Positions 1 to 64,000 of a stretch of 64,000 nucleotides of DNA are shown here, piece by piece. The stretch is from contig CAVUHW010000022.1 of the NCBI GenBank assembly GCA_963741205.1, forward strand, positions 64,001-128,000, in the 5' to 3' direction. Numbering within the stretch: position 1 is the stretch's first letter; every line of letters starts with the position of its first letter. This DNA is from Nitrospirota bacterium (GTDB taxonomy: Bacteria; Nitrospirota; UBA9217). A model generated the notes under the pieces. The model was not told the origin of the DNA, did no database searches, and saw only the letters and a program-made list of their open reading frames with translations. The position numbers were made by a program, and so were the translations under genes.

Positions 1-151
1 CTGCTGTCAAGTGACGATTTTGTCAAATTGTAAGTTACCCATTTCTTTCGAGTTTGGGGCGCTATCGTTTTGCTTCTTTTGGGACGTCGTTTCTATCGTT
101 GCTTTGCCGCAGAGGGTCCCCGGGGCGCTTAAGCGCTAAAAGGAGGAAGTT

Positions 152-631
152 ATGATTAAGAAAATCTTGGTTTGCACCGCACTTGTCACGATGGCAATGG
201 TCAATCCCGTCAGGGCACAGCAATCTCCACCAACGTCCGAGCAGGCGAAGCGGATCGAAGCGATGGTCAACAAGGCTGCAGCGCTGGTAGAAACTCAGGG
301 AAAGGCGGCCTTCTCTGAGTTTAGAAAGCGCGACAGCGAATGGTGGTTCGGGAACACGTATCTATTCGTCTACGATAAAGACATGAATGTGTTACTCAAC
401 CCCGCTTTCCCGAAGCGGGAGGGAACGAATGTCCATGGCGATAAAGATGCCAACGGCAAGCTGTTTCATGACGAGTTCATGAAAGTAATTCGATCCAAGG
501 AGGCGGGCTGGGTTGATTACATGTTCCCTAAGCCCGGGCAGACGCAACCGTCTCAGAAGTGGAGCTATGTGAAGGCGGTGAGGATAGAGGGAGGCCAGGG
601 GCTGATCGGTGCGGGTTTTTATCCCGAATAA
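152..631 (+). CDS. Secreted stand-alone single Cache-domain protein
   Basis: Signal peptide (..VRA-QQ); sCache_2 motifs YLFVYD, HGDKDANGKLF, GWVDYMFPKPG, KWSYVK; AGGAGG RBS. Confidence 0.8.
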   Translation: MIKKILVCTALVTMAMVNPVRAQQSPPTSEQAKRIEAMVNKAAALVETQGKAAFSEFRKRDSEWWFGNTYLFVYDKDMNVLLNPAFPKREGTNVHGDKDANGKLFHDEFMKVIRSKEAGWVDYMFPKPGQTQPSQKWSYVKAVRIEGGQGLIGAGFYPE

Positions 632-800
632 CACTGGCCGGTCAGTTTCTCGCACCGCGCTTAACCATCTGCCGCGCAGTGCGGAGGTAATAACGCCGGT
701 TCGGACAGGCTTCCCGTCTTCTTCGGGCCGCTAACCAAGGGAGAAAGGTGAGCTTCTGAGCTATACTCTATGCTAACCTCTAACGTGAAAGGAGAGAATA

Positions 801-2858
801 ATGACGGACGGGGAAATCAGTCAATTATCAATCAATACCATTCGCACGCTGTCCATAGATGCGATCCAACAGGCCAATTCCGGACATCCAGGCACCCCTA
901 TGGGGATGGCCCCAGTGGTCTATTGTCTGTGGCAGCACTTTCTGCGTTTTGACCCGGAAGAACCCATCTGGCCCAATCGCGATCGGTTCGTGCTTTCTGC
1001 CGGACATGCATCGATGCTGCTCTATTCGATCCTCCATCTCACCGGGGTGAAAGCCGTGGACCCGGATTACGAGGTGGTCGGCAAACCCTCGGTTTCCCTC
1101 GACGACATTAAGAGCTTCCGCCAGTTCGGAAGCCGCTGCGCCGGTCATCCGGAATATCGCTGGACCTCGGGTGTGGAATGTACGACAGGGCCGTTGGGCC
1201 AGGGCGTTGCCATGAGCGTGGGAATGGCGATCGCATCCAAATGGCTTGCCGCGCGATACAACCGGCCCGGCTTCGACCTGTTCGATTACGATGTCTACGC
1301 CCTGTGCGGCGACGGCTGCATGATGGAAGGCATCTCCAACGAGGCCGCTTCCCTCGCCGGCCACCTTGAGCTCAGCAACCTCTGCTGGATCTACGACAGC
1401 AACCGCATCACCATCGAGGGCCACACAAACATTGCTTTCCGTGACGATATCGCGTCACGGTTCTTGTCTTATGGCTGGAACGTAGAACGCGTGGGCGATG
1501 CCAATGATCTCGATCGGCTGGATCGGGCGTTGAACACTTTCAGGAAGACGACTGACCGACCCACGCTTATCATTGTGGACAGTCACATCGGATACGGCTC
1601 TCCCCATAAGGCGGGTACTTCGGGGGTCCACGGCGAACCGCTCGGTGAAGAAGAGGTGAAGCTGACGAAGCGCAGCTACGGCTGGCCCGAGGATGCACAG
1701 TTCCTCGTGCCCGAGGGCGTGAGGGAACACTTCCAGCAAGGTATCGGCAAGCGGGGCCGCGAACTGCGGACAGCGTGGGAGTCCAAATTAAAAGAATACA
1801 GGCGCCAATTTCCACAGCAGGCAGATGAGATCGAAAAGATGCAGCGCCGGGAGCTGCCTGTTGGCTGGGATAAGGATCTACCCATTTTCCCCCCGGACCC
1901 GAAGGGCATGGGCGGGCGCGAGTCTTCAGGCAAGGTACTGAATGCGGTGGCCAAGAACGTTCCATGGCTCATCGGTGGTTCTGCGGATCTCACACCGTCC
2001 ACCAAGACCGGACTCACCTTCGAGGGCGCGGGCGATTTTCAGGCCCACAGCTACGGAGGACGCAATCTCCATTTCGGTGTTCGTGAGCACGCGATGGCAG
2101 CCATTCTGAACGGCCTGTCAGTCTCAAAGTTGCGGCCCTACGGTTCCGGGTTTCTCATCTTCAGCGACTATGCCCGCTGTTCCATTCGTCTGAGCGCGCT
2201 GATGGAGATCCCGGCGATTCATATCTTCACCCACGATTCCATCGGGGTCGGCGAGGACGGGCCGACGCATCAACCCATCGAGCACCTGATTTCGTTGCGG
2301 GCCATTCCGAACCTCGATGTGATCCGGCCGGCAGACGCGAACGAGGTGGTCGAAGCATGGAAATTCATCATGCAGATGCGCCACCCGGCCGCGCTCATTC
2401 TGTCACGACAGGCCATGCCAACTCTCGATCGAACGAAATACGCCCCTGCCTCTGGTCTGTTCAAGGGCGCCTACATCCTGGCCGACGCTGTGGGCGGCAA
2501 GCCGGACGTGCTGCTCCTGAGCACGGGCAGTGAGGTGTCGCTCTGCCTAGCAGCTTACGAACAGCTCAAGGCCGAGGGTATCCGGACCCGTGTGGTGAGC
2601 ATGCCGTGCTGGGAAATCTTCGAGCGCCAGAGCCAGGAGTACCGCGACAGTGTGCTGCCTCCATCGGTCAAGGCCCGCGTCGCCGTGGAGCAGGCGTCAA
2701 CGTGGGGCTGGGCGCACTATGTCGGGCTGGACGGCGCGATTCTTGGTATGAAGACCTTCGGGGCCTCCGCGCCCTTGAAAGTATTGCAGAAGGAGTTCGG
2801 TTTCACGAAAGAAAGCGTTATTGCGGGAGCGAAACAACAATTGGGAAAGGCCAAATAA
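801..2858 (+). CDS. tkt: Transketolase
   Basis: SGHPG, RDRFVLSAGH, GPLGQG, GDGCMMEG (TPP motif), THDSIGVGEDGPTHQP. Confidence 0.97.
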   Translation: MTDGEISQLSINTIRTLSIDAIQQANSGHPGTPMGMAPVVYCLWQHFLRFDPEEPIWPNRDRFVLSAGHASMLLYSILHLTGVKAVDPDYEVVGKPSVSLDDIKSFRQFGSRCAGHPEYRWTSGVECTTGPLGQGVAMSVGMAIASKWLAARYNRPGFDLFDYDVYALCGDGCMMEGISNEAASLAGHLELSNLCWIYDSNRITIEGHTNIAFRDDIASRFLSYGWNVERVGDANDLDRLDRALNTFRKTTDRPTLIIVDSHIGYGSPHKAGTSGVHGEPLGEEEVKLTKRSYGWPEDAQFLVPEGVREHFQQGIGKRGRELRTAWESKLKEYRRQFPQQADEIEKMQRRELPVGWDKDLPIFPPDPKGMGGRESSGKVLNAVAKNVPWLIGGSADLTPSTKTGLTFEGAGDFQAHSYGGRNLHFGVREHAMAAILNGLSVSKLRPYGSGFLIFSDYARCSIRLSALMEIPAIHIFTHDSIGVGEDGPTHQPIEHLISLRAIPNLDVIRPADANEVVEAWKFIMQMRHPAALILSRQAMPTLDRTKYAPASGLFKGAYILADAVGGKPDVLLLSTGSEVSLCLAAYEQLKAEGIRTRVVSMPCWEIFERQSQEYRDSVLPPSVKARVAVEQASTWGWAHYVGLDGAILGMKTFGASAPLKVLQKEFGFTKESVIAGAKQQLGKAK

Positions 2859-2880
2859 GAAAAAAAGCGAAAGGGCAGAA

Positions 2881-3801
2881 ATGAACAGCGCACTGTTGGC
2901 ACTCGATCCCTCCGCGCGCACCCTGCGGAGCGGCGGTCTGGCTGCGGTGTTTCTGCCGGGACGGGGCATGCTCTGCGCGTTGCTCCAGCATCGCGGAGAG
3001 GAGTTGCTGGGCCGCGTTGAGGAGATAGACTCGTTCGCGAAAAGCGGGCGCACCTGCGGTATCCCGCTGCTGTACCCCTGGGCGAATCGTCTCGACGCAA
3101 TGCGTTACCGGGCGGCAGGAAAAGAGGTGACGCTGGATACGGCAACCTCGATCGGCCACGACGACAAAGGTTTGCCGATGCACGGCATACCCTGGCCGAG
3201 TCTCGCGTGGCAGGTCATGGATGAAGATGACAGTACTCTGCACGCGCGGCTCGATTGGACGAGCGCTGAACGACTCGCCGTCTTTCCGTTTCCTCACCAC
3301 GTTGAAATGAACATCGCGCTGAGCTTTGACACGATGTGCGTTGAAACGACGCTGCTCGCGGATGAGTCGAGCGTTGTGCCGGTGAGTTTCGGTTTTCATC
3401 CCTACCTTCGCATTCCCGGGCGACCGCGTGCCGAGTGGCAGGTCAATTTGCCTGCGATGACGAGGCTGCTGCTCGACGAAAGAAGTATTCCGACCGGGGA
3501 GGAAGCTCCGGTCCCCGCGTTCGACGCGAAACTGGGTGACCGTGCTTTCGACGACGGTTTTGCGCTGCTGAATCCGCATGCGTTCTTCTTCATTTCGGGC
3601 AGTGGACGACGCATCACGGTCGAGTTCGTTGAGGGTTATCCCTACGCCCAGGTGTTCGCGCCGCGCGACAAAGACTATGTCGCCATCGAGCCGATGACGG
3701 CTCCGGCGAATGCGCTGGTCTCGGGGCGCGGACTGCGCCTCGTCGAGCCGGGCGGTCTGTTCCGCGCGACCTTCCGCGTGATGGTTCAAAACGTGCCATG
3801 A
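2881..3801 (+). CDS. Aldose 1-epimerase family protein
   Basis: GIPLLYPWANR, MHG, FGFHPY, FDDGF, AIEPMT motifs; ATG at 2881. Confidence 0.85.
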   Translation: MNSALLALDPSARTLRSGGLAAVFLPGRGMLCALLQHRGEELLGRVEEIDSFAKSGRTCGIPLLYPWANRLDAMRYRAAGKEVTLDTATSIGHDDKGLPMHGIPWPSLAWQVMDEDDSTLHARLDWTSAERLAVFPFPHHVEMNIALSFDTMCVETTLLADESSVVPVSFGFHPYLRIPGRPRAEWQVNLPAMTRLLLDERSIPTGEEAPVPAFDAKLGDRAFDDGFALLNPHAFFFISGSGRRITVEFVEGYPYAQVFAPRDKDYVAIEPMTAPANALVSGRGLRLVEPGGLFRATFRVMVQNVP

Positions 3802-3840
3802 TTTGAAAAATTCATTCTGCCCACGACAGAGGAGACAAGC

Positions 3841-4578
3841 ATGACGAACTTGCACATTTTCCCCGACAATCGGAGTTTTGTCAACGGCTCGGCGGATTTC
3901 ATCGCCGATGTTGCCGCCGGCGCCATCGCCGAGCGCGGTCGATGTACCATCGCGCTATCGGGCGGCGGAACACCGAAACCGATTTATGCGCGACTGGAGA
4001 CGGCGGAGTATCAAGACCGGATCGCGTGGGAGAAAGTGCACATCTTCTTTGGGGACGAACGCTGCGTGCCGCCCGACGATGAGCGCAGCAATTACCGCAT
4101 GGTGCGCGAAGTGTGGTTCGATCACTCACCAATTCCCGCCGAAAACGTTCATCGCATTCGTGGCGAAAACGACCCTGCGATCGAAGCCTTGCGCTATGAA
4201 CAGGACATCACCAGACTATATCGCTCGGCCCGGTTCCCGGCGTTCGATCTCATTTTGTTGGGCATGGGAGACAACGGGCATACGGCGTCACTGTTCCCCG
4301 GGACGGCCGCCTTGCGTGAAACAAAACGCTGGGTGGTGGCGCAATACGTTGAAGTGATGGCCACATGGCGGGTGACGTTCACCGCGCCGCTCATCAACGC
4401 TGCGCGCCACGTGGCGTTTCTGGCGGAAGGCGCCGGAAAAGCGCAGATGCTGTGGAACGTGCTTGAAGGGCCTTATCAACCCGACGTGTGGCCCTCGCAG
4501 TTGATCCAGCCGGCGAGCGGCGAGCTGCACTGGTTGGTGGATGCGGCGGCCGCGGTAAAAGTGAAGGCCGTCGGGTAA
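3841..4578 (+). CDS. pgl: 6-phosphogluconolactonase
   Basis: ALSGGGTP, FFGDERCVP..SNY, LLGMGDNGHTASLFP. Confidence 0.95.
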   Translation: MTNLHIFPDNRSFVNGSADFIADVAAGAIAERGRCTIALSGGGTPKPIYARLETAEYQDRIAWEKVHIFFGDERCVPPDDERSNYRMVREVWFDHSPIPAENVHRIRGENDPAIEALRYEQDITRLYRSARFPAFDLILLGMGDNGHTASLFPGTAALRETKRWVVAQYVEVMATWRVTFTAPLINAARHVAFLAEGAGKAQMLWNVLEGPYQPDVWPSQLIQPASGELHWLVDAAAAVKVKAVG

Positions 4579-4588
4579 AGGGGTCACC

Positions 4589-5308
4589 ATGAAGCAAGCC
4601 TCGACTACTGAATCGGATCAGGAAGCTCAGTTCAAAGAAATGGCTGCGATGCGCGCGGTGCAATTCGTGCGGTCGGGGATGAAGGTAGGACTGGGCACCG
4701 GCAGCACGGCCATTTTTGCCACGCGGCGCATTGCGGAATTGTTGAAAACGGGCGAACTGAGTGACATCGTCGCCTTCGCGACCTCGAAAGCCACGGCAGA
4801 AGAAGCCGTCCGGCTCGGCATCCCCCTGCTGCCCGACGACTTGCCCGAAGATCTTGACGTGACGATCGACGGCGCCGATGAAGTGGACCCGGAAATGAAT
4901 TTGATCAAAGGCGGCGGCGGCGCGCTGCTGCGTGAGAAGATCGTGGCGCAGGTGAGCACACGCGAGATTATCGTGGTGGATGAGACGAAACCGTCGCCGC
5001 GCCTGGGGACCAATTGGCCTGTGCCCGTCGAAGTGGTTCCCTTCGGCTGGCGGGCGCAGGCGCGTTATCTCGAAGTGCTTGGGGCTCAGTATACGATTCG
5101 CAAAAATCCTTGCGGCACCCAGTTTGTCACCGATTCGGGCCACATGATTCTGGATTGTCACTTTGGTCCCATCGCCGACGCGCGTAAGCTGGCAGACGCT
5201 TTAAATTCGCGCGCGGGCATCGTCGAGCATGGCTTGTTCATCGGGATCGCCACCGATTTGATTGTCGCGGGTGCGAGCGGCGTTCAACACCGCACGCGGG
5301 AGGCTTAG
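4589..5308 (+). CDS. rpiA: Ribose-5-phosphate isomerase A
   Basis: GLGTGST, DGADEVD, IKGGGGALLREK, GIVEHGLF. Confidence 0.97.
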   Translation: MKQASTTESDQEAQFKEMAAMRAVQFVRSGMKVGLGTGSTAIFATRRIAELLKTGELSDIVAFATSKATAEEAVRLGIPLLPDDLPEDLDVTIDGADEVDPEMNLIKGGGGALLREKIVAQVSTREIIVVDETKPSPRLGTNWPVPVEVVPFGWRAQARYLEVLGAQYTIRKNPCGTQFVTDSGHMILDCHFGPIADARKLADALNSRAGIVEHGLFIGIATDLIVAGASGVQHRTREA

Positions 5309-5312
5309 GACG

Positions 5313-5495
5313 ATGTCCCTACCCAAAATTGTTCCCTCTATTCTCGCCGACGGTTTTTTGAAACTGCTCGAGCAGGTGCAGGCGGAAGAGTGCGGCGGCG
5401 CGGATCGCTTTCAGGTTGATGTGATGGACGGCGTGTTCGCGCCGAATATCAGTTTCGGGTTTCCCCTCATCGAAGCGATACGCCACGCCACGTAC
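5313..5495 (+). pseudogene. rpe: Ribulose-phosphate 3-epimerase, N-terminal fragment only
   Basis: MSLPKIVPSIL...QVDVMDGVFAPNISFG matches the Rpe N-terminus; similarity stops after ~60 codons. Confidence 0.8.
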
Positions 5496-5710
5496 CGAGG
5501 ACGATCTCGGGATCCGCGGGCTTGAGAAGCAGGGCCTGAAGAAATGGCAAAGGCGCGTCGAGGAGGTCACGGAGCGATTCGTCTCGGCCCTCCTCCTCGA
5601 CGATGCCGTTCTCGGCGGCGGGAACGCCAGGAAGTTGACGAGTCTGCCGTAAGGGATGCCGGAGGGTAGACAACGCCAACGCGTTCCTGGGAGGGTTTAG
5701 GCTCAGATAT
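5490..5710 (+). pseudogene. Polyphosphate glucokinase / ROK-family C-terminal fragment
   Basis: Manual translation EDDLGIRGLEKQGLKKWQRRVEEV..DDAVLGGGNARKL..LP(fs)KGCRRVDNANAFLGGFRL; no N-terminus. Confidence 0.7.
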
Positions 5711-5891
5711 GCCTGTTGGAAGTGGGCGACTAGCTACAATTAGTAATGCACCGCAAACATCAACGCTACATATGGTTCTCTGTTTGCTTCCTGAATTAAA
5801 AAAGAAATTCCAGATGGGTGTCTATGCCCACCTGGAAAAGTGTAATGATTTTAATAGTTCCAAAAATACTCATTCTGAGAACTCGTGTCTA

Positions 5892-5915
5892 CAAAAAGGG
5901 CTGGACGACCAGCCC
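5892..5915 (-). terminator. Intrinsic terminator of the DUF5666 gene
   Basis: GGGCTGG-acga-CCAGCCC hairpin followed by a U-tract on the minus strand. Confidence 0.65.
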
Positions 5916-5948
5916 GTCATGCCGTTTGACTATAGACCTGAACTCCGA

Positions 5949-7076
5949 TTAACCGGCTGCAGTATCACTTGCCGCTTTCTGTTCCGCCTCCCCGGAATGC
6001 GCTTCAGATTCAATTTCAACTTCTGATTTAATCGTCAAAGCGAGGACCGTGCCATCGGCCTGAAGCGTCCCTTCAACCTCAAGCGTTGCGTTCGCGGCCA
6101 CCATGCCGCTCGACGGCGCTGTACCTCCCAGAAATACCGTTGCACTGCTGACTTTTACCGTCACCGTCCCGTTCGGCCCGTTCATCGTGAAGGAACCGTC
6201 CGCAGCGATAGCTCCAACGGCAATGCCCTGGATACTGACGTTATCTTCCACTTCGACACCTTCGCCAACGCCATGGTTGCCCTTATTGCCCTCAATGCGC
6301 GTCGCGGTAAGGGTATTCGTGTTCGCGTCCAGGGTCCCTTTTACTTCAACATCGGCCCCGACAATGAGATCTGCCGTGGTCAGATTGGGCATGCTCGTTG
6401 TTGCGGTCGTTACCACCGCAGTTGTCCCAATAGTGAAGCCGGTCCCTGTCACCGACGCTATTTTGCCGTGAATCTCGGCCTTGCCGCTTGCACCGAAATC
6501 GTCCTTCTGGACTGAAATGCGTGTCGCATGAAAAACGCCTGAGTTATCCATGCGGCCGCTGACCTCAATTTCGGGATGCGTCGTGCCGGTGAGCTTGGTT
6601 TGCAGCCCGGTCAGCGTCATGGGATTCCCTTTGTCTTCAAATGACGTGGTTGCACTCGTGACAACCTCATGTCCCATAATCGTGAGCGTACCAGTGGTGC
6701 CGCTTACGACAACATTTGCCGCGGGTCCCCGAAGTTCCGGCTGGAACTCAATGGACTCGAATTCACCCTTTTTCGTGGTTGCGTCGACAGTTCCTTTGAC
6801 CGTGACGATCATCCCGATCTTGAGGTCAGTTTGCACATGAGCTGTATCGTCGAATTTGAATGTAACGGATGCATCGGGTGCATCAGCTTTTTTCGAAAAT
6901 TCGACACCGTTGACGAATACGCTGCCGAAACCTGTGATGACGCCTGTGGTTACTTGCGTCTTTGCAGCCGTAACGGCCGTGCCGCTGTCGCTGCTTGTAC
7001 CGTGACACCCAATAAAGGGCAGCGTCATGGTCAGCAGTACGGTGAGAAACATGCTTCTTCTGAATTTAGCGTTCAT
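5949..7076 (-). CDS. DUF5666-repeat lipoprotein
   Basis: Lipobox FIGC; GVITGFGSVFVNGVEF; repeated G..VEVxG...ATRI beta modules. Confidence 0.8.
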   Translation of the reverse strand: MNAKFRRSMFLTVLLTMTLPFIGCHGTSSDSGTAVTAAKTQVTTGVITGFGSVFVNGVEFSKKADAPDASVTFKFDDTAHVQTDLKIGMIVTVKGTVDATTKKGEFESIEFQPELRGPAANVVVSGTTGTLTIMGHEVVTSATTSFEDKGNPMTLTGLQTKLTGTTHPEIEVSGRMDNSGVFHATRISVQKDDFGASGKAEIHGKIASVTGTGFTIGTTAVVTTATTSMPNLTTADLIVGADVEVKGTLDANTNTLTATRIEGNKGNHGVGEGVEVEDNVSIQGIAVGAIAADGSFTMNGPNGTVTVKVSSATVFLGGTAPSSGMVAANATLEVEGTLQADGTVLALTIKSEVEIESEAHSGEAEQKAASDTAAG

Positions 7077-7112
7077 GATTGATTCCTCCTGTTTTTCTAT
7101 TTTAATTAAACA

Positions 7113-7141
7113 TTAGACGAACCACCGGTTAAAAGGTTACA
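7113..7141 (-). promoter_or_regulatory. ECF sigma-type promoter
   Basis: Minus strand TGTAAC-N16-CGTCTA, ~35 nt upstream of the DUF5666 start. Confidence 0.55.
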
Positions 7142-7453
7142 GCGAAAAATGTTTCAGGAATACTTCCTGAAAGTCACACTTGCCCATATCGACCCAGCAT
7201 GCATGTTTTTTGCTTTATTATGTTGAAGTTGTTGAAGTTGCTATCCTTGGCAACACGCGTAAGGTTGCAAACCGTATTCTTCAGCACTTCGCGTAAAATA
7301 ACCCATCGACATAACCTCATCAACATCGTTGACAACTAAGAGCCTCAGGCATATATTCGAGCATAAGTTAGTGAGTGCTTTGGTAATATTTGAATCCCTT
7401 AAAGTACTTATTCAGGAATGTTGAGCACGGGGTCTGCTCAATACATGGTAGAT

Positions 7454-7469
7454 GGGCATAGTTATTGCT
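7454..7469 (+). promoter_or_regulatory. Sigma-54 -24/-12 promoter
   Basis: GGGCATAGTTATTGCT: GG-N10-GC with GGCAY and TTGCW elements. Confidence 0.55.
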
Positions 7470-7698
7470 AGACTGGTAAACACCGAAAAAGAACTATCGA
7501 ACACTGCAGGTTCCAGGAGGACCGCTCAGAAGGCGGAGACGTTGAGGAATATAAGATCTAAACTCGTTAGCTGCAAGACCTGACCATCAAGCAAATATAA
7601 ACAGTATAGATCTGACCCTCAGGTCTTTAAGGTAAGAGGGGCCGATACTTCCGCGTCTCTGTGCCTCGGCGGTGAATAACTATTATGTGGGGGCTATT

Positions 7699-9070
7699 AT
7701 GAAAAACCAAAAACCAGTTTCACGGCTCCAACAAATGCTGGCTGAAATGTTCGGCTTCGGTCCGGCTGTATCGCTCAGCGTTCTTGCTTTTTTCAGCCTG
7801 ATCATACTCTTTGCCGTCTTCTGGTTCTTCCATTCGGCCCCGCCGAAGACGATTATCATCACCAGCGGCGACGACGGGACGCGCTTCCGGAGAACCGCCG
7901 AGAAATACGCGAAGATCCTGGAGCGGAGCGGGGTGACGCTGAAGATTCTGAAGTCCGAAGGGTCGCTGGAGAACCTCAAACGGCTGGAAGATCCGGCCTT
8001 CCAGGTCGATGTCGGTTTTGTGCAAGACGGCGTGGCCAAGGGACAGAAGACCGATACCCTGGTATCCCTGGGCAGCGTGTTCTATGAACCGCTCTTTATA
8101 TTCTACCGCGACGGGAAGCAGCTCGATGTGCTCTCGCAGTTAAGCGGGAAGCGGTTGGCCATCGGTGAGGACGGCACGGGCACCCAGGTGCTGGCCCTGG
8201 ATCTTCTGGAACGGAACAGCATCAAGCCCGGCGGCTCGACGCAGCTCCTCAAACTGGACGATGACGCGTCAGCAGCCGCATTGCTTGCGGGCAAGATCGA
8301 CGCAGCATTCATGATGAGCGATTCGGCATCGTCAAGTCTCGTGCATGACCTGCTGAGAAAACCGGGGATCAGGCTTTTTGATTTTTCGCAAGCCGACGCG
8401 TACACCCGGCGCATCAGTTATCTGAACAAGACCGTGCTGCCCAAGGGGAGCATCGACTTCGGAAAGAGGATTCCCGACCAGGATGTCAACCTGATCAGCC
8501 CGACCGTCGAGCTGATCGCCCGGGCCGATCTTAATCCCGCGCTCTCCGATCTGCTGCTGGAAGCGGCAACAGAAGTGCACTCGCGCGCAGGGCTGACCAA
8601 CAAACGCGGCGAATTCCCCTCACCGCGCGAGAATGAATACCGCATCAGCCCCGATGCCGTCCGCTACTACAAATCCGGCAAAAGCTTTCTCTACCGTTAC
8701 ATGCCGTTCCAGCTCGCGAGCCTGCTGAATCGCGTGGTCGTCGTTATTCGTGCCGATGCTTCTGATCCTGATACCGAGCGTGCGCAGCATCCCGAAGATC
8801 TACCGCTGGCAGATGCGACTGCGCATCATCCGCTGGTATCGGGCGCTGATGGTCCTGGAAAAAAGCATGGCCGCCGGGCCGATCCAGGCGGACCAGGGGG
8901 AGGAAATAGAACGACAGCTCGAACATATCGAACGCGCCGTCAATAAGATGAAGGTCCCGGCATCGTTCGCGGATCAGTTTTACGGACTGCGCGTCAATAT
9001 CGATTTTGTCCGCGCGAAGCTTACCCAGGTCTCTCCAGGGCGCGCAAGGAGCCTGACGGAAAGTTGGTAA
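7699..9070 (+). CDS. TAXI-family TRAP solute-binding protein with membrane anchors (frameshift ~8750)
   Basis: SEGSLENL, VGFVQDG, YEPLFIFYR, LAIGEDGTGT; C-terminus continues in ORF 8750..9070. Confidence 0.8.
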
Positions 9071-9117
9071 AGTGGCGAGCAATTAAGAATCACAAAGGGT
9101 GACAACACCGCTGCGCA

Positions 9118-12100
9118 TCACTTTTCTCCCGGCTCCTTCGAAAAGAGCTCCACCGGCGCTTTGATGATGTTCGTGAAAATTTGTAGTATCCGCGATCCGA
9201 CCGCCTTGGGCGAGAGCACGGTGACGTCGGGATTCGTGAAATCGCCGGACACGCGGGTCGGGATCGTGATGAGCGTGCCCCCCATGATCGTGTTGACGAT
9301 AGGCGTGTGCCTGATGAGCCAGTTGATTGATGAGAAAGGCGCCACGAGCACGACCATGTCGATCGTCTGCTTTCCCAGATCGACCTCTCCCTCCGCAATG
9401 ATGTCCAGCGATTTCCCGCCGATGTAGCATTTTTCGATCGTGAATACGCCCTGATGAATGTCCCCCCGCAGGGCCATGGAATTGTAGGGGAAGCCGTCGC
9501 CCCCGATCTCCGGGGCCCGTCCGCGGAAGACCTCGAATACGCTCAGGATGGACAGTACGTTCGCGAGCGTCGGGAATTGATAGATCTTTCCCTTCTTCGC
9601 CTTGAAATCCACGCGGCCCTCGAGGGCCGAGAGCATATCCGTGCCCGTACCGTGGGACTGAATTTTCGCAGTCAGGTCATAGTCGCCGGTTATGTGCAGC
9701 TCCTTGCCGGTCAGGCAGTCGATGGTATGCTCCAGGGGCTCGGCCTTTGCCGACGGCGTAAAGGTGAACGACGTGCTTTCCCCGGACACGAGGACCGAGC
9801 CTGCCAGGGTAACTCCGCACGTTTTGGTGTTGTTGAACTCCAGGACTACCGTGCCCGGCTCCACGCTCACGACTGCATGCGCGGGCGCCAGGGTATAGCG
9901 TCCGTATTTGACGTACGCCGAGTCGGCGCTGAAGTCGCCCCGGATGGGCGGCAGGGGAAAGGACCTCGCCTTCTGCTCCTGCTTTCAGCTCTGGCTTCTG
10001 CTTGGGCGGTGCCTGGTCTGACGCGGGCGGCTTTGTTCCCGTTTGACTGCGCCAGGGCCTGCTGGATCGTATCGATATCAATCCCATCGGCAGTGAGCTT
10101 CATGCCGAAGGAAAGCCCCTTGTCCGATGTGGTTACGGCCCCGCTCAGGGAGTAATGGTTCTTTCCCCACGTCACGTCAGCGGATTCCACGGTGAGCACG
10201 TCGTCCTCGGCCTTGAAAGCGAACTTGTTCACCGTGGTCGGAATCGGCATGCCCCAGGGAACGAACAAATCGCTGCCCGTAAGGCTTCCCTGCATCCGCG
10301 ACTTGAGCGGCATATCAGTGCGGACCAGGGAATGGAGCTCGCCCCGCATGGTTCCCCTCCCGAAGGTCCCCTGCTCGAATAGCCTGCTCAAGGTGGACTC
10401 CGCGAGAAGACCGGAGAAGGAGAAGTCAGCCGCCTGCTTCTGCCAGTTGAGGGTGAACGCGGCGTCGGTCTCCTGGTCCCTGATCGAGAACTTGCGGACC
10501 TCCAGGTCCGCGCCCTGTTGGGAGAGGTCTACGAAGAACTTCAGCCCGCCCGCCACGGACGCTGTCCCGGAAAACGAGGCGCCCCTGTTTCGCTCCCAGA
10601 CCAGATGGGCGTCGGAAAGGGCAAGCGGGGTCTTGACCATGAGCTCGGGAGGCAGTTTGAGGTTGTTAAAAGCCCAGTCCACGGTTTTTTTGCCTGAGCT
10701 GCCGTCGAGCGTCACGTCCACGGTGCTCACGGTCGTGGTGATGCCGCTCACCACCGCAGTGCCGGTGATGGTCGAGTCGAGGATCGTGGCTTCCTTCAGG
10801 CTGCAGGAGAGTTTATCCGGAACATACCTGAACGTTCCTTTGACGAGGCCGAGCGGGCCGGGCAGGATGGGCGCCTGAAAAAAAATATGATCAAACTCGC
10901 CGGCGGCAAGAACTTTCCATGTCATGGGCCGGTACAGCCGGCCGTTGATCTTGAGCGCAGTCAGGCTGAATTTTCCGGCCAGGGTGTCAACTCCCTGCAG
11001 GATGTGCTCTAATGCCGGATGCCACGTGCGCCAGCCGAAGACCTCGGTGATATCGATCGCTGCGTTGCCGCTTCGGAGTTCGAGCACGGGATCGTCCCGG
11101 CCGGTGAGGAGCGCGGACACATGGGACAGGGAAGACGATCCCATGCGGGCCGAAAAATCTGTTATTTCTACCAGATTATCCTCGACGGCAAACGAGGAAT
11201 TGACCAACACGGGGACGGGAAGCCGCGGGGACTCCAGTTCGATTCGGCGGGCTTCGCCGGTCAGCCGCATGCGCAATTTTTCGGGCTGGGAGAGCAGCCC
11301 CTGTCCCTTCATGGACGTGATGACGAGCGTGCCCTTTAATGACGACAGCTCCTTCATGAAGGGGATCAGGCTCTCCGATGACTTCAGCCACTCATAGATT
11401 TCCTGCAGCGCGAACTCGGCCCTGCCGGAGCGTATTTCAATGCGCGGATCGCGGTCCCAGGTCAGGAGCGCTGAATAGTCCGTGAGTGAAGAATGGCCCA
11501 GTGCAAGGGTCAAGTCCCGGATCTCCGTCTGGGCTTCGGTAAAGGAGTACGTTCCGCTCAGGGTGAAATCTCCCCACTGGTCCGTACCGGCCTTGACCAG
11601 GAAGTGTATGTCGCCGGGCGGGGCGTTGAAATGGACGGTCACCTTCTTGAGGGACAGAAAATCCCGGTGGTTTTTCCTCAAGAGGAATTTCCCGTTGTCC
11701 ATCTCGACCACGAGCCCCGGCCCGATCATCTGCAGATAGCCAAGTACTGACCGGATGTCCTCTTTCGCTTCCTCCAGGGTCGGGGCCTCTGATGTCGTGT
11801 CCGTTTTCGCGGTAGGTACGGCGATCCTGAAATCGGGCTCCTGTATCCGAATCTTTGAAAACTGCACGCGGCCCTTGAAAAGGGGAAGGATCTGCGGTGC
11901 AATGCTGAGGGACCGGAGCGTGCCTTTGAACGTGCGGGGATACGCCAGGCTGAGCCCTTCGAGGGTCACTTGCGGCCGGGGGAACAGGGAAATGTCGATC
12001 TTTTCGTAAGAAACTTTTCCACTGAGTTTCTCCTTCACAGCGGCCTGTATCTTGTTTTTTACTCCCGCGGAGCTCAGGTAGATCGGGACAACGACGGTCA

Positions 12101-12173
12101 CGGCGAATATCAGGATCGCAAGAAAACCGGCAACTACCGTGAACCAGAAATGTTTTCGTTTGAGATTTAGCAT
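9118..12173 (-). CDS. AsmA-like / YhdP-type large beta-rich envelope protein (frameshift ~9970-10030)
   Basis: N-terminal TM anchor; C-terminal AsmA_2-like region (GEVDL..QTIDMVVLVAP..RVSGDFTNP) in ORF 9118..9870. Confidence 0.75.
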
Positions 12174-12729
12174 GTGTTTCCCTTCTTAAGTCTTAGATTA
12201 TACGCATTAGGGTCCTGCTCGGCAAATGAATCTTTACAGGACCTCATAGGGTCACCTGGGCTAGAGGGCCAAGAAAGACTCAAAGCCCGATAAGCATCCG
12301 GAAGGGGTGGAAGTAGATGAGGCGGGTGAATGGGCTAGAGTACTCGGGGAGATCTGTCGACTTGCCTTTTTTTAACGAGATCGCAAAGTTTCATGATGAA
12401 TACGTTTACGTACATGTTGCAGCCCATATGCTTTGCCATTGTCATCATATTGGCAATGCAGACTTGTAGATAGATTCTGCAAATTCCAATAATTGAAACT
12501 CCTGCGAAGTACAGGTGGGATTCTGCATCTACTATTTATCAGTCGCCGTTCCAAGCTTGTAGATTATTCGATGATCTGTCTTTACAAAAACCAATCTGTT
12601 CTCCGATTTTTTCCACTTATCTTGCTGATCAATTTGTAAGTATAGAATACCGATAACATTACAGGTTTTTTCTGCTAGGCTTGCCAATACATTAAAGATT
12701 ATGAGTAAAGTAAATACAGTTCGGAAGCG

Positions 12730-12875
12730 TGATTGACAAGCTCGTTATTTCACAACCGAGAGAGGCGATTCCCCCATCGATGAATTCCTTGATGGGCTGG
12801 ACATGAAGTCGCGGGCGAAGGTGGCTGTGCATTTATCGCTTCTCGGGGTTACGATTGCGTTCGTTGCTGCGTAAA
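12730..12875 (+). pseudogene. RelE/HigB (Gp49-like) toxin N-terminal remnant
   Basis: Manual translation YFTTERGDSPIDEFLDGLDMKSRAKVAVHLSLL, then truncation; no antitoxin. Confidence 0.55.
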
Positions 12876-12955
12876 TACCCCTCCGATGGTTTCATAATGG
12901 CTGTTCCCGCAAAAAAAAGTATACAAGCGAACCCGGTTTTATTATAATTGCACCT

Positions 12956-13891
12956 ATGCTCAATGCCGCGTACGCGCGATCATTAAAATATTTCCTGTTC
13001 ATCTGCCTTCTCGGGATGCTCGCCCTTTTCCCCAAGACTGCCTCTGCCACGCCGGATTACGCACGCCAGACCGGATTTGATTGCAGGAGGTGCCATGTCG
13101 ATGTGATCGGCGGCGGAGCGCTCACCGAGAGCGGGAAACAGTTTCTCGAACAAATTAAATCCCAAGGGCTTTACCGGCCGCTCACCATGGCCCAGCACAT
13201 CGTCCGCCTTATCATCGGCTATCTCCACATGTTAGCCGCCATTGTATGGTTCGGAACGATCATGTACGTTCATGTTCTGCTGAAGCCCGCATACGCCTCG
13301 AAGGGCCTGCCCAAGGGAGAACTGAGGCTTGGCTGGCTGTCGATGATTGTGCTCCTGATAACCGGAACGCTCCTTACCATTGCCAGGATTCCGTCGTGGG
13401 AGGCGTTCTTCACCACGCGGTTCGGCGTGCTCCTGGGCATCAAAATAGTCCTTTTCATGATCATGCTTTCGAGCGCCGTCCTGGTGACCATCTATATTGG
13501 CCCAAAATTGAGGAAACAGAAGTCCCTGGCGCCCGCGATGGATAACGGCGTCTGCACGCCCGACGGCCTCTGCCAGTTTGACGGAAAAGAGGGAAGGCCT
13601 GCTTACGTCGCCTACAAGGGGATCATCTACGATGTCACGAAGAGCAGGCTCTGGAAAAACGGCTCCCATGTGACCAAACATGGGGCAGGGAACGATCTGA
13701 CGGAGCTCCTCGCTACCGCGCCCCACGGCGAGGACAAGATCCTCGCCATGCCGCAGGTGGGAAAACTGCTCGCATCCGGCGAACAGCTGAAACAACCCTT
13801 TCACATAAAGCTCTTCTATTTCTTCGCATACATGAACCTCGTTCTCGTCTTCGTTATCACCTTCGTCATCGCCTTCTGGCGATGGTGGTAG
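12956..13891 (+). CDS. Membrane protein: heme-c motif + CopD-like helices + cytochrome b5-like domain
   Basis: Signal peptide; YARQTGFDCRRCH; HMLAAIVWFG and FGVLLGIKIVL (CopD-like); FDGKEGRPAYVAYKGIIYDVT..W..G.H..HGAGNDLT..APHG (b5-like). Confidence 0.8.
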   Translation: MLNAAYARSLKYFLFICLLGMLALFPKTASATPDYARQTGFDCRRCHVDVIGGGALTESGKQFLEQIKSQGLYRPLTMAQHIVRLIIGYLHMLAAIVWFGTIMYVHVLLKPAYASKGLPKGELRLGWLSMIVLLITGTLLTIARIPSWEAFFTTRFGVLLGIKIVLFMIMLSSAVLVTIYIGPKLRKQKSLAPAMDNGVCTPDGLCQFDGKEGRPAYVAYKGIIYDVTKSRLWKNGSHVTKHGAGNDLTELLATAPHGEDKILAMPQVGKLLASGEQLKQPFHIKLFYFFAYMNLVLVFVITFVIAFWRWW

Positions 13892-14084
13892 GTTGATCCC
13901 TCCTCAATCCTTCCGCGAACTCGTGAAGTGCTCGTTGCGTTCGTGTGTCCGGATGCGGGACAGGACCCTCGAACCAAGGTAAGGTGCGAGCTATGCCTAT
14001 GCTATACTATTACCTTGAAGTCTTATGCAATTCGCCGTAAACGTCAGGCGGCATTCGGCTTCAAACCATTGAAGGAGGTGCGGA

Positions 14085-14788
14085 ATGACAAAAAAAACGG
14101 CATTCTGGATTTTTTTCTGGGGCACGGTCTCATCGGCCGTCATTTTTCTGTGGCTCACCTGGGACACCCACCGCCAGGTCGAGGCGCTGTCACACGTGGA
14201 CAAGCTCTCTGACACGGTCGTTGACGGGAAGCGGACGTTCGAGAAGTACAACTGCAACGATTGCCATACGATCCTCGGCTTCGGCGCGTACTACGCGCCT
14301 GATCTCACCAAGGTGGTCCAGCGCGTCGGGGAGGACGGCATCCGGTTTCGAATTAAGAACCCGGAGAAGGCCCTTGCCGCCTCCTGGCGCAAGATGCCGA
14401 ACCAGAATGTATCGGACGCCGAGATCGACAATCTCATCGCATTCTTCACTTGGGTCGGGAACGTCGAGAACGGTGACTGGCCCCCGCAGGACAGCAAGAA
14501 GCGCCTCTCCCGCAGCGAGGAGAGAATGGTTGCGGGAGCGGGCGCATCCCCGGGCGCGGCGGTGTTTCAGACCCGGGGCTGCATGAACTGCCATTCGCTG
14601 CACGGCACGGGCGGGACCTTCGGTCCGGCCCTTGATACGATCGGCCGGAAGCTCGAGTCATGGAGCAGATAGAGCATTACATCAAAAATCCCAAGTCAGT
14701 AAATCCCAAAGCTATGATGCCGGCCCAGACAACTCTCTCGGAAAAAGAGCTTGAAGAAGTCGCCGGGTTCCTGGCGAAATTACAATAG
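14085..14788 (+). CDS. norC: Nitric oxide reductase cytochrome c subunit, diheme (frameshift ~14660)
   Basis: N-terminal TM, CNDCHTILGFGAYYAPDLT, second CMNCH; directly upstream of norB. Confidence 0.85.
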
Positions 14789-14797
14789 GAGGAAACG

Positions 14798-16131
14798 ATG
14801 GAATACCGCTCACAAAAAATAGCGTACTGGTATTTTGTTGTTGCCCTGCTCCTGTTCGCGCTCCAGGTTGTCATGGGGCTCTGGCTTGCATTCAGCTACA
14901 GCTTCACCGTGCCGCAGAAGCATCGTGGACGTATTCCCCTTTGCAACAGCACGCGCCATGCATACGAACCTGCTCGTGCTCTGGATGCTGCTCGGGTTCA
15001 TGGGGGGAACGTACTACATCGTACCGGAGGAAACAAAGAGCGAGATCTATTCAGCGAAGCTCGCCTGGTTCCAGCTCATCGCCTGGTCACTACAGGGGTC
15101 GTCGCTCTCGTGGGATTCATCTTTGGCTGGACACAGGGCAGTCCGCTCCTGGAGATACCGACTACCCTCGACTTCGTCGTGGTTGCGGGCGCACTCGTAT
15201 TTCTGTTCAATGTCGGGATGACCATGTACATGGCCAAGCGCTGGACCGTGATCCAGGGCACGCTTCTCGGCGGGCTGCTCTTTCTTGCGCTCCTGTACCT
15301 CTTCGGAATACCCTTTTACCGGAACGAGGTGATCGACTGGTATTACTGGTGGTGGGTCATCCATCTCTGGGTGGAAGGGGCGTGGGAGCTCGTGACCGCC
15401 TCTATTTTCGCGTTCGTACTGATGAAGCTCACCGGCGTTGACCGTCAGGTGGTGGAGAAATGGCTCTATGTGGAGATAGGTCTCTTCCTCTTTACCGGAA
15501 TCGTCGGCACGGGCCATCACTACTATTGGATCGGCGCTCCACGGTACTGGCTCTGGTTCGGCGGGATCTTTTCGGCCCTTGAACCGCTACCGATCCTGCT
15601 CATGCTCATCGATACCATGAACCATGTCAAGCAACGGAAAACGGAAGATAATCAATCCGCTCACCTGGACCATCGCCGTCGGCTGCGCGGCGATGCATAT
15701 GATCGGCGCCGGGGTATGGGGTTTCATGCACACGCTCCCTCAGATCAACTACTATACCCACGGATCGCAGGTTACGGTGTCGCACGGGCACCTCGCGTTT
15801 TTCGGGGCCTATGCGCTCCTCAACATCATGGTCTTCTACTACGCCATGCCGAAGATCAAGGGGATCGAGGTGTACGATGCCGTCGCGCGGCAAGGCGGCG
15901 TTCTGGACCATGTCCACCGCCATGATGCTCATGGGGTTATCCTTCGGCATAGCCGGCGTGGTGCAGTCCTACCTCGAACGGGTGCTCGGCATGGGGTACA
16001 TGGCGGCCCAGTCCTACATGCGTCTATGGATGGGCGTCACGTTCTTTTTGGGGATATGCTTTTTCATCGGGGTTCTCATCCTGGTCACGGATCTGCTGTT
16101 TCTGCGGCCAGCGCGGAAAGCGGCGGGATAA
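14798..16131 (+). CDS. norB: Nitric oxide reductase large subunit, cNOR (about 4 frameshifts)
   Basis: ARAMHTNL, WWWVIHLWVEG, GTGHHYYW, EPLP, HGHLAFFGAY spread over three frames. Confidence 0.9.
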
Positions 16132-16262
16132 CGGTTGCGTCAAGCGGACCACGGTGGCAGCTTTTGACCATCGGAGTATGACTGAAGAGGGGATGCCACG
16201 GAATTCGAAGTGCCCACAGCGGGAGGAAACAGCGATCCGTGAGCGCTCGACGAATGATCTGG

Positions 16263-17537
16263 TCAGTGCACGGAACAGGAGATGCACGGATCGTAGGACC
16301 GGACCAGCATCTGGGCAAGGAGCTCGATGTCCCCATCGGCCGAACCGCTGGATGCGTACTGCGCCGCAAGTTCTTCGAGGTCGTGCTGGATGTTGGCGTG
16401 GTTTTGGCTCGTGGGAATCACGCAGTCACACCGGATTATCCTGCCCTCATCGTCGAACTCGTAACAGTGATAGAGAATTCCGCGGGGCGCTTCCACCGCG
16501 CCGACACCCACTCCGTACTTTGGATGAACGGCCTGACGCGGTTCCTGCCATGGCGAGCCCATGAGCTCATCGATAAGACTGATTGCCTCGCTGACAACCT
16601 GAACGCATTCCACGAGCTGGCCGATATTGTTCATAAAGGGGTTATGATTCACCGGCTTGAGCCCGAAGGAGACGGCTATTTCTTTTGCATCGGGACAAAG
16701 AAATTCGAAATTGTTGTTTAAGCGGGCGAGCGCGCCCACGGCAAAGGACCCCCGAGAGAGCCGGCTCCACTTCGATGTGGACTGCTCCACCAGATATTCA
16801 TTTGTCATCGAGCGGTATTCGCTTTCTCTCCTGATGACGCCGTCCGTTGATATCAAATCTCCTCCGATGAACGGATAATTCCCCTCTCCCTTCAAAGACA
16901 CAAACTCGGTTTCCCGGACGAAGTCCGGTATCGCAAAGCTCCGAAACAGCTCTGCGGTTCGCAGGAGGTCCTCCCGCGAATCATGAAGCCTCATCTTGAA
17001 ATGGAAGAGCTCTTTCTTCCCGGGCAGCATGGTGAAACCGCCAGCGACAACCCTCGTGGGATGCAAACGGCGGCCGCCGACGCAGTCACAGAGGTCATTG
17101 GCGAGCAGCTTTATTCTCGCGGCCCGCTGCACGACATCGGGATGGGAATTAATGAGCGGAAACACGCTTCCGACGTTCAGAAAGTCGGGGGCGACGAGAA
17201 AATAAAGGTGGAGGACGTGGCTCTGAAGCGTCTCCATGTGTTTGAGGAGCAGTCGCAATTTCCGGGTCTGGTCGGTCGGGACGATCCCAAAGGCGTTCTC
17301 CACGGCCCGGATGCTTGCCAGGGTATGGCTGATGGAGCAGATGCCGCAGATGCGGGAGCTGATCCAGGGGGCGTTTTCCCACTTCTTTCCGACGAGCATC
17401 GCCTCGAAGAGGCGCGGCGTTTCCACCACGTTCCACCGCGCTTCTTCAAGCTTACCGTCCCGGATTCTTATCTTGATGTCGCCGTGGCCCTCGACCCGGG
17501 TGACATGATGGATGTCAATATTGCAGTTAACCTTCAT
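16263..17537 (-). CDS. hydA: Group 3b [NiFe] hydrogenase large (alpha) subunit
   Basis: TRVEGHG, RICGICSISH (L1), EAPRG, YDPCISCSVH (L2). Confidence 0.93.
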   Translation of the reverse strand: MKVNCNIDIHHVTRVEGHGDIKIRIRDGKLEEARWNVVETPRLFEAMLVGKKWENAPWISSRICGICSISHTLASIRAVENAFGIVPTDQTRKLRLLLKHMETLQSHVLHLYFLVAPDFLNVGSVFPLINSHPDVVQRAARIKLLANDLCDCVGGRRLHPTRVVAGGFTMLPGKKELFHFKMRLHDSREDLLRTAELFRSFAIPDFVRETEFVSLKGEGNYPFIGGDLISTDGVIRRESEYRSMTNEYLVEQSTSKWSRLSRGSFAVGALARLNNNFEFLCPDAKEIAVSFGLKPVNHNPFMNNIGQLVECVQVVSEAISLIDELMGSPWQEPRQAVHPKYGVGVGAVEAPRGILYHCYEFDDEGRIIRCDCVIPTSQNHANIQHDLEELAAQYASSGSADGDIELLAQMLVRSYDPCISCSVH

Positions 17538-17608
17538 TCGAAATCCTCACCGGACAGGATTACAGAATAACATCTGATAAAGTCCTATCCCGTAAATTCC
17601 GTATCTTG

Positions 17609-18430
17609 TCAAAGATTGGACCTTTCTGAGATTTTCTTTCGCAGTATTTCCGCATGGGCTTTGAACCCCCCGAAACATTCGAGACGGTCCAGGATTGTTT
17701 CCTCGGGAAAACCATGCTCTTTCATAATCTTCTTCATCTGCTCCACGTTGGCGTCGTCGGAAGGACCGCGGCAGCCCCAGCACCCGGCGCGGTTGCTCGG
17801 GCACCAGGAGTCGCAGCCGCCTCTTGTGATCGGTCCCAGGCAGGGCTCTCCAAGGTCGAAGAGGCAGATGTTTTGGTTCGCGGTGCATTCCATGCAAACG
17901 CAATACTTCGGGTGGACTACCGCCTTCCCGATGACGATGTTCGTAATGATCTTTTCGACCTCCTCCTTCCTGACCGGACAGCCGTAAATTTTAAGATCGA
18001 CGGCCACGAAGTCTTCAATCGGTCTTGCCGCGTCATTCGTGTCTATCCCGCCCGTTCCATACACCTGTTTTTTTACCCAGGCCGGATCATTAAACCGGTT
18101 TTTGAGCTGGTTCACGCCGCCGAAGCAGGCGCAGGAGCCGAAGGCCACAAGCACCTTTGCGTTCTTCCGGATCGTGGTTAGGCGCTCGATTTCATCGGCG
18201 CGGGTAACGCTCCCTTCGACGAAGGCGATATCATAGTTGTCGCTTCTTTCGGCCATGGCCTCGCGAAAATTCACGACCTTCACCAGGGAGAGAAAATCCA
18301 GGAGCGACGTTTCGTTGTTCACGATCTGCAGCTGGCACCCCTCGCAGGAGGTGAGCTCGAAGAAGGCGACGCCCGGACGCTCAACCGGAACGCCGAGATA
18401 GGTGCGGGTCTGCTGTTTCTGTTCGTCCAT
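17609..18430 (-). CDS. hydD: Group 3b hydrogenase small (delta) subunit
   Basis: TSCEGCQ, FGSCACFGG, IYGCP, VCMEC..CLGPIT..GC..CP..CWGCRG; ATG overlaps the upstream TGA. Confidence 0.9.
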   Translation of the reverse strand: MDEQKQQTRTYLGVPVERPGVAFFELTSCEGCQLQIVNNETSLLDFLSLVKVVNFREAMAERSDNYDIAFVEGSVTRADEIERLTTIRKNAKVLVAFGSCACFGGVNQLKNRFNDPAWVKKQVYGTGGIDTNDAARPIEDFVAVDLKIYGCPVRKEEVEKIITNIVIGKAVVHPKYCVCMECTANQNICLFDLGEPCLGPITRGGCDSWCPSNRAGCWGCRGPSDDANVEQMKKIMKEHGFPEETILDRLECFGGFKAHAEILRKKISERSNL

Positions 18431-19335
18431 CAGATAGCCTCTTTCAGGTTCATCACGGTCCAGTAGTCGAATACCGGTCCGGACAGGCATATGTACGTGG
18501 AGCCCACGTTGCAGCGGCAGCACTTTCCCATGCCGCAGTGCATGCGCCGTTCCAGGGAGACATACATCTTCTGCATGGGAATGCCGATCTCGCTCAGCAT
18601 ATTGCAGACGGATTTGAACATGACCGGCGGACCGCAGACAACGGCGTAGGTGTTCCTTGCGAACGTTTTGTCGCTTTCCAACGCCATCTGCTCAAGGACC
18701 TTCGTGGTAAGGCCCACGGGCCCTTTCCACGCGTGATCGGCCTTCTCAACGATGACGGCCAGTTCGATATCGTCCTTTCGCCAGGCGTCGTATTGGTAGG
18801 TGAACAGAAGCTGCGACGGCTCCTTCGTCCCATAGATGATATTCACGTTCTCAAAAAGGTTGCGGTTTTCCTGCACATAGGCGATCGGCGAGCGCAGCGA
18901 TGCAAGGCCGAGCCCGCCAGCGATCAGGAGAATGTTCTGGCCATGCATCTCATCCATGGGGAAGCTGGTGCCGAAGGGGCCCCGAATCCCCACGCGCACG
19001 CCGCGGCCGGCTCTGGACAAAAAGTTGGTGAGGTTGCCGACTTTGCGAATGCAGAGTTCCACGTCCCCGTGGCTGCTCGGCGAGGAGGAGATGCCGAAGG
19101 GCGCTTCGCCGATGCCCGGCAGCTCCAGCATCAGGAACTGGCCGGGTTTGAAGGCGAACCGCTTCCTTTCTTCCTCATTGATGATGCGTATCCGGTAGAG
19201 GTTCTCCATGGCGGTAAGCCGGTGTACGCTCGTAATCTCCGCCTTGAAGGAATGCTCAAACGTGGAAAGATCGTTTCTGCGATAGTATGCGGAAGAGTTC
19301 GAGACCACATTGGTGAATTTCAGCCGGGTATCCAC
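18430..19335 (-). CDS. hydG: Group 3b hydrogenase gamma subunit (FAD/NAD(P)-binding, 2Fe-2S)
   Basis: FKPGQF, GEAPFGISS, RGPFG, AGGLG, CGPPVM, RMHCGMGKCCRC. Confidence 0.9.
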   Translation of the reverse strand: MDTRLKFTNVVSNSSAYYRRNDLSTFEHSFKAEITSVHRLTAMENLYRIRIINEEERKRFAFKPGQFLMLELPGIGEAPFGISSSPSSHGDVELCIRKVGNLTNFLSRAGRGVRVGIRGPFGTSFPMDEMHGQNILLIAGGLGLASLRSPIAYVQENRNLFENVNIIYGTKEPSQLLFTYQYDAWRKDDIELAVIVEKADHAWKGPVGLTTKVLEQMALESDKTFARNTYAVVCGPPVMFKSVCNMLSEIGIPMQKMYVSLERRMHCGMGKCCRCNVGSTYICLSGPVFDYWTVMNLKEAI

Positions 19336-20379
19336 TTAACCCCCCTCTCCGCGAACGCTGGCGATGACTCGCGGAACGGTAATTTTCGCCAGGCAAGCCT
19401 CGCCGCAGCGGCCGCAGCCCACGCAAAGCGACTCCTCGTACGCCTCCACAAAGCCGCGGTGTTTATGATAGTAGCGGTATTTGAGCCGGGAAGACCTCTC
19501 AGGCCTGAAATTGCGGCCGCCGGCGACCTCTGCAAAATCAATGACCGTGCAAGCATAAAGGGTCTTGATCTTCCGGGCGCTCTTGAGGTCGACGTCCACG
19601 GTCTCTTCCACACCGTAACAGTAACAGGTCGGGCAAACGTTCGCGCACGCGCCGCAGCCGAGGCACTTGTCGCCCCACTCTTTCCAGACCGGGGACTGAA
19701 ACTCCATGTCGAGGATCTTCGTCAGGTCCGTCGTGTCAACCTGCGCCTTGAACATTCCGTTCTTCTCCGCAACGACCTTCATATACTGCATGTGGTCGGC
19801 CTCTTCCGGCGCGCGCGTCGCAACGCTTCGGAGAATATCGTAGGCCGCCGCGGAGAGGATTTCAATGAAGTATCGGCCGCCGATGTCGGTGAGGAACATA
19901 TCGAAACCGTGGAGCGCGGTGTCAGTTCCCATGGAACGGCAGAAGCAGAAGGGCTGGGGCCGGCAGTCGATGCCGATGATAAACGTGTTCCTGCGCTTTG
20001 CCGCGTAATAGGGCATGGGGTAGACATTACCCATCAATACCTTATCAAGCCTGTTCAGCGCGTTGATATCGCAGGCATGGAGACCGAAGAGCACCAAAGG
20101 GCTGTCGCAGTTGTAATCTACGGTCTTGCGCCAGTCGGCGCCGTCGATCTGAAAGGTCGCGAGGTTCTCTTTGAAAGGAAGAAAATACCTCTTCGCGGAG
20201 TGTCTGGTCGTCGTGAAGTCGAGCCGAAGGTTTTCGAATTCAGAAACCGGTTCAAAGGCATAGAGCGGCTTCCCGCTGCGGTCAATGCCGGTTTCAACAG
20301 GTCCAACGACCGCATTTTCCGCAGCGAGGCGGCAGAAGAGCTTCTTTAGCTCTTCATGTGCCAGGACCCTGAATAGCAT
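19336..20379 (-). CDS. hydB: Group 3b hydrogenase beta subunit (4Fe-4S)
   Basis: GLHACD, CLGCGACANVCPTCYC, CVGCGRCGEAC; start at 20379 after AGAGG. Confidence 0.9.
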   Translation of the reverse strand: MLFRVLAHEELKKLFCRLAAENAVVGPVETGIDRSGKPLYAFEPVSEFENLRLDFTTTRHSAKRYFLPFKENLATFQIDGADWRKTVDYNCDSPLVLFGLHACDINALNRLDKVLMGNVYPMPYYAAKRRNTFIIGIDCRPQPFCFCRSMGTDTALHGFDMFLTDIGGRYFIEILSAAAYDILRSVATRAPEEADHMQYMKVVAEKNGMFKAQVDTTDLTKILDMEFQSPVWKEWGDKCLGCGACANVCPTCYCYGVEETVDVDLKSARKIKTLYACTVIDFAEVAGGRNFRPERSSRLKYRYYHKHRGFVEAYEESLCVGCGRCGEACLAKITVPRVIASVRGEGG

Positions 20380-20818
20380 GAGTGAGTACCTCTTATTGCC
20401 TGACATTTCAACGTAGTAACGAAAGACCACCCCGAAAAATTTTTTTAGGTCGTCGTTGCGGGGATCGGAGCACTTTCCGATTTTTTCTCTTACTTGAAGT
20501 TTAGCAAAAGTTGCGCAATATTGAGGCTCATACCCTCTTCGTGTTATTAAGTTAATGCTCTTTGCAACTTTAACTGTTCGTAGGTATGTTTGGTTCCGCC
20601 ATGGACCCAGCTGAAGCATTATACCCTCTTTATGTAAATTCCTGCAATCCCTTGTTTTGATGTTGCATAATCCTGCCGTCCACAGAGGCACAATCCTGCG
20701 TAATAAGCAGATGACGGCCGCTACAGACGACGGCCGCTACTATCCATAATCCAGATCCTTTGCTATAATAGGGGAGCGTAGCCGTGAAGCGTTGAAGGCA
20801 GCGTGAGGAGGCATCGCC

Positions 20819-21013
20819 ATGCAATGCCCTCATTTGACGGGGAAGCAGGTCCCGACCTGTATGGTAGACAGCGCTGTTTACATCCCCAGCATCTCAGAGC
20901 TCGAGGAGTACTGCCTGAGCAAGAAGTACGAGGAGTGTCCGTTCCTGCGCAACTTCACAAACGCCGATAAGAGCCTGCTCCATCCCGTTGATGGAATGCG
21001 GCCTTTTCAGTAA
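20819..21013 (+). CDS. Small Cys-rich hypothetical protein (64 aa)
   Basis: GAGGAGG RBS; four spaced Cys (CPH..C..YC..CP); own terminator. Confidence 0.7.
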   Translation: MQCPHLTGKQVPTCMVDSAVYIPSISELEEYCLSKKYEECPFLRNFTNADKSLLHPVDGMRPFQ

Positions 21014-21050
21014 GTGGTACAATGGGGACTCACGGTCCGACGCCCTTCAT

Positions 21051-21084
21051 GCCATCCTGGAGTTTTCCGCAGGATGGTTTTTTT
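21051..21084 (+). terminator. Intrinsic terminator
   Basis: CCATCCTG...CAGGATGG followed by T7. Confidence 0.75.
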
Positions 21085-21299
21085 ACGGGTTTTCAGATTT
21101 TCGAAGTACGAATCGAACCGTCAGTGACGTACGAGGTGTGAAGAAGACGCTTGAAATCGAGCTAACCTTTTGTCACTTCCTCCAATCGCGGCGTGACTCC
21201 TGATATACTGAAAGCAGAAGAAGCATGATTTCGAGAGTCTGATCCGTCTCCTCGATATTACGACTTAAAGCTTACAACTCATTCCAGGAGGGACCAACC

Positions 21300-21701
21300 A
21301 TGACTAAGGCAAAAAAAGTAAAACAGCTTCAATTCATGATGTCTGACCGGACAGGACGGCTTTCGGAGATCACGACAGCACTCGCCGGCGCCAAGGTGAA
21401 TATCACCAACATCTGCGCATACGGCATGGAACAGGAGGCAACCTTCATGCTGACCGTGGACAGCAACGCGAAGGCAAAAAAGGCTCTCGCCCCCCTCGGC
21501 GTCGCGATCAAAGAAAATGACGTCGTTATCGTGGAGATGCAGAACAAGCCCGGGGAACTTCAGAAGGTGGCGAAGAAAATCGGCGATGCGGGAATCAACA
21601 TCTACTATATGTACGGCACGAGCTCAGGCGCAAGGTCGGGGAATTGCATTTTTGCCACCTCTGATGATGCACAGGCGATCAAGCTCATTAATAAAAAATG
21701 A
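21300..21701 (+). CDS. Tandem ACT-domain protein
   Basis: Two repeats: DRTGRLSEIT..LAGAKVNI and NKPGELQKVA..IGDAGINI. Confidence 0.88.
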   Translation: MTKAKKVKQLQFMMSDRTGRLSEITTALAGAKVNITNICAYGMEQEATFMLTVDSNAKAKKALAPLGVAIKENDVVIVEMQNKPGELQKVAKKIGDAGINIYYMYGTSSGARSGNCIFATSDDAQAIKLINKK

Positions 21702-21810
21702 TTCTGATAATCATAGCGCGGAGACGATCCCTGCTTCGCGGCATGATGTAATAGGTATCCCTGTCTGAGGTCAAGAGTTTAGTGTGTGCAAGAAGCAAGG
21801 GAGGGGTCTC

Positions 21811-22963
21811 ATGAGAGCACGGGGGCCGTTCAAGACATATGGTGTCTTTGTGGTGTTGTCGGTGATGATACTTTCGGCATGCCACGGGAGTGGCGGGGGA
21901 AGCACTGTCGTAGCGCCGCCTATCCCTACAGTTCTAACGGTTGGGGCGCCGCCGGTATCCGATACCGTGGTTCGCCCTGGGTTTAACGCTTATGCTGCGT
22001 CGGTCACGCCAGGCTCTTTCTATAAGATAAGCATCACCGCTCCAACAGATGATGTTGACCTTAACGTATATGATGCGGACAGCACCTTCACGCATCCGAT
22101 CATATGTCCTGTTGACAACAGTGTCATTCCTGTTACGTCTCCCGAGGACTGCATCCTCATACCCGCTGGAAATACGCTTTACTTCGGCGTGGACGGATCA
22201 TTTCTTGTGGGATCAGCTGCCGTATATACGATTGGCGTAGAACTATTGTCCGAGACCAAGTTTGCATCTCTCCATCCCGCTTCAGTGATCAGACCACCCA
22301 GCGCGGCGCCGGAGTTTATTCCGTGCCCGTATCGCCCGGTGCCTACACCGTCAGCATCACCGGGCTCACCGATGACGCGGATCTCCATGTCTTTATCGAC
22401 AACGGTTCCGTCATTTCCCCAGCGGTCTGCTCCGCCGCCACCGTGAGCAATACCTTGCTCATCGGAAATGCGCCGGAAGACTGTACCTTGAATGTTACCA
22501 CGGGCAGCACGGCCGTATTTTTCGTCGTCGACGGACTCTTCAGCTCCGCATTCACGGTCCAGTATACGGCCCTTGTGACACCGGCCCCGAACGTGCCGAA
22601 TCCCGGTGACCGAAGGGACCGCACACGTCTCCCGTCCGTCATAACACGTCAGATACGCCGACAACGGGACAGGTCGGCTCCGGCCGGCACGAGCTTCTAC
22701 GCAGTGAACGGACTGACGCCGGGGTCGCGTTATACCATCAGCATTACCGGCCTGACGGAGGCTGCAACCTCACCGTGTTCGCAGTAAGCACCTTCACGAC
22801 CCACCTGCTCTGCTCGATCAATAATACTCCTTTGGCCGGAACGACGCCTGAGAGATGCACCCTGCTAGCGCCCAGGGAGGGACGGTCTTTTTCACAGTAG
22901 TATCTGGCTCAACGCACCGGAAACGGCGCAGCGTATATTGTCCTGGTTGAACCGGGACCCTGA
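21811..22963 (+). CDS. Lipoprotein with about three PPC-like beta-sandwich repeats (several frameshifts)
   Basis: Lipobox LSAC; repeats YxISIT..TDD.DL.V...C.....PEDC in successive frames. Confidence 0.6.
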
Positions 22964-22990
22964 TAGACAACCCGGCAGCGAATGCCATAA

Positions 22991-23026
22991 AACACAAAAG
23001 GGCCGACCTCATAGAAGGTCGGCCCT
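22991..23026 (-). terminator. Terminator downstream of dksA (likely bidirectional)
   Basis: AGGGCCGACCT-cataga-AGGTCGGCCCT, 11-bp stem with T-rich flanks. Confidence 0.8.
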
Positions 23027-23061
23027 GCGCATTTTTTTCTGTTTTCACCAATCGAGGACGA

Positions 23062-23436
23062 TCAGTCCACCTTCCGCTTTTCCTCTTCCTCCTGGGCGGT
23101 TTTGCACTCGATGCAGAGCGTGGTGACGGGCCGCGCCTCAAGCCTCTTGATGTTGATCTCCCCTCCGCAGGACTCGCAGATGCCGTAGGTGCCGCCGTCG
23201 ATCCGCGAAATCGCCTCGTCGATCTTCTTGAGGAGCTTCTGTTCCCGTCCCCGAAGCTTCAAGAGGAAGTTATTGTCCAGTTCGGCGACCGCCTGGTCAG
23301 TCGGATCGGGAAAACTCTCTTTTTCCGTACTGATCTTATTGTTCAGCGTCTGCTCTGCTTCGGAAAGAAGCTCCTGACGCTGCTTGAGAAGCTTCTTCTT
23401 GATCAACAGCATTTTCGAATCCGTAACCATCACCAT
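23062..23436 (-). CDS. dksA: RNA polymerase-binding protein DksA
   Basis: FPDPTDQA (DxxDxA tip); YGICESCG..RLEARP.TTLCIECK zinc finger. Confidence 0.93.
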   Translation of the reverse strand: MVMVTDSKMLLIKKKLLKQRQELLSEAEQTLNNKISTEKESFPDPTDQAVAELDNNFLLKLRGREQKLLKKIDEAISRIDGGTYGICESCGGEINIKRLEARPVTTLCIECKTAQEEEEKRKVD

Positions 23437-23615
23437 ACCTCGGCATCCAATCTAACAGACTCCTGCCACGGCGTCCCGGCCGAAGCCCGTTTGAATGTAG
23501 TGAATGTAGTGTTGAACTATATCAGAAAAGTGCAAATGAGTCAATTGATAAATACTGGACACCCTGTCTTGATTCGCTGATTGACAAAACGGGCATGTTA
23601 TGGATATTATGCTTC

Positions 23616-24848
23616 ATGCTGAATGAAAAGCGGAAACTCAACACTCTCATGAAGCTGGGCGTCGAACTCACCGAGGTCAAAGACGTTGATGTGCTCCTGG
23701 AGCGGATCCTGCGCGAGGCGCGAAAGCTGGTGAACGCCGACGCGGGTTCGATCTATATCAAGGAGGGAGATAAGCTGAAGTTCAGCTATACTCAGAACGA
23801 CACTCTGCAGAAAAAACTGCCTCCGGGCAGGAAACTGATCTATTCCACCTTCTCGATCCCGATCGACAACCAGACGATCTCCGGCTATGTGGCGAACACC
23901 GGCGAAGCCCTGAACATCGCCGATGCCTACAAGCTCGTCTCTAGTCTGCCCTACGCCTTTAACAATTCCTACGACGACCTCTCGGGGTACCGGACGCGGT
24001 CGATGCTGACGTTCCCGCTCAAGACCAACCGGGGCGATACGATCGGCGTGCTTCAGTTGATCAACGCGACAGACACCCGGGGCAAGGTCGTCTCCTTTTC
24101 GAAGAAAGATGAGCCGCTCATCCTGCACTTTGCCAACACGGCCGCTGTTGCCATTGAACGGGCCCAGATGACCCGGGCCATGATCCTCCGGACCATTAAA
24201 ATGGCGGAACTGAGGGACCCCAAGGAAACCGGCGCCCACGTGAACCGCGTCGCGGCGTATTCCGTCGCCATCTACGAGGCCTGGGCCGGAAAGCGGGGTG
24301 TGCCCCAGGACGCGCTTGACAAGAACCGCGACATTCTTCGCATGGCCGCCATGCTCCATGACGTGGGGAAAGTGGCCATCTCGGATGCGATCTTGAAGAA
24401 ACCGGGGAAGCTCGATGACGCGGAACGGGAAGCCATGAAACAGCATACCGTCATGGGAGCAAAGCTCTTCGCCGACCGGTACTCGGAATTCGATGAGGCC
24501 GCGGCGATCGTGGCCTTGAACCATCACGAGAAGTGGGACGGCACCGGTTATCCGGGGAATATCAACCCCCTTGACGGCAAGGTGCTGCCCGGATACGAGA
24601 ACAGTGACGGATCGCCGCGGCCCAAGAAGGGAGATGAGATTCCGATCTTCGGCAGGCTCGTCGCGCTCGCGGACGTGTTCGACGCGTTGGGCTCGCGGAG
24701 GGCGTACAAGGAGCGGTGGGACGAGGCAAAGGTCCTCGAAGAGCTCCGGGCCTGCTCCGGAACGCAGTTCGATCCCGAGATGGTCGATACCTTCTTTTCC
24801 TGCATCGACACGGTCCGCAATATCTCGGAACGGTACCCGGATCATTAG
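23616..24848 (+). CDS. GAF + HD-GYP cyclic-dinucleotide phosphodiesterase
   Basis: GAF (DAGSIY, GYRTRSMLTFPL, GVLQLIN); ETGAHV.RV, LHDVGK, HHEKWDGTGYP, ADVFDAL. Confidence 0.92.
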   Translation: MLNEKRKLNTLMKLGVELTEVKDVDVLLERILREARKLVNADAGSIYIKEGDKLKFSYTQNDTLQKKLPPGRKLIYSTFSIPIDNQTISGYVANTGEALNIADAYKLVSSLPYAFNNSYDDLSGYRTRSMLTFPLKTNRGDTIGVLQLINATDTRGKVVSFSKKDEPLILHFANTAAVAIERAQMTRAMILRTIKMAELRDPKETGAHVNRVAAYSVAIYEAWAGKRGVPQDALDKNRDILRMAAMLHDVGKVAISDAILKKPGKLDDAEREAMKQHTVMGAKLFADRYSEFDEAAAIVALNHHEKWDGTGYPGNINPLDGKVLPGYENSDGSPRPKKGDEIPIFGRLVALADVFDALGSRRAYKERWDEAKVLEELRACSGTQFDPEMVDTFFSCIDTVRNISERYPDH

Positions 24849-24951
24849 AAAAAACGACGGCAGCCGCGGATGGTCGCGGGAAAAGCCGATACGAAAAAAT
24901 CACGTTCACACATTCTGAAAATCCTGTTGATACGATTCACCAAGCCCTTCC

Positions 24952-25617
24952 ATGAAAAAAAAGAAATCCGGCGATCAATCTCCCGCAGACTTCAAAAACA
25001 ACCCCTTCACGCCCCTCAGGGGCTTTGCGCCGCGCAGCCCGTCAGCGCGAAAGACGGGAACCGAGCCCAGCAGGAAGGAAGAGCAGTCCGAAGACGACGG
25101 CTCCCTCTTTCTGAGGGCTGTATCGGGGGCGCGGAAAATAGAGAAGGAGGAAGACCCCGCCCCGGGTCCGGTCACCCGGAAGATCGAAGAAAAACGGGAC
25201 GCAGAGGACTATGAGATCTTCCTCCAGGCCATGCAGAAGATCGGGACTGCGGCGCAAGACCGTCAGTCGGAGCAGGAGGAGCTTGACGAGCCGGGGAGAC
25301 GGCCCCCGAGCAGCCGCATGCGGCAACTAAAGAGAGGGACTATCCGCATCAGCGGCGAGCTGGACCTGCATGGCTTTCTCCGGGACGAGGCGCTGGTAAG
25401 GCTCGAGCGCTATATCGCCGGCGCCTACAGCCGGGGACAGGACGCGGTGCTGGTTATCACCGGAAAAGGGGTCAACTCGCCGGAAGGTCCGGTCCTTCGG
25501 GGAGCAACGGCGGCGTGGCTTGGCGGGCGTGGGAAAGGGATGGTCGCCGAATTTTCACCGGCGCCGCGCGACAAGGGGGGGAGCGGAGCCTTCGTGGTAT
25601 TCTTGAAGAAGAAGTAA
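24952..25617 (+). CDS. Smr/MutS2-C domain protein
   Basis: ELDLHG, VLVITGKG, GGSGAFVVFL. Confidence 0.88.
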   Translation: MKKKKSGDQSPADFKNNPFTPLRGFAPRSPSARKTGTEPSRKEEQSEDDGSLFLRAVSGARKIEKEEDPAPGPVTRKIEEKRDAEDYEIFLQAMQKIGTAAQDRQSEQEELDEPGRRPPSSRMRQLKRGTIRISGELDLHGFLRDEALVRLERYIAGAYSRGQDAVLVITGKGVNSPEGPVLRGATAAWLGGRGKGMVAEFSPAPRDKGGSGAFVVFLKKK

Positions 25618-25654
25618 GGCATAGGCAGCGAGGCTGACCCTAACCTGGTCAGAC

Positions 25655-25699
25655 AAAAAAGGACGAGAGACCCTACGGTCTCTCGTCCTTCGTTTTGTT
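25655..25699. terminator. Bidirectional intrinsic terminator
   Basis: AAGGACGAGAGACC-ctac-GGTCTCTCGTCCTT, 14-bp stem between convergent genes, with A and T tracts. Confidence 0.85.
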
Positions 25700-25719
25700 C
25701 CGGGCTGTTCTGCTTACGG

Positions 25720-26097
25720 TCATCTGCTTCCCAGGATCCCGTTCACGACGTTTAAAAGGTCCGCTGTCTGGATGGGTTTGGGGATATAAGCGTTGGCGCC
25801 GAGGGCGATACCGCGCTTGCGGTCCTCTTCCGCGCCTTCGGTCGTGATGATGATGATGGGAATGGTCTTATGCGCGGGGTCGTTTCGCACCATGGAGACA
25901 AGCTTGAGACCGTCCATGATGGGCATATTGATGTCCGTCAGGATGATGTCGAATTTCTGGGTCGAGAGCTTCTTGAGCGCGTCGATGCCGTCGTTGGCTT
26001 CAACGATCTTGCTGCCGGGGATGCGCTTCAGGGCGAAGGAGATGAGCTGCCGCATCGTCGGGGAGTCTTCTACCACCAGAAACTTGTACTCGGGCAT
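25720..26097 (-). CDS. Single-domain CheY-like response regulator
   Basis: VVEDS, DINMP.MDG, TTE, YIPKP. Confidence 0.92.
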   Translation of the reverse strand: MPEYKFLVVEDSPTMRQLISFALKRIPGSKIVEANDGIDALKKLSTQKFDIILTDINMPIMDGLKLVSMVRNDPAHKTIPIIIITTEGAEEDRKRGIALGANAYIPKPIQTADLLNVVNGILGSR

Positions 26098-26111
26098 GAT
26101 TCAACCTCCGT

Positions 26112-26939
26112 TTATTTTTCTTTGAGCAGGTCGAGAAAGCTCTGGATCGTGGTAAGTTTTCGCTCCGACTGCGAGTAGAGCTTCGAGGAAAAGAGCGCCG
26201 TGGCCGCGTGGCCGGCCAGCATCGAAAAAAGCTCGTAGTCCACGTTCGAGAAGGTCTGCTTCTGGACGAGGAGCTTGTAGATGACGATGACCCCGATCAC
26301 GTGCTCCTTGATCTTGAGCGGGATGACGACCAGGGGGTGGAGATAATCCACGCCCGCGAGGTCCGTGGGATCGCCCTCGCGGTAGAAGGACTCGCCGGAT
26401 TTCGCCGCCGCGCCGATGATTCCCCCTCCAAGCTTGACACTGGGCCTCGCCTCGGGCCCCATGCCCTCCTGGGCCACGATCGTCAGCTCGTTCGTCTTCT
26501 CGTCGAGCATCATGATGGAATATTCCTCGGCGCCGATCAGGTTCATCACGATTTCGAGGATGATCCTGAGCGACTCGTTGAAGTCCAGCGTAGAGTGCAG
26601 CTGATAGCTGGCGACGTACAGGTTTGCCAGGTTGTTGTTCTCAGCCTCGACCTCGACGTACCGGTTCGCGAAGTCCTTATTTTCTTCCTCGACAACTCGG
26701 TAGCGGTCGAGGAGCTGCTTGTTCTCCTCTTCCAGAAATTTCACCCGCTCCTCGAGGCTGTGAAACTTGAAGCTTTCTTCCCGGCCGGAGAACTTGGTGA
26801 CCTCTTCAAACTTGGCCAACTTGTACCGGAGCTTTTCATTTTCCTTGAGCAGCTCCTGGGTAAACTCCTCGCCTTTTTTAAAGACCTGGAGAAACTCTTC
26901 GACTTTTTTCGAAATCGCTGCGGGTTCTTTTTCCATCAT
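26112..26939 (-). CDS. Coiled-coil + GAF domain protein
   Basis: Long N-terminal coiled coil; LANLYVASYQLHSTLDF; GAF fold (IPLKI..VIGVIVI, LFSMLAGHAATAL); no output domain. Confidence 0.85.
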   Translation of the reverse strand: MMEKEPAAISKKVEEFLQVFKKGEEFTQELLKENEKLRYKLAKFEEVTKFSGREESFKFHSLEERVKFLEEENKQLLDRYRVVEEENKDFANRYVEVEAENNNLANLYVASYQLHSTLDFNESLRIILEIVMNLIGAEEYSIMMLDEKTNELTIVAQEGMGPEARPSVKLGGGIIGAAAKSGESFYREGDPTDLAGVDYLHPLVVIPLKIKEHVIGVIVIYKLLVQKQTFSNVDYELFSMLAGHAATALFSSKLYSQSERKLTTIQSFLDLLKEK

Positions 26940-27074
26940 TCCCTCCTGTTGTCACTCCCGCCTGATGCGGCAACTCAGGACGCCGACACCGCTGCCGCAT
27001 GAGAACCCATCTCCGGGATGGAAGGAACTGCTGAGCGAGCGTTCCCGCCGGTGAGGAGCTGTGCAACGGGGACA

Positions 27075-27103
27075 AGTATAGTCTAGTCTGAAAAAATTAT
27101 CAA
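27075..27103 (-). promoter_or_regulatory. Sigma-70 promoter of the GAF-CheY operon
   Basis: Minus strand TTGATA-N17-TATACT. Confidence 0.65.
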
Positions 27104-27253
27104 GCGTATTTCTTGGGCGCGTCCCCGTCAGAATCGCGGGCGCGGTCGATGAAATCCCGCGGGCTCAAAGGCTGATTTTACGCCGCCGTCACGTCAGGGC
27201 ATGGAGTATGGAATCCCGAGGCCAGCCGTGCTACACTTAAAGAAAGCAATGCC

Positions 27254-30200
27254 ATGGAGACCACGAACGACATATGCATTCTCGATTTTCTGACCGGCAC
27301 GCTCTCAACGGCCTACAAGGGCGTCATCACCTCGCTTGTAGCCAAGGATTTCTGCGTGGCCAGAGGGGGGGACGCCGTTATTCTCAAAGGCAAGATCCTC
27401 TCCATGCCCGCGGGAAATTATGAGGCGTCGCTTATCGGTCGCGGCGTCGAGCTTGCCCGGACCGATCTTATCGAGGGAGCCTTCGAGCTCAAGGCAGGGG
27501 CCGAGCTGGTCAAGCGTGCGCAGGACCTCCAGATCGACATCATTCAGGAGGGGAGGCACATCGGGACTTTTTTGCTCAAAAGCGACGAGGCAGGAGGGGC
27601 CTACAGCTCGGCGATAGTGCTTTCCGATGAAATCAAGGGCATGGATTTCAAGCTCCTTACGGTTCCGCTGCGAGAGAAGGTCGGACTTCTCCAGAAGGCG
27701 GAGGAGATCATTGCCAAAATTTATTCTACGAAAAAAGACTGGGCGGCCTTTTCCGAACTCCTGCATGGCTTCGCTTATGACGCCTTCTGGTCCGCGAAGG
27801 ACGCTTTCTACGGCGGCTTCGCGATACTGGCCCGCTTCGCGCTCAAGGCCGCGGAGCGGACGGATAGGTCGCTTACGAACAAGCCCGTCTCAAACGTACT
27901 CGACTTGATCGAACTTCCCCTCTCGAGCGAGGAAGACGCCGGCCGGCTTCGCCCCGCCGTCGACATCTGGCTCAGAGAGCTTGCCGGATCGTCGATTGAC
28001 CTTTCCTCGCAGCTCCGCCAAGCCGCGCCCCTTCTCCGATCGATTAACGAACGATTCCCCGACGCGGACTTAGGTCCGGTCCTTGCCGGCATGCTCGGCT
28101 CGCTCCGGGAAAAGCTACGCACGGTCCCTCCTCTGGGTCGGGCTATTCTGGATCCCCTCCAGAGGAGCATGGACCCCGGCGAATACAAACTTCTCGCCCG
28201 CTACGGCGTCGAAGGGAGGGCGGAACTCGTCCGGGAACTCGCCCTTGCCGAAAGGGGCCTTGAGGCGCGGTCCCTCGGGGAAGTCCTGAGCTTCCTAAAC
28301 CGGCTGGATCCGGACAGCGTGGATGACGGGAAGATGATCGAGGCGTTCTTCGATGCCACCGCCCGATACCTGAGTGCCGCTTTGGCCGATGCCTTCCCGC
28401 AGGCGTTCTCGGAGATCGTTTCGTTCCTTCCCTCGCTCTCCGCGGGGGCAGTCTCGAAAATCATAGCGAACCTGCCCGGAGTGATAGAAAAGCTTCTCAA
28501 TATCGGACAGAACGACATCTGCGAATCGCTGCTCGCGGACGTTGCCCGCGCGGGTCCGCCGGTCACTGAAGAGATCGTCATGAACACCCGGATCGCCGCC
28601 GTTATCCTGGAATCCGAAAACGAAGAACTGATCGCGCGCTACCGGGACATCCTGACCGGCATCATTATCCCGGCCGCGAAAGTGCGCGAGATATCCGACG
28701 GAGACCTGGGCCGAGGTGGTGAACCCGCTCCATCTCGAGCGGCTCGCGAAGTTCATGGACATCCTGGAGCATGGCAGCGAGCGGCTCCGCGGCGTTCTCG
28801 TCCATGTAATCGCGAATCTCCTCGTAAGCGGGCTGTTCATTCCCGACGATCGCCTCTTTCAGCGAAGGGTCACGGCCTACCTGAATTCCGCGGCCATGCG
28901 CGGAGATTTCCTGCTGAACTACCTGCTCCTCCGGATGCTGCCGGTCTATTTCCACGAAGTGGGCGCCGTGAGCAGAATCCGCGATTTTTCCACCGAGATC
29001 GACTCGTGGGGAAACGATCCGGTTATCTACTTTGTCCGCAAACAGGTGCATGTGAATGCAAGCAATTACAATGTGCGGCTGATCGAGAGGGTCCTCGCGT
29101 CGTGGGTGTGGAACGACCCCGGCTTGCTGCAAGACGCCGTTCCTCGCGATATCTTGGAGAGCCTTGCGCCGGAATTCTTCGATAAGTATTCCCGGGTCAT
29201 CAGGCCGCTTTTCGAATCTCTCGGCGTGGTCGATGCTGACGGGCTTCACTTCGCACGGCTAATCGATGTCCCGGAGGAGGAATTCCGGAAAAGGTTAGGG
29301 GAAGGGCGGCTTGACGAAATTCCCGCCAAGGTCATGCTAATGTGCAGGCTGTACCAGGAGATCGTCGGAAAGTACTCCTTCGCGAGCAGGGAATCTGCGC
29401 ACACGGACATCATGACGTCGCTCTCGGGATATCTTGAGCGGATGCGAAAGAACGTCGGGATCGCGCGTTCCCCGGAAAAGACTGCCGCGCAGGAGTCCCT
29501 CTATTTTAAGCGTCATATCGCCTTCGGCATCCCCTCGGTTCTCGGGACCTACCATGAACCGAAGTTCGACGCCATGGCCGAGCTCCTCCGGGACGACGCC
29601 GGCATCAGCGTGCTGTTCGAAAAGATAATTTCCGATATACGGGCGCGGGAACATGATTTCTCTCCAGCCAAAGCCTCGGAGTGGATTCATGCTCTTGCCG
29701 CGGCTTCTCACGTGCTGAAGCTCCACGGGCTGGAAAACAGGCAGGTGGAGGAACTCGTCGAAATCAGCGAGGAAAGCAGGCTCTGCCTCTCCCAGGCCGC
29801 CGACCTGCTCAGGCTGTGGCAGAAGGAACTTGCCTGGCAGGTGGATTTCTTCAACCGTACGTTCCACAAGCCGGTCATCGCCGTTCTCGAACAATTCCCC
29901 AAAGAGGACCTGCCCGAATACCTCATGAACCTGGACCCTTCGTCACCTGACTTTACGAACAAGGCGGCGGACATCATCATCAGAGACATGCTCAGCAGTA
30001 TACCGGCGCTCGTGGAAGCGGACCGGATCATCGAACATCTGCTCGGAGCGATCCCGGCCCGCGTAGAGCAGGGAGCGGATGACGAGCTGGATAGCGGCAG
30101 GGCCGATGAGGACAGGCTGTTCTTTGCGCTTCATGAGCTCGACGAAAGCGACGCGATGAGGCTTGCTCCCCTGCTCGGCAGCAAGGCGAAGAACCTGGCC

Positions 30201-31702
30201 TATCATCGCGAAGCGGGGGTTCCGCGTCCCTGCCGGGGTCGTATTTTCCGCACGCTTGACAGCCGGGTACGAGGCGGCCTTCAGCAGCGCGGACTCGGCC
30301 GCCGTGCTGAAACAGGCGGTCAAGCCCATCGAGAACAGTACAGGACAGGTGTTCGGCGACGGCGCAAATCCGCTCTTCCTCTCGGTCAGGAGCGGGTCCT
30401 ACGTGTCCATGCCGGGCATCCTCTCAGACCGTTCTCTACTGCGGCATGAACGGGAAAACGCTCCAGGGACTTCTGCAAACGACGCGTGACCCCCTGTTTG
30501 CCTGGGACTCGTACCGGAGGTTCATCGAACATTACGCGGAAGTGGTCATGGGCCTCGACAGCTCGATCTTTGACACGATCACCACCGAGGCATTGAAGGG
30601 CTTCGGTCTGGCAAGCCGGGAAGAATTAAATGCCGCTCAGTCGGAAGAGATCGTCGGACGTTTTGTCGACGAGTTGTCCCGCCGGGGCCTGGCAATCCCC
30701 GACGACGTCTACGAACAGCTCCGCCAGGCGGTCCTGGCGGTCTACGCATCGTGGAACAGCAAGCGGGCCGTGCAGTTCAGGAGGGCCACGAGGACCTCCG
30801 CCTAGTGGGGAACGTCGGTGACCCTGATGAAGATGGTATACGGCAACAGGGCCGGGTCGGGGACATCGGTGTTCTTCACGCGTAATCCATTTACAGGGGA
30901 AAAAGGGATCTACGGCGAGACCAGGGAGCGCGCAACCGGCGAAGACCTCGTGCACGGGAAACAACGCAATCGCCCCCTTGCGAAGAGCCTGAAGGAAACG
31001 AAAGCGCCCTCTTTCGCGGGAGATGTCGGAGAAAAAAACGGCGGGTATCAGAAGGCGCAGGGTTTGAACGAGAGCCTCGAGGAGACGGACCCGGAATTAT
31101 TCGCCTTGCACCAGAAGCTGGCGAGGGAGATCGAGGAGGCCATGGGCGGGCTGCCGCAGGAGGTGGAGGTCACGTACACGACCGAGGAGGACGGCGCACG
31201 GCGGATCTCGGTGCTCCAGACGCGGCGCATGGAACTCATCGCCGGGACGGCGGCCGCCTTCGACGAAATATGCCGCATGGAGGCGCAAATCATCGGCAGG
31301 GGCCTCGCGGCCCATGGAGGGGCTCGGAGCGGCGTTGTTTCGTTTGCAAAGACCCCCGAGGAAATTCTGCAATTGCGAAAGGAATCCGGAATGCCCGTCA
31401 TTCTCCTCCGGACTACGGCGAACACCGATGATGTCTCCCTCATGCCGGTAATCGGCGGCATTGTCACCGCCTCGGGCGGCGTGACCTCCCATGCCGCCGT
31501 GCTGGCAGGGAAGTTCGGTGTTGACGCCGTCGTGGCTTGCAGGGACATGACCATCGGTACGGACGAGAAGGGCGAATCCGTTGCCCGGATCGGGGAGGCC
31601 GTGCTCAGGGAGGGATCGTTCATCAGCATCGACGGAGCGGCGGGCCTGGTCTTTTCAGGCCTCTGCCTGGAGGCAGACAAGGAAGAAAAGGGATACGTTT
31701 GA
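27254..31702 (+). CDS. ~1480-aa PPDK-like protein: large N-terminal region, ATP-grasp domain and phospho-His swivel; no pyruvate-binding barrel
   Basis: LLGSKAKNL, VPAG, SVRSG...SMPG, FAWDSYRRF, WGT.V...MVYGN, GEDLV, VLQTR, GGVTSHAAV, IDG..G.V; frameshifts ~28700, ~30210, ~30430 and in-frame TAG 30803-30805. Confidence 0.75.
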
Positions 31703-31783
31703 GCCCTGCCCCGGGATGCTCCTCAGGAGGGCTGCAATTACCTTGGCGGAGGGACGCGGACGGGATGTCCGCTTTGTTTTCCT

Positions 31784-32617
31784 ATGATCGTTCCGAAAAG
31801 AAGACTCGGCAAAACCGGCGTTGATGTGACCATTCTCGGCCTAGGCGGAGAAGGCGTACTGAGGACCTATGGCCATGACCGAGAAGCCCGCGCCCTCATC
31901 AACCGGGCGCTCGACCTCGGTATAACCTATTGCGAATCCGCACGCGCCTACTCGGGAAGCGAATCTTACTACGGTCACGCGCTCAAGGAACGGCGCAAGG
32001 ATATATTTCTTACGAGCAAGTCCCACGCGCGGGACAAGCGCGGCGCGCTCGCGCATCTGCACGAGACCTTGAAGAACATGAAGACGGACCATCTCGATCT
32101 GTGGCAGGTGCACGACGTCAGGACCGAGGAGGACGTTGAGGATATCTTCGCAGAGGGAGGCGCCATCGAGGCCTTTGTCGAAGCGAAGGAAAAAGGCCTG
32201 ACGCGGTTCATCGGCGTTACGGGACATCACGATCCGCTTATCCTCCGGACTTGCATCAGACGGTTTGATTTTGACACGGTGCTTCTGCCCGTAAATCCCG
32301 GGGAGCCGACCTATAAAAGTTTTTTGAAGGAAGTGGTCCCCGCTGCGCTCGACAAAGAGATGGGGATTATCGGCATGAAAGTCTATTTCCGGGGGCTCGC
32401 AAGGAGGCTGCCGGGTTATTCGGGCATGGAGCCCTTTCTTCGTTTCGCCTTGTCGCAACCGGTCACGAACGTGGTCATCGGATGTGACGATGTGGCGCAG
32501 CTGGAAGTGAACGTCAACTTTGCAGGCTCGTTCAAGCCGATGGCAGAAGACGAGAGGGAAGAGCTGGTCCGCCGTGTTTCGCCCTTTGCGAGAGAGCTGA
32601 TGTATTATAAGCCTTGA
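31784..32617 (+). CDS. Aldo/keto reductase
   Basis: RRLGKTG, SESYYG, IFLTSK, DHLDLWQVH, RFIGVTGH. Confidence 0.9.
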   Translation: MIVPKRRLGKTGVDVTILGLGGEGVLRTYGHDREARALINRALDLGITYCESARAYSGSESYYGHALKERRKDIFLTSKSHARDKRGALAHLHETLKNMKTDHLDLWQVHDVRTEEDVEDIFAEGGAIEAFVEAKEKGLTRFIGVTGHHDPLILRTCIRRFDFDTVLLPVNPGEPTYKSFLKEVVPAALDKEMGIIGMKVYFRGLARRLPGYSGMEPFLRFALSQPVTNVVIGCDDVAQLEVNVNFAGSFKPMAEDEREELVRRVSPFARELMYYKP

Positions 32618-32685
32618 GCTTCGGAGGTCGCTTACCTCTCCGTTTTTACAAGCGCTCCTCTTTTCTTCCCGTCGATTTCAAACTG

Positions 32686-32724
32686 AAAAAAAATAAGGGC
32701 CGTCGTTTTTTACGACCGGCCCTT
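32686..32724 (-). terminator. Intrinsic terminator
   Basis: AAGGGCCG-TCGT...ACGA-c-CGGCCCTT stem next to an A-tract. Confidence 0.6.
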
Positions 32725-32760
32725 CCGCATCATGGAGATGCGTCTGCAAGCTCTGAAGTC

Positions 32761-33339
32761 CTACATGCCCATCGCCGAGAACGTGACCTCAACCGGTGAT
32801 CCTACCATGGGATGTTCACCCGGGACTATATGGCATACCTCGTTGAGCTTGTAGGTGCCCTTCATCCCTTTGAGATCAGCAAACGCGCCGATCGCATCCG
32901 CTACGACAAAGTCGCCTTTGGAGTACAGCGTCTTCGTCATCATTGCGAGGTCCTTGGTTTTCGTGGCCGTGCCGCTGTACATCAGGACGATCTTGTCGGC
33001 GCCGGCTGTAAGTTCAACCACACCCTCGTGCTCGAACATGAGGGGCATCGTGCCTGCTATCAGCGTCAGGTTGTTCGTCACAAGCGCGTCTCCCATGTAG
33101 GACGCTCCGTTGATGCTGAATCCGCCCATCCCCTTGACGTTGTGGCCCCTGACTATGATGGTCTGTGGCACGCCTTCCTTCACCACAACGGTGAGGTCGC
33201 CAAGCTGTGAAATGGCAAGCGTTGCCGGACCGAAATCAACGGTTGCCGCCGCGGCCCTGCTTGCAAGCACCGGCAGTAACACCATGCTCACGGCTACTGC
33301 CATCATTAATAGTTTTTTCGTCGTCTTCATGATCCTCAT
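32761..33339 (-). CDS. Secreted beta-rich hypothetical protein
   Basis: Signal peptide (..RAAAA); GAGGAGG RBS; alternative start at 33330. Confidence 0.7.
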   Translation of the reverse strand: MRIMKTTKKLLMMAVAVSMVLLPVLASRAAAATVDFGPATLAISQLGDLTVVVKEGVPQTIIVRGHNVKGMGGFSINGASYMGDALVTNNLTLIAGTMPLMFEHEGVVELTAGADKIVLMYSGTATKTKDLAMMTKTLYSKGDFVVADAIGAFADLKGMKGTYKLNEVCHIVPGEHPMVGSPVEVTFSAMGM

Positions 33340-33552
33340 ACCTCCTCACCCTCACTTCTACAGGAGTAAGAAGAGAATTACTCCTTCGGCGCACACTACT
33401 GCGCAGCCGGAGGGTTCTAAAAAAGGCCGTTCCTATCTTTCTATATATTAAGATAACACAAGTTGCGCAACTCGGCAACATTGAGGGGCCGTCTCGTAAT
33501 ACTTAGGATTCATTAAGAGATGATCTTAAGAACTACGATCAGTCTTTGGTTT

Positions 33553-34674
33553 CTATTCGTTGTTGACTACGACGAGTGCGGGTATGTGAAGCGGAGGGGT
33601 GATCGAGTTAAACACAAAATTATTTTGTCCTGCAGCGTCCTTTTCTCGCAGTTGCCCGCATGCGGCCGAAATGTCCCTGCCGCGCGATTCGCGAACCGGC
33701 GCCGTGTAGTTGTGGTCCAAGAGGATTTTTTGGAAGCGCCGCACCGCCGCATCATCGGGCCTCTTGAATTCGCTTCCCGGAAAAGGATTGAACGGGATGA
33801 GGTTCACCTTGCACTTGATGCCCCGGAGGAGCTTCGCAAGACGCAGGGCATCTTCAACAGAATCATTCACTCCTTTTAACATTACATATTCGATGGTGAT
33901 CCTCCGTCTCGGCTCCAAGGGGAAACGTCTGCAGGAGTCCAGAAGCTCTTTGATCGGATAGCGTCGGTTCACCGGCATGATCCGGTCCCGCACCTCGTCT
34001 GTCGTTGCGTTGAGCGAGACAGCCAGATTCACCTTGAGCCCCGACTTTCCCAACTGTCCGATTGCCGGAACCAGCCCGTCCGTTGAAACCGTCACGCGCC
34101 TCGGCGAAAAACCAAGCCCTTCGTCGGATGTGATGATCGTCAGCGCTTTCATGACTTCATCGAAGTTCGCCAGCGGCTCTCCCATACCCATGAGCACGAT
34201 GTTCGTGATGCCCCGCGAACCTTCCCGCTTCAGAATGCGGGAAACTTCCAGCACCTGGTCGGCGATCTCGAAGGCCGTCAGGTCCCTCACAAACCCTCCG
34301 CTTCCGGTCAGACAGAAGCGGCACGCCTGCCGGCACCCAACCTGCGACGAAATGCAGAGCGTCTGCCGGTCTTCATCGGGGATCAACACGCTTTCGATCG
34401 TATGCCTGTCCTCGAGCTCGAAAAGGAATTTTCTCGTGCCGTCGGAGGAAACTTCAGTCCTGGCAACAACCGGCGTTGACAGGACGAAGGCCGCTGACAG
34501 AACGGCACGGTCCTGTTTTGCGATATTCATCATGTCATCAAAAGATGAGCAGTAGTTTGAATATATCCATTTGAGGACCTGGTCCGCCCGGTAGTGTTTG
34601 AGCCCGAGTTCGGTCATCCTGGACCTCAGTTCTTCACGGGTCAGGGACTTGATGTTTATGCGGGAACTCGTCAT
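33553..34674 (-). CDS. rlmN: Dual-specificity RNA methyltransferase RlmN
   Basis: CISSQVGCRQACRFC, MGMGEP, NLIPFNP, RGRDISAACGQL. Confidence 0.96.
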   Translation of the reverse strand: MTSSRINIKSLTREELRSRMTELGLKHYRADQVLKWIYSNYCSSFDDMMNIAKQDRAVLSAAFVLSTPVVARTEVSSDGTRKFLFELEDRHTIESVLIPDEDRQTLCISSQVGCRQACRFCLTGSGGFVRDLTAFEIADQVLEVSRILKREGSRGITNIVLMGMGEPLANFDEVMKALTIITSDEGLGFSPRRVTVSTDGLVPAIGQLGKSGLKVNLAVSLNATTDEVRDRIMPVNRRYPIKELLDSCRRFPLEPRRRITIEYVMLKGVNDSVEDALRLAKLLRGIKCKVNLIPFNPFPGSEFKRPDDAAVRRFQKILLDHNYTAPVRESRGRDISAACGQLREKDAAGQNNFVFNSITPPLHIPALVVVNNE

Positions 34675-34887
34675 AAGCTTGATACCTCAACGGACTGTAA
34701 CACCTTTATTGACGAAAATCAAGATGACAAACGGCGGCTCCTGGATGCCGGCGTTGTAGTTTTTCCGGGCAGTTTGTTTCAATTGAACAAACTGTAATAT
34801 GCTGTTTTCTATTGATTTTTCTGTTAAGTACAAATGTTGCTACATTCCAACAGGGAGCAAATTTATTATGAGGAGATCAGCATATCA

Positions 34888-35283
34888 ATGACTGTACGAG
34901 TGGAAACAAAGAGGATTCTTATTGTCGATGACGAGCCGACCATCCTGCTCACGCTTTCTTATGCCTTGCGGTCCACCGATGTCGAGGTTATCACCGCGAG
35001 CAGACTGGAGCCTGCTGAAGAGGCTCTGAGCCGGTATCATTTTGATCTTGTCATCGTCGATGTTCGAATGTCGGGCGTGCTCGGGATAGAAGGGCTCGAA
35101 CTGCTCAGTTATATCAAGCGGAACTGGCCTGAGACGGAGGTCATCGTCATGACCGCTTACGGGTCGGAAGAGATGAAGAAGGACGCCTATGAACGGGGGG
35201 CGAAATTTTACTACAACAAGCCCATCGATTTCGACGATCTTTTTCAGCAGGTCCGCAGCCTGGATATTCCTGTGAAGCAATGA
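34888..35283 (+). CDS. Single-domain response regulator
   Basis: IVDDE, DVRM, MTAYG, YYNKP. Confidence 0.88.
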   Translation: MTVRVETKRILIVDDEPTILLTLSYALRSTDVEVITASRLEPAEEALSRYHFDLVIVDVRMSGVLGIEGLELLSYIKRNWPETEVIVMTAYGSEEMKKDAYERGAKFYYNKPIDFDDLFQQVRSLDIPVKQ

Positions 35284-35361
35284 GAGGTCCCGGCAGTTTG
35301 TGTGGATCGACTGCCAAGCGGCTGACGGGATAAAGGCAGGAGGACGGAAGGGGGGCAAACA

Positions 35362-35739
35362 ATGATTAAAAAAGTTCTGGTTGTAGATGATTCGGCGCTG
35401 GTCCACCAGATGTATAAAATGGTGCTTACGCGCTATAAATGCAATATCATCCATGCATTGAATGGACAAGACGGGCTTGATAAGCTTGAACAGCATCCTG
35501 ACGCGAACCTGATCCTCCTCGACATCAACATGCCGTTAATGAACGGGCTCGAGTTCATCAAAAAGATGAAGGAGATCGGGAAATATGACCACGTTCCGAT
35601 CATCATCGTGAGCACCGAAGGCAAGGAAGAAGACACCATGCGGGGCCTCGCCCTCGGCGCCGGGGGATATGTAAAGAAGCCCTTTCAGCCCAGAGACCTG
35701 CATGCCTTGATCGCCAAGCTGTGTCCCGCAGCCGCATAG
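35362..35739 (+). CDS. CheY-like response regulator
   Basis: VVDDS, LDINMP.MNG, STE, YVKKPF. Confidence 0.92.
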   Translation: MIKKVLVVDDSALVHQMYKMVLTRYKCNIIHALNGQDGLDKLEQHPDANLILLDINMPLMNGLEFIKKMKEIGKYDHVPIIIVSTEGKEEDTMRGLALGAGGYVKKPFQPRDLHALIAKLCPAAA

Positions 35740-36246
35740 CCGTCCAGACGCAGTCAGGCATAATGCTCGCCTTGCGTTTGGAAAAGCAGCAAGGCACGGG
35801 CCAAAAATTAGCATAGCGGGTGGCCCTGCTGCTGGTACAGCACCATGTATTCCTTCTCCAACATCGGCAAATTTGGACTGAGGCATATCAAACCGATGGT
35901 CTTTTTTGCCCCTCTCCCGGATAACAGCCTGCTTCGTGCGCAGATCGTCAAACTCCGACATCTTTTCTTCCGCGTCAGGCTTGGCAGGCTGTATTCGTCC
36001 CTGCTAGCAGCCGCTTCGCTGCTCCTGCTCCCGGTCATTTGTTTATCAGGTCGTTCAGTCGGCCGTTATATCGAACCCGGTATTTTTTCAATCTGACTGT
36101 AAAAAACGCCTCCGCCCGGTTTCCGACAATATCGTTCATGAAATTCGATAGATGGACAGCCGTTCTTTCGTGGTGGGCGGCAACTTCGGTGTTTTAGCGG
36201 CAAAAACCATTACCCCGGTGCGCTTCCCAAGGCAGCCAAAAAAACC

Positions 36247-36276
36247 TTGACACTTCCGCTTCATAGATGTTATTTT
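36247..36276 (+). promoter_or_regulatory. Sigma-70 promoter at the start of the Wood-Ljungdahl cluster
   Basis: TTGACA-N18-TATTTT with extended TG. Confidence 0.55.
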
Positions 36277-36302
36277 AATCCTCGAGTTTCGAGGTGATTT
36301 GT

Positions 36303-37082
36303 TTGAAAATTGCGATTACCGGCAAGGGCGGAGTTGGTAAAACCACACTGGCCGGCCTTTTGGCGCGTCTGTACGCGTCGGAGGGCAAGAAGGTGCTTGC
36401 AGTGGACGCGGATCCGGATGCGAACCTCGCCTCAGCTTTGGGCATCTCGCCCGAGGTCGCGGCCCGCGCCCTGCCGCTTGCGGAACAGTCGGACCTGATC
36501 GAGGAGCGCACTGGTTCCCGGCCCGGCAAGCCCGGTGGCATGTTCAGCCTCAATCCGAAAGTTGACGACATCCCTGACGCGTATGCCGTCAGCCATGAGG
36601 GTGTGCGGCTTTTGGTCGTCGGAAAATCCAAGGAAGCCGGGTCGGGGTGCTACTGCCCGGAGAATGTGCTCCTGCGGCGGCTCATCAGCCATTTGATCCT
36701 TCGGCTGGACGAGGTGGTCATCCTCGACATGGAGGCTGGTATTGAGCACCTGACACGCGGCACCGCGGGCGGCGTCAATGCGTTTATCGTTGTGGTGGAA
36801 CCCGGCCAGCGAAGCATGCAGACCGCGCGACAGATAGAATCGCTCGCGCGCGGCCTGGGCGTAAAGGATGTTTTCGTGGTCGGCAACAAGATCCGGCAGG
36901 AGTCGGAGAAGGATTTTATTGCCGCCCATCTCAAGGGGATGACCTTTCTCGGCTTCATGAGTTACACCGCCGACGCGGTCGCGGCCGACCTCGACGGCAA
37001 GTCTCCATACGACGCTTCGCCCGCCACAAGGGACGAGGCGAAAAAGATCAAGATCGCGCTCGATCAGTTGATCAAAAAGTGA
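36303..37082 (+). CDS. cooC: CooC/AcsF nickel-insertion ATPase
   Basis: GKGGVGKT, VDADP, GCYCP, DMEAGIEHLTRG; TTG start. Confidence 0.93.
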   Translation: MKIAITGKGGVGKTTLAGLLARLYASEGKKVLAVDADPDANLASALGISPEVAARALPLAEQSDLIEERTGSRPGKPGGMFSLNPKVDDIPDAYAVSHEGVRLLVVGKSKEAGSGCYCPENVLLRRLISHLILRLDEVVILDMEAGIEHLTRGTAGGVNAFIVVVEPGQRSMQTARQIESLARGLGVKDVFVVGNKIRQESEKDFIAAHLKGMTFLGFMSYTADAVAADLDGKSPYDASPATRDEAKKIKIALDQLIKK

Positions 37083-37137
37083 GAATCGTTTCGCCACGGA
37101 TGGGCCCTGATCGATCGCTTCCGAAGCCTGCTAGAGT

Positions 37138-37701
37138 TTGCCCTTGAAAAAGATTCTCCGAAAACGAGTTCTGTCAGCTCGGGACAGTCTGTCCCCGAAG
37201 GAGAGGGCAATAAAAAGCCGGGAGCTAGCAGCGCGCCTCTTCTCTCTCCCGGAATTCACCACAGCGCGCAAAGTCATGTTCTTTGCATCATTCCGGAGCG
37301 AAGTGGAGACCGGCCCCATGATCAGGCACGCGCTCGCCTCCGGTAAACGGGTCATCCTTCCCAAGGTATCGGGCAAAGAGCTTGCCTTGTTCGAGATCAG
37401 AGACCTCGATAAGGATGTTGCTCCCGGCGCCTGGGACATTCCGGAGCCTGTTACGTCCCACCCCGCGGAACTGGCGGAAATCGACCTCATCATAACCCCC
37501 GGGGCCGCCTTCGACGAGCGCGGCAACCGGCTTGGTTACGGCGCTGGATTTTACGACAGGATCCTTTCTGCGTTTACCGGGACGACCATCGCGCTTGCCT
37601 TTGAGGCGCAGATCGTGCCGGAGGTCCCCACTGATGAACACGACATTCCGGTGAAGAAGATCGTGACGGAGAAGAGGGTCATAACGGCGCATAGCGCATA
37701 G
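37138..37701 (+). CDS. ygfA: 5-formyltetrahydrofolate cyclo-ligase
   Basis: [30 protein letters not shown]. Confidence 0.93.
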
Positions 37702-37736
37702 CGCAAAAGACCATGCCATGCGCCATGCTCTTTGCG
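37687..37736. repeat. Inverted heptamer tandem repeat element (GCGCATA / CCATGCG)
   Basis: gcgcata gcgcata gcgcaaa ... ccatgcg ccatgct ctttgcg; same family as 63033-63116. Confidence 0.6.
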
Positions 37737-37750
37737 AAGTTTTGAAGCCC

Positions 37751-38317
37751 ATGGATACGAAGAAAATCGAAAAGGGCGTCAAGCTCATCATCGAAGGCAT
37801 CGGGGAAGATCCGAACCGGCCGGGGCTCAAGAGCACGCCGTCGCGCGTGGCGGAGATGTTTGTCGAAATTTTCTCCGGCATCGCAATGGATACCGGAAAG
37901 CTTATCAAACCCATGGTTGGCGAGAGCCATGACGAGATGGTCATGATCCGCGATATACCCTTTTTTTCGGTCTGCGAACACCATCTCCTCCCGTTTTTCG
38001 GCAAGGCGCACATCGCCTACATACCGGGCGCGGGCAAGATCGTGGGCATCAGTTCGCTTGCCAAGGCACTGGAAGTCTTCGCCAAGAGGCCCCAGGTGCA
38101 GGAGCGGCTGACGGCGCAATTCATCGACCTGATCGTCGAACGTCTCAGGCCCAAGGGCGCCATGGTCGTGATTGACGCCGAACATCTCTGCATGAGCATG
38201 CGCGGCGTGAAGAAGCCGGGCGCCCGCGTCGTCACCTCGGCGGTGCGGGGCAGTTTCCGCAGCAAGGAATCCACGCGCATGGAGATGCTGGAACTCCTGA
38301 CGAAGCAGGAAAGGTAA
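37751..38317 (+). CDS. folE: GTP cyclohydrolase I
   Basis: [38 protein letters not shown]. Confidence 0.96.
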
Positions 38318-38487
38318 CCGGGAAACGCCAGAGAAAAGATCAGCATACAGTTCATGAGGCGGGAAAAAGAGGAAGGACAAAGTACCAAATCAAGGAGTTT
38401 CAGATCTCGTTAATAAAGTTTTTTTCTTTCTATTTTCCTTCTAAAGTCCGATAATACCATGTTAATCTAAAAACGTAGGAGCTACCC

Positions 38488-40590
38488 ATGGCACCACAAA
38501 AGACCGATGAAGCACAGAAGCCGTACCGGCCCTATGGCGCCGATATCAAGGAAACGAGACCCTACTCCCCCTGCCGGGCGGCCTGCCCGGCGCATACGGA
38601 CGTGCAGGCCTATGTAGGGCTGATCGCCCAGGGAAGGTATACCGAGGCGTTCGAGGTCATCACCGCGCCGAACCCGGTCGCTTCGGTCTGCTCGATGATC
38701 TGCCATCATCCCTGCGAGCAGTCATGCCGCCGATGCGGCGTGGATGAACCTCTTTCAGTCCGCCACTTGAAACGCTTCGCCATTGAAAAATCCACGGACT
38801 ACCGCCGAGCCAGGCGCCGGCTCATGCCGAAAACGAAGAACAAGAGCATCGGTATCGTCGGCTCCGGCCCGGCCGGGCTCACCGCGGCGAACGACCTCGC
38901 TAAATATCGGCTACAGCGTCACGATCTACGAACGCCATCCCGCTCTGGGCGGTATGCTGGTCTCGGCAATCCCTCCCTACCGGCTTCCGCGGGAAGTGCT
39001 GAAGGAAGACATCGACGACGTGGTTTCGAAGGGCATCGAGGTGAAGACGAATTGTGAGATCGGCAGGGACGTCACGTTTGACGACCTCACGAAGAAGCAC
39101 GATGCCGTGCTCGTGGCCATCGGCCTTTCCCTGAGCCGCTCTATCCCGATCCCCGGTGTGGAAGGCCCGGGTATCCTGCTCGCTATTCCGTTTCTGACCG
39201 ATGTGGCCTTTGGTAAAAAGCCCGCTCTGGGTAAAAAAGTTCTCGTCATCGGCGGCGGAAACGTGGCCATGGACGTGGCCCGTACCGCCCGCAGGCTCGG
39301 GGTCAAGGATGTGTCAATGGTCTGCCTGGAGAGCGCCGAAGAAATGCCGGCATGGAAATGGGAAGTGGACGAAGCCCTTGAGGAAAGCATCAAAATAAGC
39401 CACCGCTGGGGCCCCAAGGCGGTGAAACGCGACGGAGACAAGGTCCTGGGCCTCGAGGTGAAGAAGGTAAAATCCGTCTTCGACGCAAACGGCCGGTTCA
39501 ATCCCGCCTATGATGAGAACCAGACGACGCTCCTCGAGGCGGACACGATCATTATAACCATCGGCCAGATGTCGAACCTTTCGTTCCTCAAGGACACGGC
39601 AGTCAAAATAGACGAGCGCGGAAGGGTCGAGTGGAACCAGGCGACCCAGATGAGCAGCGCCAAGGGCGTGTTCCTGTCCGGCGAGGTCGTGACCGGGCCG
39701 GGCTCGGCCATTGCCGCCGTGGCGAACGGCCATCGCGCCGCGCTTGCGATTCATCTTTACTGCCAGGGAGAGACGATCGAAGGAAAGCTCCCCTCACAGG
39801 AGAAGGAAAAGATCGCCCAGATGCCCCCGGACCTCGTCGAGAAGATAGGCAAGGAACCGCGGGTCAAGATCAAGCACCTCGCTCCCGAAGTCCGGTGCGA
39901 CGCCATGGTCCACTTCGAGATCGGCTACGACGAGACCGAAGCGCTCAAGGAAGCCGGCCGGTGCCGGGGCTGTGGAGGCGGCGCGGTCGTGGACAAGAAC
40001 AAGTGCATGGCCTGCCTCACCTGCATGCGTATCTGCCCCTACGGCGCGCCGGTGGTCACGTCCCATTCAGAGATCACGGCCCGAGTACTGCCAGGCCTGC
40101 GGCCTCTGCGCTCCTGAGTGCCCCGGCGAGGCGATCAGCATGGTGAGCTACGACATTCGGGATCATAGGAGCAACATGGCTGAATGTCGTCGGCAAGGTT
40201 GACGCGAAGAGGCAGGAGCCGGTGATCGTCGCCTTCATGTGCACGCACCATGTCGGAGTCCTGGGCTTCGATGTTACGAAAAATGTTAAAACCGTTCCGG
40301 TCCACTGCACGAGCCGGATCGACGTCCTCGATATCTTGAAGGCCGTTGAAAGCGGCGCCGACGGCGTGGCTGTCGTCCGGTGCGGGGACGCGACATGCAA
40401 GTACCGGGACATCGAGCCGCGCGTGAACGCGCGCGTAAAGCGGGCACAGGAACTGATCGGAGCGCTGGGAATCGAGAAGGGACGAATCGAAATCCTTTCG
40501 GCAACATCCGGCAATGGCGGTAATCCCTACGCGGCGGTATGCGCGGAGTTTTCAGAGAGAGTCAAGAAGATGGGGATGAGGGTGAAGTAA
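38488..40590 (+). CDS. GltD/NfnB-like FAD-NAD(P)H oxidoreductase fused to 2x[4Fe-4S] and an MvhD/FlpD domain (~700 aa; frameshifts ~38900, ~40077, ~40181)
   Basis: PCRAACP..VCSMICHHPCEQSC; GSGPAG; GGGNVAMD; EAGRCRGC; CMACLTCMRICP and CQACGLCAPECP; IVAFMC..VHCTSRID..GADGV..C....CKY. Confidence 0.8.
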
Positions 40591-40633
40591 TCGTTATTCG
40601 ATTCGAAATCGAAACAATAAGGAGTGTTGAACT

Positions 40634-41353
40634 ATGATCGTTGGATCACAAAAACCAATCGATGAAATCTGGGGCATGGTAAAGGACTTCAAGAAGGTCC
40701 TGGTGTTCGGGTGCAACACCTGCGTGGCCATCTGCCATGCAGGCGGCGAGAAAGAGGCGGAGACCATCGCCTCGCTGATCCGCATGCGCGCCTCGCAGGA
40801 AGGGAAAGAGATGACGGTAGGCCACCTCGGGGTGATGCGCCACTGCGAGCCGGAGTATTTCGACCCGGTGATGGATGAGGTGAAGAAGTACGACCTCGTG
40901 CTCTCCACGGCCTGCGGGGTGGGCGTAAACTTTCTGTCCGACCGGACCGGGACGATCCCCGTCTATCCCGGCATCAACACCTCGTTTTACGGCGCCGTAG
41001 AAGCGCCGGGCCTTTTTAAGGAGCTCTGCGCGGGCTGCGGCAACTGCATCGTGCATCTGACCGGCGGCCTCTGCCCCATCGCGCGCTGCTCCAAGACACT
41101 CATGAACGGGCCCTGCGGAGGCACGAACAAGGGCAAGTGCGAGGTCAGTCGAACGAGGTCGACTGCATCTGGTACCTGATCGTGGAGCGGATGAAGAAGC
41201 TCGGCACCCTGGAGAAGCTCTCGGAGATCCAACCGCCGCGCAACTGGTCTACGTCGCGTGACGGCGGACCGCGCACGCATATCGCTTGAACATATCCGGG
41301 AGTTCGAGGAGAAGGAAGAAGCGAAGACTGAGACAGCGGGAGGGAAGAAATAA
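40634..41353 (+). CDS. metV: Methylene-THF reductase subunit MetV (frameshifts ~41150, ~41281)
   Basis: GCNTCVAIC, ACGVG, CAGCGNC..TGGLCPIARCSKTLMNGPCGG..GKCEV..CIW; TAA overlaps the metF ATG. Confidence 0.88.
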
Positions 41354-42326
41354 TGAAGAGCGGAAGCAACCTCGAAAAAGTCATTGCGAGCGGCAAGCCT
41401 GCGGTCACGGCGGAGCTTGGCCCGCCCATGAGCGCCGACCCACATGAAGTAATAAAGAAAGCGCAGATCCTCAAGGGCTTCTGCGACGCTGCGAACATCA
41501 CCGACTGCCAGACTGCGGTCGTCCGGATCTCGAGCATCGCTGCCGCGGCAATCGCATTTCAGCAGGGCCTCGAGCCGGTCATGCAGATGACCTGCCGCGA
41601 CCGGAACCGCATCGCCATGCAGGCCGACCTGTTGGGCGGTGCCGCACTCGGTCTCAAGAACTGTCTCTGCATCGCCGGAGACCATCAGAAATTCAGCGCA
41701 GCGGGCAAGCTCAAGGGCCATCCGGGCGCAAAGAACGTGTACGACGTGGACACGTGCCAGCTCGTCGGGATCATGAAAAAGATGCGCGATGAGGGCAAGC
41801 AGGACGGCGGCGACCCGCTTGGAAGTGGCCCCGAAGTTCTTCATCGGAGCATCTTGGACCCCCATGGCCGATCCGATCGATTTCAGGCCGATCAACCTCA
41901 TGAAAAAGGTAAACGCCGGGGCCGATTTTATCCAGACCCAGGGCATCTACGACATGGAAGGTTTCCGCGCCGCAGATGGCGAAGATCCGGAACATGGGCC
42001 TCCATGAGCGCACTGCGATCCTCGCGGGCATCATCGTGCCGAAGAGCGCCATGATGCTCAAGTACATGGATTCCTCTGTTGCCGGCGTATCCGTGCCGAA
42101 GGCGCTTATCGACCGGATGAACAAGGCGAAAGCGGCAGCCGGGGAAGACAAGAAGAAGGCAAAGGAGCTTCAGGAGCAGGAAGGCATCAAGATCGCGATC
42201 GAACTTATCCACCAGGCATTGGAGACCCCGGGCGTCAAGGGCGTGCATATCCAGGCAATTGAATGGGAGAGCGCTATCGAAGGGATCGTCAAAGCGGCCG
42301 GGCTGTATCCGAGACCGGCGGTGTAA
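41353..42326 (+). CDS. metF: Methylene-THF reductase MetF (frameshifts ~41820, ~41975)
   Basis: TAELGPP, ANITD, MQMTCRDRNRIAMQADLLG, KKVNAGADFIQTQ, GVHIQ. Confidence 0.92.
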
Positions 42327-42370
42327 TTAGGTAGGGCAAGGGTCACGCAGCAAGGGACAAGGGGACCACG

Positions 42371-43170
42371 ATGCCGAAGATCACCATCCTCGATATCTAC
42401 AAGAAAAAGGCCGAAGGCAGGAAGATCACGATGCTTACGGCCTATGACTACCCCACGGCCCAGATCGTTGACCAGGCGGGGATCGACATGATCCTTGTCG
42501 GCGACTCGCTCGGGATGGTTGTCCAGGGCGTGTCGAGTACGCTGCCGGTCACGATGGACGAGATGCTCTATCATACGCGATGGTTTCCCGGGCGGTGCAG
42601 TCCGCCATGGTCGTGGGCGACATGCCTTTTCTTTCTTATCAGACGGATAAGGCCGAAGCTGTCAGGAATGCGGGCCGGTTCCTGAAGGAGGCCGGGGCTG
42701 AAGCAGTGAAGCTCGAAGGCGGAAGTCAGATGGCTGAGGCGATCAATGGCGTCGTCAATGCCGGCATTCCGGTGGTGGCCCATATCGGACTCACGCCGCA
42801 GTATGTGCATATGCTCGGCGGATTCAAGGTCCAGGGAAAGGACGAGGCGGCCCGTGAAAAGATCCTCGCCGACGCGCGGGCTGTGCAGGACGCGGGGGCG
42901 TTCTCCGTCGTGCTCGAGGCGATACCGGCTGATCTCGCCGGGGAGATCAGTAAAATGCTCCATATCCCTACCATCGGGATCGGCGCGGGCGTCGATTGCG
43001 ACGGTCAGGTGCTTGTCCTTCATGATCTCCTGGGCCTGTTCGATCGATTTACGCCCAAGTTCGTGAAGAAATACGCCAACCTGAAGGACCAGGCGCTGAA
43101 AGCCGTAAAGGAATACAAGCAGGAAGTTGAGTCCGGAAGCTTCCCATCCCAGGAACACAGCTTTAAATAA
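42371..43170 (+). CDS. panB: Ketopantoate hydroxymethyltransferase (frameshift ~42578)
   Basis: MLTAYD, LVGDSLG, DMPF, VKLEGG, HIGLTPQ, IGIGAG..CDGQVLV. Confidence 0.95.
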
Positions 43171-43216
43171 TAAAAAAATATTTTCGCAGAGTTGCTTTAT
43201 CGATGAGGAAAATTTC

Positions 43217-43942
43217 ATGTCCCTTTTTTGTTTGCAGGCCAAAAGCATATCGGACGCATGGTTCCAGCTAATCTATAACATTTTTGATCACTCGTACACG
43301 CAGAAAATACAAAAAGGTTCCTTTGAAAAGGAGCAGTACCGGTTGCAGTATTCCGGTCTTGCCGTGTACATAGAGCATCCGTATGAAGATATAATCCCCG
43401 TTATTCCACCGGCGCTGGGCATTCCCTCGCCAACTACCCTGGAATATATCAACGACTATTTTGCAAATTATTTGATGGATCCTGTCTTGGCAGAGAATGA
43501 AACGTATAAATATGCGAGCAGGATTCAGCATCCTATGCCGAAAGGAGGGACGCAACTGGACCGGGCCATTGAGATGTTGAAGGAGACTCCTCTGACGAAT
43601 CAGGCCATCGTGGAGATCGGCTCCCCGGACGACCACGACGTTTGCATCGGCAATGATGGAAAGCTCGACCCTCCATGCCTGAGACTGCTGGATTTTAAAG
43701 CGGTCCCTCAGAATGACGAACTCGTGCTCTCAATCAGTTGTTATTTCCGCTCCTGGGATCTGTGGGCGGGTTTTCCGACGAATCTCGGAGGTTTGGAACT
43801 TCTTAAGAGTTATGTCGCATCTGAAACAGGCTTAAAGAACGGACCCATGTATGCGTACAGCGCGGGCGCCCACATTTACGGATATCAGGAAGAAATCGCG
43901 CGAATACGAACTTTGCGTCAAAAGGAATCACCGAAAAAGTAG
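43217..43942 (+). CDS. thyA: Thymidylate synthase, compact archaeal-like ThyA
   Basis: PPCL catalytic Cys, YFRSWDL..GFPTN, AHIY. Confidence 0.85.
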   Translation: MSLFCLQAKSISDAWFQLIYNIFDHSYTQKIQKGSFEKEQYRLQYSGLAVYIEHPYEDIIPVIPPALGIPSPTTLEYINDYFANYLMDPVLAENETYKYASRIQHPMPKGGTQLDRAIEMLKETPLTNQAIVEIGSPDDHDVCIGNDGKLDPPCLRLLDFKAVPQNDELVLSISCYFRSWDLWAGFPTNLGGLELLKSYVASETGLKNGPMYAYSAGAHIYGYQEEIARIRTLRQKESPKK

Positions 43943-44021
43943 AAAAACAGGGAACACAATTGTTGTATCAATGAAATTTATAAGTTAATTAAAAAATATT
44001 GCCCATACCCGTTCATTTTTC

Positions 44022-44051
44022 TTGACTCACGAGATAAGTGCCCGATATAAT
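44022..44051 (+). promoter_or_regulatory. Sigma-70 promoter upstream of cooC2
   Basis: TTGACT-N18-TATAAT. Confidence 0.55.
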
Positions 44052-44223
44052 ATAATTCTTTTTATTATGCTTTTTTCTACCCTTTGACCGGCCTTATCAG
44101 GGCCGAGGGGCGGTTTAGGACCTGGGCAAGACCGCAGAGGCCAGAACAGAATACGGAATCAGGAAAAATCAAGTTCAAAGCTCAAAGTTCGAACGGCTTT
44201 GGCCTTGCTCTGTTAGAGGAAAC

Positions 44224-44994
44224 ATGGGTTTTACGATCGCAGTTGCCGGCAAGGGCGGTACGGGCAAGACCAGCCTGTGCGGCCTTACCATTCGATATTT
44301 GACAGAAAAGAAGAAGGGCGCCGTTCTCGCTGTCGACGCCGACGCGAACGCGAACCTGAACGACGTTCTGGGCATCAGGATCCATGCCACGGTAGGAAAA
44401 CTGCGGGAAACCTCCCTGGAGGCGATCAAGTCCACGGCCCCCCGTCCTGGCGGCATGAGCATGGAGCAGCTCTTCGACTACCAGATCCAGCACGCACTGG
44501 CGGAGTCTCGGGGCTTCGATCTCCTGACGATGGGCAGGCCCGAAGGCGCGGGTTGCTATTGCGCGGCGAACAACATCATTCGCAAGTACATGGACAAACT
44601 GGCCGACTCGTACCCCTTTACGGTCATGGACAACGAGGCCGGCCTGGAGCACCTGTCGCGCCGGACGACGCAGGACACGGACCTGCTCATGATCATCAGC
44701 GATTCGTCGGTGCGGGGGGTGATGACCGCCGGCAGGATCGGCGAACTCGTCAAGGAACTGAACCTGAATGTCAAGCGGTCGGTCCTGATCGTGAATCGCG
44801 TGCAGGACGGCACGAGCGAGGACCCTACGCTCCTCGCGACGATCGGCCGGCAGGGCGTCGAGTTCGCGGGATTTGTTCCCGCCGACGAATTGATCTTTGA
44901 TTACGATTTAAACGCCAAGCCTCTCGTCCAGCTTCCCGCTGATTCAAAGGCGCTGACGGCGTTTTACCGCATCCTGGACAAACTGATTCCGTGA
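44224..44994 (+). CDS. acsF: Second CooC/AcsF ATPase (ACS maturation type)
   Basis: GKGGTGKT, MGRPEGAGCYCAAN, DNEAGLEHLSR. Confidence 0.88.
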   Translation: MGFTIAVAGKGGTGKTSLCGLTIRYLTEKKKGAVLAVDADANANLNDVLGIRIHATVGKLRETSLEAIKSTAPRPGGMSMEQLFDYQIQHALAESRGFDLLTMGRPEGAGCYCAANNIIRKYMDKLADSYPFTVMDNEAGLEHLSRRTTQDTDLLMIISDSSVRGVMTAGRIGELVKELNLNVKRSVLIVNRVQDGTSEDPTLLATIGRQGVEFAGFVPADELIFDYDLNAKPLVQLPADSKALTAFYRILDKLIP

Positions 44995-45068
44995 AGGTAG
45001 CCGCACCCTTGAGGGCGCGCTTCAGTAACGCCCCGCAAACGCGGGATGTCTGCCATATCGGTCATACC

Positions 45069-45959
45069 ATGACGAAAAAAGCGGTCGCCATCATAGGCGC
45101 CGGCAGCGTCGGCAGTTCAGTGGGCTGTCTGCTGTCCAGGGCGGGATACCGCATCACTTCCGTGGTGACGCGTTCGATAGCTTCGGCGTCGATAGCCGCG
45201 GGATTCATCGGCGCGGGGGAGCCGACGACGAATGTGAAGACTGCGGTTTCCGGCGCGGAAATCGTGTTTATCACGACGCCTGATCGGGCGATAAAGGAAG
45301 TTTGCCAGGCGGTTGCGCAGAGCGGCGGCCTCGCGTCCGGGACCGTGGTGGTCCACATGTCCGGCGCCCATACGCTTGATCTCCTTGACGCGGCGAGAGC
45401 AGTCGGCGCGTCCCGCGCCGTCCTGCATCCACTGCAGTCGGTGCCGAGCAGGCAGCAAGGGCTGCAAAACCTGCCCGGCTCATCATTCCGTGTCGAAGCG
45501 GATCCGGAAGCGGAAGGGGTTGCGAAAGAGCTTGTCACGGCTCTCGGCGGCCATGAACTGAAGATGTCTAAGTGGCGCTCGGACCGCAATTCCGCAGCAT
45601 TGTACCATGCGGGGGCTGTCGCGGTTTCCAACTACTTTGTGGCGGTGGTCGCGTTCGGACTCGAGTTTTATGAAGCACTCGGTGCAGACCGCCGCGAGGC
45701 GCTCAAAGCGGTGCTCCCGCTCATCAGGGGAACACTCGATAATATTGAGTCAATCGGCGTTCCCCGGGCGCTGACCGGTCCGATCGACCGGGGAGACATC
45801 GAGACGATTCGCGAACACCTGGATGCCATGCGTCAGCGGGCGCCCGAACTTTTACCTCTGTACCGAGCCCTGGCCAGGCAGACCGTTGCCGTCGCCAGAG
45901 ACAAGGGCGGCATCACCAAGGCCACGGCAGAGAAAATCCTGGAGTTGGTGCAGGATTGA
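45069..45959 (+). CDS. panG: Rossmann-like + DUF2520 protein, probable ketopantoate reductase PanG
   Basis: IIGAGSVG, HMSGA, LHPLQS, YHAGAVAVSN, LTGPIDRGD; clustered with panB. Confidence 0.75.
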   Translation: MTKKAVAIIGAGSVGSSVGCLLSRAGYRITSVVTRSIASASIAAGFIGAGEPTTNVKTAVSGAEIVFITTPDRAIKEVCQAVAQSGGLASGTVVVHMSGAHTLDLLDAARAVGASRAVLHPLQSVPSRQQGLQNLPGSSFRVEADPEAEGVAKELVTALGGHELKMSKWRSDRNSAALYHAGAVAVSNYFVAVVAFGLEFYEALGADRREALKAVLPLIRGTLDNIESIGVPRALTGPIDRGDIETIREHLDAMRQRAPELLPLYRALARQTVAVARDKGGITKATAEKILELVQD

Positions 45960-46096
45960 TTTTACATCCGGAATTACGATTCCGGACCTGACCGACGGCA
46001 CGGAACGGCAATGACGGTCCGGCCCTGTATTTGAGCAGTCGGCCCTGTCAGACATTCAGTTTACCTTGATGCATGCGAAAGGAGATGGATTGAACT

Positions 46097-46885
46097 ATGA
46101 TTATCATCGGAGAAAAAATCAGTGTTATCGCAAAGAAGGTGCGCGAGGCCCTTACAAAGTTTGACCCGAAGCCTCTCCAGGAACTTGCTGTGGCACAGGA
46201 CAAGGCCGGGGCTCATTTTATTGACATTTCCATCGGCCCCGCCGAAGATAACGGTCCCAAGCTTATGGATTGGGCGGTGAGAGTCCTGCAGGAAGTCGTG
46301 CAGAAGCCCCTCTGCCTTGACACGACGAATATCAAGGCCATGGAAGCAGGGCTCAAGGCGCACAACAACGCGTGGGGCGTGCCGATCATCAACTCCACGT
46401 CCAATGAGCCGGAGCGTTTTCCCATGATGGAGCTTGCCGGCAAGTACAACGCAAAGATCATCGCGCTTACCCTGGGCAAGGGCAGCATCCCGGCAGATGC
46501 CGAGGACCGCTGTGGAATTGCAGCCGAAATCATGGCCCGCGCCATGGAGCACGGCGTGCCCCTGGAGAACCTCTTCCTTGATCCGCTCATCCTCCAGCTC
46601 GCAACCATGCAGGACCAGGGTCTTCAGGCCATCCGTGCGGTCAAAATGTTCCAGCAGCTGAACGATCCCCCGATGCAGACCGTGGTCGGCCTTTCGAATA
46701 TTTCAAACGGCGCGCCCAAGCATGTTCGTCCGATCATCAACCGGAACTTTCTCACCATGCTGATCTATGAGGGGCTGACGGCCGCCATCATCGATCCGCT
46801 CGACAAGGATATGATGGACACCGTCAAAACCACAGAGATGATCATGGGTAAGACGATGTACGCACATTCGTATCTGGATATGTAA
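46097..46885 (+). CDS. acsE: Methyl-THF:corrinoid Fe-S protein methyltransferase
   Basis: MIIIGEKI, LCLDTT, IINS, FLDP, GLSNISNG, AIIDP; upstream of acsDCB. Confidence 0.92.
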   Translation: MIIIGEKISVIAKKVREALTKFDPKPLQELAVAQDKAGAHFIDISIGPAEDNGPKLMDWAVRVLQEVVQKPLCLDTTNIKAMEAGLKAHNNAWGVPIINSTSNEPERFPMMELAGKYNAKIIALTLGKGSIPADAEDRCGIAAEIMARAMEHGVPLENLFLDPLILQLATMQDQGLQAIRAVKMFQQLNDPPMQTVVGLSNISNGAPKHVRPIINRNFLTMLIYEGLTAAIIDPLDKDMMDTVKTTEMIMGKTMYAHSYLDM

Positions 46886-46985
46886 TATATTTTAGCGTTT
46901 CCGGTTCGGTATGAATATAGACTTCCCTGCAACTATAGTATGGGCTTTAGTAGATATAAAATGTAGCAAAAATTGAATTTATTTC

Positions 46986-47024
46986 TTGCCCCAAACACTA
47001 GATTTTGTTACTATACGTAACAAA
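46986..47024 (+). promoter_or_regulatory. Internal sigma-70 promoter for acsDCB with an overlapping palindromic operator
   Basis: TTGCCC-N17-TACTAT with extended TG; TTTGTTAC-tatac-GTAACAAA over the -10 and TSS. Confidence 0.6.
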
Positions 47025-47042
47025 TTTTTGAGGAGGCTTTTC

Positions 47043-47984
47043 ATGGCACTCACCATACCGAAAGAATCATACAGCGGCAAGATCTACAGCGTAACGATCG
47101 GCAGCGGCGCAAAGGCAGTGACCATCGGCGGGGCGAGCGCCCTTCCCTTTCTCGGCTTCGAGGGCACGTTTCCAAACAAGCCGGCCGTGGCGCTTGAAAT
47201 CATGGACATCACTCCCGATGACTGGCCCGAGACCCTGAGAAAAGCCATCGGCGGCGCATCGGCCAGCCCGGTCGCATGGGCAAAATTCTGCCAGCAGAGC
47301 GGTGCCGACATGGTGGCGCTCCGCCTCATGGGAACGCACCCCGACCAGAAGAACAGGAGCGCCGAAGAAGGCGCCAAAACAGCGGCTGAGGTCGCGGCGG
47401 CGATAGACATCCCGCTCCTCATCCTCGGCTGCGGGCAGGCGGAAAAGGACACGCAGGTGCTCCAGGCGGCCGCCGCAGCGACGCGCGGAAAGAACTGCGC
47501 AATCGGCAAGGCCGTCGAGGAAAACTATAAGACCGTGGCCGCAGCCGCGATGGCGAACGATCACAAGTTGATCGCCATGAGCCAGCTCGACGTGAACCTG
47601 GCCAAGCAGCTCAACATCCTGCTCACCCAGATGGGATTCGACAAAGAGCGGATCATTATGGACCCCATGTCTTCGGCCCTCGGTTACGGGCTTGAATATA
47701 CCTACAGCGTGATGGAGCGCATCCGCCTGGCCGCGCTCCTGCAGAACGATCCCATGATGCAGACCCCGATCATCTGCGACATCGGCGCGAACGTCTGGAA
47801 GGTCAAGGAGACGATGGCGCTGGAGGCCGAATTGCCGGAGTGGGGCGGCCTCGAAGACCGCGCCCTGGCCTGGGAGGCGGTGACCGCCTCGGCGATGGTG
47901 ACCGCCGGAGCCGATATGCTGATCATGCGGCACCCCGGCGCCGCGGCAAAGGCAAAGGAAGTCATCGCCGAATTGATGGGGTAG
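47043..47984 (+). CDS. acsD: Corrinoid Fe-S protein small subunit
   Basis: LPFLGFEG, DVNLAKQLN, MDP...ALGYGLEYTYSVMERIR, MRHP. Confidence 0.95.
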   Translation: MALTIPKESYSGKIYSVTIGSGAKAVTIGGASALPFLGFEGTFPNKPAVALEIMDITPDDWPETLRKAIGGASASPVAWAKFCQQSGADMVALRLMGTHPDQKNRSAEEGAKTAAEVAAAIDIPLLILGCGQAEKDTQVLQAAAAATRGKNCAIGKAVEENYKTVAAAAMANDHKLIAMSQLDVNLAKQLNILLTQMGFDKERIIMDPMSSALGYGLEYTYSVMERIRLAALLQNDPMMQTPIICDIGANVWKVKETMALEAELPEWGGLEDRALAWEAVTASAMVTAGADMLIMRHPGAAAKAKEVIAELMG

Positions 47985-48001
47985 CACCGCGCGGAGCGCG
48001 G

Positions 48002-48093
48002 ATTGAAAATTGAAAAACGAAAACTGAAAATTGGAAAATGCCGTGCATGACAATTTGAAATCTAAAATTTCCAATCTTCAATTTCCAATTCTT
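48002..48093. repeat. Inverted heptamer tandem repeat element (ATTGAAA / AATTTCC)
   Basis: attgaaa attgaaa aacgaaa actgaaa attggaa ... aatttga aatctaa aatttcc aatcttc aatttcc. Confidence 0.65.
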
Positions 48094-48120
48094 TAAAGGT
48101 CTTTCCGAAAGGAGTTACTA

Positions 48121-49464
48121 ATGGCACTCTCCGGCGTTGAAATATTCAAACATCTTCCGAAAACCAACTGCAAGAAGTGCGGTCACCCGACCTGCCTCGC
48201 CTTTGCCATGAAGCTGGCCGCCAAGCAGGCGAGCCTCGATGCCTGTCCGGACGCGTCCGATGACGCAAAGAAGATCCTGGGCGAGTCCGCCGCCCCGCCG
48301 ATCCGTGGCATCACGCTGGGCACCGGCGCCAAGGCCGTGAAGGTGGGCGACGAGATCTGCATGTTCCGCCACGAAAAGAAATTTTTCAACCCGAACGCGT
48401 TCGCCGTTGCAATCAAGGCCTCCGAGGCCGGCGACGCCGCCGCCAGGAAGATCGAGGCGGTCAAGACCTCCGAGATAGACCGGGTCGGCCAGAAGCTCCG
48501 CGTCGACGCCATAGCGGTGACCGATGAGGGGGGCGACGCGGCGAAGTTCGCCTCCGTCGTGAAGCAGGTCGTGGACGGTGCGCCGGGCGTGCCTGTCATC
48601 CTCGTCAGCAAGAATCCCGCTACCATCGAGGCCGGGATCGCGCACTGCGCCGACAAGAAACCGCTCATCTATGCTGCGACCGCCGAGAACGCCGAGGCCA
48701 TGGCGAAGATCGCGAAGGAGAAGAAGGCCTCTCTCGCCGTCGCTGCCGACGGGCTCGACGCGCTTACGGCGCTCTCCGAAAAGGTGAAAGGCATGGGCGT
48801 GGACGACCTCGTCCTCGATTCCGGCGCGCGCAAGGCCAAGGACATGATCGAGCATTACACGATCATCCGCCGCGCCGCCATCAAGAAGAACTTCAAGCCC
48901 CTGGGCTACCCGATCATCAGTTTCGCGGGGCGCGAGGATTCCGTTGCCGAGGCCATGGCCGCCGCCATCGGTACGATGAAATACGCGTCCATCATCATCG
49001 TGAACAACGTGGAGAAGTGGAAGATGCTCGCGCTCCTGTCGCTCAGGCAGAACATCTATACCGACCCGCAGGTGCCGATGCAGGTCGCGCAGAACGTCTA
49101 CAAGGTGGGCGAGGCCAAGGAAAACTCGCCGCTGCTCATCACCACGAACTTCTCGCTCTCCTACTTCATCGTGCGCGGCGAGGTGGAGAACAGCAAGGTG
49201 CCGTCGTGGCTCGCGGTCATGGACAACGAGGGCCTTTCGGTCCTGACGGCGTGGGCCGCCGGAAAGTTCACGGCGAGCAAGATCGCCCAGTTCATCACCG
49301 AGAGCGGCGTGGACAAGAACGTGAACCACAAGGAGCTCATCATCCCCGGCTACGTCGCCGTGCTGTCCGGCGCGCTGGAAGAGAAGCTCCCGGGCTGGAA
49401 GATCACCGTCGGCCCGCGCGAAGCGAACCGGCTCCCGACCTTTTTAAAGGCGAGAGCGCAGTAG
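48121..49464 (+). CDS. acsC: Corrinoid Fe-S protein large subunit
   Basis: LPKTNCKKCGHPTCLAFA, FRHEK, RQNIYTDPQ, TTNFSLSYF, GLSVLTAWAAGKF. Confidence 0.96.
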   Translation: MALSGVEIFKHLPKTNCKKCGHPTCLAFAMKLAAKQASLDACPDASDDAKKILGESAAPPIRGITLGTGAKAVKVGDEICMFRHEKKFFNPNAFAVAIKASEAGDAAARKIEAVKTSEIDRVGQKLRVDAIAVTDEGGDAAKFASVVKQVVDGAPGVPVILVSKNPATIEAGIAHCADKKPLIYAATAENAEAMAKIAKEKKASLAVAADGLDALTALSEKVKGMGVDDLVLDSGARKAKDMIEHYTIIRRAAIKKNFKPLGYPIISFAGREDSVAEAMAAAIGTMKYASIIIVNNVEKWKMLALLSLRQNIYTDPQVPMQVAQNVYKVGEAKENSPLLITTNFSLSYFIVRGEVENSKVPSWLAVMDNEGLSVLTAWAAGKFTASKIAQFITESGVDKNVNHKELIIPGYVAVLSGALEEKLPGWKITVGPREANRLPTFLKARAQ

Positions 49465-49596
49465 TGATGGAAATTGGAATTTTTCTACCCGGAATACGAA
49501 GCAAATTCAAATATCCGATACTCTGATTGATGGTTCGATATTCTCCTTGATCGAGGATTTCGAAATTAGAGCTCAGGATTTATAAAGGAGCAAACA

Positions 49597-51804
49597 ATGT
49601 CGAAACTTATTGCCAGCGGGGCCATTCTGGGCTCCCACTACTACGTCAAGCAGGCCGAGGCCCTCGTCGAGAAGGCCATTTCAGAGAAGGGCGCGGATTT
49701 CAAGTTCGAGTTTCCCGATACAGGCATACTTTCTGCCGCAACTGTTCGCCATGACGGGCTTTGAGGTCCGGACCCTGGGCGACATGAAGACCGCCCTCGG
49801 GCAGCAGGTGAAGCCGCTCCTCACCGAGGCGCCGGAAGATCACCTCTACAAGCCCTACCTGGGCGAGGCCCTCGACGCCGGCATGGCGGCCCTGTTCGCC
49901 CAGGAAATGATCATGGCCATTCGCTACATTTACGGCCAGGAGCCGGTCAAGGACGATTCCATCGGACTGACCTACAACGGCTTCATCTCCGACACGATCC
50001 TCCGGAACCTGGGCGTGCAGCTCGTGGACGGCTCCATGCCGGGATACGTCTGCATCATCGGCGCGGCGAACAACGATGACCAGGCCTTCGAGATCGCCCG
50101 TGAACTCCAGCAGAAGAACATCCTTACCCTCATGTGCGGCAACGTCAACGGCGACAGCATGACCAAGCAGCTGCTCCGCAAGGGCGTCCAGCTCGGCTGG
50201 GACACCCGCCTCGTTCCCCTCGGACCGGAAGTGGAGCACGCTATCTATGCCCTGAACTGGGCGGCCCGCGCGGGAATCACCTTCGGCGGCATGAAGGGCG
50301 GGGACTTCAAGAGGATCCTGAAATACTCCAAGGACAAGGTGTTCGCCTTCGCCATGGTGCTGGGCCCGCTCAACGACCGCATCTGGACAACGGGCGCGGG
50401 CGCGATCAACATGGGTTTCCCGGCGATCGCGAACACGGACATCCCGACCATCCATCCCACCGGCGTCACGATCTACGAAGAAGTGGCCAAGGAGCTCGAC
50501 CCGAAGAAGATCGTCGAGAAGTGCATCGAGGTGCGCGGCCTCAAGATCACGGTCTCGAAGCCGCCGATCCCCGTGGCCTTCGGCCCGGCCTTCGAAGGCG
50601 AGCGCATCCGCAAGGAGGACATGCACATCGAGTTCGGCGGCCAGCGAACGCCGGCCTTCGAGTGGCTCCACACCGCGGACCTGGACAAGGTCGAAGACGG
50701 CAAGGTCACGATCGTCGGCACCGACGCCGAGGCCCGGTACCAGAAGGGCGGCCAGATGCCCCTGGGCATCGCTGATCGAGGTTGCCGGCCGCAAGATGCA
50801 GAAGGACTTCGAGCCGGTGCTCGAGCGCAAGATCCACCACTTCGTCAACGAAGCGCAGGGCATCTGGCACATGGGCCAGCGCGACCAGAACTGGCTCCGC
50901 GTCAGCATCAAGGCGCGCTCAAGGAAGGGTTCGTGCTGCGGCACTTCGGCGACATCCTCACGACCCAGCTCAAGCACAAGTTCAACAATATCGTGGACAA
51001 GGTCCAGGTGACCCTCTACGTGGACGACGCCGACGTGAAGGCGAAGCTCGAGGAAGCCCGCAAAGGCCTATCTCGAGCGCGATGTCCGGCTGGCGACCAT
51101 GACCGACGAGTCCGTGGACACGTTCTACTCCTGCATCCTCTGCCAGAGCTTCGCCCCGAACCATGTATGCGTGGTCTCGCCGGAACGCCTCGGTCTCTGC
51201 GGCGCCTACAACTGGCTGGATGCCAAGGCGGCCTTCGAGATAGACCCGAACGGCGCGAACCAGCCGGTCCTGAAGGGCGAGACCCTGGACGCGGTCAAGG
51301 GGCGCTGGACAGGCGTGGACGAATATGTGTACAAGAACTCGCACCAGGCGCTCGAATACTTCAACGCCTACAGCATCATGGACGCGCCCATGACCTCCTG
51401 CGGCTGCTTCGAGTGCATCGTGGCCATCGTGCCCGAGGCGAACGGCGTGATGATCGTGAACCGCGGCTACACGGGCATGACGCCGATCGGCATGAAGTTC
51501 TCGACCCTCGCCGGCACCGTGGGCGGCGGCGCGCAGACGCCCGGGCTTCATGGGCATCGGACGGTACTTCCTGACCAGCAAAAAGTTCCTCTCGGCGGAC
51601 GGCGGGTTCAAGCGCATCGTCTGGATGACCAAGAACCTGAAGGAATCCTTTGCCGAGCAGTTCAAGCAGCGCGGCGAGGAGGAAGGCGTCCCGGACCTGC
51701 TCGACAAGATCGCGGACGAGACAGTGGCGGAAGATGCCGAGAAGCTGGTGGCGTTCCTCACGGAAAAGGGCCATCCGGCGCTCACCATGGACCCGATGTT
51801 CTAA
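49597..51804 (+). CDS. acsB: Acetyl-CoA synthase (about 5 frameshifts)
   Basis: GPAFEGERIR, DFEPVLER, HMGQRD, YSCILCQSFAPNHVC, PMTSCGCFE; AAGGAG RBS before ATG 49597. Confidence 0.93.
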
Positions 51805-51828
51805 AACCCGAAAACTGGTAGCGTAACG

Positions 51829-51850
51829 ATGCGCCCCTTCGGGGGCGCAT
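51829..51850 (+). other. Stable cUUCGg hairpin after acsB without a U-tract (possible mRNA stabiliser or processing site)
   Basis: ATGCGCCCC-TTCG-GGGGCGCAT. Confidence 0.5.
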
Positions 51851-51975
51851 AACTTCCCGAAGGCCGGAAATGTGCTGGTAGTTGCTTGCACCACGACCAC
51901 GATGGGGAAAGGCTCAGACTTGGCTGCCGGAATTCATAGAAGGCGGCCATTTTTGTCTCAAGAGGATTTATAACT

Positions 51976-52446
51976 ATGGAAGAAAAACTCGAGGGAATAT
52001 ATGCCCGATACCGGGAAAATGAAGGGAACCTGATCTCGATCCTCCAGGATATCGAGAGCGAGTTCGGGTATCTGCGCGAGGAAGCGATCGACTGGTTCTC
52101 GGAGCGGCTCGATGTCCCGCCGGCGAGGTTCTACGGGGTGGCCACATTCTACGCCCAGTTCCACCTCAAGCCCCGGGGGAAAAACATCATCACCGCCTGC
52201 TGCGGTACCGCGTGCCACGTCAAGGGCTCCGAGCGGCTCATCAACAGCCTGACAAGGGAACTGGCCATCCCTTCGGGCGAGGACACGTCCGAAGACCTCA
52301 AGTTCACCGTGGAAAAAGTGAACTGTGTCGGCGCCTGCAGCATCGCGCCGGTCATCATCGTGAACAAGGCGGTGCACGGCAAGATGTCTCCGGACAAGCT
52401 CATGAAGGAAATCAAGGTCCTCAAGGCTAGTGAGGCGGGGAAATAG
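51976..52446 (+). CDS. NuoE/HydC/HylC-like 2Fe-2S subunit
   Basis: GVATFY.QF, CCGTACHVKG, VNCVGACSIAP. Confidence 0.92.
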   Translation: MEEKLEGIYARYRENEGNLISILQDIESEFGYLREEAIDWFSERLDVPPARFYGVATFYAQFHLKPRGKNIITACCGTACHVKGSERLINSLTRELAIPSGEDTSEDLKFTVEKVNCVGACSIAPVIIVNKAVHGKMSPDKLMKEIKVLKASEAGK

Positions 52447-54225
52447 ATGAAGAACGATATCTCGATAAAAGTATGTATGGGCACGGGCGGGATGGCGGCC
52501 GGCGGCGAACAGGTGAAGTCAACGTTCGAGAAGGCCTTTGCGGCCGCGGGCATTGCCGCACGCGTGGAGAAGAATTGCTCCGTGCACAAAGTGGGCTGCA
52601 GGGGGTTCTGCGCCCGTGACGTGCTGGTAGACGTTATTGTAGACGGGCACAAGTCCACCTACGAGTACATCAAAGCCGACATGGTCGAGCGGATCGTGAA
52701 CGAGCATGTCATGGGCGGCGCTCCTGTCGCCGAATGGCTCGTAAAGGACGATTACCACACCTTCCACGACAAGCAGGTCAAGGTTGTTCTTTCCGACTGC
52801 GGTGAGGTGGACCCGGAAGACATCGACTCGTACATCAGCCGCGGCGGGTACGAGGCCGTCAAGAAGGTGCTCACGACCATGGCCCCGCAGGAAATCATCG
52901 AGGTCATCAAGGCATCGGGTCTTCGCGGCCGCGGAGGCGCGGGCTTCCCCACCGGGACAAAGTGGGACATGGCGATCAAAGCGCCCGGTCCCGTCAAGTA
53001 CCTTATCTGCAACGCCGACGAGGGAGACCCGGGCGCGTTCATGGACCGATCCGTGGTCGAGGGAAACCCGCACGCGGTGCTTGAGGGCATGATCATCGGC
53101 GCCTATGCCATAGGCGCGCCCTATGGATACGTGTACATCCGGGCCGAGTACCCCCTCGCAGTTGAACGCCTCCACAAGGCGATCAAGCAGGCCACGGAAC
53201 GGGGCTATCTGGGCAAGAACATCTTCGGGAAAGACTTCGAGTTCAAGATCAAGGTGAAACTCGGGGCCGGAGCCTTCGTCTGCGGAGAAGAGACGGCCCT
53301 TATTGCTTCCATCGAGGGCAAGCGCGGACAGCCGCGGGCCAAGCCGCCTTTCCCCGTCCAGAAGGGCCTCTGGGGCTATCCCACGATCATCAATAACGTG
53401 GAGACGCTCGCGAACGTTCCGTACATCATGCGCAAGGGCGCCGCTTGGTATGCGAGCATGGGCACGGAAAAGAGCAAGGGGACGAAAGTCTTCGCGCTCA
53501 CCGGCAAGATCCTGAACTCGGGCTTGATCGAGGTGCCTATGGGCATCTCGCTCAAAGAGGTCATCTACGACATCGGCGGCGGCATCGAAGGCGGCAGGAA
53601 GCTCAAGGCCGTCCAGACCGGCGGCCCATCCGGCGGATGCATCCCCTCCTCCATCATCGACACCACCCTGGATTATGAGTCGCTCGGCAAGGTCGGCTCC
53701 ATCATGGGCTCGGGTGGCATGGTGGTCCTGGACGAGACAGACTGCATGGTGAACGTGGCCAAGTACTTCCTGCAGTTCACGCAGTCGGAATCCTGCGGAA
53801 AATGCGTGCCGTGCAGGATTGGCACCAAGCGTCTTCTCGAAATCCTGACGCGGATCACTCAAGGCAAGGGCAGGGAAGGCGACATCGACCTTCTCCAAAC
53901 TCTCGCCAGCGACGTGAAGACCTCGTCGCTCTGCGGACTCGGCCAGAGCGCGCCGAATCCGGTTCTCTCCACGATCAAATATTTCCGCGACGAGTACGAC
54001 GCGCATATCTACGAACACCGCTGCCCGGCGGGCGTGTGCAAGGACCTGCTCACCTATTCCATCCTTGAGGAGTTCTGCAAGGGCTGCACCCTCTGCACGC
54101 GGGTCTGTCCCGCTGGCGCCATCATGGGTGAGAAAAAGAAGCCGCATAAGATCGTGCAGGACCTCTGCATCAAATGCGGCGCCTGCTTCGAAACGTGCAA
54201 GTTCAAAGCGATCAAAAAAGGGTAA
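52447..54225 (+). CDS. NuoF/HydB/HylB-like FMN-NAD subunit with C-terminal 2x[4Fe-4S]
   Basis: SGLRGRGGAGFPTG, CNADEGDPGAFMDR, GAFVCGEETAL, GGPSGG, ESCGKCVPCR, two CxxCxxCxxxC. Confidence 0.93.
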   Translation: MKNDISIKVCMGTGGMAAGGEQVKSTFEKAFAAAGIAARVEKNCSVHKVGCRGFCARDVLVDVIVDGHKSTYEYIKADMVERIVNEHVMGGAPVAEWLVKDDYHTFHDKQVKVVLSDCGEVDPEDIDSYISRGGYEAVKKVLTTMAPQEIIEVIKASGLRGRGGAGFPTGTKWDMAIKAPGPVKYLICNADEGDPGAFMDRSVVEGNPHAVLEGMIIGAYAIGAPYGYVYIRAEYPLAVERLHKAIKQATERGYLGKNIFGKDFEFKIKVKLGAGAFVCGEETALIASIEGKRGQPRAKPPFPVQKGLWGYPTIINNVETLANVPYIMRKGAAWYASMGTEKSKGTKVFALTGKILNSGLIEVPMGISLKEVIYDIGGGIEGGRKLKAVQTGGPSGGCIPSSIIDTTLDYESLGKVGSIMGSGGMVVLDETDCMVNVAKYFLQFTQSESCGKCVPCRIGTKRLLEILTRITQGKGREGDIDLLQTLASDVKTSSLCGLGQSAPNPVLSTIKYFRDEYDAHIYEHRCPAGVCKDLLTYSILEEFCKGCTLCTRVCPAGAIMGEKKKPHKIVQDLCIKCGACFETCKFKAIKKG

Positions 54226-54227
54226 CC

Positions 54228-56904
54228 ATGTTAAAACTCATCATTAACAACAAACACATAACCGCGCCGATGGGCGTAACCATCCTCGAGGCCGCACGGC
54301 GCAACGACATCCACATTCCCACGCTCTGCGACGACCCGCGGCTTGAACCCCACGGCGGATGCAGGCTTTGCCTGGTCCAGGTCAAGGGCATGCCCCGTCC
54401 GGTGACGGCATGCACGACGCCGGCGACCGATGGCATGGACGTGGAAACGTCGAACGAGCTGATCGAGCGCCAGCGACGAACCATTGTCGAACTGCTCCTT
54501 TCCGACCATCCCGAACGACTGCATGGTCTGCGAGCGGGCAGGGGACTGTACACTCCAGGAACTGGCCTACTTCTACGACCTCCGTGCGAACCGCTTCTGG
54601 GGCCAGCGGCGCCAGTACACCAAAAAGGACATGAACCCCTTTATCGAACGGGACATGGAGAAGTGCGTCCTGTGCGGCAAGTGCGTCCGGGTCTGCGACG
54701 AGATCCAGGGCCTCGGAGCGATCGACATCTCCGGCAGGGGATTCACCGCCAAGGTGACGCCGGCCTTCGAAAAGGACCTGGACTGCGAATTCTGCGGCCA
54801 GTGCGTCAGCATCTGCCCGACCGGCGCGCTCATCTCCAAGCAGGCCCTGGGCAAGGGCAGGGAAAAGGACGTGAAGGAAGTCGAGACCATCTGCTCCTAC
54901 TGCGGATGCGGATGCAACCTCACCCTGCACGTCTCCAGGAATGAAGTGGTGCGCGTCACCTCGCGCCGTGACACGATCAACGAAGGCTGGCTCTGCGTCA
55001 AGGGGAGGTTCGGCCAGGGCTTCCTCAACAGCCCGGACCGGCTCACGACGCCGCTCATCAGGAAGGACGGCGCGCTCGTACCCGCCTCCTGGGACGAGGC
55101 ATTCGGCCTACATCGCCGAGAAGCTTGCCGCCATCAAGAAGAAGCACGGTCCCGATGCAATCGGCGGCCTCTCCTCGGCACGTTGCACCAACGAGGAAAA
55201 CTACCTATTCCAGAAATTCATGCGCGCGGGCATTGGCACGAACAATGTCGACCACTGCGCACGCTACTGACACAGCACGACTGTGGCCGGTCTGGCCACC
55301 GTATTCGGTTCCGGGGCAATGACGAATTCGATCGCGGAGATCGAGAACAACGATGTGCTGTTCGTCATCGGCTCCAATACCAAGGAGAACCATCCCATTG
55401 TCGCGCTCCGGATGATCAAGGCGAAGAGGAAGGGCGCGAAGATCATCATCGCCGATCCGCGGCGCGTGCCTCTGGTCCGCTTCGCCGACATCTGGATGCA
55501 GCACAAACCCGGAACGGACGTGGCGCTCTTAAACGGGATGATGCACGTGATCATGAAGGAGGGCCTCGAGGACAAGGACTTCATCGCGTCCCTGACCGAG
55601 GGCTTTGACGACGCGTTCAGAAAGAACATCGAGGAGTTCACACCCGAGGCCGCCTCGAAGATCACCGGCGTCCCTGCGGAAACCATCGTGAAAGCCGCAC
55701 GGATGTACGGCGAGTCCGACAAGGCCGGCATCTACTACACCATGGGGATCACCCAGCATGCCCACGGCACGGAGAACGTATTCTCTATCGCCAACCTCGC
55801 GCTGATGACCGGAAACCTGGGCAAGGAAAGCGCGGGAGTCAACCCGCTACGCGGCCAGAACAACGTCCAGGGCTCCACGGACATGGGGTGCAGCCCCAAC
55901 AACTATCCCGGATACCAGAAGGTGAGCCTCCCGGAGAACCAGGCGGAAGTTCGAGGAGCTGTGGAAGGTGAAACTTTCGACCCAACGAAGGGATCACCGC
56001 GTCCGGAGATGCTCGACGCGGCGGAAAAGGGGACGTTCAAGGCCCTGTACATCATGGGCGAGAACCCCGTCGTCTGCGACCCGAACATGGCGCACACCAT
56101 CAAAGCGCTCAAGGCGCTCGAATTTCTGGTGGTCCAGGACATCTTCATGACTGAGACCGCCGAGCTGGCCCACGTGGTCCTGCCTGCCACGGCCTTCGCC
56201 GAGAAGGATGGCACGTTCACGAACACCGAACGCCGCGTGCAGCGCGTCGGCACGCCGTAAACCCCCCGGGGGAGGCCAAGGGGGATTGCAGATCATCATG
56301 GAGCTTTCCAGGCGGATGGGCTATGAGATGAGCTACGCCCACACGGTAGAGGTGTTCCGCGAGATCTGCCGGGCATGGCCTGCCATGGAGGGCATGAGCT
56401 ACGCGAGGCTGCAGGACGGGGGCCTCCAGTGGCCCTGCCCGCACCCGACCATCCGGGAACGCCGTATCTGTTCAAGGGCGGGTTCCCGCGCGGGAAAGGC
56501 AGGTTCACCTCGTCACATACAAGCCGTCCATCGAACAAACGGACACAGAATATCCCTTCCTCCTGACCACGGGCGGCAGCTGTTCCAGTATCACACCGGC
56601 AGCATGACGAGGCGCGTGAAAGCGATCGACACGGTGTCGCCCGAGGCGTTATGTCGAGATCAATCCGGCGGACGCGAAGGCCCTGTCCCTTGCGAGGGAG
56701 GCTCGAAGGTCAAAGTGAGCTCGCGGCGCGGGTCCATCACTGTGAAAGCACGTGGTTTCCAAGCGGCCGGCAAAGGGCGTGGTATTCATCCCCTTCCATT
56801 TCAAGGAAGCGGCGGCCAACATGCTGACGAGCAACACCTCGCTCGATCCTATAGCAAAGATCCCCTCCTTCAAGGTTTCCGCAGTTCGGATCGAAAAGGC
56901 GTAA
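54228..56904 (+). CDS. fdhA: Selenocysteine formate dehydrogenase alpha subunit with NuoG-like N-terminus (several frameshifts)
   Basis: [65 protein letters not shown]. Confidence 0.9.
55268..55310 (+). promoter_or_regulatory. In-frame UGA (Sec) codon with a bacterial SECIS
   Basis: TGA 55268-55270 at the Mo/W-ligand position; hairpin GTGGCC-GGTCT-GGCCAC at 55283-55299, placed as in the E. coli fdhF SECIS. Confidence 0.88.
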
Positions 56905-56996
56905 TCACGGATTACGCGGAGACGTTCGGAGTCTCAAAGATAGTATTTCAATGTGAGCCACACGAGGCCCGCATATTAAAAAAAGGAGGAATTGCT

Positions 56997-58762
56997 ATGC
57001 CCTATGATGCAACGAAGTTAGCCGACTGGCAGATTTCCGAAGAAGCGGAAAAGAAAATGCCCACGCCGGAACAGTGGCGCGAGAAACTGGGCCTGCAAAA
57101 GGACGAGATGCTGCCCATGGGCCGCCTGTCCAAGATCGACTTTCTCAAGGTCATCAACCGCCTCAAGAACAAGCCTGACGGCAAGTACATCGAGGTGACC
57201 GCCATCACCCCGACCCCTCTGGGCGAAGGCAAAAGCACCACCTCGTGCGGTCTGATGGAAGGCCTGGGCAAGCGCGGTGTGAACGTCGGCGGGGCGCTGC
57301 GCCAGCCTTCCGGCGGTCCCACCATGAACGTCAAGGGCACCGCGGCCGGCGGCGGCAACTCCCTGCTGATCCCCATGACCGAGTTCTCACTGGGCCTCAC
57401 CGGCGACATCAACGACATCATGAACGCCCACAACCTGGCCATGGTGGCGATGACCTCCCGCATGCAGCACGAGCGCAACTACAACGACGAGCAGCTGGCG
57501 CGTCTCACCAAGATGAGGCGTCTCGACATCGACCCCACCCGCGTGGAGATGGGGTGGATCATGGACTTCTGCGCCCAGAGCCTCCGCAATATCATCATCG
57601 GCATCGGCGGCCGGACGGACGGCTTCATGATGCAGTCCAAGTTCGGCATCGCTGTCGGCTCCGAGTGCATGGCCATCCTGTCCATAGCCAAAGACCTCGC
57701 GGACCTGAAGCAGCGCCTGAACAACATCACCGTTGCCTTCGACAAAAGCGGCAAACCGGTTACCACCGGCGATCTGGAAGTCGGCAACGCCATGGCCGCC
57801 TTCATGCGCAATACCATCAACCCCACCCTCATGTGCACGGCCGAATACAACCCCTGCTTCGTCCATGCCGGGCCGTTCGCCAATATCGCCGTCGGCCAGT
57901 CATCCATCATCGCCGACCGCGTCGGCCTGAAGCTGTTCGACTACCATGTGACCGAGTCCGGCTTTGCGGCCGACATCGGCTTTGAGAAGTTCTGGAACGT
58001 CAAGTGCCGTTTCAGCGGCCTGAAACCCCACGTTTCGGTGCTCACCACCACCGTCCGCGCCCTGAAGATGCACGGCGGCGGCCCCAAGGTCGTGGCCGGC
58101 AAGGCCCTGCCCGAAGAGTACACCAAGGAGAATGTGGGCCTGGTTGAAAAGGGCTGCGCCAACATGGTCCACATGATCAACGTCATCCGCAAGTCCGGCA
58201 TAAACCCGGTGGTCTGCATCAACCGTTTTTACACCGACACCGAATGCCGAAGTGGCCGCTGTCAAGAAGGCCGCCGAAGCAGCCGGCGCCCGCTGCGCCG
58301 AATCCCAGCACTGGCTCAAGGGCGGCGAGGGGGCACTGGAACTGGCCGACGCGGTCATCGACGCCTGCAACGAGAAGAACGATTTCAAGTTCCTCTACCC
58401 GCTGGAGATGAAGCTGCGCGACCGCGTGGCGCTAATCGCCAAGGAAGTGTACGGCGCCGACGGCGTTTCCTGGCTGCCCGAAGCTGAAGCCAAGGCCAAG
58501 ATGCTGGAAGACGATCCCAAGTACGCCGACTACGCCACCATGATGGTCAAGACCCATCTGAGCCTCACCCACGATCCGACCGCTCAAGGGAGTGCCCAAG
58601 GGCTGGACGCTGCCCATCAGGGACGTCCTGATCTACTCGGGCGCCAAGTTCCTGTGCCCGTGCGCAGGGACGATCAGCCTCATGCCCGGAACGAGCTCCA
58701 ACCCGGCATTCCGCCGCGTGGACGTGGATGTAAACACCGGCAAGGTCTCAGGGCTGTTCTAA
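56997..58762 (+). CDS. fhs: Formate-tetrahydrofolate ligase (frameshifts ~58245, ~58585)
   Basis: [48 protein letters not shown]; AGGAGG RBS. Confidence 0.95.
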
Positions 58763-58779
58763 AAAGGTTTAAAAAAAGC

Positions 58780-58820
58780 AAAAGCCTCCAGATATTCCTT
58801 CTGGAGGCTTTTGTGTTTTT
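58780..58820 (+). terminator. Terminator closing the Wood-Ljungdahl cluster
   Basis: AAAAGCCTCCAGA...TCTGGAGGCTTTT followed by T-rich sequence. Confidence 0.85.
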
Positions 58821-59102
58821 AAAGGGTTTTTCTGAGTCTTCATTCCTTTCGATAAAATCGATATCCCCGCTGGTCCTAAAAGTGTTGTTACATAACAAGC
58901 CATGCAGTCCAAAGTCATAGGATGTTCGTATTTTGGGGTGATGATACTTCATAGCATAGTATTAATATAGTCGCACGATTTATGTCTATCTTGACATTAA
59001 GGACGGTAAGTTTTAATTTATTTATAGGGCTGTTGAAGCAGTCAAATTTCTCGATTGCTCGCGAATAGATTCAAGGAGCAGCCCTGAAGGGAAGTGAAGA
59101 TA

Positions 59103-59426
59103 ATGTCAACCAAGACGGGTAAAATCATCCTGACGTTCGGGATCATCGTCGCATCGCTGTTGATCGGAATGACGATCATCATGAGTGGCAGCGCGTTTGC
59201 GGCGGTTGCAGTACCGAACGCAGGTGTTGTTCAGCCGCCGATCAACCAGCCGTTAGCGCCCAGAGTGGCGCCGGGGCCCATCATCGCGCCGAGGCCGGCT
59301 GTTGAATCACGGCCGTTCTTTGCACCGCAGCCGTTTGAACAACCATTCTTCCCGGGCTTCAATCCGTTCTTCTTCAATGAGGGGTTGAATCCATTTTTCT
59401 TCAATGAGGAGGGATTTGTTGACTGA
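59103..59426 (+). CDS. Small secreted Pro/Phe-rich low-complexity protein
   Basis: Signal peptide (..SAFA); repeats FNPFFFNEG and LNPFFFNEEG; own promoter and terminator. Confidence 0.7.
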   Translation: MSTKTGKIILTFGIIVASLLIGMTIIMSGSAFAAVAVPNAGVVQPPINQPLAPRVAPGPIIAPRPAVESRPFFAPQPFEQPFFPGFNPFFFNEGLNPFFFNEEGFVD

Positions 59427-59457
59427 GACTAAACGGTTAAGAACGGGAGAATCATAG

Positions 59458-59488
59458 AGAGGATGGCGGAAACGCCATCCTCTTTTTT
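59458..59488 (+). terminator. Intrinsic terminator
   Basis: AGAGGATGGCG-GAAA-CGCCATCCTCT followed by a T-tract. Confidence 0.88.
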
Positions 59489-59560
59489 GCGCTTCATATT
59501 TTCTGCAAGCATTTTTCCGGTCCAATCATGGCGGCACCGTTATCCGGCAGATGGAAACGT

Positions 59561-59950
59561 CTATAAGCCGATAGACTTCATAACGGTAATTCCAGCCGCC
59601 AGCATTGCGAACCAGAGGGCCAAGTCGAAGACTGCGGCTTCCGCGTCAAGCCTGCCGTTGTGATATACCACGGCATGCTTCAAGGGACCGGGCGTCCGAA
59701 CCGAAAGGACCGCGGACGCTAAGAAAACTCCTCCGAAAACGATCAAAGTCAGGGCCGCCACCCAAGCTGTTTTTAACCCGCCCGCGAGCGCCGGAAACAG
59801 CCAATTATCCGCCGCCCATGCCAGGGCCATGAGCACAGCGAAAAAACCGATGAACGCCTCGCCCTTTCTATTCTCGGGGATGCGCTCCGAAAAAAGCGCT
59901 GTTAATACTGTAGAAACCGTCAGCGCAAAAAGCAGATACACGAGTAGCAT
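59561..59950 (-). CDS. Hypothetical four-TM membrane protein
   Basis: Four hydrophobic segments; GAGGTG RBS. Confidence 0.65.
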   Translation of the reverse strand: MLLVYLLFALTVSTVLTALFSERIPENRKGEAFIGFFAVLMALAWAADNWLFPALAGGLKTAWVAALTLIVFGGVFLASAVLSVRTPGPLKHAVVYHNGRLDAEAAVFDLALWFAMLAAGITVMKSIGL

Positions 59951-60236
59951 CTTAATCACCTCGCCTTCGCGACAAGCATGATGTCGCATGAAGAGGGTCG
60001 CGTTGACCTCCTTCTATTCATATTGTAGCACCCCGCATCAGGCATAGCCGCTCGCGGTGCAGGACTAATCATCTGGTCGTTACGGCAAGAAAATTTGCAA
60101 CGGACTCTTCTCCGGTAATCCTTTTCGCCTAGCCACGTGTTGCCAAATTTCGTAACCCGTAATATATTTAAAACAGGAAGCAAGGAACCCTGCTATTGCA
60201 TGGTCGGATATCTCACAAAGAAGGGAGGCGCAGATT

Positions 60237-60635
60237 ATGGCACCAAGAGCGACGAGAACTGCAACTCAAACGGCAAAGGCAACGGACCTTCTCACCGTGA
60301 TTGTCGCTGTCATGGTAACCGCGCTTTTCATCATATCCATCGCAAGCATCGCAAGGGCGGGGGAAAGCATGCAGGGAAATGCAGAAACCCTTAACGGAAA
60401 GATTACGGCGGTCGACACATTTCACCAAATGAAAAGCCTGACGCTGCAATCGCATGAACTTGGTAAAACAATCCCGGATGACGAATTGAACATCTTCGTA
60501 AGCGGTCAGACGACTGTGAAGGTGTGCGATGCAGACAAGCCGTTAGAAGTCATCAAGGTCGGAAGCAACGTGGAGGTAACCTATTATGAGCTGGCAGGCA
60601 TAGCTGTCGCCAGCTTCATTTACGCGCCCTGCTGA
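60237..60635 (+). CDS. Exported hypothetical protein (small beta-barrel)
   Basis: GGAGG RBS; signal/TM segment; GKITAVD..IKVGSNVEVTY. Confidence 0.65.
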   Translation: MAPRATRTATQTAKATDLLTVIVAVMVTALFIISIASIARAGESMQGNAETLNGKITAVDTFHQMKSLTLQSHELGKTIPDDELNIFVSGQTTVKVCDADKPLEVIKVGSNVEVTYYELAGIAVASFIYAPC

Positions 60636-60651
60636 TCCGGTTTAGTGATCC

Positions 60652-60682
60652 TAAAAAGCGCCGCATCCTGCGGCGCTCTTTA
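60652..60682. terminator. Bidirectional terminator
   Basis: AGCGCCGCA-tcc-TGCGGCGCT between convergent genes. Confidence 0.65.
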
Positions 60683-60749
60683 GAGAGGGCATGCGCGCGG
60701 AGGGAAGATAACATGCCGGATGATCTTCTTCCGGGCCGAGCAAATTGGA

Positions 60750-61088
60750 TCAGTGCCATCTCGGCAACTGCTTTTTTAAATCAGCGCCATACTGCGCCAG
60801 GAGGTGGACGCGTTGAAGGAGTATTTCCTTCGCCGTCTCGTAGAATGGCCTTGCCTCTTCCACATGGATTTTTCTGTCCCTGAATGTGGCTCCGTTAAAA
60901 CAATTGACTGCCCGGAAGGCATCCACATCGAGAGACATTTCCACGTACCCCGCGCATTTGGGACGCCGCGTGATCAGATCGGTCTCCAGTTTAACGGATT
61001 CGACGGCCCCGATCTGTGAAAAGATGTCCTCCAGCCTGTCTTCGGTTATGTCGCAGGGAAGATTTTCTACATAGACTTTCGCCGCCAT
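60750..61088 (-). CDS. RRM (RNP-1) RNA-binding protein
   Basis: KVYVENLP, GYVEMS, FNG..F.DRKIHVEEARP. Confidence 0.85.
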   Translation of the reverse strand: MAAKVYVENLPCDITEDRLEDIFSQIGAVESVKLETDLITRRPKCAGYVEMSLDVDAFRAVNCFNGATFRDRKIHVEEARPFYETAKEILLQRVHLLAQYGADLKKQLPRWH

Positions 61089-61170
61089 GTGCTCTACCTC
61101 GCCATTTTGAGTTTTGAATACGCTTCATGAAAGAGGGGGTTCAATTTTTCCGGTGTTCATACGTTTCCGG

Positions 61171-61808
61171 CTACCGACGGAAGAGTACGCGATCCATGTA
61201 GATCGTTCCTCCTCCCACGCTTTTCTGATTATGGGAGCCTGTCAACGTCTTTCCGTCCCCGGAAAGGATGAGATCGTAAGTTTCCGTCTTCCAGTACCCG
61301 ACAACCGATTTCATTTTCCACCGGAGCTGCAACTTCAGGTTCCTGTCGTTGATTTCGAACTGGGTTACGCTTGCATAGCTGTCGGCGGCTCGTTTCGGCG
61401 GTGCAAGGACGAAGTCGCCGCTCGCGTTTTTGCTTATTTCGAACGCTTCAATGGTAAACTCTTCCCCGCGGAGAACATCCTTGAAATACCAGGATCCGAC
61501 AAAGTTCTGCAGATTAGATTTTTTTTCGTCCGGCATCTTGATGATGCCCTGCTGGTTTTCGCCGGGCTCCATTTCCGGCGACGGCTTGCCGGCCATCCTC
61601 TGCGATCTGCCGGCGCCGACCGTTGGCGCCGACGGGCTCTTGCCCGCTTTAAGGTCTTCTGCTTCGGCCGCAAGAGCGTAGATCGAGTTCTTGATATCCC
61701 GATGCTGCGCTTCGGGAGGCCACCGGATTCTTTCTGCGCAGCGAAGCCCGGTGCGGACAATGACATCATCAGCGCGGCGGTCAACAGCGTGCGCGTCGCA
61801 TAAGCCAT
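61171..61808 (-). CDS. Secreted hypothetical protein (frameshift ~61720)
   Basis: Signal peptide MAYATRTLLTAALMMSLSAPGFAA after AGGAG; body continues in ORF 61171..61854. Confidence 0.6.
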
Positions 61809-62003
61809 GTATAACTCCTTGCTGTTTGCTCTCGGAGCGCCGCGCGCGAGGCATCGGCGGACGGGCGTAACACCTTGATTTCTAGATTAAATAATGATAA
61901 AGCCTCGCGACCATATTATAGGAAACCATGTTAAGAGTCAAGAAGGTTTCCTCTTCATTTTTCAACTTGTCTAAAACAAGATGATACGTTAATATACAAA
62001 ATT

Positions 62004-62282
62004 ATGAATATCTGCCATTCCTGCAATAAGGCGTTGACAATCGGCCGGAGCGTAGGAAGAAGGGATGCCTGTCCCTCCTGCGGGGCCGACCTGCGCTGCT
62101 GCCTCAATTGCAGATTCCACGATCCTGCTGTCTCGAAACAGTGCCGGGAAACCGTTGCGGAGCTGGTGAAGGAAAAAGCAAAAGCCAATTTTTGCGATTA
62201 TTTCGTGTTCGCCGACAGGTCGAGCGTCAAAGGCAATGCCGATGAAGCGCGCCGCGCGCTCAACGATCTCTTCAAGAATTAA
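62004..62282 (+). CDS. Small Cys-rich, probably Zn-binding conserved protein
   Basis: CHSC, CPSC, CCLNC, C..NFCDYF. Confidence 0.75.
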   Translation: MNICHSCNKALTIGRSVGRRDACPSCGADLRCCLNCRFHDPAVSKQCRETVAELVKEKAKANFCDYFVFADRSSVKGNADEARRALNDLFKN

Positions 62283-62299
62283 CGGGTGCGGATGCCGGG

Positions 62300-63121
62300 A
62301 TGATAAAACTTGACAAGAAGACCATCGCCGGCGTATCGTTGGCCGGCCTCGTGCTGGCCGGCGTTGTCTATCTTCTGTATGCCCATGGATTTATCGAGTA
62401 TTTCACCAACCGGCACCGGCTGCTGAACCTCATCAACGCGCATCGCGCATATGCTGCTTTTATTTTCATCGGACTCCAGGCGCTGCAGGTCGTTGCGGCC
62501 CCTGTTCCCGGCGAGGTGACGGGCTTTGTCGGCGGGGTGTTTTTCGGACCGATGTGGGGCACACTCTATTCGACCGTAGGACTGGCCCTCGGCTCATGGG
62601 TGGCGTTTCTCCTTGCCCGGCTCGCTGGCCGGCCCCTCGTCGAGAGGGTCGTGAAACGCGAGACGATCGATCGTTACGACTACGTGATGAAACACAAAGG
62701 CATGTTCCTCGCCTTTCTCATGTTTCTCATCCCCGGCTTTCCCAAGGACATTCTCTGCTACCTGCTCGGACTGGGACATATGGGTCAGCGTGATTTTCTC
62801 ATCGTCTCGACATCCGGCCGGCTCCTCGGCACCACGCTGCTCACGCTCGGAGGCACATTCTTCCGCCACCGGCGGTACGGCGCGCTCTTCACGCTGGCCG
62901 GCGTAAGTATTTTCCTCATTTTGCTCACCATGATCTACCGCGAGACCATCGAGCGCTGGTTCCGCAGGATGCGCGCGGCTCAGCTTCTCAAACAGCGGGC
63001 AAACCGCGCCCGTCTGAAGAAAAGGCAGATAAGCGCAAAGCGCATAGCGAGCATCTTTTACGCATGGCGTTGCTTTCAGCATTTTCGCTATGCTCTTTGC
63101 GCTCTGCGCCATGCTCATTAG
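62300..63121 (+). CDS. TVP38/TMEM64 (DedA/VTT) membrane protein
   Basis: LQVVAAPVPGE, LIPGFPKDILCY; the C-terminal tail runs into a repeat element. Confidence 0.88.
   Translation: MIKLDKKTIAGVSLAGLVLAGVVYLLYAHGFIEYFTNRHRLLNLINAHRAYAAFIFIGLQALQVVAAPVPGEVTGFVGGVFFGPMWGTLYSTVGLALGSWVAFLLARLAGRPLVERVVKRETIDRYDYVMKHKGMFLAFLMFLIPGFPKDILCYLLGLGHMGQRDFLIVSTSGRLLGTTLLTLGGTFFRHRRYGALFTLAGVSIFLILLTMIYRETIERWFRRMRAAQLLKQRANRARLKKRQISAKRIASIFYAWRCFQHFRYALCALRHAH
63033..63116. repeat. Inverted heptamer tandem repeat element (GCGCATA family)
   Basis: gcgcaaa gcgcata gcg ... cgctatg ctctttg cgctctg cgccatg. Confidence 0.6.
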
Positions 63122-63122
63122 T

Positions 63123-63806
63123 TCAGACGCCCTTCCTGGCCTTATCTCTTCGGTCCTCATGAATGCCGGTCACGCGGTCCTTGTACCGCGTGTTGATGAT
63201 GGCGCAGACCTCTTCGGGATCGTCGACCACGTGCATGAGGTCGAGGTCCTCGGGGCTGATGTTTTTTTCCGCGAGCATCGTCTTCCGGAGCCAGTCGAAC
63301 AGGCCTGCCCAGTACTCCTTGCCGACCAGCACGACCGGGAAGCTCCGTATCTTTTTCGTTTGAATGAGCGTGAGCGCTTCGAAGAGTTCGTCCATGGTCC
63401 CGAATCCGCCGGGGAAGATGACATACCCCACGGCGTATTTCACAAACATCAGCTTGCGCACGAAGAAGTAGCGAAATTCGACCCGAATGTCCTGAAACTG
63501 GTTTTGGGCCTGCTCCATGGGAAGCTCTATGTTCAGGCCGACGGAGACACCGTTTGCGTTCTGCGCGCCCTTGTTTGCCGCCTCCATGATGCCTGGCCCG
63601 CCTCCCGAGATGACGGCGAAGCCGTCTTTCGCCAGACGCTCGGTGATTTTCAGACACTTGTTGTAGTAGGGTGAACCGGGGGCGATCCGAGCGCTTCCGA
63701 AAATGGTCACGGCGGGTCCGACGCCGTTCAGGGCCTCAAAACCCTCAACCAGTTCCGCCATGATTCTGAACACACGCCAGGTGTCGGATTTTGCCAGATC
63801 TTCCAT
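63123..63806 (-). CDS. LOG-family protein (TIGR00730)
   Basis: FGSAR, SGGGPGIMEA, YFFVRK, PGGFGTMDE. Confidence 0.93.
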   Translation of the reverse strand: MEDLAKSDTWRVFRIMAELVEGFEALNGVGPAVTIFGSARIAPGSPYYNKCLKITERLAKDGFAVISGGGPGIMEAANKGAQNANGVSVGLNIELPMEQAQNQFQDIRVEFRYFFVRKLMFVKYAVGYVIFPGGFGTMDELFEALTLIQTKKIRSFPVVLVGKEYWAGLFDWLRKTMLAEKNISPEDLDLMHVVDDPEEVCAIINTRYKDRVTGIHEDRRDKARKGV

Positions 63807-64000
63807 GCTTGCTCCTCCCTGATGAGAACAAATTCCCTAATAATCTAAAACGCCAAATCGCAAATTCCAAATCCCGGTATAAGAGAAAGAGAAGAAACGA
63901 AAAATTCGGCGGAGAAAAGATGAGCGCTGCTCGACAACGGAAAAGAATGACTGTCGCTCACGCGCGTTCCCCCGTATTGTGAGCGTGCCGCGACATTTGC

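What the first reader, a model, noticed from the sequence alone, without database searches (positions are those of the whole stretch)
38488..42326. Candidate new methylene-THF reductase architecture: GltD/NfnB-like flavoprotein-ferredoxin-MvhD fusion with MetV and MetF
Seen: correcting three single-base indels joins ORFs 38488, 38783, 39972 and 40222 into one ~700-aa protein. It has a split Fer4_20 cluster (PCRAACP at the N-terminus, EAGRCRGC near the C-terminus), FAD and NAD(P) Rossmann motifs, two further [4Fe-4S] motifs and a C-terminal MvhD-like domain with 4 Cys. It lies directly before metV-metF, with no hdrB, hdrC, canonical hdrA or rnfC2. Known: described MTHFRs are MetF alone, MetVF, MetVF-RnfC2 (Acetobacterium) and HdrCBA-MvhD-MetVF (Moorella, Sporomusa); in NfnAB the GltD-like NfnB flavin is the bifurcating centre. 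Inference: a three-subunit complex that feeds NAD(P)H to methylene-THF through MvhD, possibly bifurcating to ferredoxin at the NfnB-type flavin. The acidic CLE after the second Rossmann strand hints at NADH. The IPxxRLP Arg is kept but is not diagnostic.
Basis: partly seen in the sequence, partly recalled or inferred. Interest (0 to 1): 0.8.

Follow-up and report, generated by a model that had tools for sequence, protein, structure and literature searches.

The report
Fused flavoprotein-MvhD partner of MetVF
One 699-residue iron-sulfur flavoprotein, broken only by sequencing errors, lies directly before the methylene-tetrahydrofolate reductase genes and probably feeds them electrons from NADH, a subunit make-up that is not among the four described types.

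Summary
The four ORF pieces at 38488-40590 tile a 699-aa protein that is intact in related Nitrospirota. At all three breaks, short-read contigs of public runs lack one base that the window has. The breaks are therefore assembly insertions.

The protein is a GltD/NfnB-like FAD flavoprotein with a circularly permuted cluster motif, a 2x[4Fe-4S] ferredoxin domain and MvhD.

- metV-metF follows it in 69 of 75 assessable orthologous loci.
- metV-metF also follows a 35-39% identical sister group.
- Relatives in the same genus and family that lack it carry hdrC-hdrB-hdrA-mvhD or hdrC-hdrB-hdrL-mvhD at the same place.

Best reading (0.6): it is the NADH-oxidising input subunit of a three-subunit MetVF reductase, a hybrid of type III and type IV.

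The bifurcation idea is weakened. The cluster next to the flavin has the Lys of non-bifurcating StnC, not the Glu of NfnB.

Caveats:
- One clade keeps the gene apart from metVF.
- The genome holds hdrCBA-mvhDGA elsewhere.
- There is no biochemistry.

Six full-text searches found no description of this arrangement. I rate it a new variant of a known kind.

The parts
38488..40590 (+). One gene for a 699-aa GltD/NfnB-like flavoprotein - ferredoxin - MvhD fusion. In the window it is read in four frames because of three extra bases.
   Evidence: tblastn tiling of P0001; intact relatives; short-read contigs
38900..38900 (+). Extra base 1: frame +1 to +2.
   Evidence: 'left out 1' in X2, on a 151-nt contig with no other difference; tblastn frame change at 38901/38906
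40076..40077 (+). Extra base 2: frame +2 to +3.
   Evidence: 'left out 1' in X2, X3 and X4
40180..40180 (+). Extra base 3: frame +3 to +1. It falls between the ferredoxin and MvhD domains.
   Evidence: 'left out 1' in X1 and X3
38566..38796 (+). N-terminal cluster-binding helices (Fer4_20, residues 27-103), with C29, C33, C68, C72, C76 and C80.
   Evidence: Pfam; conservation
38770..38772 (+). Lys95. It aligns with StnC K170, the ligand of the flavin-proximal cluster; NfnB has Glu here.
   Evidence: Alignments to 8oh5_C, 9bov_A, 9n5u_A, 5jca_L and 4ylf_B; invariant in A2; role taken from PMC10482914
38836..39763 (+). FAD and NAD(P) Rossmann body: GSGPAG at 38860-38877, GGGNVA at 39251-39268, IPPYRLP Arg165.
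   Evidence: Pfam Pyr_redox_2; PDB alignments
39323..39331 (+). C-L-E at the place of the YRR motif that binds the 2'-phosphate of NADPH in NfnB and StnC.
39959..39973 (+). R-C-x-x-C. It is the permuted half of the distal [4Fe-4S] site.
   Evidence: Invariant in 57 of 57; aligns with NfnB residues 5-42 and with the same motif of 9n5u, 9bov and 8oh5
39980..40160 (+). 2x[4Fe-4S] ferredoxin domain, like the C-terminal ferredoxin domain of HdrA.
   Evidence: Pfam Fer4; PDB hits to HdrA residues 577-638; invariant Cys
40186..40587 (+). MvhD (FlpD) domain with four Cys.
   Evidence: Pfam E 5.9e-23; PDB MvhD chains at E 3e-10 to 1e-7
40634..41353 (+). metV, with extra bases at 41149, 41151 and 41274.
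   Evidence: Pfam DUF5981; 233-aa intact copy in L008
41353..42326 (+). metF, the only MTHFR gene found in the genome, with extra bases at 41817 and 41970.
   Evidence: Pfam MTHFR; own-genome search

Best explanation
The gene encodes the electron-input subunit of a three-subunit methylene-tetrahydrofolate reductase (fusion + MetV + MetF) of the Wood-Ljungdahl pathway.

Inferred path: NADH gives a hydride to the FAD of the GltD-like body. Electrons then leave one at a time through the Lys-ligated proximal [4Fe-4S] cluster and the permuted distal cluster. They pass through the two clusters of the ferredoxin domain and the [2Fe-2S] of MvhD, then into the clusters of MetV and the flavin of MetF, which reduces methylene-THF. 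The path may run in reverse when the pathway oxidises acetate.

The 'ferredoxin domain + MvhD' pair is the HdrA-C-terminus:MvhD connector of type IV enzymes, kept while HdrA's own flavin core and HdrBC are gone. In function the enzyme would resemble the non-bifurcating RnfC2-MetVF enzyme of Acetobacterium woodii.

Shown here: the single ORF, the domains, the motifs, the gene linkage and the module swap. Inferred: binding to MetV, the donor, and the order of the clusters.
For: Gene linkage:
- metV lies downstream on the same strand in 69 of 75 assessable orthologous loci of species-representative genomes. The gap is at most 300 nt in 59 loci, 301-1000 nt in 6 and 1-5 kb in 4. Five of the 80 loci end too early to tell.
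- In metagenome contigs, 6 of 8 assessable one-piece fusions of 31-70% identity have metV/metF within 1 kb.
- In a divergent group of another family (35-39% identity), 10 of the 11 genomes whose metV place is listed have metV within about 0.7 kb (G283, G325, G291, G235, G305, G199, G277, G285, G347, G229). In G391 it lies 3.4 kb away.

Module swap at one locus, always before metV-metF-panB:
- G087 (same genus), G005 and G042 (same family), which lack the fusion, have a ~1018-1087-aa hdrA-sized gene, mvhD, metV, metF and panB, preceded by ORFs of hdrC and hdrB size. Pfam was run on G087 only.

Genome context:
- This is the genome's only MTHFR gene.
- It lies among folate and acetyl-CoA-synthase genes.

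Closest solved relatives:
- They are the NAD(P)H-input domains of NfnABC (9n5u, 9bov) and StnC (8oh5_C), at E 1e-86 to 9e-95 and Foldseek TM 0.65-0.66.
- They share the permutation and the Lys ligand.
- The StnC FAD only shuttles electrons into a cluster chain.

Donor:
- CLE replaces YRR in 21 of 21 Nitrospirota-group sequences and about 28-30 of 36 distant ones. Six of 36 keep YRR.

Models:
- Full-length AlphaFold2 model: pLDDT 89.4, pTM 0.87.
- Complex prediction of MetV with residues 485-699: 'weak support', score 0.50, best of 3 controls 0.00. That mark was reached by 58 of 80 solved complexes and 2 of 110 mismatched pairs. At 0.60 or under it was reached by only 7 of the 80 and by both mismatches. 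The runs agree in at least 98% of contacts and the partner's pLDDT is at least 80.
- No sequence relative of MetV is solved.
Against: - Six of 75 assessable orthologs (65-68% identity; L050, L063-L066, L068) have no metVF within the locus. The neighbours checked in L063 and L064 are housekeeping genes.
- In that clade G331 has its own hdrC-hdrB-hdrA-mvhD-metV-metF, with the fusion on another contig.
- G393 (92% complete) has the fusion but no PF12225 match.
- One distant fusion lies beside dsrC (L106) and one among housekeeping genes (L107). The family is therefore not tied to MetVF everywhere.
- The genome holds hdrCBA-mvhDGA on C27, so help from HdrABC in trans is not excluded.
- The donor rests on one motif.
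- The complex score is weak.
- No expression or enzyme data were available.
- 'Ca. Sulfobium', whose genome bin carries the same arrangement (L049), is thought to run the pathway oxidatively. There, NAD+ reduction by methyl-THF is uphill (potentials as quoted). This argues for some extra coupling.
Confidence: 0.6

Rival explanations
1. Bifurcating or confurcating MTHFR. The GltD-type FAD splits the NADH electron pair. One electron goes through MvhD to MetVF and the other through the [4Fe-4S] clusters to ferredoxin. In reverse, this would drive methyl-THF oxidation.
For: - The fold family includes the bifurcating NfnB.
- Arg165 of IPPYRLP is kept in 57 of 57 sequences.
- The protein has two separate cluster sets plus a [2Fe-2S].
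- It replaces an HdrABC module that is itself proposed to bifurcate.
- Oxidative use of the pathway in relatives would profit from coupling.
Against: - The flavin-proximal cluster has Lys95, as StnC K170, not the Glu of NfnB. This holds in all 57 sequences.
- The StnC FAD was shown experimentally not to bifurcate, although it keeps the Arg.
- The nearest solved relatives are the Stn/NfnABC input domains, not NfnB.
- No NfnA-like gene is adjacent: the neighbours are folE and metV.
- The domain order fits a single wire.
- The NADH-dependent type III enzyme does not bifurcate.
Confidence: 0.1
2. General NAD(P)H:acceptor oxidoreductase of the DsrL/HdrL kind. Its MvhD end docks on several partners (DsrC-linked proteins, HdrA, formate dehydrogenase), and MetVF is only one frequent neighbour.
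For: - Stand-alone orthologs occur in one clade that already has hdrCBA-mvhD-metVF.
- One distant fusion lies beside dsrC.
- DsrL has the same body + linker + ferredoxin layout.
- MvhD is a known shared docking subunit (passage).
- In a rough tree the architecture is interleaved with HdrL-like proteins.
Against: - 69 of 75 orthologs and a 35-39% identical sister group keep metVF next door.
- The swap with hdrCBA-mvhD occurs at the very same locus.
- The complex score is above all controls.
Confidence: 0.17
3. Type IV enzyme in trans. The fusion supplies only NADH input and MvhD, while HdrABC encoded elsewhere (C27) joins the complex and provides the second acceptor site.
For: - hdrCBA is present in the genome.
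- Published surveys already assume that HdrABC need not be co-located with metFV-mvhD.
Against: - The C27 cluster is a complete hdrCBA-mvhDGA hydrogenase unit with its own MvhD.
- The fusion has no HdrA thioredoxin-reductase core for HdrBC to sit on.
- Relatives that use Hdr keep it at the metVF locus.
Confidence: 0.08
4. Decaying pseudogenes. The frameshifts are real, and the reductase is dead in this organism.
For: Eight places hold an extra base across three consecutive genes.
Against: - At every one of these places, near-identical short-read contigs lack the base.
- panB and other genes of the window are split in the same way.
- All three shifts in the fusion gene are +1.
- The pieces are 90-92% identical to an intact relative, with no stop codon in the proper frame.
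Confidence: 0.03

Closest known systems
Type IV MTHFR, HdrCBA-MvhD-MetVF (Moorella thermoacetica, Sporomusa ovata), as summarised in PMC8760232
   Same: - MetV, MetF and an MvhD connector.
- NADH as the proposed donor.
- A ferredoxin domain like the HdrA C-terminus precedes MvhD.
- It sits at the same genomic place in congeners.
   Different: - No HdrA flavin core, no HdrB and no HdrC at the locus.
- NADH is taken by a GltD-type domain.
- MvhD is fused.
- There is no site for a second acceptor.
Type III MTHFR, RnfC2-MetVF (Acetobacterium woodii)
   Same: Three subunits, with a dedicated iron-sulfur flavoprotein that oxidises NADH and wires it to MetVF. The likely chemistry is the same (non-bifurcating).
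   Different: The input subunit is unrelated: RnfC-type FMN there, GltD-type FAD + MvhD here. The RnfC_N matches of the genome are on other contigs.
GltD-like NADPH-input domain of StnC (8oh5) and of the A subunit of NfnABC (9bov, 9n5u)
   Same: - These are the best sequence and fold matches.
- The RCxxC segment is permuted to behind the flavoprotein body.
- Lys is at the proximal cluster and Arg is kept.
- The role is to shuttle electrons into a cluster chain.
   Different: - It lacks the N-terminal [2Fe-2S] part and the NuoG/FdhF-like domain.
- No NuoE/NuoF partners are at the locus.
- It has CLE instead of YRR.
- It ends in ferredoxin + MvhD.
NfnB of NfnAB (4ylf, 5jca)
   Same: Fold, two [4Fe-4S] clusters, FAD and NAD(P) Rossmann folds; 31-33% identity.
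   Different: Glu versus Lys cluster ligand, YRR versus CLE, N-terminal versus permuted RCxxC, and no NfnA partner.
DsrL (PMC7596348, passages)
   Same: NfnB-like body, linker, then a C-terminal 2x[4Fe-4S] ferredoxin domain. It is an NAD(P)H:acceptor oxidoreductase without bifurcation.
   Different: DsrL has no MvhD and is defined by linkage to dsrAB. Here the partner genes are metVF.
HdrL / type III HdrA (GltD domain inserted in HdrA) followed by mvhD
   Same: A GltD-type NADH module coupled to MvhD. In G069, L119, L123 and L164 it stands directly before mvhD-metV-metF.
   Different: HdrL keeps the whole HdrA and works with HdrBC. The fusion looks like HdrL stripped to GltD + terminal ferredoxin + MvhD.

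Membership tests
GltD/NfnB-type iron-sulfur flavoprotein | Fer4_20 helical cluster domain plus a Pyr_redox_2 body with two Rossmann motifs | tested here: met
   Pfam hits above cut-off; PDB E 2e-64 to 9e-95
NfnB (bifurcating subunit of NfnAB) | Glu ligand of the flavin-proximal [4Fe-4S] | tested here: not met
   Lys95 aligns with the Glu of 'KLERF' (5jca_L) and 'RLERF' (4ylf_B). It is invariant in 57 of 57 sequences.
NfnB (bifurcating subunit of NfnAB) | YRR motif for NADPH | tested here: not met
   CLE in the window and in 21 of 21 close relatives
NfnB (bifurcating subunit of NfnAB) | NfnA (PyrK-like) partner gene adjacent | tested here: not met
   The neighbours are folE and metV. A genome-wide search for NfnA was not done.
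StnC / NfnABC-A input domain | Permuted RCxxC behind the body, and a Lys ligand | tested here: met
StnC / NfnABC-A input domain | N-terminal [2Fe-2S] part, NuoG/FdhF-like C-terminal domain, NuoE/F-like partners | tested here: not met
   The protein starts 27 residues before the GltD match and ends in Fer4 + FlpD. The next genes are metV and metF.
Type IV MTHFR (HdrCBA-MvhD-MetVF) | MetV, MetF and MvhD encoded together | tested here: met
Type IV MTHFR (HdrCBA-MvhD-MetVF) | HdrA, HdrB (CCG) and HdrC as subunits | tested here: not met
   None is at the locus and there is no CCG match on contig C22. hdrCBA elsewhere belongs to an mvhDGA unit. Action in trans cannot be tested with these tools.
Type III MTHFR (RnfC2-MetVF) | RnfC-like FMN subunit next to metVF | tested here: not met
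   RnfC_N matches occur only on C14 and C15
DsrL | Domain order: N-terminal clusters, FAD/NAD(P) body, linker, C-terminal 2x[4Fe-4S] | tested here: met
   definition
DsrL | Gene of a dsrAB organism and linked to dsr genes; no further domain | tested here: not met
   The gene is linked to metVF and carries MvhD. dsrAB in this genome was not searched.
MvhD (FlpD) | FlpD domain with Cys ligands for one [2Fe-2S] | tested here: met
   Pfam E 5.9e-23. The Cys are kept as follows: 584 in 53, 606 in 49, 631 in 56 and 636 in 51 of 57 sequences. Cluster binding itself cannot be tested here.

The most novel reading that the evidence does not exclude
The three proteins form the smallest flavin-based electron-bifurcating (or, in acetate oxidisers, confurcating) methylene-THF reductase. 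NADH would reduce methylene-THF and ferredoxin together without any Hdr subunit. That is the coupling long sought for the Wood-Ljungdahl pathway.
Probability: 0.1. Interest if true: 0.9.

Novelty: new variant of a known kind. Interest (0 to 1): 0.6.

Why it matters
How methylene-THF reduction is supplied with electrons decides the ATP balance of the Wood-Ljungdahl pathway, and it is still open for several enzyme types.

This would be a fifth subunit make-up:
- It is common in anaerobic Nitrospirota: 38 of 63 sampled genomes of the family by my count.
- By leads from the Atlas it also occurs in Chloroflexota and Thermodesulfobacteriota.
- It is interchangeable with hdrCBA-mvhD in one genus.

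The swap offers a natural experiment on what the Hdr module adds. The three-gene operon is small enough to express. It also warns that surveys which count 'metFV + mvhD' as an Hdr-type bifurcating enzyme may misfile these genomes.

Tried and rejected
Tree of the GltD cores.
- It used FastTree on 159 rows. Seven of the 166 sequences were dropped because the core match was under 330 residues or absent.
- The fusion architecture (60 rows) is not one clade. It needs 19 changes, of which at least 7 are forced by well-supported branches, and it is interleaved with HdrL-like proteins.
- Domain labels came from my own crude probes and the deep branches are weak. I draw no order of events from it.

Structure.
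- The AlphaFold2 output gives no coordinates, so cluster-to-flavin distances could not be measured.
- The Foldseek search only repeated the sequence result.

Read laying.
- It covers 16 to 24 of the 30 bins per run, at low depth.
- Places without cover say nothing.
- The runs are metagenome DNA runs (kind marked 'DNA?'). No RNA run was sought, because the single search was used for DNA.

Atlas taxa are leads only.

Literature.
- Six full-text searches listed no paper that describes a GltD/NfnB-like-ferredoxin-MvhD subunit with MetVF. One search found 32 papers that hold both MvhD and MetF.
- I read passages, found by term search, of 15 papers: PMC5736913, PMC7325909, PMC2702500, PMC9012536, PMC4911364, PMC6295475, PMC10553843, PMC9586279, PMC12054007, PMC7596348, PMC10482914 (abstract too), PMC8760232, PMC5812927, PMC5947623, PMC6085437.
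- All other papers I saw as search listings only.
- The library holds open-access papers only.
- Mock 2014, Bertsch 2015, Wagner 2017, Pereira 2011 and Costa 2013 are known to me only through those passages or from recall.
Table S2 of PMC5812927 may list this protein's expression.

Not done:
- a genome-wide search for nfnA or dsrAB;
- a count of which module each MetV-bearing genome has;
- any expression test.

Full report
**What is in the sequence.**
The window is part of contig C22 of a 4.27-Mb, 50-contig genome bin that is 84% complete. Its closest database relatives are named Nitrospirota, Thermodesulfovibrionales or 'Candidatus Sulfobium'.

ORFs stand at 38488-39057, 38783-40117, 39972-40202 and 40222-40590 on the + strand. 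They carry Fer4_20, Pyr_redox_2, two Fer4 motifs and FlpD (MvhD). The next ORFs carry the MetV C-terminal domain and MTHFR.

An intact 699-aa relative (P0001, 95% identical over the query part) tiles the four pieces in frames +1, +2, +3 and +1, with changes near 38901, 40076 and 40180. By my count, 103 of the 120 best hits are single proteins of 690-706 aa with all domains.

**Are the breaks real?**
I laid Logan contigs of four public metagenome runs on 38400-42400. Every contig that crosses a break lacks one base that the window has:
- 38900 (X2)
- 40076/40077 (X2, X3, X4)
- 40180 (X1, X3)
- in metV: 41149, 41151 and 41274 (X3)
- in metF: 41817 (X2, X3) and 41970 (X3)

Several of these contigs are otherwise identical to the window. 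Depths are low (2-16), and some runs may be the source sample, so this is not independent of the organism. It is independent of the assembly. panB and other genes of the window are split in the same way. I take the breaks as insertion errors of a noisy assembly.

**Anatomy.**
An alignment of 57 fusions holds 21 sequences of the Nitrospirota group and 36 that are 34-44% identical. It has these invariant residues:
- C33-P34, C72, C76-E77, C80 and K95
- the two Rossmann glycine motifs
- R165
- R491-C492-x2-C495
- two CxxCxxCxxxCP motifs

C29 and C68 are nearly invariant.

HMMER alignments to solved chains show that residues 5-42 of T. maritima NfnB, which end in its RCxxC, align to residues 458-495 of the fusion. 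The rest of NfnB aligns to residues 25-428. The same permutation is seen in StnC (8oh5_C) and in the A subunits of NfnABC (9bov_A, 9n5u_A). These are the best sequence matches (E 1e-86 to 9e-95) and the best fold matches (Foldseek TM 0.65-0.66).

The stretch 499-552 matches the C-terminal ferredoxin domain of HdrA chains. The stretch 576-696 matches MvhD chains. The full-length AlphaFold2 model is confident (pLDDT 89.4, pTM 0.87).

**Donor and bifurcation.**
In NfnB and StnC a YRR motif follows the second Rossmann strand. The DsrL paper says it holds the phosphate of NADPH. The fusion has CLE there. This holds in 21 of 21 close sequences and about 28-30 of 36 distant ones, while 6 of 36 keep YRR. 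NADH is therefore the likelier donor, by inference.

For bifurcation, the Stn paper (abstract and passages) names two features of NfnB. One is an Arg hydrogen-bonded to flavin N5. The other is a Glu ligand on the proximal cluster. In StnC the Arg is kept but lies too far away, the ligand is Lys170, and mutational and structural work showed that the StnC FAD does not bifurcate. In the alignments, Lys95 of the fusion stands at StnC K170. The NfnABC chains also have Lys there, while both NfnB structures have Glu. By this marker the module is of the shuttle type.

**Linkage to metVF.**
- Of 80 loci found in species-representative genomes, 69 have metV downstream on the same strand. The gap is at most 300 nt in 59, 301-1000 nt in 6 and 1-5 kb in 4. 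Six loci with at least 2.5 kb of room have none, and five end too early to tell.
- A metagenome scan with distant fusions gave 9 one-piece fusions. Six have metV/metF within 1 kb, two have none with room to spare, and one cannot be judged.
- In a sample of 401 genomes of the phylum, 119 have a match at E <= 1e-100. These matches include other architectures. MetV (PF12225) is found in 280 of the 401.
- A second fusion group (35-39% identity, another family) has metV within about 0.7 kb in 10 of the 11 genomes whose metV place is listed. In G391 it lies 3.4 kb away.
- The window's metF is the only MTHFR gene of the genome.
- The locus lies among folate and acetyl-CoA-synthase genes: 5-formyl-THF cyclo-ligase, GTP cyclohydrolase I, panB, two CooC-like ATPases, the methyltransferase, both corrinoid-protein subunits and CdhC.

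**A module swap.**
- Genomes of the same genus (G087) and family (G005, G042) lack the fusion. At the same place before metV-metF-panB they carry ORFs of hdrC size (~200 aa) and hdrB size (~295 aa), a 1018-1087-aa double hdrA and mvhD. Pfam confirmed Fer4_17, CCG and FlpD in G087; G005 and G042 rest on ORF sizes and tblastn alone. This is the Moorella type.
- G069, of another genus of the family, has hdrC, hdrB, a 1477-aa HdrA with an inserted Fer4_20 + Pyr_redox_2 (GltD) domain, and mvhD before metVF. Metagenome loci L119, L123 and L164 show the same.
- In the family sample, by my count, 38 of 63 genomes have the fusion, 5 have the HdrL type, and 20 have no match at E <= 1e-100. All three of those 20 that I examined have the Hdr type.

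The fusion thus looks like an HdrL stripped to its GltD part, its last ferredoxin domain and MvhD. A rough tree fits repeated interconversion but cannot order the events.

**Exceptions and limits.**
- The six unlinked orthologs belong to a Thermodesulfovibrio/Dissulfurispiraceae-like clade. The neighbours checked in L063 and L064 are housekeeping genes.
- There G331 has hdrC-hdrB-hdrA-mvhD-metV-metF on another contig.
- G393 has no MetV match.
- One distant fusion is followed by dsrC and another by primase and sigma-factor genes.
- The own genome holds a complete hdrCBA-mvhDGA unit on C27 and a third FlpD on C15. RnfC_N matches lie on C14 and C15 only.
- A complex prediction of MetV with residues 485-699 gave 'weak support': score 0.50, best of 3 controls 0.00. 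The mark was reached by 58 of 80 solved complexes and 2 of 110 mismatched pairs, but at 0.60 or under by only 7 of the 80 and by both mismatches. Runs agree in at least 98% of contacts and the partner's pLDDT is at least 80.
- MetV has no solved sequence relative, so the pass is not from memory of that pair.

**Comparison with what is known.**
PMC8760232 (passages) lists four MTHFR types:
- MetF alone
- MetVF
- RnfC2-MetVF, which is NADH-dependent and neither stimulated by nor reducing ferredoxin
- HdrCBA-MvhD-MetVF, where HdrA oxidises NADH and a second acceptor is unknown

The present make-up shares the MvhD connector with type IV. It shares the idea of one dedicated NADH subunit with type III. 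It belongs to neither. The six searches and the passages read did not show it described (see Tried and rejected). One survey assumed HdrABC wherever metFV and mvhD are found together, which would hide it. Database names for the relatives are generic, such as 'FAD-dependent oxidoreductase' and 'formate dehydrogenase beta subunit'.

**Verdict.**
- The three-subunit, NADH-fed reductase is the best reading (0.6).
- Bifurcation is unlikely (0.1).
- A broader role of the family is possible (0.17).
- It is a new variant of a known kind of enzyme, testable with a three-gene construct.

Noticed in passing
window 42371-43170: panB is split into two overlapping ORFs (42371-42685 and 42580-43170). It is intact (266 aa) in L008. 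Other + strand ORF pairs overlap in the same way, for example 27254-29185 with 28716-30449, and 54174-56260. Single-base insertions seem spread over the whole assembly.
   Followed up: partly
window 51976-58487: Downstream of the acetyl-CoA-synthase genes lies a NuoF-like protein (52447-54225: Complex1_51K, NADH_4Fe-4S, Fer4). It is flanked by a 156-aa ORF and by large split ORFs. This may be a NAD(P)-linked hydrogenase or formate dehydrogenase module of the same pathway.
   Followed up: partly
window 43127-43942: A 271-aa ORF next to panB has only a partial, weak match to thymidylate synthase (PF00303, E 2.9e-12, residues 131-265).
   Followed up: no
L114 5312-8437 and L148 5288-8467: This is yet another make-up. 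A 1041-1059-aa protein has a C-terminal half that is GltD-like, and its N-terminal part matched my NuoF probe. It stands directly before metV-metF, without MvhD.
   Followed up: partly
L106 3311-5880: A 656-aa distant fusion (43% identity) is followed by a DsrC-like gene (PF04358, E 3.8e-35) instead of metVF.
   Followed up: partly
L188 (G283:C83) 2153-9645: A 676-aa divergent fusion is followed by two metV copies in tandem and a metF. A second metF lies about 2 kb further on.
   Followed up: no
L017, L035, L071, L085: In four orthologous loci, 1-5 kb of other DNA lies between the fusion gene and metV. I did not look at what was inserted.
   Followed up: no
L080 and L060: Orthologs of 90% and 68% identity, each with metVF, sit in bins labelled Betaproteobacteria and Syntrophobacterales. 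This could be mis-binning or gene transfer; it was not examined.
   Followed up: no
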